This document shows, one piece after another, positions 1 through 64,000 of a stretch of 64,000 nt of DNA. The stretch's first letter is position 1. Each line of letters opens with the position of its first letter. The position numbers and the translations under genes are program-made. The notes under the pieces were generated by a model. It was not told the origin of the DNA and ran no database searches. It saw only the letters and a list, made by a program, of their open reading frames with translations. This DNA comes from Podarcis pityusensis (lineage: Eukaryota): NCBI GenBank assembly GCA_964106645.2, contig OZ067038.1; one strand, 5' to 3'.

Positions 1-35
1 CAGTAGGCTCTTTGCTTTGTTATCCTGTGACATGC

Positions 36-220
36 CTTCATAGTGTTCAGCACACAGCGATAAACTGAGATGAGCTGGCCTTGGGCATTTCTGAACAGAA
101 CCCGCTGGGAGCGTCGACATGGAGAGGGGCTCCGATGACTGCCTTCACTGTTGGGTGGTTCAGATTCATTGTCCAAGTCAGAGTCACTGGAATCCGACCC
201 AGAGATGCTGGAGACATCAC
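36..220 (-). CDS. ANKZF1: ANKZF1 coding exon 4
   Basis: ccacag|GT GAT; GDVSSISGSDS...RVLFRNAQGQLISVYRCVLNTMK; 3' end assumes a GC donor (AAG|gcatgt). Confidence 0.82.
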
Positions 221-3200
221 CTGTGGACCAAGGTAGTAACAGAAAAGAAAATCACACAGTCAAGAAGGAAGTGCATCATGTAACGGATTCCAGAGATCCT
301 ATTTCTGGAATTTTAAATCTGAAACTCCTGCCCACAAGGCAGAAAGACAGAGCATTCTCATGCAAAGAAGACAGTCTGGACTGGTAAAGCTGGAAAATTC
401 TCTACTTAAGACAGCTCAGGACCACAGCAGGGAGGAAATATATGTGTGGATCTAGACGACTGAGCTCCTTTGGACATACATTTGACTAATGGAGTATGTT
501 GTCATAGCTAGAGTCAAACCAAAGGGGTCATTATAGTAATAAACTGAAATGAACTAGCATCCCATGCTGGATGAGATTGAGTCTAAGGCACCCATCTGAG
601 ACTTATTCTACCCAGTCTGTTAATGAATGCCTGTGAAGCTGGATGCTTGGAATCTTTGTTAAGGCAAAATGGAGCTCATTAGGACCATCAGAGCTCTTGA
701 GTAGTATTCATAGAATAATAAATTTTAGAGTTGAAAGGGACACCAAGGGTCATCTAGTCCAACCTGCCTCAATGGAGGACTCTCAGCTATTGAACCCATA
801 TCATGTGCCTCTCACCTGCTTGAGTCTTTGCCTCAAATTCTTCAGCTGTGAGCATGCGGTGACCCAGGAGCCGCTGCTTTAGGTTGAAACGATGCCAATC
901 TAGTCGATAATGCTCAGTCTGAACAGGAAAAGAAAGGGACAGTGGGAGAGCCAACATAGGCCACAGTAGTAACTGGTTCAGTGTTCGGCATCTATATCTC
1001 AGGCTACATAGGGAAGGCAAAAGCACCTCTTTGCAATGATCATGAAATACCAAGTGCTTAATTAAGGACATAAAACAGTATCTGGGTCAGTCCAATATGG
1101 AAGTTGCATATCAGTTATTACTATGAGTTTAGAGACTACAATTCCCATCATACAAAATCCTATTTTTGTTGTGATTTGGGGGACTTGAAATCTTAGGAAC
1201 ATAAGAGCAGCCCTGATAGATTGGACCAAAGGTTAATCTTAGTCCAGCATTCTGCTCTCACAGTGGCTAATTAGATACCTATGGGAAGCCTGCAAACAGA
1301 ACCTGAGCACAACAACTCTCTCCCCACTTGTGATTCTCAGCAATTGGTATTCAGACATATTGCCTCTGATAATAGAGGCAGAACATAGTCATCAAGACTG
1401 GGTGCCATTGATAGCCTTATTCTCTATTACAGGGGTGGGGATTCTTCAAATCATGGGTCTAATTGGATCCACAAGGCTGTTTTCTTCAACATGCCCACTT
1501 CCAAACCTCACTTCATATGTGACATGAGATTTGGGGCAGGTAAGCAGATGCTTACAAAAGAACAATTGGTAGCTTGAAGTGAGCGCTTGATTGTCCCTTT
1601 GCAAGTGAGGCTTGCTGACAGTCCTGAGCAGCACTGTTAATGAGCATCTTTGAAGGCATACTTTGACTGACAGCGCACCTTAAAAAAGCCTTGCAGCAAG
1701 TCCCTTTGAAGTCCTTTGCGGGTGCAATTTGAATCCAAACTGCACCTGCAAACAGACAACAAAGAAGCTTGCTACAACCACAGATTAGCTGCCTAGCAGT
1801 TACAGCTTGGTTAAAGAAATTAGCCTGGGGAGGATGGAGGAATTAAGGATCTGGCCTGCAGATTGGATCCAGTTCCCCACCCCTGAGTTTGTCTAATCCT
1901 CTTTAAGGCCAACCAAGCTTGTGGCCCTCACTACATCCCAGGAGAAAAAATTGCATAGTTTTAACTATATGAAGAAGTCCTTTTGTCTGCCCTGAATCTT
2001 TCATCAATCAGGTGATTATTAGGTGATTCAGAGTTCTAATATTACTTTTTTAATTTATATTTTTATACTTTGACATTCAAAAAAGCAAAAATGCCAAAAG
2101 GAAGAGAGGGGAGAAAGAATGTGTTATATCAATGAGAAACAATTTTATGTAGAAAATTATCTATCACTTTTTCATTCAGTACTGAATAAACAAGGGCCAT
2201 CTCTTGATAAAACAATGTTGCAAGCTGTTACTTATAGCTTCCCTTTTATATATTAACTGTGGGAGTAATTCAACACTGGTTTTTCTACCAGTAGCACCTT
2301 AAAGACCAACTAAGTTAGTTCTTGGTATGAGCTTTCGTGTGCAAGCACACTTCTTCAGATACACACGTGCTTGCACACGAAAGCTCATACCAAGAACTAA
2401 CTTAGTTGGTCTTTAAGGTGCTACTGGAAGGAATTTTTTTGTTTTGACTATGGCAGACCAACACGGCTACCTATCTGTAACTGGTTTTTCTGTCAGTGCA
2501 AACATTTCAGCTTTGAAGTCCCAATGACCAGGTGATAAGAGTGCAGTGCACAGGATCAAACTACACAACACTTTGAAGCCCTGATGATCAACTGATTGTT
2601 GGAACTTTAAAGCACTATATCACCAGTCATTGTGAGGTGACTGAAAGGAGAGGTGGCTCCATCCACCTGTCAAATTTGGCCAGTGCAGAGAGTAGGGTAG
2701 GTTAATTTGGGGAGGGGTGTTATTGCGTTGTTTTTGTTTTAATTATGTATGTTGTGTTTTTATATTGTGATTTTATCCTGTGAACCGTCCTGAGACCTGC
2801 AGGTATAGGGCGGTATACAAATTTAATAAATAATAGTAGGAGTAGGAGTAGTAATAGAGATAAGGATCTGTCCCACTGGCCATATCCAGATTCATGCTGT
2901 TGATCTACTGGATACTGTATTTCATCTGAGGACAAGAGACAAATGGATTTTTGCACCATATTGTTCCCACAGAAAGCATTGTTCAAAAACATTCAGCAAC
3001 ACCCACCTGCTCCTCTCTATTGTCAAAGGCCTTTGAGCAGGCAGAGCAGTACATCCTGTCTGACACCTCTAAGATCCTACTAGGTCGATCTGGTCCCTTA
3101 GTCACTGTAGTGAACAGAATGAAAATGAACACAGTTACTGGCACAAATACAGTTATGTATGAAGGAATGTAAATCTTTATTTAACACAACTCAAATGTAT

Positions 3201-3899
3201 AACACCTCAGCAAATTCTGAGGGGCTTAAGAATGTAAAAATCCTGATACAGAAGGCTGCAAATCTTAAACATTAGAATGAAAACCCAAAAAAAGGAATCG
3301 AGAAATATTGTGTGTGAGAGAGTATCACTAACACCTCAATAGGAAGAATCCTGGATGGAATACACAAACAGCCCCAGTATTTAGTTTAAACATAACTGGT
3401 TTAAACTAATTGACAAAGATGCAAAATTACTAAAGCGGCACACTGATGATGTCATAAAGTGACACACTAACAAACACAAAAGGAAACCATGGTTTCTCAT
3501 TACATGAATAAGCCACAGAAAGCCTTCAGCTTCCTCTTTTTGTGGTCATGAGGATAAAATCAGAAGCATTTGATTCCCATTTTAAACTAAAAGTTTTCCA
3601 AGCTGTTTGAGCTTCGGGAATTGTTGCTTGGTTACCAAGAACAAGCCAAGATCAAACTGTGGTTTCAAATCCTTATGTGTTTTCACCAACCGTAGTTTTA
3701 AACTCATGAGTCATGAACTCCGCAAACCTGGTGAACCCTTGGCCAGAACCCTTTTCCAGATATATGGCCCTTTAAAAGCAGTACCTGGAATGGCCACCGA
3801 TGTGACATCTCCTGATGATTCAGTTACAAGGCAAAGTCCATTCATTAAAGCTGCATTCTGAGCTGCATCAAACACAGAAAAGGTCTCAGCAGGCTGCAT
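36..3899 (-). CDS. ANKZF1: ANKZF1 (Vms1 homolog), 5' portion; coding exons 3785-3899, 3007-3104, 816-918, 36-220; gene continues beyond left edge
   Basis: Spliced translation MQPAETFSVFD...GLCLV / ...RMYCSACSKAFDNREEQ / TEHYRLDWHRFNLKQRLLG... / GDVSSISGSD...RVLFRNAQGQLISVYRCVL matches the ANKZF1 N-terminus and C2H2 finger; intron phases 1,0,1 are consistent; head-to-head with ATG9A as in other vertebrates. Confidence 0.93.
816..918 (-). CDS. ANKZF1: ANKZF1 coding exon 3
   Basis: ttcag|ACT...G|gtgag; TEHYRLDWHRFNLKQRL. Confidence 0.93.
1195..2045 (-). mobile_element. CR1-type LINE 3' fragment interrupted by a hAT-like element (1430-1885)
   Basis: CATAAGA...GGACCAAAGGT...TAGTCCAGCATTCTG CR1-tail-like sequence resumes after the insert; insert TIRs CAGGGGTGGGGA / TCCCCACCCCTG. 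Confidence 0.55.
2287..2479. mobile_element. Short Penelope-like element with inverted pseudo-LTR arms and a 12-bp TSD
   Basis: Perfect 61-bp inverted repeat 2288-2348 / 2367-2427; TSD ACTGGTTTTTCT at 2275-2286 and 2480-2491; GTAGCACCTTAAAGAC and CAGACCAACACGGCTAC ends resemble reptile Penelope-like repeats. Confidence 0.75.
2325..2362 (-). ncRNA. Minimal hammerhead ribozyme motif (Penelope-type)
   Basis: - strand GUAU-CUGAAGA-A-GUGUG-CUUG-CACAC-GAAA-GC-UC^AUAC: core boxes, stem II, stem I and palindromic AGCU mini stem III. Confidence 0.65.
3007..3104 (-). CDS. ANKZF1: ANKZF1 coding exon 2 (CxxC of zinc finger)
   Basis: ctacag|TG...CAG|gtgggt; EVSDRMYCSACSKAFDNREEQ. Confidence 0.88.
3785..3899 (-). 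CDS. ANKZF1: ANKZF1 first coding exon
   Basis: Acceptor ccctcag|ATC ATG (exon starts 3902), donor CCAG|gtactg; MQPAETFSVFDAAQNAALMNGLCLV. Confidence 0.85.
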
Positions 3900-4236
3900 G
3901 ATCTGAGGGAGAAAGAGAGAGAAAATCAGCAAGCTTTTTTGGAAAGGGACCCTCCACTCCTACGGTTAACAACACATCCAGCTGTTATATCTCTATATTC
4001 AATGAGGAGTTATGAAAAATCTCCTTTGTCCTCAAGGGACAAATGCAAAAAACAGCCCCCACCCCCCAGGGCTGGATTTCTGTCTCTGTAACACACAGAA
4101 AGTATAATTTTTACAATAGGTGCAGCTTTCTCCTATTTCTCCTATTGACAGTGAAGTTGCACCCTTTATTCTCCTTTCCATGGGCAGCAATTCTTAGGGG
4201 AACATATGATTCCGAGCCTATACCAGATATGACATA

Positions 4237-4462
4237 CAGTGATACCTCGGATTAAGTACTTAATTCATTCTGGAGGTCCGTTCTTAACCTGAAACTGTTC
4301 TTAACCTGAAGCACCACTTTAGCTAATGGGGCCTCCTGCTGCCGCTGCGCCGCCAGAGCACGATTTCTGTTCTCATCCTGAAGCAAAGTTCTTAACCCGA
4401 GATAATATTTCTGGGTTAGTGGAGTCTGTAACCTAAAGCGTATGTAACCCGAGGTACCACTG
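4237..4462. mobile_element. Tc1/mariner-pogo-type MITE
   Basis: TIRs CAGTGATACCTCG / CGAGGTACCACTG, TA on both flanks. Confidence 0.85.
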
Positions 4463-4819
4463 TATAGGCTAAAGGCTTCTATTCCTTATTATAAATACAT
4501 GGTAGGGCAGCAAGCGGGTTGTTTTGTAAACAGCTTTGAGGGTATGTGTGTGTCTGTTTTAGCAATCAAGCAATGAATACATTTTATGAAATAAATAAAA
4601 CAAACAAGCACAACCCTAAATTTGCCCGTTTTAGGTCAAGTCAATTATTCCTGGAGACACCTTTTCCCCTCAGGTTCATGAAAGTGCACCTGCATACACG
4701 GTTACCTGGGAAGAACATTGTGTGGATAGTGTCACTGAAGTCCTTTCTAAATCAGGGCTGACTATTCTATTACTGTATTGAGGCCCCACTCCTTTCATAT
4801 TTTAATATCTTTTGGCCCT

Positions 4820-5147
4820 GGTAAAGGTAAAGGTACCCCTGCCCGTACAGGCCAGTCGTGTCCGACTCTAGGGTTGTGCGCCCATCTCACTTAAGAGGCC
4901 GGGGGCCAGCGCTGTCTGGAGACACTTCTGGGTCACGTGGCCAGCGTGACGAAGCTGCTCTGGCGAGCCAGCACCAGCGCAGCACACGGAAACGCCGTTT
5001 ACCTTCCCGCTATAAAGCGGTACTTATTTATCTACTTGCACTTAGGGGTGCTTTCGAACTGCTAGGTGGGCAGGAGCTGGGACCGAAAGACGGGAGCTCA
5101 CCCCGCTGCGGGGATTCGAACCGCCGACCATACGATCGGCAAGTCCT
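4820..5147 (-). mobile_element. Sauria-type SINE
   Basis: (ACCTTT)n tail on - strand, GGAAACGCCGTTTACCTTCCCG core, B-box-like GGTTCGAATCC on - strand. Confidence 0.8.
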
Positions 5148-6263
5148 GGTACAACACTGAAATAAGAAGTTGCTGGGGCAGAAATAATCAATTCTATTTT
5201 ACAACAGCATAAGATACTAAGCTCTGGGATCAGATGACCAGCACACAGTTGCTCTCAAACTTCCTGTGTCCCAACTAGTGTCCAAAAGATCCAAAATCTC
5301 TTGGTGCCTCTATGATATGTCTCAATCTCCTAGTGGTGCTTGCAACAGATATTATTACAGTATCAAAAGTCTTTAATGGTTAGTCAAGAGTTGGAAAGAG
5401 TTCGTCTGAAAAGCTATGCAATTCTGAAAAGAATTGTGCAGTAGTTCACTCACAACTGTACTGAGGTGCAACTGTGCATTAAAAATAATGACCAGGTCAA
5501 GGAAGGTCAGAAAATGAAGGATATGTCAGCTGTTTCAGACTGACTGATAAGTCAGCCATTCACTCCACCAAAGGTGAAGGTGGGGCAGAAAGGTCACCAA
5601 ACCAGTTGTGCAGGCTCCATACACAGTCCCAGGGTCAAGTATAAGAAGATAACATCATTTGTCTACACTGCAAGCAGCAACATAACAACAGAGCAAGAGA
5701 CAGGGAAAAAGCTTCTCACAAGTCATAATCGAGACACAGAAACCACAGGACAAAACAGGCTAGCTATTATTATTATTTTAATTACTTAAGGCTAGCTATT
5801 GAGTCATAAGGATTACACATGCACAAGAAGTTACAGCAGAGGAGGAAAAGGCCAGTGCGGGTGGGGGCCGACATGTGTCAAGAAAATCAATCGCCTGAAT
5901 CTACTGGTCTTTAACTGGTGGAACTGGACCTGCAAGTGAGCAGGTTCAGGGTATTTGTCAGGGTTCCCCCCCCCCCCGGAAAAAACAACAACCAACAATA
6001 TCCTTTGACATGCTATTAAAGTATTCCAAGAATTCTTTAAGTATTAGTCCTGAGAGCAGAGCCACCATTCATTGCCAGGGGTTCATATGACGGGGTGAAC
6101 CATTGTTCAGGCGCCGGTCCTGCTAGAAGAAACCCGTGTCAGCTGCCACGTTCAGCAGGGTTGGCGGAGAAATGCAGCGGGGAAGATGCCAAGAGAGATA
6201 AGCAGCGCGACCCCGAGTGTTTCAGGAGGCCCCGGGGATGCTGTCGGAACAGGGGGCGCTTAC

Positions 6264-6330
6264 CACACTCCCGGCTGGAAATCACACGAGGCGCCTCTAC
6301 TCCTCTCGCTGCGGACCTTCGCCCTCTGGC
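6264..6330 (-). other. ANKZF1: Probable non-coding exon 1 of ANKZF1 (5' end approximate)
   Basis: Donor GTG|gtaagc on - strand just downstream of the ETS-CRE element. Confidence 0.55.
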
Positions 6331-6556
6331 TTACGTCACTTCCGTTTGTCACGGACCCCGCCCCCTCCCGTCGGAGACAATCCTTTCCCCGCCCCGCCTC
6401 CTCCTCTTCCTCCCCCCACCGCAGCTTTCCCATTGGCCCTCCCCGATCCCACCTCCTCGTCCTTTCCCGGCCTCCCATTGGCAGCGGAAAGCGCCCGCCG
6501 GTCGGGACAAGGGAGGAGGCGAGCGGGGCGGGGAGAGAGAGAGAGAGAGAGAGAGA

Positions 6557-6643
6557 AAGTGAGTGACAGACAGAGCCTGGGAAGTCGCGGCGGCGGAGGA
6601 GGCTGAGCCCCGGGTCCGGTCACTAGGGGCGACTGTCCTGGAG
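6557..6643 (+). other. ATG9A: Probable non-coding exon 1 of ATG9A (5' end approximate)
   Basis: Donor GAG|gtgagc within the CpG island. Confidence 0.6.
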
Positions 6644-7144
6644 GTGAGCCGCGCAGCCGCCGCCGGGAAAGGGATGGCGGGGGGGGGGGGAGGACGGGGA
6701 CGTGGGCCTCGCCTTGGAATCCCCGCCGCGCCGCCTCCCTCCCGCTTCCCAAGTAAACAACCTCCGAGGAAGGCCCCTCCCGGCCCGGCTCAGCCAAAAC
6801 AAAACAGCCTCGGAGGAGCTGCCTGGGGCCGCCCAAGGAAAAGACACCCCCCCCGTCCCTCTCTCCGCTGTGCCTGGCAGCGCTGCCTTTCCAACTCGGG
6901 AGGAGGGATCCGGCGAGTGGGCTGGCTCCCCTCCGGCTCAGTCCATCCCAGGGGGTGAGAGGGTTAAGGTGCAACCCAAAGGGGGCCCTTCCTCACCTGG
7001 CGGAGCAGGCCGCCTCTCCCTGGATTCCCTCTCCTTTGATTCGCGGGCGCCGGGGGAGCAGAACCAGCCCCTTCTTTGCCAATCAACCCCACAAAAGGGG
7101 CCTGAAGCTGTTCCTGTTTCGGGTTGGAGAGTGTTGAGTGGAAC

Positions 7145-7405
7145 CAGTGCCGGATTTACCTATAAATTTTGGGGCCCCCAAAAAATTTAAAAGGAAAAAA
7201 CACCAAAATATAAGATGAAAACAAATAAAACCCACATACAGCAACAGTGTTTTGTGTTGTGTAGGGACCTGTTAGGTCCATAAATTACCATACAGCATAT
7301 ATTCAACACAAAAAACAGGAACAATTTGTTGCTGACAGCTGGACATATAAAGGGCCCCATTACCTTCAGTAGCTTAGGGCCTCAGCAAACCTAAATCCGG
7401 CCCTG
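7145..7405. mobile_element. hAT-type MITE
   Basis: TIRs CAGTGCCGGATTTA / TAAATCCGGCCCTG; perfect 8-bp TSD AGTGGAAC. Confidence 0.85.
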
Positions 7406-7507
7406 AGTGGAACCAGCAGCCTCCAAGAGTCATCCTGCCAGCCGAACGGCCACATGCCCCTTGAAAGTCTCCATCTCCAGTGTACATCCTGCCTTTTTTC
7501 TTTTCAG

Positions 7508-7614
7508 GCGGGGGGGAAAAGCACATTGGGGATCCAAGGCTAGAGATGCCAGTCAGATGCCCAGAGAACAGCACAAGCAGGCGGTTCCTGCAGCACTAGG
7601 AGTAAATGGAGCAG
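7508..7614 (+). other. ATG9A: Candidate ATG9A 5'UTR exon 2 (contains three upstream ATGs)
   Basis: Strong acceptor ccttttttcttttcag| and donor CAG|gtgagt. Confidence 0.5.
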
Positions 7615-8894
7615 GTGAGTCTCTCGGGATGTGTGTGTGTGTGTGTGTGTGTGCGCGCCATGTGCATAGGTGTTGCTTCAAGAGGGATTTATTTTGCCAT
7701 TTGTTTTTGTCTGTCTGAATTGTAGTAGCTTACACCAAGTAAGATGGGTGTGCCCTTCCTGTAGCTGTAGGCACTGCATCTACATGAGTCAAAGTACAGG
7801 GTAAATAAGGAGAAATAGTTAAAATGGGTGTGGTTGTTTTATTTGCAAAAGTGGCAAGAATATATGTACATGCTCTGAATGAAGAAAAATCATTTGACAT
7901 GCTGTTACAGTATCCCAAGGATCCTTTAATCCAAGTGTGGGTTGAAACTTTGTAGTAGTCCATGGGTGAATCACTGATTTCTGGTTGGCCTGCTGGTTGG
8001 TAGAATTCTTGCCAAGAATGTGCGAGTAGGCTAACTCTGGTCTTATCCAACAATACATGTCTTATCTACTAAGGCAAGAATGGATACGTTGGATCGCTAG
8101 TTGAAAAAAATAGAGAAGTCACACGTGACTGTAGTCCGCCCATGTTCTAGTCATGACAGACAGTTAAAATTTCTAAATATCCTAAATGATTGTGCTGTAG
8201 AACATTTGGTCATGGAACATCTGAGACGCGACCCTGAACTTACTTGTAAGTGGTGCCAGTACTTTGTGCAATATTTAAGTGTTGTTCAACTAGTTGGAAA
8301 CAGTAACCAAAGAGTTATCAAATTCAACATATATGTAAGCAGAGTAGAGAATGGCTAAGGATGTCCACAGTTACATATGACTTCAAAAAATGAAATCTCA
8401 AAAATGAAATGATTGGTTGAAAGTCAAGTTGAAAGGGAAAGACTAGAGGGTCAAATCTCTCCAAAACATATTGGTGTTATTCAGAATCACAAGAATAGAA
8501 GCATAGCTCGAATGTATACTGCAAGTCAGGGAAGATGCTAGTGTAATAGAAGCAAGGAAGCTGTTAGAGGCAATAAGGCTTCTTCCTTCCTTTCACAAAA
8601 TGGGAGGTCTTGCTCAATTAAGGAGAACAAAATGGAACACATGCTTGCAAAACAAATTCAAAAAAGAAAGTAAGTTTTGAGGTGCATATAGCTAAAAATA
8701 TTAAGATCAACAATAAAAAATATTAAAAGTGTGTGTGACAGATGTGAAAAGGGAAAATTACGGGCCAATGATTCTGTCTGTCACATCCCATAATAGGATA
8801 CTGTAGAGCTGGAAAGTGTGGAAAAGGTAAACCAAAAACATTGAGTAACTTTTTTAGTTTTAAAAAAAAGGTGAGTAAAGGGGGAGCATGTCCG

Positions 8895-9205
8895 AGGGAG
8901 ATAAAATTATACATGATGTGAAGCAAGTGGATAGAGAGAACTTTCCTCTTGCTCTGTCATAGTGCTGGAGTCTGAGGCCATTCAGTGAGGTGGGAGATTC
9001 AGGACTGATAAAGGGAAGTACTTCACACACCTGCAAAATTGAAATTTGTTACCATAGGATGTAATGGAAGCCATAAACCTACAGAGCTTTAAAAAAGGAT
9101 TTGACAAATTCATGGGGATAAGGCTACTATTCACAATGTCTATATACTACCACCTGGATCAGAGGCAGCAGGCCACAGAATACCAGTTGTAGGGGGAACA
9201 GCAGC
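8895..9205 (+). mobile_element. CR1 LINE 3' fragment
   Basis: Degenerate CR1-end sequence (ATAAAATTATACATG...TACTTCACAC...TTTAAAAAAGGATTTGACAAATTCATGG). Confidence 0.55.
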
Positions 9206-10773
9206 AGCAGAACAACCCTGAGTAATTGCCCCCTTTGCCTACTTTTTCTGACCCTCTCTAGCAAGTTGCTGTGTGGCAGGAACCTTAATGATTAAATAAC
9301 TGAAAATGCTAGGTTGCAATGATGATGAGACTAAAAGACAGTGAAGATGAAAAGGTCACTGAATGCAAACCTCAAAAACTTAGTTCCTTTTCTTGATCCC
9401 TTGAGACAGAAGGAGAGTCAACCTGAGAGAGAATCTCTCTTGATTACACTCCCTCATGTACACACACACCTCCCAGAAGGGTAGATTCTCCCACTGATAA
9501 TTGCCTTTCACTCCACCTAGATGTCACTAAAATCCTCCTCATTATATCACTGGACCCCTTCCTTGTACGTACCAGACTAGAGATCTCCAGACCTTACTTT
9601 AGGGTAGTCTGAGCATCAGTCTGTGTCTTTCAGTCACCCCTCCAACAACTGTCCATGCAACTCCATGTCACTCTCAAGGTACACCTTTAACGCAGTGCTG
9701 GGTGCCAGATCAAGAAGCCTGATAAGGGTTCTGTCACCCAGTAGCATGAAGTTTGGTTCCCCAAAGAGCTGAAGTCACTAGGGCATAGAATTCCTGGCCC
9801 TAGTTATGGTCTTGGTCCTGGTCTTTACCTCAGCTGAGCCTCAGTAGATCACCTTTGGCAAATTCTCTCTATCTTCCCGGGGTCTCATAGCTCCACCACT
9901 TAATTTTACACCTTGTAGCATAGGAACTCTTGCTTTTCTCTAGACTAGAAGTTTGAATGTGTTAGAATATTGGCTATAAAATGCACCTTTGAGTTTGCAT
10001 ATATGTTGTGCTTTACTATGAATCTGTTTTGAAAATATGCATGTGACTGGATGCACACACGGGTTCTCAGATACACAAGAGCATGTGATGGTGACACCGT
10101 GGGGACAGAATACTAGGCTAGATAAAGTTTTTTTATTTCTCTTTTTTCATTATATTGCATTTTTTACTTCTGGTATAGAAAGAAAGCTAGAACAGTAGGC
10201 TAAAATGAAAGTGAAGCTGAAGTTCTTCTAAACCCCAACTAGATAGGTTTCCTTTAGTTGAAACGTTGTACTTTCCTTTGTGTGGGGGAAGAGATTGATA
10301 TACTTGCAACGGTATGTATCAAGTCCCTGCTCTGCCTGTTCATGAAATTAAATGTATAATAATAATAATAATAATAACAATAACAGCAACAACAACAACT
10401 TTGTTGCAGACAACAGTTTGTAAATATGATGTAAAGCAAAGTCTCAAAACCCAGAATAGGTTTGGACAGGATGTTTCATGATCAGGCAGTGTTTCCTGCA
10501 ATGCTCTCACCAGCAATAATTATTTCCTACTTCTTAATTTGTGCTGTTTTGTCTCCTGCTGCTTTCCTCTCTCCACTCTTTTCCTTCCTTGCCCTCTGTT
10601 ATTTGGTCCCCAGAAGCTTCCAGTTCCTTTTAAGGGTAAAACTAAAATGAAATGAGTCTCCCAACCCAACTGATGCCTTCTAGTTATGTCTTAAATGCTA
10701 CTTTTTTTTTTACCCTCTCTTTTCCCCCCTCAGAGCCTGTGTGACGTTGGATGAGGCCCAGCTCAGTGACAAC

Positions 10774-10876
10774 ATGGCTCACTTTGATACAGAGTATCAG
10801 CGGCTGGAGGCCTCCTACAATGATTCTCCCCCAGGAGAAGAGGACCTGATGGTTCATGTTGCCGAGGGCAGCAAAT
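10774..10876 (+). CDS. ATG9A: ATG9A coding exon 1
   Basis: MAHFDTEYQRLEASYNDSPPGEEDLMVHVAEGSK; exon starts 10734; donor gtgagt. Confidence 0.95.
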
Positions 10877-13800
10877 GTGAGTACAGCTGTGAGCGGCCAG
10901 CCTTGGGGCCAGGCACCCCACAAATCAGTGCTGATGGTGCCTGGGACTGGTGAAAGACTAATCTGAACAGGAAGTGGAATTGTGGGATTCTGGCTCTGTT
11001 TCTGGGGAAACTGCATTTGCTGTGCAGCATGTTTTCAAGCATGCCTGTTCCTGGGAAGCAGCAGTAGTAGGAGAAGGCAGTTGCATTATTGTATTGCTTG
11101 TGGATTTCCCAGAGGCATGTGACTGGCCACTGTGGGACTAGACGGGCCTTTGGTCTTATGTTCTTACTAAGTTCCCACGAAATTGAGCAAGGCTTTCTCT
11201 CTAGAAAGTGTGTTTAGGGTTCAGCTTTAAACTTTTGTTCTTAAAATATTGGGCTTGGATGGTGCAATGGGATGCTGTGTCACAGCTCCTTCTCCCTCTG
11301 GCTTCTTTCTGGTGTGTTGAATTTTAGGATTCTTTTTTCACTTTGTCTGTCTTGCAGCTCCCTGGCACCACATTGAGAATCTGGACCTCTTTTTCTCTCG
11401 TATATCCTTACCTGAAGGGCAGGGATAGTTGTATCCCAGCTGTCGGGATTGGGGGTGGGGGCTCGGTTGCAGCAGAGCTGGGAACCCTTTACAAGGTTCC
11501 TTGTGGCCCATTAAACACTCCAAGAGGCAAAGGACCTTTCAGTATCAGTTCAGGAACAAAGGATAGCATAATAAAGAACCAGCCTCTGGAACCCATACAG
11601 GTTTACAGGCCAGACAGCAACAAAAACAATACAAGGAGATTTGCAATCACCCCCTCAAATGAAATTCTTTACGGCAGAAAGTTTCTGACCCTTTCCTCCC
11701 GATGGTGGCTAATCGTGACTTAATAGCATGGCAGGTTGAACTGGAAAAGGAGATGCTTCCTGCTAATGGGAGACTAGTCTCTGGTGAAACTAAGGGTACT
11801 GCAACCAATATTCTGAGCAATTCTCTTTGACTGTACCCCTCACGTCTATAACCTGCACCAGAAGAATGGCTTCACCTGTATGCTCATCAGTGAGATCTTT
11901 GAATTAATGTGAGTATGAACTCCATGTCTCTTCCCGTAAAACAGGATTGGAAGTGGACATTCATTGTATTTCCATGGGCACCTTGTCAGAGATGAAAAAA
12001 AGAGTTCTGGTTTCCTGCTGGAGCTAGTGATCCTTCCCTGGCCCCAATTCCCTGTCATTCAGGTTGATAGGAAAACAAATCCTACTCCTGATTCTCTTTA
12101 TGCAAGATGTCTCTGGTATGAAGGATTTAGACAGCTGGCACCTTTTGCTGGCCCAGATAATTTGAAGATGGGAGCGGGGAAGGGAAGGCTGAGTGCCTCC
12201 TAGTGTGACACATCTCCTCTTCTCACAGGCAGTTCATCTTTGTTGTGGCCTTCACCACATTCCTTGTCAGCTGTGTTGACTACGATATCCTGTTTGCTAA
12301 CAAGCTGGTGAATCACAGCCAGCATTCCAGTGACCCTGTCAAGGTGACCCTGCCAGATGCCTTCCTGCCTCCCAATGAGTGCAGTGCCAGGTAAAGTTAG
12401 CAATGGCTATCCTTTCCTAAAATTGACCACATCCTAGCCCATCTTGGTCGGGTCTAAAATCCAAGAGGCCTCCTGGATGCCTACTTTGCATTTTAAGTCA
12501 CACTCAATCGTAGCTGTAGGCTCGGAAATGTAGTTCTTGCAAGGTGAGCGTTGCTGTCAAAACTGCTTTCAGATGTTTACTTCTATATCTGCCAAATCTG
12601 GGGTCTCCAGTGTTAACCTAATGTCATTGATAAAGTCGGGCCCCAGACGAGCCAGACTTTTAATATACTAGACAATCTTTGGCCTCTTGTGGATTAACTG
12701 TGAGAGAAAGCTTTGAGTTCACATTTGTAGCTGTACCCATCTTCTCTCAGATTTTCCAGCCCAGTTGCCCATTAGTACAGTTTAATGCATCTCAGCACTG
12801 CATAGCCTTGCACCCACCTGAAGTGCCTGAATTCTAGCAATCTGAGAAGGAGGGGTTGGCACATGCTTTGGAAAGAACTGTAACGACCAGAAGGGAGGTG
12901 GCTGCTTCTTCCTTTCGGTGAATCCATCTTTCTCATAGGATCCAGGCCAATGGCTTTCTCATCTCTATCCTGGTGATTGCGGGGGTCTTCTGGATCCATC
13001 GGCTGATTAAATTCATCTACAACATTTGCTGCTATTGGGAAATCCACTCTTTTTACATCAACGCTCTCAAGATTCCCATGGTAAGCTGCTGTGCTCTGGG
13101 AACTGTTAGATATGCATGCACAAATCTACACACTGTGCTATTGATAGGGAATGTTGACACCTTAGCAATATAGTTCTGATTACCTGATTACAAGCAAATC
13201 AGTACTGCCATATCCTGCCCCCACTTTTTGTTTGCAACCTTCCCAGGAGCATTTGACTGACTGTTACTGGAGACAGAATGCTGGAGCAACATGACTTTTG
13301 GTTTGACCCAGAATAACATTTGGGTTGATCCTGCAATTCAGTTCTTAGTGTCTCATGTTCTTTTCGAACCAGTGAGAAGCCTGCAGATAATACCTATTGC
13401 TTCTTCTCCTTTAAGGGAAAAATCTTTCACTCCTGAATCTTCCTCTGTCCCTTATTGACCTTCCTCCAGAGTTGTACACTGCTGCTGATCTTTCTGGTCT
13501 GCTGCTAATCCCATGGTTGCTCAATCTGACTTGCTTGGTTGAGTGGCAGGGCTAGTATGTTCTGCAGCTGTCATTGTCTGGTTTGCCAGTGTTTGTTATT
13601 TGGTCCTTGCCCAAGAGTGTTAGAAGTTGAGTCTCTGCATAACCAATTCCCTTCCCCTTTTTCAGGAGTGGGGAAAGTTTTTGTTTGTTAAATTTGTTAG
13701 TCACTTTATCTTTCCCAAGACAACTCAAAGCAACAAACAAACAACCAAATGGACAAAAAGCCCCATCCCTAGATACATCAAAACCATTGTGGGGTGGGGG

Positions 13801-16800
13801 GAGAAATACATTAAAAACCTACCCACTTCTAAAAGGCCACAGATAGTCAAAGGCCTGGATATGAAGGAAAGTTTTTGCCTGGCACATAAAGATATATAAT
13901 GATGGTGCCAGGTGAACCACTCTGTGGAGAGCATTCCACAAATGGGGAGCCACCAAAGAAAAGGCTCATCTTCATGTTGCTACCCTCTGGACCGCTTGTG
14001 GAGGGGGGACATGAAGAAGCACTTTAGATGATGACTGCAGGGTCCAGGTTAGTTCATATGGGAAGAGATGGTCCTTGAGGTGTTGCGGTTCTGAGATGTT
14101 TGAGGCTTTATATGTCAAAATTGGGCCCAGAAACTAATTGGCAACCAGTACAGTCAGGCCAAGGTTGGTGTTACATGCTCAAACTGTCCTGCCTTGTTGA
14201 GCAACCTGGCCACTGAATCCCGCAACAGCTGAAGTTTCCGAAATGTCTCAGAGACAGTCCCATGTGCATTGCAGTAATCTAACCTAGAGGTTGCCAGAGC
14301 ATAGACAAGAGAAGTTAGGCTATCCCTGTCCAGTTGGGGTCACAGCTGGGCCACCAGCCAAAGCTGATGGAAACCACTCCATGCCACTGAGGCCACCTGA
14401 GCCTCAAGTGACACCAATGGATCCTGAATTATCCCCAAGTTGTGTACCTGCTCCTTCAGAAGGGAGTGTATCCCCAGCAAGAGGATTAGCCTTGTCACAG
14501 CACTAACCTCACCATCCCTCTCTTTGCCTGCAGTCCAATTTGCCCTACTACACATGGCAGGAGGTGCAGGCACGGATTGTCCAAATCCAGAAGGAACACC
14601 AGATCTGCATCCATAAGAAGGAGCTGACAGAACTGGACATCTACCACCGCATCCTGCGTTTCAAGAACTACATGGTGGCCATGGTGAACAAGTCGCTATT
14701 GCCTATGCGCTTCCACCTTCCCCTACTGGGCGATACAATCTTCTATACGCGTGGCCTCAAGTACAACTTTGAGCTCATCTTCTTCTGGGGCCCTGGCTCA
14801 CTCTTTGAGAATGAGTGGAGTCTCAAGGCCGAGTACAAGCGAGGCAGCAACCGCCTGGAGCTGGCTGAAAAGCTGGGCACCCGCATCCTCTGGATTGGCA
14901 TTGCTAATTTTCTGCTCTGTCCGCTCATCCTCATCTGGCAGATCCTCTACGCCTTCTTCAGCTACACAGAGATTCTGAAGCGAGAGCCAGGAAGCTTGGG
15001 GGCTCGTTGCTGGTCCCTCTACGGCCGCTGCTACCTGCGGCACTTCAATGAGCTGGACCACGAGTTGCACTCACGCCTCAGCAAGGGCTACAAGCCAGCC
15101 TCCAAGTACATGAACTGCTTCATTTCACCTCTGTTCACTGTCGTGGCTAAGAATGTGGCCTTCTTTGCTGGCTCCATCCTCGCTGTCCTCATTGCCCTCA
15201 CAATTTATGATGAAGACGTGCTTGCTGTGGAGCATGTCCTCACCACAGTCACCATCCTGGGTGTGGCTGTCACTGTCTGCAGGTGAGTTGAGATTGGCTG
15301 CGAACAGAAGGGTTTTTGTTTTTGTTCTCTGAGTCTTGGCATCAACGGGGTGGTTGCCATTATTATGAGGAGCACCCAATCAGAGAATTGACAGGTGGAA
15401 ATTAAAAGCATTCTGCTGACCAAAAATTGCATTAAGCTACAAAAGTTTTTCTGCTGGGTCTCCCACTGAGGAAGTTACTGGGAGATGAATTGCCTGTGCT
15501 GCCTTTTCCTTCTGTGGCAATGATAGCTAGGACACTTGAGGAAATTGATTAAGCTTAACAACCCACGTCTTTCAGCTCTGCAAAACTGGTTGCTTCCCTG
15601 GTTTAGTGATCTCAGTGATGGTGGTGCCTTGGAGTTGTTTAAACTGTGACATCTGCAATGAGAGGGCCCCTGGGATGGTTCGAGGCAAAGCCTGGTTTTT
15701 CTAGAATAGTGCAACCTTAGACTTACCTTTCAGTTTTTGCCTGGATCAAGCAAGGACAGAGCTTCTATCTGTCCATGAAGAATGTGACAGGCACTGCTTA
15801 AAGGTAATACTCTGGGGTGAGTCACAAACTAGGGTAAGCGGACAGAAAAGGAGAAAAAGGAGTTGGAAACATCAGCTCAGCTTGATATCTGAGAGATGAA
15901 ACAACGGTGTGGGTGGTATAGCAGGTATAGCTGCTGATTAAACAGAGTTAGCTGTGCTGTATATTGATGTGCAGTAAAAATCAACCTGATGCTTCCCTAT
16001 GTTGTAATTGATAGTTGATCAGCTTCTGACATTTTAAATTGATGTAACCTGCCACTGACTTAATGTTGAATAGGAGTCTAAGAAATCCAGAATCTAGGGA
16101 TTTGGCTGATCACTGAGTCTGTGAGGAATTGTTGCAAGGTTGCTTTAGAGGCAAACAGGCATCACACATTTTATTACCCTTTTATCAAAGGCAGTCTGAA
16201 CAAGTCTGTACTTCAAAAAAGGATATAAATAAGTACATAAATGTGTGAAATTATCATCTTCCTCCACAGTGAACCAGTTTGTTAAAGCTGAACCTGCTAT
16301 ATCTGACCCATAAATAGTTTATCTCACTACACTCCTCTGTGTTCATCTTTCCATGAAGAGGGAACATGGGGCTGGGGACCCCTAGAACATAAGGTGTCTG
16401 TCTGCTTGCTTTTATGAAGGAATGTAGCTCTCCTTGACACCTGCCCCATCTGTCTTGCAGATCCTTCATCCCGGACCAGCACCTGGTCTTCTGCCCAGAG
16501 CAGTTGCTTCGGGTGATTCTGGCGCACATCCACTACATGCCTGACCACTGGCAGGGCAACGCCCACCGCTATGAAACCCGAGATGAGTTCTCCCAGCTCT
16601 TCCAGTACAAGGCGGTGAGGTGGGGCAGGGTAGGGTGGGAGGAAATCATATAAGAACTGCCCTTTGCATAAACCCTGACTAGATCCAAGCATGTATTGTC
16701 CGTAGAGTTCCCCCCAAAATGGGGGAGGTTCTCTGACCCCAGGGCATGTGGGAGGAAAGAATCACTGGTATTTCCCCCAGTTATTCTCCCCAGTGCCTGC

Positions 16801-19800
16801 AGTCATGTCTTGAGGCTGTGCTGTGGTTTCACAAGTGATAGACACCCGTGCAGTTGTTGAACTTAATGCCTTTGTCTCCTTTACTTAAGGTGTTCATCCT
16901 GGAAGAGCTGCTCAGCCCCATTGTGACTCCCTTGATCCTCATCTTCTGTCTGAGGCCCAAAGCTCTAGAGATAATTGATTTCTTCCGCAACTTCACTGTG
17001 GAGGTGGTGGGCGTGGGAGATACCTGCTCCTTTGCCCAGATGGATGTGCGGTGGCATGGACACCCTGCGGTAAGTCCCAGTGAGGGGCAGCATCATGGAC
17101 CTGACATGCCTTGCCTTGTCCTGGGTCACAGACACCCTGCAGTGCCCCTGTCCTGCCCCAGTAGGCAGCTGTGACGCTGCTCGCAGGTCAGGTCTGCAGT
17201 GCCCTTGTGTCTGCTGGCTGCTCCTAGTCCCATTGAGGCAGCTGCATGGTGTGCACAAAACACCCTGTCCCTCTCTTGTTTTGCAGTGGATGTCAGCGGG
17301 GAAGACGGAGGCTTCCGTTTACCAACAAGCCGAGGATGGCAAGACGGAGTTGTCCCTCATGCACTTTGCTATCACCAACCCACACTGGCAACCTCCTCGG
17401 GAGAGCACGGCTTTCATCGGCTTGCTTAAGGAACGTGTGCACCGCGACAGCAGCCTGGCTCTGGCCCAGCAGGCTGTCCTGCCTGACAACGCCCTCTTCA
17501 CCTCCATTCAGTCCTTGCAGTCAGAATCAGAGGTACTGGGAACTAGTGTGTGGTAGAACAGGACATAATCCTGGTTTATCATAGGGAGAGATTTGGAGTG
17601 AACTGTTTCTTTTTGGTGGGATGGGGATAATGTTTCTATGTGGGCTTCTGGGCTCCGTGGAGTCATTTGAGTGCCATGGTAGTATGGCTGCCACTTTCTC
17701 ATTGTGACCTAATTAGACTACCTTCCTCTTGCAAGCATGCTACTTCTGTCTCCTGTTATCTCTTCAGCAAAAGTTAGTCATACTCCCCTAAAAGTTGGAA
17801 CCTTCAGAGTCTCCACGTTACCCATCCTCTCTCCCCACTCCTTTATTTCCCAATTCCTTTTCCTAGGATATATTATTGCTTTTCTTTCTGTATATTTTTA
17901 TTGTGAAAGTCTTACGCTTACGGAAGACTCAAAGGTTGCAAAATGGAATTGTGATGAATCAGTGAGATTCCTGTTGATATGAATTGATATTGGAATCAAT
18001 ATTATTCAATAAGATGCACAAATAACACTCAAATGTAAATAAAGTCAGACATAAATAAGCACCATCCCTCCCATCCACCCCCAGAAGGTCCTTGGTGTCT
18101 TGTGGTTACATTGTTTCAATTTCACTTATCCAACTGCAATAAAAAACCTAAGGTCCTTTTGTGTTTAGGATCTCTTAATGTGACTAACAATCCCCTTCTC
18201 ACTGAATCACTTGTCTTTCCTATAAGAAAGTCCCCCAACACCTGTAGCATCTTCTCTTCCAAGTGTCACCATTTAGAAAGCATTTGAATTGCTGGGGGCT
18301 GGAGATGGGTGGGCTAATTTTCCAAAATGTGGAGAGAATTCAGGATCCACACTGCAAAGGCAGAGGTGAAGTTATTTATTTTTATTACAGTATATAATTT
18401 CTAGACCGCCCTTCACCCAAGAATCACAGGGTGGTTTGCAAAGTTCAGTTGTGGTGGTGAAGTGTCAAATGTAGATAGATGGGGCAGACCTTGGATCTTC
18501 CTGCCTGGGTCACACCTCCCTCCTCTGTTCTCTCCCTGCAGCCACACAGCCTGATTGCCAATGTGATTGCAGGCTCCTCAGTCCTGGGCTACCAGGCAGT
18601 CCGTGATGGGCAGGCCTCGCGGCATCTCTCGGCTGTGTCTGAGGTGGCATCTGCCCTGCGTTCTTTCTCTCCTCTTCAGTCAACGCAGGCGGCCCACAGG
18701 AGTTCCCACACAGAAGGTTCTCAACATCGGGGTCCTGGCACAATGGCAGGCTCAGGGTAAGAAGCAGCATGTTGTAAGGGGCTAGAGGAAAAAGCCAAGA
18801 ATTGAGCACCTCACCAGCACTTTACCCAGAGTGCTCTGAGGACTATTTCATGAGGCTTTTCCCAGCACAGCTATACATTACTGTGTGTTAGAGCAGGAGG
18901 CAGCCTCCTAGATGTGCCTTTGAAGCAGCAGCAAGAGCTTTTTATGCCTTTTATTACCTCTCTCCTATTGGACTCCCAGTTCCCATCAGTGCCAGCTAGC
19001 ATGGCCAGTGGCAAAGACTGGTCACAAGCTCCCCACCCATGGCTTGGGGTTTTCTTGTGTTTGGAGCTGAGGTTATGAGGGACAGCAGAAAGCTATCCAG
19101 TTCTGCAAGGCTCCCCAAAATATTGCTGTGTGTTCTAAACATTCACTTTTAGTTAGCAGGCTACAGTGGTGGTATGGTTGATGTCACCCTTTCTAGGCTC
19201 AGAGGGGGGAAAGCTGCTGCAATCATACTATTGGGGTGTGGAGTAGCAAGAAGGTGCCTTCTGGACTCCAAATCACTCTTTCTAACACATCTTGACTTGA
19301 CTCTTCTCTCCCTTCTGGCTTGCAGGGTTGATGCCAGGACAGCTAGTTCTGGCAGTAGTGCCTGGGAGGGCCAGCTTCAGAGCCTGATCCTTTCAGAATA
19401 TGCCTCTACTGAGATGAGTCTGCATGCACTCTACATGCATGAGGTGAGCTGAGCATCAAGAATCATGCAGGCCTTTGCAATGGGCCCTGAAGGTTCTGAG
19501 TAGACCTGCATCTTGAGACATGTGTACCTGAATGAGTACAGCAAAGGAGGATCGAATAAGCCTCTGTACTGTGATATAGCTCCTAACCTAAGAGAAAGGC
19601 CCTTCATTATACAGAAATCAGGCTGGTAGCAAATGCCCCCTTCACTGGGCCATGATTTATGGCAATTTGTGCATAACTGAACATGAGTGGAGAGTATATA
19701 GGCTTGCAGGATGTGAGTGACACTTGCATGGATGCAGGTGACGACTTGCATAGACCTGTGTAGAAGCATGTGAAATTTAGGCTGTAAATGTGATATTTAT

Positions 19801-22237
19801 GTGGAGGCCTGTGATACTTGGATTGTATCAGGTCCCAAACTGGGCTTACTTGGGACACATGTCAATGTTACCATAGGGTTCTAGCTGGCTGCCCATTAAT
19901 ACCCCCTGCCATTCTCAGTTACACAAGCAGCATGCCCAGTTGGAGCCTGAGCGGCACTTGTGGCACCGGCGAGAGAGTGATGAGAGTGGTGAAAGCGCCC
20001 AGGAGGAGCCCGATGCTCATCAGGGCACCCCAAGCAGTGCCATTCCCCGTTCAGCCAGCTATCCTTTCGCCTCACCTCGCCAGGCTGGTGATGAGACAGC
20101 TGCTCTGCAAGCCGGCTTCCAGCGTCGATATGGAGGTGTCTCAGGTATGTTTCAGGAACGCCAAACTCAAAGTGTTTCCATATTCCTTAGCCAGAAAAGG
20201 CTTTATTTCCTGCCAAACCCTGCACATACACATGCTGGCATTTCTTGTTAACTACAGGGCAACGAGAGAAAAAGATTAGATATCAGTCTGACATGCTGCT
20301 TGGCAGTTTTGGTGAACCCTTTTGATGACATGGCCAGTGCATCATATGTAAGAGGCAAGCTTTTACCTGTGCTGCCTACACTCTCAGATTGCCTCAAGGC
20401 CAACCTCAGTGCCTTCACTCCTTGCTGATCAGCAGGTTTGGAGCACTGGCTAGCAGTGCTACAAGAGTGGCATTATGAGTTTGGGAAGTTCAAAAATCCA
20501 TTTTGCTTTCATTGCTGCCATTTCAGAAGGCACCATTTTCTCTGTGATTTGGGCTCTCATTTTCTTTAGTTTCGATTTCCAGAAGGCTCAATTTTCTTTG
20601 GTTATGATTTTCCAGAAGGGTAACCATGTCAGTCCATGAAAGCATGTGCTACCTTAAAGACTAATTTATGACATATTCATACCTCATCAGATGGAGTAGA
20701 CTATGGTTCATAATAAATTTATTAGTCTTTAATGTGCCACAAGACTCTTTGTTGTTCTGGTCACAAAGCTATCAATATATTTATTTCTTTCAGCAAGGGG
20801 CATAGCCAAAGCTGGCAGGGTAGGGTGTTGCTTAATGGACTTGTTTAGAGGAGCAGGTGCGAACAAAAAGACCAAGAGTACTTGCAAGATATTATATTTC
20901 CACTTACGCCACTGCTTCCCAGCTACTGTATCTGTGTTGGGTGGCTGGTAATGGGGAACAGAGCAGACTGGAAGCACCAAACAGATTTTGTAGCAAAATT
21001 TAACTTTGGCTACCCCATCCGGTGGTTATCTTTTCCTCTTTGTTTTCCCACAGACCCTGGCCTGGTGCACAGAGCCCCATCACACTTCGCTCGGCTGCCA
21101 CTTGGGGGGTGGGCTGAAGATGGCCAGACTGCTCGGCACCCAGAGCCTGTGCCAGAGGAGAGCTTGGAAGATGAGTTGCCACCTCAGATACACAAGGTAC
21201 AGCCTGGTTGATACTTGGGCATTGGCAATGGCTGTGTCATGAAACCAGAGGAATCTGCAGTCTCTTAATGCAGCTATATGTATTACTGCACTATCATCAC
21301 CAGGAGCTACCTGGCCAAAGACTAGTTAGTACAAAAATAATTTGATTTTGTGTTTGGGAAGGCTCTACTGATACGAACTAGTCGGGCTTTCAGGAACTCA
21401 TACACAAAGCAGACCAAATAAATCAGGCAAGGCTATCCTGTAAACTGCCCCGTGTTCCTTGGTTGAAGGGAGAAATTTTAATTTATAAATTAAAGAAAGA
21501 AAGCCATGTTTGGGTACACTCCCCCCCCAAAAAAGTGTCATCTCAGGGTAATATTTAATGCTGTATTGTTTTTAACACTCGATTGGAAGCTGCCCAGGGT
21601 GGCTGGGGAAACTCAGCCAGATGGGCGGGGTATAAATAATAAATTAATATCATTATTAAGAGGGAAGAGAGTAATATGAGAAGCTGAGTAAGCCAGGCTT
21701 CCTCAACCTTGGCCCTCCGGATGTTTTTGGCCTACAACTCCCATGATCCCTAGCTAGCAGGACCAGTGGTCAGGGATGATGGGAATTGTAGTTTCAAAAC
21801 ATCTGGAGGGCCGAGGTTGAGGAAGCCTGGAGTAAGCTATGGAGGGACAGAGAGCAATGGCAGGCATTCTGTGAAAGATCTCTAGCTTCAGTGTGCTAGG
21901 CACACACAAAAGTAGGCTGGGGGCATTTTCTGCCTTGGAAAGGGGAATTTCAGTATATGCAGCATTTCTTCCCCTCCATCAGCTGTAGCTGTCAAAATGT
22001 TCTCTTCCATATGGGTTTTAGAGGTGGAGGATCCTTATTCTCCTTTGCATGTAGTCAGCTGATATTGCTAAATAGCCTACAACTTGCTTAAAAATAAATA
22101 CTGAAGGTTTCAGGAGGTGGGATCTTTGTTTGGCACAAAATCTGGAGTATTCAGAGCTTTGCTTTGACCCAGTCTTTCTCCTCACTGTCCCCCTTCCCAA
22201 ATAACTTCCTTTGCCCTCCCAATTCCTTCAGGTGTAG
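10774..22237 (+). CDS. ATG9A: Autophagy-related protein 9A (lipid scramblase); 14 coding exons, 2553 nt, 850 aa
   Basis: MAHFDTEYQRLEASY...PPQIHKV* is near-identical to vertebrate ATG9A; all exons phase-consistent. Confidence 0.98.
11358..11401 (+). CDS. ATG9A: ATG9A coding exon 2
   Basis: SPWHHIENLDLFFSR, followed by U12 donor ATATCCTT. Confidence 0.93.
11402..11843 (+). other. U12-type (minor spliceosome) AT-AC intron in ATG9A
   Basis: 5' ATATCCTT, branch-like TCTTTGAC 11824-11831, 3' CAC; joining restores FFSR|VYNLHQK. Confidence 0.92.
11844..11908 (+). CDS. ATG9A: ATG9A coding exon 3
   Basis: VYNLHQKNGFTCMLISEIFELM. Confidence 0.93.
12229..12390 (+). CDS. ATG9A: ATG9A coding exon 4
   Basis: QFIFVVAFTTFLVSCVDYDILFANK...ECSAR. 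Confidence 0.95.
12939..13080 (+). CDS. ATG9A: ATG9A coding exon 5
   Basis: IQANGFLISILVIAGVFWIHRL...KIPM. Confidence 0.95.
13740..14490 (-). mobile_element. L2 LINE 3' fragment
   Basis: GCATTCCAC...GCCACC...AAAGGC and CAGTAATCTAACCTAGAGGTT stretches typical of an antisense L2 ORF2 end. Confidence 0.6.
14534..15282 (+). CDS. ATG9A: ATG9A coding exon 6
   Basis: SNLPYYTWQEVQARIV...VAVTVCR. Confidence 0.97.
16461..16614 (+). CDS. ATG9A: ATG9A coding exon 7
   Basis: SFIPDQHLVFCPEQLL...LFQYKA. Confidence 0.95.
16890..17069 (+). CDS. ATG9A: ATG9A coding exon 8
   Basis: VFILEELLSPIVTPL...HGHPA. Confidence 0.95.
17287..17532 (+). CDS. ATG9A: ATG9A coding exon 9
   Basis: WMSAGKTEASVYQQAEDGKTELSL...LQSESE. 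Confidence 0.95.
18542..18756 (+). CDS. ATG9A: ATG9A coding exon 10
   Basis: PHSLIANVIAGSS...EVASALRSFSPLQ...MAGSG. Confidence 0.93.
19326..19443 (+). CDS. ATG9A: ATG9A coding exon 11
   Basis: VDARTASSGSSAWEGQLQSL...LYMHE. Confidence 0.95.
19919..20144 (+). CDS. ATG9A: ATG9A coding exon 12
   Basis: LHKQHAQLEPERHLWHRRESDESGES...RSASYP...RRYGGVS. Confidence 0.94.
20619..20765. mobile_element. Degraded Penelope-like palindromic element
   Basis: CCTTAAAGACTAAT ... ATTAGTCTTTAATGTGCCACAAGACTC, related to the 2287 element. Confidence 0.5.
21054..21196 (+). CDS. ATG9A: ATG9A coding exon 13
   Basis: DPGLVHRAPSHFARLPLGGWAEDG...PPQIHK. Confidence 0.94.
21694..21829. mobile_element. hAT-type MITE
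   Basis: TIRs CAGGCTTCCTCAACCT / AGGTTGAGGAAGCCTG; perfect TSD GAGTAAGC; degraded relatives near 24480, 33840, 55850. Confidence 0.85.
22232..22237 (+). CDS. ATG9A: ATG9A terminal exon coding part (Val-stop)
   Basis: Polypyrimidine tract, then ccttcag|GTG TAG; completes the HKV C-terminus. Confidence 0.85.
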   Translation: M

Positions 22238-24935
22238 CTGTGAAGGCTGAAGATCCTGTGTGGGCTCCACATCATGGGCCCGCCTCAGCTGGTGGGACAT
22301 TGGGTTACCCTGCCCTACAAAGTATGGGTTGGCTCAAGTCTCCATGTCCTGGACGTCAGTGCCAGAGTGAGGAAGGTGTGAAGACAGCAGTGCCTTCATT
22401 GTGGGCGGAACTCTATCCAGACATGCATCATGCTGGTGGCACGCTAGCTGGGCATGGGCTGGATGTGTGTGTGATTACATATATTTGTCCGTGTCTGCAT
22501 CCGTGTCGTCCATGTTGGAGAACCATTCAAGACTTGCACAGTATGCCACGGAGCGCAGTACAGTGCAGGAGACTGGCATCCATGCTTGCCCTGCCTGAAA
22601 TGTCCTGTTGTAGCAGGAGGAGGACCTGCTGTGTGGATCCCCGTTAAGAGGCAAGAAGAGCTGTAACACTGTCCAGACTACAGCGTGTAATTAAAGATGC
22701 AATCAGGCGATAGATTTGGACTCAGGAAAAGAAGGGCTGCAAGAGATTATTTTTGTAATGGGAATGGGGCACAGGCTTCCTCCAGTGGCAGAGCCTAACT
22801 TGGATAGAAGCTTTTCACACACAAGAAGGGTGCGTATCTTCCTCCCTGCTTTACCACTCACTCACAAACTTTGAGGCCAAGCCAAAAGAGGCACTCTTGC
22901 AGTGCCATCACCACTCATGCCGCAGGATTTTGTCTTCCTGTGGGCACAAATGATTCTACTGTTTGGGGCCACGTTTATTTCGCATCCCTCTTGCAGTATC
23001 AAAGCACAGGCTTCGCAGGGTATTGCTTCACAGCCCGTACCAGGTTTTGCTTGAGGCAATATCTGAAATGACCAAAGTCTCCTTCAAACTTACCAAATGG
23101 CACCCAGCTCCAGACCGATGGCTCCATTCTGAGGATGCCCCTTGCTCTCACCTTGTTCATCCTGCTAGGATTTAGAATCAAGTATGAGGCTCTGCCCCAG
23201 GTGCTGTACTTGTGGGTATGAGGGATGGGTGGAGGAAGGCGATACTTGTCTGCCCCCGCCCCCATTGTTCTATTTAAATATTTCCCAGATTCCCCATACA
23301 CTTCCTGTGGGCACAAATGTTTGGGTTCTTCTCCAAGCTAGTGCTGCCCTCCTTGTGATGTCTCTTTTCTATGGATGCCTTAATGGCAAACATCCAGATC
23401 TTGTGGAAGTGCCAGCAAGAGAAGAGTTCCTATATGCCAAATATATTACCTGTCACAATCTTAAGAACTGGGGTGGGCTTCAGGTTCTTGCTGAAAGGGC
23501 TGAACCTCTCGCCTGGCTAGACAAGGCGTTCTCTTGAACAGTCTACAGAAGTTCTGCTGGTTCTACTGGTTCCCCCACTTTATTACTAAAGAACACCATG
23601 CCATCGGCTCCACTGTCGTCCTCTAATTCTTATGGGCTATGTGGTCTTAGCACAACAGCAAAATACTTTTATGGTTTGCATAGCAAACACCACAAAGAAT
23701 ACTTTCTGGACTGCCCAGTGAAAACATTGCATCCCAAGAGGGTGTGGTACAATCCAGCCAGTCATTGCTTAGGGTAATGCTAGCGCTCTCATCAGAGCTA
23801 CAGGTCCCAATATGTCTTGGTTAACCCTGTGGTTTTGACTCCTTTGTCTTCTCTGTGGGGCCAGTTTTTATTTTTTTACAGTGGCTGCTGCAACCTCCAG
23901 TAGCTGTTTGTCAAAGCTCCTGTTGTACATAGGAAAAGCAGCTTGCCATTACTGTCACAGATAAAATATGCATCCTTCCTCTCTGTGGGCACAGGCTGGG
24001 TTGCATGGAGATCCCTATATGGCCTTGGAACTGACATTGTAGGTCTTGGGAGCCAGGACTCTTGGGATTTCTTTTCTTCTTTGCCCTCTTTCAGAATTGA
24101 AGAGATTATTTGCACTCAGCAATGAATTGATTACAGCTGGTAGTTCACCTGCTCTAGAAAGGAGATTATGCCCAAAAAGGATACTGTACTTCCCCACTCC
24201 CTAACCTAGTTTAACAAAAGGGTGGTCATTGGTGTTGTGGGGTACATGCTAAAAGGGAAGTTGGTGAGCAGCAGCTTCAAGCTGTCAGTAGTTTAGATGT
24301 ATGGCTGGTGCTGGGATTTCCCCCTGTTCTTCAGATTACTGGTGCATTTTAAGGAATTCAAAACAACTGATGGTAAAATATTAATTTGCTGTCTTTCCTG
24401 CAAAATACACATCCCCTGGAGTATATAAAGAATAGCTTCATAGACTGCAACTTTGATCAGTGCTGGTTATGTACTGTTGGGATGGGGAACCTGTAGTTTG
24501 TGAAACTTTACTATATTACAACTCCTATCATCCCTGTCCATTGAGCATGGTGGCTGGAGCTGATGGGATTTGGAGTCCAACAGCATCTGGAAAACTACAG
24601 GGCCACAGTCCCTGCACTACAGCGATCAGCTGCAGAGCAGCCCCATTGGCAGAGATGAGCCTGCTGCATCTTAGTGGAAATGTTACTGTACCCCTGGTCT
24701 AGCAGTGAATAAAGGGAGCGTTCTCAGCTAAAACATGGGGTGGGTGGGAATTCTAGCTGTCATGTATTATGCTTGTCTTGATTTTGCCCCCATCTTTTTG
24801 TGCATGGTACAGCCACCTGTGGCCTCCTGTTTCGTTTGTGACACTAGAGGCTGGCCTGTGAGTTATGTGGAGCACTGCAAGTGATTTGTAAAACAGAGCT
24901 TATGTCTGACATCCTGTACAGTACTGTATCTACTG

Positions 24936-24941
24936 AATAAA
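24936..24941 (+). terminator. Probable ATG9A poly(A) signal (second AATAAA at 24708)
   Basis: AATAAA followed by GT/T-rich sequence, ~2.7 kb after the stop and upstream of the ABCB6 CpG island. Confidence 0.6.
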
Positions 24942-25141
24942 GAGGGGTGTTCCATTCTTTGACTGCTGTGGCCGTGCCTGTGGAATTGTCTTTCATTGTG
25001 TCTGGTAGGATAACAGCCTGCTACCTACAAGATGAATCCAGGTGGATCACAGGGTAGTTGGCCATCATCACAATGCTTGTGGCACTAATGAGGTAGTTAC
25101 TATCTACTGGATTTTTGTACATATCAATACATGCACTGCTA

Positions 25142-25270
25142 CAGTGCTATTTTTCAAAAGAAATAATGTAACTCATCATGAACACTCGTGTTCTCTTAGA
25201 ATGGCAATGGCGCCCACCTGAGAGGTGCCAGAACTGCGTTCCAACAAGTTCCCTCAGAAAAAAAGCCCTA
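25142..25270. mobile_element. hAT-like MITE (degraded)
   Basis: CAGTGCTATTTTTC ... GAAAAAAAGCCCTA; imperfect 8-bp flanks. Confidence 0.5.
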
Positions 25271-26599
25271 GACTTCTATAATATCCAAAGAGGCACATCT
25301 TTTCTGGCCCCACTGAATGCTGAGAAATGAGTGTGTCACGTCTAGGAACAAAAATATATTTAGCATTTACCATGTGCTTAGAAGCTGTTGTTATTTTTTT
25401 TATAGGGAACATAGCTCCAGTTTGGGTACATTTAAAGGTGCGTGCTAAATACATTCTGGTACTTTTGGGTTTATAATTCTATAGCCAAATACTGCTAAGA
25501 ACTCATATGTAGCAATACTGATTTTGTGTGTGAATGCAATTTTAAAATCTATTTCAATTTTTTTTTAAAAAAGTCAGGACGTGAGGACAGGGAGGATCAG
25601 AGGGCATCTATGCTAAATGTTTAAGAATTGTGGCCATGACCTGTGGCGATGCTCTTGACCTAGACAACTTTCCTTATCTCCATCCTTAATCTGAAGGCTT
25701 AGACTGTCTTTTCTGAGGCAAGCCACAAGAAGGCCTGCCAATATAAGGAAAGAGCTATGTGTGGGAGTACATATACTTTGTGTCATTATTAAGATTTAAA
25801 GCTCTGACTTCTGGTTCTGGGATGCTCCTTTTTGTTGATAATCTTAATGAAACTGTCTTTATTTATAGTTTTAATATTTATTGTAAATTGCCGAGTTTTC
25901 ACTCCAAGCAGTATATAAACTTTGTTAAATAAAAAGCCCATAATATCTGCATACAATGGAACTGTAAGACAAGCTGATTTTAATACATAACTAGCAAATT
26001 AAAACAAAACAAACTAGTCATTTTTACTGCTTAAAAATAGTCCTAGGAAATCCTTGTATCAGGGTTGCATCAGGATCTAAAAAGAGGTATAACCCAATAC
26101 TATGAATATCTATTCAAATTTAAATAATAATAATAATAATTTAACTAATTATTTCAGTGAAAGTTACTTCAGTGAAAGTTTGCTTATTTATTTATTACAA
26201 CATTTATATCCTACTGTATACTGGTGCCAGGGCACTACTCTGCAGCTGACAGCTTAAAATTGCTGGTTTCATAAAACTCAGGTAGTTAACTTGTCCAAGA
26301 TGAAATTCATAATGATGGATACATACTGGGTAGTGACAGCGGCAAAAGGCACTCCTAAGGCTCTCACGTGCACTCTGTTCCTTTCACGTCTTAGATATTT
26401 CAGAGCAGAGACTTTATGAGCCTTGGCTCAATTAAGGTTTGAATGGAACGCGACAGTTATAGTCACAGCGGTGCCCCCGTCCTTCTCTAAGAAGCTCTGT
26501 CTGATATCCTCATAACAACCTTGTGAGGCAGAGAAAAAGTGATAGACTCAAGTTCGCACACTTTCCCCCGAGGCTGCTTTTTTTTTTTTGCCGCCGCCG

Positions 26600-27520
26600 C
26601 ACCTTTCACAGCAGCGTTAGCAAACTGAACCCGGATTCAAAGCCACACTCGGACGCACGCTCGTTTGCGATGTGTACACACAGGTTTAGGATTGCGCTGA
26701 CTCATTCCAGTTCGGTATCCTTGTTTTAGACTGCGGAGGTACAAATGCGGAGGAGCGGGATCGGGGTGAAACGCTGGCCCATGATAAATTTGAGGGCAGC
26801 ACCTGCCCTCGATCGTCCCACCTTCGCAACCCGCGTCGTGCGCTCTTGCTCGGCGGGAAATAAATAAGAGCAACGGCCCGGAGCTTGAGCGCTTGTGTTG
26901 GAACGCGCGGGCGCTAGGACCCAGACGGAACCTGCCTAACAGTGTGGGGGAAAGGCGGCGCTAGGACCCCGGGTGCGCCGATCGGGCCTGCCGCGGCTCC
27001 CGAAGCTCGGCTGCGGACGCGCCGCTGCACATTGGCCGAGCCAACCGGGCGGTGGGGAGAGTGGGTGGGCTGGACTGGACTGACGAGACCCGAGCAGGCA
27101 AGTAGACGTTGGTGGGAGAAGGGGGCAGGCGGGTGGGACAGAGGGGAAGCGGGCGGCGGCGGCGGCGGCAGCCCCTTTGCTGCGTTCTCGCCGGCTGGCA
27201 GCACAGAGAGGCGGCAGGGGGCGGGGGTAACACAGCCCCATGGCTTGATCTCCACCACCTCCTCCTCTTCCTTCTATGCCCGAGCCCACTGCCAAGCAGC
27301 CAGGCCTGTTGCCCAAAGTGTGTGGGGTAACAGGCGTAGGCAGCGAGGGTGGGTGCTCAGCACCGTCGTCTCCTCGCTGTGCTCCCCGGGGTGCCCTTGA
27401 ATCAGGAAGCTGGCGGCTTCTGCCTGGGAAAGTTCACCGCTTGGAAAGTGGGAACACACAGCAGCTGGACCCGGGGAGGGCAGGAATCCAAAGCGCCACT
27501 CGAGGGCGCGGAGTGTAGTC
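26600..27520 (+). promoter_or_regulatory. ABCB6 CpG-island promoter
   Basis: CpG-dense; inverted CCAAT at 27031, GC boxes, AP-1/ARE-like GCTGACTCAT at 26696; candidate non-coding exon ending at 27097. Confidence 0.75.
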
Positions 27521-28857
27521 ATAACAACACGGTGATGATGTGCTATTTTGATATCGTGCATCAGAAAGAACGAATTAAAACCCACGGAGAGGTGTGGAGG
27601 AAGGCACCAGAAATATCCGCTGAGGATATTCATGGAGGAAAAGGCTATATCAGTGGCCCTTAAAAAAAGAAGACAAGTTTCTAGCATTTGGGAAAGTAGC
27701 TCGGGGTTTATTTGTGTAGTAAAAGCTGTGGGGCAGAGAGAAGATAGCTGAGCAAAAACTTCAGTGCATTGCATCCATTCTAGTAGCACCAGCACTGTAA
27801 ATTATGCCAGCCAGCAAATCGTTGCAAATATGTTTAATTTGTTTATTTTATCGAAGTCTCAGCTACCAAATCATATGGCTTGGGTTCGGAGGAGGTTAAA
27901 CATTAATGGAACTCAAACCCAGGAGAAAGCAGTAAGGTGCAAAAGGTTATGGAGAGTGGCAACAAGGAGTCACACAGTGCACGTGTTCTCAGAAGTAAGC
28001 CCCACTGGGCTCAATGGGGTTAATTCCCCGGTTAATGTGCATACTTGCTACCATAGTTGACCTGTGAAACTCAATGATCTCGGATCAAGCTATTGTACGC
28101 ACACAGCAGGCTTAGAGGTTCTGTTCTGTTTTCAAAGGATCAATTTCATTAGAAGAGTCTATCAACATCTACGAAACTGCCATCCTAGAATAGACTTGTG
28201 AGGGGCCAAATGTCTCTGTGGCAACCCACAGCACTAGTGCCACACGTGACCCTGCCCCCCAGTTTCATGTGGGTGACAAGGGGGAGGGGGCATTGGGATT
28301 GCAGGAGAGGGAAATGGGATGAGCCCACCTACCTATGACCCCACCTACTGCCTCAAATAGATCCCTCTTCCCCCAAAGCAGCCCTTGACATATGCCCTTG
28401 ATATATGTAAACCCTTCCCATAAACGAAGGCTATCTACTTGCCAGCCAATGGCAGATTATCCCAAATATTCCAGAGCACTGTGCCATAAGCACAGGAATA
28501 TCTGCACCACAGAAAGTGTCTGCACAAAAATTGCTGCAGAAGACTTAGGAAAGCAAGCCATATTAGAAGGAAAAGAGGAGTGGGGGGCAACCTTCCCCAT
28601 GGCTACCGGAAAATCTAAAATTGTGAAAAAAATCCTACCTGACCTAAACGTGAGTAAACAGATAGGCCCTAAATATGAGCAAAATCTATCCACTATTCTG
28701 AAAAGAAAACTGTTACCAAGATTCAGCTCCTCCCCACGCAGCTGTCACTCTGATTTTAAGTGTGACAGTTCTTGATGCCTTGTGCTAAGCAATTCCTTAA
28801 ACTAGGAGGTGGGGTGAAAACAAGGTGAGACCTCTGCCCCAGATACTGTGTGGTTTC

Positions 28858-29422
28858 TAATAATAATAATAATAAATTTTTATTTATACCCTGGTTCAAA
28901 AACTGGGCTCAGGGTGGCTAACAACAAATTTAAAAACACTTTAAAACACTTAATTATAAAAGCAGCATAAAATACAGTATAAAAACATGAATAACAATAA
29001 AATTCAAAAATAAAAAATCAATTAGATAATCCCCAGGGCTAGCTGGCTGAATTGGTCCTACTTGGGCCAGTGAGGAGGCCAGGGTTGAATTAGCTGTGGG
29101 GTCTCAGAGCGGGTGATCTTCATTAAAGGGGAGGGGGAGGGAAGAAAAGGGAAATAAAAGATCAGGCTGAATTCAAATTAAAGGCCAGGTGGAATAGGTC
29201 TGTCTTACAGGCCCGACGGAAGGAGGTTAAATCCTGAAGGGCCCTAGTCTCATGGGACAGAGCATTCCACCAGGTCGGAGCCATCACTGAAAAGGCCCTG
29301 GCCCTGGTGGAGGATAGTCTGACTTTGTTAGGGCCCGGGACCTCTAAACTATGGTTATTCATGGACTTTAAGGTCCTCTGCGGGGCATACCAGGAGAGGC
29401 GGTCCCGTAGATACAAGGGCCC
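28858..29422 (-). mobile_element. L2 LINE 3' end with residual ORF2 C-terminus
   Basis: ORF 29162-29416 YLRDRL...RAFSVMAPTWWNAL...FRRACKTDLF; (TTA)n tail. Confidence 0.8.
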
Positions 29423-29683
29423 TAAGCCACAAAGGGCTTTTGCATTTCCCTATGAAGTGTCTCACCCTGCCTCTTTTGATGGGGTGCATATTGAGCAAGA
29501 AGGATTAAAAAAATTGTCCAAGATGGGTGACTGCTTTCATGCCTGCATAGTGTGTGTGGGTGTGTAGCATCATGTGGCATGTTTACTTCCGCACTTGAAT
29601 TTAAGCCTGTGAGAACATCATATGCCTGTGGGTTTGCATATATTATATATAACATATTTGCAGACAGCGTTGAAATATAAAGC

Positions 29684-29892
29684 CAGTGTGGCAAAGCAGT
29701 GTGTTGGACTGAGACCTGTGAGACCATGGTTTGAATCCCCACTTAGCCATGAAGCTCACTGGGGGACCTTAGACCAGTCACTCATTCTTAGCCTAACCTA
29801 TCTCACAGGCTTGTTGTGGAGGAGGAGGAGAATTATGTATGCCACCTTGAGCTCCTTGAAGGAAAGGTGGGATATAAATAAATAAATAAATA
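29684..29892 (+). mobile_element. tRNA-derived squamate SINE
   Basis: tRNA-like head with B box GGTTTGAATCC, (TAAA)n tail; related copy on - strand ~63800-63990. Confidence 0.7.
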
Positions 29893-29962
29893 GTAGCCCA
29901 AGCATATGTTCTAATTTCCTTGTTTCTTTCATCTGTGTTTCTGCAGCTCCCCAGCCGACAGG

Positions 29963-55167
<25,205 letters not shown>

Positions 55168-56540
55168 CCAAGCAACGAGAACTACTGAGCAGCTGACAGT
55201 GACAACAGCAAATCCTGCAAGGATGTGGCTTCGAAGCCAAAAAGGCAGCAGCTGCCACCTCTGCTGTTAGATTTCTGAACCTCCTCTGTATGGCATAAAG
55301 GGGGAAATGCTCAGGCACCCAAAGCACACAGATGATCCACCAAGTTAGCAGTGAGGCCATGGAGACCAAACTGGAGGAAGACTACAGGCTGCGTATGGTT
55401 CCCAGCATGCAGTTCTTCATGAGCAGGACCTGCACGTAGTGCTAGAGCAACTTCAGAGTATATTCTCCAAGCTACTGCCAGCGTTCCTGGGAAAGCTGTT
55501 GCTTGGTGATCCAGGTGTATTATCAGGGAATTGCGAAAGGGGTGGGGGGTGGGGGGAGGCAGGGACCAGGGCTGCCTTGCCCCACTGTTCTCAACAAAAT
55601 GTCTTCCCTTGCAAAGATGAATGGAGTGTGGAGGTGGGGGGCATGCGTGAACATTTGCCAGCACTTTGTATACAACCACAGAGGGAGATGCCTGCAGAAT
55701 GGCTGTGTGTGTGTTTTTGTAAGTTCTGATTTTGAGGTGTCCCGTTTTAATTTTCATAAACTCGAAAAAGTGTTTTCAGATCCCTGGATCCCGTTTCTAG
55801 TTTTGCCTGCGGGGGAGAAGGATTCGAAAAGGGTTAGGGTAATGAACCCCATGCCCCCCCTCCAGATGTTGGCAGACTACAACTCCCATCATCCTTATTG
55901 AGCCATGCTGGGAGCTTGGAGTCATGCTGACAACAACAGGATCCCTATCTCAAAGGAGTTTTGGCTGGCAGGCAGATGGGATGGAGACCCTTCTCACTTC
56001 TGCACAACGGAGAGCACAGAGAGAAAGTGCTTCTCAAATGGGTCTGGTTTACTTGGATCCCTTGACTACAGGGACATGGAAAAACAAGAGGGGACCTGGA
56101 GTCACGGAGACAGGGTAGAAAGGAGGAGCAGGGCACAGAAAAACAATAAGAAACGCCTCTCTATCTCCTACCCAGCCCAGGTAGCTGCTTTTCTGTTTGG
56201 TGGCTCTATGGAGGCCGCTTTCAGAAGGACCTAAAGGGTTCCTACTGTAAAGCTATTCAGCTCCAGGCAGTCTTGGGCTGCGTGGGCAAGCGATGGTGGC
56301 CCTGGCCAAGACTCTGGGAATTCTGCCCCTAGATCTTTAGACAGAACTATCCATGGACCTAGCGCTGGAGAGAGTAACAGACACAGAGGGGGAAAGGAGC
56401 CAATCCCTAGTTCTGATCAGTTTCAGCTTTATCTTTGCAGCGTCAGACATGAGTTTGTTGCCTTACTGCTTCTAACTCCAAGAAGGCACCACAACAAGTT
56501 AAAACAGCAACTGAAGGAGGAAGCCAAGAACAGTGGCCCT

Positions 56541-56546
56541 TTTATT
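56541..56546 (-). terminator. Probable poly(A) signal of the - strand C13-like gene
   Basis: TTTATT on + strand (AATAAA on -), ~560 nt past that gene's stop. Confidence 0.65.
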
Positions 56547-56872
56547 CAAGGGGCTGGTTGTTTTACAGCACATTCCCCATTCCCACAATCTTTCTCAGCA
56601 AAGGGTGCTTTAGGGTTTACATACAAGAGTTCTTCAACTTCAGCTCCCAAGTGAAAAAGGGGGCGGGGGAGGAAACTGCCATATTTGGGGGGGGGGGTGT
56701 TTGTGCAGCACAGTGTCTGCATTAGGGCAGCTGCTGTTCCCCACTTGCTCTTCCCATACTTCCGTGGTGCTCTGACTTGCTAGTCTAGCAATGATTGTCA
56801 CCCTACTGCTTCCGTCCGCATGCTTGGCCATATCTGAAGATGCCAGAGTAGGCTTGGCTATATATATATATT

Positions 56873-56906
<34 letters not shown>

Positions 56907-57107
56907 TGTGTGTGTGTGTACCTGGCTTCTTTTAGCTCTGGCTGCCGGAAGCGGCTTTTGAGGGTCCTGTGTGGCAGTTTGCACAGCAACAATCCTGTCC
57001 GTTAGCTATCGCTAACGCCACCCATGTCCTCCGAAGCCAAGAAGAACCTCATGGGGGTGGGGGAAGGGTCAGTTGAGGAAAGTCCCAAGGTAGCACCCCG
57101 CTGAGGC

Positions 57108-57305
57108 TCAGTCGTCGTCCTGTTGCAGCTGCTGGTGCCTGCTCTGGTACCACAACATGGTGGGAAGGTTCTGGCAGCCTTGGTAGCGGCGCTGGCGCTC
57201 CTCTTCCCCCAGGGGTGGCACAGAGTGGCAGGGCGCCCCTGCTAATGAGACGTTGAGCAGCTGGGCTGGGGTACCTGAGCCAAAGACTGCAGACCATGGA
57301 CCCAC
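57108..57305 (-). CDS. C13-like gene last coding exon
   Basis: ggcag|GTG...TGA; NVSLAGAPC...YQGCQNLPTMLWY...DDD*. Confidence 0.82.
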   Translation of the reverse strand: MGPWSAVFGSGTPAQLLNVSLAGAPCHSVPPLGEEERQRRYQGCQNLPTMLWYQSRHQQLQQDDD

Positions 57306-59515
57306 CTGCCAGGAACGAGAGAGATTGCTTCACTTAAGGTTGCCCTGGGCCACGACTCAATCCATCGTCAGCATCAATGCTTATATAGCACTTCCAACGC
57401 ATCAGTGTTTCAGGTACATTATCTCAGTATCTTATACAATTGGCCTGTAAGGATGGCCAGTAAAGCAAACTGAATTAAGCCTGCCTGGCTGGCTTCCACA
57501 AGCTCTAAAAAATTGTAAGTTTCAGTGACTTCCTTTAGTTTGTTGCATCCATGAATGTACCTTGAATATACACACCTTTTTTCCTTTTAATGGCAATGGT
57601 CTGTTTTTGAGCAGTAAAACTAATTGGGATGTAACAAAACACATGGTTTTCTTTCCAAAGGTGCCATATTGCACATCAAAAGACTCCTTTAGTGCAAGCT
57701 ACCTTCCACAAACTTCAGATGTCATTCTCTAATTGTCATCACAGATGGCCTGTGTGTCAGTCACATGAGCAAAGGTTGGCTCTGGCCATTTGCCAAGTTC
57801 TAGTTTCCAGCATTGCTGCCTCTACACCTAAGCATTTATTTCTCAGTCTGCCATGCTGCCCAGCTGATTCCCAACTCTTTCCCTACACACAGAGGAGAAA
57901 CCAAACTGGTTGCAAGATGGTGCATAAGATGACTTGGCCTTACCAGGAGCTGTGATCTGCCCTGAACTTGCTGCACAGCTCAGGCCAGTTTTCATCTATG
58001 TTAATTGGCTAAGCACCAATGTCCCTACTCCCCGCTCCCCTCCCCTGGAACTGGGAGTAGAAACCCAGGGAGTGTTGCCACCCAGTTAGTGATTCTGCCA
58101 CTAGAAGTAGCCACTTTGAACTGGAGAGACACCTGTTGCTAATGCCACCTGCCAAAAAGCAATTTGAGGACAGGGGCTTCCTAGTCACTATTTTGAGCCT
58201 CCTGGTATTTATGTCCAGAACAAACAAATGCATCCTTGCCATCTCTTGAGGGACCATAAATTGGTGGCAGAGCATATGCATGCAGAAGGTACGAGGTTCG
58301 AAACCCAGTGTCCCCAGTTAAAAGGACCTGACAGCAGGCAACATGAAACCTGAGAGCCACTGCCAGAGTAGACAACATTGGACAATTAGCCTGACTCCTT
58401 ATGTTCCTATGCTCTGCAAACACCACACCTTGGACTCCGAACAATCACTGCCCACCTTCCTTCCATGGCACTTACCGGCAACAAATGCTGGAGGAGGCAC
58501 TGGTCAGGCTGCAGTCCGGCCCAGAACTCGGCAAAAGCCGACCCACCGCTGGCGGTAGTGGTGGCAGTGGCGGTGGTGGTGCTACGTATGAGCACCACGT
58601 TGGGATGGCGCCGTGATGCCCGCAGCTTTTTTGTCAGTGGCCCCGGATAGCTCTGGTCAAGGAAGAGGAGAACCCGGCGAGCGTTGCAGCTCTCCAAGTC
58701 TGCTAGCAGCTCCGAGATGGGGTACCGCTCCTTAGGATCTGCCTGTTGCAGGGAAGGGACAGCTCATCAGCACCTGCCCCTTGGTCACAGACACACACGC
58801 ACACCCCTCCCCGCTCCACAGTCAGGAGATCAAGGGGATTCCACTGCCTGGGAGTTAAAAGGAGCGGATTAAATGGGAAAGAGCAAGACAGGGCGAGCAC
58901 CCACTGCAAAGGCCAGTGTTGTTTTCTCCCTGCAGGCACACATGAAAGAGCTGGACGGCCCTTTGAAGGGAACAGAGGAGAGGAGAGGGCTGCAGCCTCC
59001 ACCTGCAGTTCTGTCAGCATCTCTCCTTCCTCCAGTCGGGCTTCCCAGGACATGCTGGGACAGGTGGGATGACCTCCTCCTCCTCCACCACCCCACTGCC
59101 AAAAGTGGCTCACTTCACTTTCCATTTCCAGCCTAGGAAACCCCAAAGGAAACCTGGCAAATGGCCAAATGCAGGCCTTTGAGAAGGGCTGGTGCCGCTT
59201 TGTATGTGTGCACCAGCATCTTAGGCAGCCGCTCTGCATTTTCCTGCCCCAGATGGGTTTACTTGGCACCCCAACTTCACTGCTCCCTGCAAGCAATTGA
59301 TATTGGCTTACCCCCATGTGATAAATGCATGAGTGAAAGTCTCCTTTATATCGTTAGCGTCCCCATTCCCTGCTTGGCTAGGCAGGTGACATTAGCATCA
59401 ATAGCCAAGGTCCTTTTTTGGATGTATCATGATGAAGTAGGAGTCATTCATTTAACAAGATGCATATACCACTTGACTGTTGTAAAACCTCCAAGCAGTT
59501 TTACTTGTAAGTTAA

Positions 59516-59552
<37 letters not shown>

Positions 59553-62500
59553 GCTTCATTCTGCACCAACCTGTAGCTTTTCCCAACAAGCAACATTCAT
59601 CAGCGCTTGGCTGAACACTGGGCAGGAGGCCTGTGGCTGTGGCTATTGTCACAGATTCAAAATTCTAACTTTAAAAGTGAGGAGCAATGAAGAACACCAT
59701 GACAGGTTTCCTATTGGATTTCTATGGGTCAGCGTACGGCTGTCTCAATTCACCTGGAGACAATTCTTGGGCAGAGCCACAGACTCCTTGACAAAATAAT
59801 ATATTTAATAGCATTGCTCATGGGGACTAATTTAGACCATTTCCTCGATGTATTTCTCCCTCTGATCTCTCTCTTCCTCTGCCTAACTTACCTGGTGGGT
59901 TACTCCCCCCAATAAATTGGCAAGAGATATGCCCCAAGAGATGATATCCCTGCTGTGAAATAAGCAGCACCACTTTGTAACTTGTGCGGTACTGTATTTC
60001 TTGTGCCCCCACACGTTAATTCGCATATAGAGGTTGTGCACCAGAGGAGGGCTGGGAGGGAGAGAGGGAAGAGGCACATACCCTTCTCTCCTCCTACAGT
60101 GATGTTATACCTATATCCATCATGCCACCCCATCCATCCTTAAGCTCTGGAGGGTTTTGTCTGCACATGCAAAATTCCACTAGAAGAGGGTTGATATCAA
60201 TAGTGGGGACAGAGGATGGGATAGAACCTTCCTCCTATCATAGCTAAGGCCAAAGGGCTAAAAAAAACTGGACCATTCCCATCATACCTGAACAATGATG
60301 ATAGATCAGCTTGGCTTGGCAATTTTTAAAAATATCCTCAAAAAAAAGAAAACAGCAGCAGGTTCATTTTGTCTCCTATACCCTTTTGAAACGTGGCTTT
60401 TTTGGGGGAGGTGTTATTAGGTTATTGTACTTATTTTGATTTTATATATTGTGATCTTTTCTGTGAACCGCCCTGAGACCTCTGGGTATAGGGTGGTATA
60501 TAAATTCACTCAATCAATCAATACAGAAATGGCTTGTGATGTTTCATAACGGGAGTAGAGAGACGAGTGCCTGGGACAGCCAATGTTGGTGGCTCCATGG
60601 GCAAGCGCTGCCCTGCTCCTCCTAGACAGCCTCTCCCTGGCTTCCAGCCCTGACCCCCCCCCCCACTTACAATGCCATTACGGTTGGCATCCCACAGCAG
60701 CATGGTGCCATCGCTGGCTGCTGGGCTGTTGAGGTAGAGCACCAGCGAGTCGGCGCAGTGTAGGCTCCTGCAGACCAGGGCCAGGTGGGAGCGAATGGCC
60801 AGCTTCTCGGTGGCTGGGTGCACGTCGCCCATCTCCACAGTCACTGTCCGGAAAAGAAGAGGGAGAGAGGGATCTGCTAATCCCATGTCCCACAAGCCTG
60901 TCTCCTCCCTCCAACCCACTCCAGTCTTGTACACCAAAGCAGCAGTCCCCCCTCCCACAGATCACCCAAAAACCATTGGTCTTGGCACACCACTTAATGT
61001 TTTTTTCTCCCTGTTGTACCAATTAGAATATACCATGCTAGATGCTGCCTGATTTTTCAAGTTGTATTCCGAGTCCTCCTTATACGTGTTTTATTGCGTT
61101 CTGTCGATTCAAATTGTAATGTAATAAAACGCAAGGAAAGAAAAATGAAGAAGCATGAAAATACAATTGAGTATTTAATGCGAACCACCTGAAAGCAGCT
61201 TGACCACAGTTTGGGAACACCTTCCCCGTGGCATCCTCATTCCTCCTACCGCCACTTGCTCCCTGCCACCACATCCTGCTCATCTGGGAAGGGGCCAGAG
61301 TTGGGAGCAGCATGGGAATATTTGCTAGGCTCCCTCATTAGCCCACTCTGCAAAATGCCCCACAAGTGGTTTGGTCCATGCCGTGCAGGCCTGTAATTTT
61401 TGCAGGGACGTGTAACCCAAAGGCGAGATTTCCCCAGGGCTAGATTACTTATGCATTCACACCCAGCATTTTCTCAAGTGGGATGGACAAGTAGGGTGAC
61501 ACTCTGAAATGCAATACACCCCCCCCCCAATGCAGAACCTTGGTAGCAGGGAGAAGGAAGTGCCAGGAACAGAGTCTTGCCTCTGAAGAGCAGCTCATGG
61601 CGTCCCGACACCCCTGAGTAGGGCTGGGGGGATATATTGATATATCATTTAAAACCAGTTTCTGGCCCCATTGTGATAACTGTTTCAAAATAAATGACCC
61701 GGCAATATATCATGAATTACATGTGTACGTGAGTGTACGTATCATGCAAAAATCACAATATTGGAAAAACCAGGAAACCACCCAGTGCTCCTGTGTCTCC
61801 CTGAGTTGAATGAGCAGATGCTCTTCCCTCCCTTTTCTCTCTCTCTCTCTGTGTCTGTGCCTGTGCCTGTGCCTGGAAGCAGCCAGCAGAAAGCACAGTT
61901 TTGTGAAGCTAGCTGATGCTGAAATTTAAGGAAGTCCCTCCAGCTCGAGTGAGCAGGAGCGGCATTGGGACTTGCTCAGCTGTAGGGCCGGGCAAAGTAT
62001 CTCGACTTATCTCCTCCTTCCTCCTTATTTTAGACATCATGAGATATCAGTCTATCACAATATTTAGCTGGTGATATATCACAATGTTGAAAACCAGGTT
62101 ATCGCCCAGCCCTACCTATGGGCACTGAAAAGTCACCCCCCCCAAGGAAACCAAGAGCCCCATCCCACCCTTGCAGCCGACAGCTAGCTCTCTTTCGTGC
62201 TGGTACCTGAGGCCTGCCCCTCGCTCGCGAAGAAGGCCTTAATGTGCTCTTGGCGGAAGCCGTTGCGTCGAAGCATCTGGTAGAAGAGCAGCAGGTTCTG
62301 CGCATGGCGGGGGTAGGTGACCTGCTCCTGCCAGCCACCTGGGGGAGAAGCACGGTAAGCAATCCAGGGGGAAAAACATGGTGGAGGAGAGGCTGAAGCT
62401 GGTTGCAAGGGGCATAGGAGCACTAACACTGCCCCTCAAGGAGAAAAGGGGCCCCTTAAGCTCATGCCCAGTAGAACAAAGCTGTCGCTCAGTAGCAGAG

Positions 62501-63180
62501 CATGTACTTGCACACAGAAAGGGCCGGGTTCAATCCTCGGCATCTCCAGATAAGGTTGGGCATGTCCGCTGTCTGAAGCCTTGGAGAGCCACTGCCAATC
62601 AGAGTGGCCAATACTCAGCTAGGTGGACCAATGGGCTGACGCAGCACAAGGCTGAGCCTCCAATCAGATTCACCCTCATCTATCCGCTGGCCAAATGCAA
62701 TGGCTTGCAGTGGTGTGTGGTCAGTGGACTGGGGGACTAGGCTAGTCCCCTAAATGTCCCCGCTAAATTAGACTATTGAAGTATTAAAGTCTGGAGCTTC
62801 CTTCCCAAAGCCCAGGAAGCTTCTGCCATCTTAGGGAGGGAGGCGCGATGCTCTCTCTCACACAATATCGCCCCCTCCCGCTATCGCCCTCACAAGCTGG
62901 TGCCTCTGGCCCTAACTGTTACCTTAGGAAAAAAATCACCTCACACCGCTGATGGCTTCAGATTCCCAGAACCAGCAGCTCCTCGCAGCCCCCAGGCACC
63001 ACTTCTCACCTGCAATCAGCACAGCATGGTCACATGTCTGGTACATGCGGCAAGACTTGTACAGCGGAAGCTGCTGCCGGTGGCATCGCCGCGTGTTCTT
63101 GTTGAGTTCGCAGTAAGCGGCTGTGGAGCTAGAGCTCGCAAGGGGCAGGGGCTCCGGGCAGGGGCTGTATCCACGGAGAT
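57108..63180 (-). CDS. Uncharacterised Cys-rich protein with a legumain/GPI8 (peptidase C13, caspase-fold)-like domain lacking the catalytic dyad; last 5 exons, 5' end beyond the window
   Basis: Exons 63010-63180, 62207-62338, 60671-60843, 58476-58742, 57108-57305; all GT-AG, phases 1,1,1,0,0; open frame of ~313 codons to TGA; motifs AVLIAGG..YPRH..FYQMLRRNGF, LVLYLNSP, LLFLDQSYPG. Confidence 0.88.
58476..58742 (-). CDS. C13-like gene exon
   Basis: caacag|GCA...CCG|gtaagt; ADPKERYPISELLADLESCNARRVLLFLDQSYPG. Confidence 0.85.
59517..59549. repeat. (CTG)11 trinucleotide repeat, intronic
   Basis: Direct observation. Confidence 0.95.
60671..60843 (-). CDS. C13-like gene exon
   Basis: gacag|TG...ATT|gtaagt; HPATEKLAIRSHL...DSLVLYLNSPAASDGTMLLWDANRNGI. 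Confidence 0.85.
61619..62114. mobile_element. Non-autonomous DNA transposon (hAT-like)
   Basis: TIRs TAGGGCTGGGGGGATA / TATCGCCCAGCCCTA; TSD poorly preserved. Confidence 0.6.
62207..62338 (-). CDS. C13-like gene exon
   Basis: ccccag|GT...TCA G|gtacca; GWQEQVTYPRHAQNLLLFYQMLRRNGFRQEHIKAFF. Confidence 0.85.
62480..62655 (+). mobile_element. tRNA-derived SINE; related copies ~52180-52310 and ~58255-58410
   Basis: GCTCAGTAGCAGAGCA...GGTTCAATCC head followed by GGAGAGCCACTGCCA body. Confidence 0.7.
63010..63180 (-). CDS. C13-like gene exon (Cys-rich segment plus first core strand)
   Basis: ttcccag|AT...GCA G|gtgaga; LRGYSPCPEP...CELNKNTRRC...SCRMYQTCDHAVLIA. Confidence 0.85.
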
Positions 63181-64000
63181 CTGGGAAAGAAAAGGAAGTG
63201 TAGCAGGAAGGCAGGAGGTGAAAGAATCTCAGGCCCATGGAGCAGACCCTGACAGACACTTGAACTGTCATGGGGGCCCCTTCACAACGAGGTCTGGGTA
63301 ACCACTGTTATCATCTGCAATGGGGTCATTCCACAACAGATTGCCACACCTTTACAACATCTGCGCTACGGACTCTCAGACCTTGGGATTATTGAAATAT
63401 AGATAACAAAAAATGAATCCACTCATATGGGGTCTAAGAGACCCATTATTTTTTTAAGTGATGGAGACGGAAGTTACTTCTGGGGCGCTGCCAGGATTCG
63501 AGGCCCTGAAGCTCAAACTTCATTAGTTTCAAAGTAGATCCACCTCTGGACACAGGAAATAAGAAAATGATTGGTGAGTTGAGGTGCCCTAGGCCAAGGG
63601 CAAACTTGGGACAATTAAGTTCTAGTTCTGTGGTGCTCCCTTCCAGCTGAGATTCCAACACCTATTGAAGACCTTTTCTGTTCCAGCAGGCACTTTAAGA
63701 AAGTTTTCTGCTTTTTTACAGTTTTAACTGATTAGTGTATCTTTTTAACCTTACTGTACACCGCTTAGGGACTAAGGTGTTAAGCGGTAGAAAAACGGTT
63801 GAAATAAATAAATAATTTAAAAAAAGGTGGTCACATTGTTCTTCCCCTTCCCATTTTGTCCTCACAACCAGGTAGGTTAGGCTGAGAGACAGTGACTGGC
63901 CCAAGGTGCCAGATATGAGCTTCAAGGTGAGTGGGGATTTGAACCTTGGTCTCCCAGGTCCTAACCAGGCAATCTAACCACTGCGCCAGACTGTCATCTA

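What the first reader, a model, noticed from the sequence alone, without database searches (positions are those of the whole stretch)
57108..63180. Uncharacterised legumain/GPI8-like (C13, caspase-fold) pseudo-protease gene converging on ABCB6
Seen: five clean GT-AG exons splice into an uninterrupted ~313-codon C-terminal frame with a downstream AATAAA. The ORF track shows only fragments of it. Known: legumain has WVVIVAGSNGWYNYRHQAD..AYQIIHRNGIPDEQI, catalytic His in VFIYFTDHG and catalytic Cys in VFYIEACESG; GPI8/PIGK is similar. The same blocks occur here in the same order: HAVLIAGGWQEQVTYPRHAQNLLLFYQMLRRNGFRQEHI, LVLYLNSPA and LLFLDQSYPG. The His position is Pro (60722-60724) and the Cys position is Ser (58650-58652), while the substrate-pocket RH is kept. 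Inference: an intact but catalytically dead third vertebrate C13-fold family, flanked by Cys-rich (likely disulfide-bonded, extracellular or luminal) segments, possibly a peptide-binding scaffold or decoy. In human the gene converging on ABCB6 is ZFAND2B, which this is not, so the gene may have been lost in mammals.
Basis: partly seen in the sequence, partly recalled or inferred. Interest (0 to 1): 0.9.

Follow-up and report, generated by a model that had tools for sequence, protein, structure and literature searches.

The report
Lizard beer-belly gene: dead C13 protease
This lizard gene is the counterpart of 'beer belly', a secreted developmental regulator recently described in spiders, and its protein turns out to be a protease-shaped protein without working catalytic residues, closest in sequence to a bacterial protease group, which gives a testable idea of how it works.

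Summary
The five exons are real, in phase, spliced in related lizards and under strong purifying selection (dN/dS 0.06-0.20). The gene is the lacertid ortholog of zebrafish si:ch211-67e16.11 and of spider beer belly (bebe; bioRxiv, Oct 2026), shown by an exact match of published bebe primers. That preprint reports a secreted regulator acting opposite to Wnt8, lost in mammals, birds and amphibians. It found no domain and dismissed bacterial peptidase hits.

New here: an AlphaFold model of a near-identical ortholog has the clan CD (legumain/GPI8/metacaspase) fold. The catalytic His is Pro in 116/116 orthologs. The Cys position is mostly Ser, and Asn in spider Bebe itself. The closest relatives found are not legumain or GPI8 but secreted prokaryotic C13 proteins with intact catalytic pairs, which probably share the N-terminal domain. 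Trees do not settle gene transfer versus an old paralog. The 'RH' pocket is only half kept. An EF-hand-like loop is conserved (another note on this same stretch saw it; no other DNA in the scan).

Best reading: a secreted pseudoprotease that binds rather than cuts, probably a Wnt-feedback modulator. The binding step is inferred.

The parts
63010..63180 (-). Coding exon 3 of 7: Cys-rich linker and first strand of the C13-like domain (CDHAVLIA, 63011-63034)
62207..62338 (-). Coding exon 4: GGW motif, helix 1 with the legumain Arg44/His45-equivalent positions (62304-62309), LRRNGF
60671..60843 (-). Coding exon 5: strand ending LNSP and first 7 residues of the EF-hand-like loop (60671-60691)
60722..60724 (-). 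Pro at the catalytic His position (Pro in 116/116 orthologs)
58476..58742 (-). Coding exon 6: end of EF-hand-like loop (58728-58742), DQSY motif, Thr-rich insert (58554-58580)
58650..58652 (-). Ser at the catalytic Cys position (Ser 110, Asn 4, Cys 1, gap 1 of 116)
57108..57305 (-). Last coding exon: N-glycosylation sequon (57246-57254, kept in 66/66 vertebrates), GAPC and GCQNLP motifs, stop codon
56541..56546 (-). Candidate AATAAA polyadenylation signal
   Evidence: its use was not tested

Best explanation
The gene is the lizard ortholog of beer belly (bebe / si:ch211-67e16.11). It encodes a secreted, disulfide-rich protein of about 544 aa: signal peptide, N-terminal alpha/beta domain, polybasic loop, and a C13 (clan CD) protease-fold domain. 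SHOWN: gene structure, splicing, purifying selection, orthology, fold (predicted model), loss of the His/Cys pair, and relationship to prokaryotic C13 proteins. FROM THE PREPRINT (spider, sea anemone): loss widens the Wnt8 domain and the segments, and beta-catenin signalling raises its expression. INFERRED: it cannot cut peptides and works by binding. The remodelled substrate groove and/or the N-terminal domain, braced by a Ca2+-binding DxNxNG...E loop next to the dead site, bind an extracellular partner in the Wnt system (a Wnt ligand, glypican or receptor) and damp signalling in a feedback loop. Odds: identity as bebe 0.97, clan CD fold 0.95, catalytically dead 0.85, direct binder in Wnt feedback about 0.45. 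Its role in lizards is untested.
For: Published g30822/bebe primers match exactly inside exons of the Parasteatoda gene whose protein matches all five window exons. Model pLDDT 83, pTM 0.85. Foldseek top hits are PIGK (E 6.6e-7), caspase-7, Yca1 and legumain. VIA Z 17.1 metacaspase, 16.6 legumain, 16.0 PIGK over about 200 residues. hhalign to the prokaryotic C13 profile: prob 98.6, E 6.8e-16, with TDHG over NSPA and EQCYSG over DQSYPG. Spider Bebe, the ortholog with a phenotype, has Asn at the nucleophile position. 93/107 full-length orthologs have a hydrophobic N-terminal core and none has an internal transmembrane stretch; the loop pattern is met in 113/116. 17 Cys are at least 93% conserved. 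dN/dS 0.064-0.196. Function data.
Against: No binding partner is shown anywhere. The preprint's Wnt link is genetic, and zebrafish expression (placodes, pharyngeal arches, tegmentum) is not axial. Ser421 is invariant in vertebrates, which could reflect a role for its hydroxyl. The legumain S1 Arg is not conserved, so Asn-peptide binding is not supported.
Confidence: 0.7

Rival explanations
1. Pseudoprotease that regulates an active protease or is a partner subunit (as c-FLIP does for caspase-8, or T. brucei MCA4 with MCA3). It would tune processing of an extracellular signal rather than bind Wnt components itself.
For: Clan CD pseudoenzymes often act through active homologs (MCA4). Fourteen stand-alone copies of the bacterial N-domain sit directly upstream of C13 genes, so this module may act on a C13 domain in trans.
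Against: No active member of this subfamily was found in animals. Legumain is lysosomal and monomeric, and PIGK is ER-luminal (own knowledge).
Confidence: 0.17
2. Non-canonical enzyme: the Ser at the Cys position, or conserved His138 (N-domain) or His300, forms a new hydrolase or transferase site, for example modifying Wnt as Notum or Tiki do.
For: S421, Q420 and H300 are invariant in 66 vertebrates; H138 and D129 are kept in animals and bacteria.
Against: Position 421 is Asn in spiders and a tick, including functional spider Bebe, and Cys in one horseshoe-crab paralog. N371 and S372 vary. H300 is present in only 22/50 invertebrates. No general base is available at the His position.
Confidence: 0.08
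3. Secreted ligand or matrix/adhesion factor that acts on cell intercalation (Toll/Loto pathway); the Wnt8 expansion is secondary.
For: Pt-bebe RNAi resembles Pt-LotoA RNAi and does not obviously change cell division.
Against: Strong induction by beta-catenin in Nematostella and co-expression with Wnt8 fit a Wnt feedback factor.
Confidence: 0.15
4. Origin rival: the family is a fast-evolving legumain/GPI8 duplicate or an old eukaryotic paralog rather than a bacterial acquisition.
For: The AU test does not reject animal+legumain as one clade (p 0.82), and that constrained tree scored higher than the free quick tree. The animal stem branch is long, 2.0-2.5 changes per column.
Against: Profile similarity favours the prokaryotic group (score 117 vs 45; HMM medians 34.8 vs 9.2 bits). 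The N-terminal domain is shared with it and has no counterpart in the legumain or PIGK structural alignments, which start at residue ~279. Both free trees attach the family among prokaryotic sequences, with unstarred support. No non-metazoan eukaryote ortholog was found.
Confidence: 0.4

Closest known systems
beer belly (bebe), Parasteatoda g30822; zebrafish si:ch211-67e16.11 (bioRxiv 10.64898/2026.10.24.761492)
   Same: Orthologous: primers match exactly, all five exons match at 32-55% identity, and at least the exon 5/6 boundary is shared. Secreted, with the same pattern of losses.
   Different: The preprint assigns no domain, never mentions caspase or legumain, and calls the bacterial peptidase hits unrelated. 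It has no reptile data.
Prokaryotic C13 subfamily with an N-terminal DDxPxANWxHPCRY domain (Bacteroidota T9SS-secreted, Verrucomicrobiota, Desulfovibrio, some archaea; PF01650)
   Same: Motifs SGG, LxLW and EQCYSG/DQSYSG, plus a probably shared N-terminal domain; Atlas models align over residues 25-511.
   Different: They keep DHG and Cys, often carry T9SS or other C-terminal domains, and lack the animal disulfides and the EF-hand-like insert after LLWD.
Legumain (MEROPS C13, PF01650)
   Same: Clan CD fold (Z about 16.5, 199 residues); helix 1 His45 equivalent kept in vertebrates; weak PF01650 hits in 19/59 members.
   Different: No His/Cys pair, no Asp147 equivalent, Arg44 equivalent variable, no C-terminal activation peptide/LSAM domain; has an extra N-terminal domain.
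GPI8/PIGK transamidase subunit
   Same: Top Foldseek hit (E 6.6e-7); VIA Z 15-16.
   Different: No catalytic pair and no transmembrane helix. GPI8 sequences could not be included in the tree.
Clan CD pseudoproteases (T. brucei MCA4, c-FLIP, Raptor RNC domain)
   Same: Caspase fold with a dead site; MCA4 is an inactive metacaspase released from the cell. c-FLIP and Raptor appear in the fold list.
   Different: Those derive from C14-type enzymes. This one is C13-type, has a signal peptide and is pan-eumetazoan.

Membership tests
bebe / si:ch211-67e16.11 | Homology to spider g30822 across the protein | tested here: met
bebe / si:ch211-67e16.11 | N-terminal signal peptide | tested here: met
   Hydropathy in 93/107 orthologs including P. 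muralis; the window's own exon 1 lies outside the window
bebe / si:ch211-67e16.11 | Conserved synteny with ABCB6 in vertebrates | tested here: met
   Elgaria, Anolis, Astyanax, Carcharodon
bebe / si:ch211-67e16.11 | Role opposite to Wnt8 in development | not testable with these tools
   Spider RNAi only
Clan CD fold | Caspase-hemoglobinase alpha/beta core | tested here: met
   (predicted model of P0056, residues ~279-524)
MEROPS C13 peptidase (active) | Catalytic His after the central strand (DHG) | tested here: not met
   Pro in 116/116
MEROPS C13 peptidase (active) | Catalytic Cys | tested here: not met
   Ser 110, Asn 4, Cys 1
MEROPS C13 peptidase (active) | Pfam PF01650 above gathering score | tested here: inconclusive
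   No hit for the window exons or P0056; weak hits in 19/59 orthologs, best E 3.8e-6; the scores I saw were below 22.8
Legumain | S1 pocket Arg44/His45 | tested here: not met
   RH in 48/116; His alone fixed in vertebrates
Legumain | C-terminal activation peptide and LSAM domain | tested here: not met
   Protein ends about 20 residues after the fold-aligned region
GPI8/PIGK | C-terminal transmembrane helix and catalytic pair | tested here: not met
Prokaryotic ANWxHP-type C13 subfamily | N-terminal DDxPxANWxHP domain | tested here: inconclusive
   hhalign prob 84, E 7.5e-6; with the selecting motif masked E 0.008 in the same register vs 0.12-0.17 for reversed controls; Atlas structural match. 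The bacterial set was picked by this motif, so the unmasked test is partly circular.
Prokaryotic ANWxHP-type C13 subfamily | Nesting inside the group in a phylogeny | tested here: inconclusive
EF-hand-like DxDxDG Ca2+ loop | D-x-[DN]-x-[DN]-G-x5-E pattern | tested here: met
   113/116; Ca2+ binding itself not testable

The most novel reading that the evidence does not exclude
An early animal acquired a secreted bacterial C13 protease (N-terminal module plus catalytic domain) by horizontal transfer. The catalytic pair was lost before bilaterians diverged, and the protein became Bebe, a non-catalytic extracellular feedback modulator of Wnt signalling. It was later lost independently in amphibians, birds, mammals and holometabolous insects.
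Probability: 0.3. Interest if true: 0.88.

Novelty: new variant of a known kind. Interest (0 to 1): 0.72.

Why it matters
Bebe has just been proposed as an ancient animal developmental toolkit gene with no known domain or mechanism. Identifying it as a catalytically dead C13/caspase-fold protein gives it a structure, names the residues to mutate, and points to binding rather than cutting. It also reverses the preprint's dismissal of the bacterial peptidase hits, raising the possibility of a toolkit gene of bacterial origin. It adds a secreted, animal-wide pseudoprotease family beside legumain and GPI8, and shows that squamates and turtles keep it intact under strong selection while other tetrapod groups appear to have lost it.

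Tried and rejected
Pfam and PDB sequence searches with single exons gave nothing significant. The search for related loci with the animal domain alignment found no prokaryotic relative by tblastn. The bacterial set came from a motif recalled from memory and used only as a search lead. The N-terminal domain folded alone (pLDDT 78) had no clear PDB match: Foldseek none at E<=0.001, VIA best Z 4.3 to cystatin-like folds, within background. The TNFRSF18 hit to the HDAV..FGH motif is a short chance match. Trees could not place the family, and GPI8 was missing from them. Literature searches for the zebrafish and LOC names found nothing; the preprint was found through a PANTHER id recalled from memory and then verified by primers. 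Pseudogene or artefact readings are rejected. The 'Mustela' name in cluster P0177 sits in a >=90% tilapia cluster and is taken as a mislabel. Mammalian loss was not checked on DNA, and no human sequence was used.

Full report
1. Observation. The five minus-strand exons (63010-63180, 62207-62338, 60671-60843, 58476-58742, 57108-57305) have AG/GT ends, matching phases and an open frame to a TGA, and the Pro and Ser codons are where stated. Contigs from three public runs of related organisms skip all four introns exactly, and one 2740-nt contig carries the exons plus 524 upstream bases. 24 of 25 listed exon variants are synonymous. Codon-wise dN/dS is 0.091 against Elgaria, 0.064 Anolis, 0.196 Mauremys and 0.187 Astyanax (near saturation), with splice sites in the same places. 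The gene is intact and functional.

2. Identity. An exon 6 search returned 55 relatives. The nearest named protein is Podarcis muralis LOC114602775 (544 aa), so the window is most likely a Podarcis-like lacertid (inference). Fish orthologs are called si:ch211-67e16.11. The family occurs in squamates, turtles, lungfish, sharks, ray-finned fish, amphioxus, echinoderms, hemichordates, molluscs, annelids, nemerteans, chelicerates, crustaceans, a mayfly, clade I nematodes and a tapeworm. No amphibian, crocodilian, bird or mammal protein appeared among the best 120 hits for a lizard or a lungfish query; these are word-limited searches of annotated proteins. The gene converges on ABCB6 in Elgaria, Anolis, Astyanax and a shark, and follows ZFAND2B in Anolis and a turtle.

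3. It is beer belly. A bioRxiv preprint (10.64898/2026.10.24.761492) names spider g30822 'beer belly'. It reports a predicted secreted protein in bilaterians and cnidarians, absent from amphibians, birds, mammals, holometabolous insects and non-metazoan eukaryotes. Knockdown widens the Wnt8 domain and the posterior segments; in Nematostella, beta-catenin activation raises expression 9- to 60-fold; zebrafish expression is in placodes, arches and tegmentum. I tested the link: both published g30822 primers (PMC11083766) match exactly inside exons of the Parasteatoda gene for P0223, and P0223 matches all five window exons. The authors found no domain, do not mention caspase or legumain, and judged bacterial peptidase hits unrelated.

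4. Fold and dead site. AlphaFold2 on P0056 with 116 sequences gave pLDDT 83 and pTM 0.85. Residues ~279-524 match clan CD: Foldseek PIGK E 6.6e-7, then caspase-7, Yca1 and legumain; VIA Z 17.1 metacaspase 4, 16.6 legumain, 16.0 PIGK. The ESM Atlas also points to PF01650, and 19/59 domain sequences hit it weakly. Profile alignment to active prokaryotic C13 proteins fixes the register: DQLFVFTTDHG over DSLVLYLNSPA, and EQCYSG over DQSYSG. The His position is Pro in 116/116. The Cys position is Ser in 110, Asn in four chelicerates including functional spider Bebe, and Cys in one horseshoe-crab paralog that still has Pro. A position that tolerates Ser, Asn and Cys without a base partner is not a nucleophile (inference). 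Of legumain's S1 pair Arg44/His45 (PMC4357240), only the His is fixed, and only in vertebrates; RH occurs in 48/116.

5. Other anatomy. A hydrophobic N-terminus is present in 93/107 orthologs, with no internal membrane span. 17 Cys are at least 93% conserved. A dibasic, often RxxR, motif lies in the flexible loop 176-208 of 111/116, a possible convertase site. The N-terminal domain has no clear PDB match.

6. Nearest relatives. In the Atlas structure search, the best non-family hits are Bacteroidota C13 proteins aligned over model residues 25-511 (328 residues, TM 0.52/0.60), which includes the N-domain. A motif scan fetched 115 prokaryotic loci. Many encode PF01650 proteins with intact DHG and Cys, some with T9SS tails. 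The animal domain profile matches them at prob 98.6 (score 117) versus 83.5 (score 45) for 48 metagenomic legumains; HMM medians are 34.8 versus 9.2 bits. The N-domains align (prob 84); with the selecting motif masked, the same register remains weakly (E 0.008 vs 0.12-0.17 for controls). Fourteen stand-alone N-domain ORFs sit directly upstream of C13 genes. The prokaryotic group is equally close to legumain, so it may simply be slow-evolving. Free trees attach the long animal branch among the prokaryotic sequences with unstarred support, but the AU test does not reject animal+legumain (p 0.82). Homology to these bacterial proteins is shown; transfer is not.

7. Mechanism. Most likely a secreted pseudoprotease that binds and does not cut, acting as a feedback modulator of Wnt signalling (overall 0.7; the direct-binding step about 0.45). 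Rivals are regulation of an active protease as with MCA4 (PMC3220528), a ligand or adhesion role through Toll/Loto, and a non-canonical enzyme. A gatekeeper role for the N-domain loop, as in TbMCA2 and RgpB, is speculation; I could not inspect coordinates.

8. Verdict. The gene family is already named, with a phenotype in one spider. Its structural identity as a dead C13-fold protein related to prokaryotic secreted proteases was not in the literature I could search and contradicts the preprint's reading. Novelty: new variant of a known kind (clan CD pseudoprotease). Interest 0.72.

Noticed in passing
window ~10684-22000 (+), ~29915-55167 (+), ~1-250 (-): ORF fragments read as ATG9A and ABCB6 exons and probably ANKZF1, matching the vertebrate ANKZF1-ATG9A-ABCB6 block (names from own knowledge).
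   Followed up: no
window 61611-62122: Intronic element with inverted arms 61611-61628 / 62105-62122 and very high contig depth at ~62060-62115: probably a non-autonomous DNA transposon. Another high-copy repeat lies at ~60430-60510.
   Followed up: partly
window 59517-59551, 56873-56919, 55049-55150: (CTG)11.7 intronic repeat, (TG)23.5 repeat in the 3' UTR, and a 21-nt GA-rich array in the ABCB6 last coding region.
   Followed up: no
window 58554-58580: Thr-rich insert shared with P. muralis and absent from the other squamates aligned, in a low-confidence loop.
   Followed up: partly
L015, L027, L037, L039, L040, L049, L063, L073, L074, L076, L079, L085, L094, L114: Stand-alone 120-180 aa proteins made only of the ANWxHPCRY domain lie within 30 bp upstream of C13 protease genes: an apparently undescribed domain without a Pfam hit (L086), possibly an inhibitor or partner subunit.
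   Followed up: partly
P0198 (horseshoe crab cluster): One horseshoe-crab paralog has DQCFSG, a Cys at the nucleophile position as in the bacterial motif, but keeps Pro at the His position.
   Followed up: partly
L120, L245, L246: Tara metagenome contigs carry family members with fewer introns; the host is probably coral (inference, unverified), which would fit the cnidarian orthologs in the preprint.
   Followed up: partly
P0006 (Phrynosoma), P0031 and P0008 (turtle-like): One annotation fuses ZFAND2B to this gene. Some turtle models look frameshifted or divergent (P0031), and the lizard-turtle dN/dS is higher (0.20): annotation error or relaxation in some turtles.
   Followed up: no
P0177: A 'Mustela putorius furo' name inside a tilapia cluster, probably a mislabelled record rather than a mammalian ortholog.
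   Followed up: no
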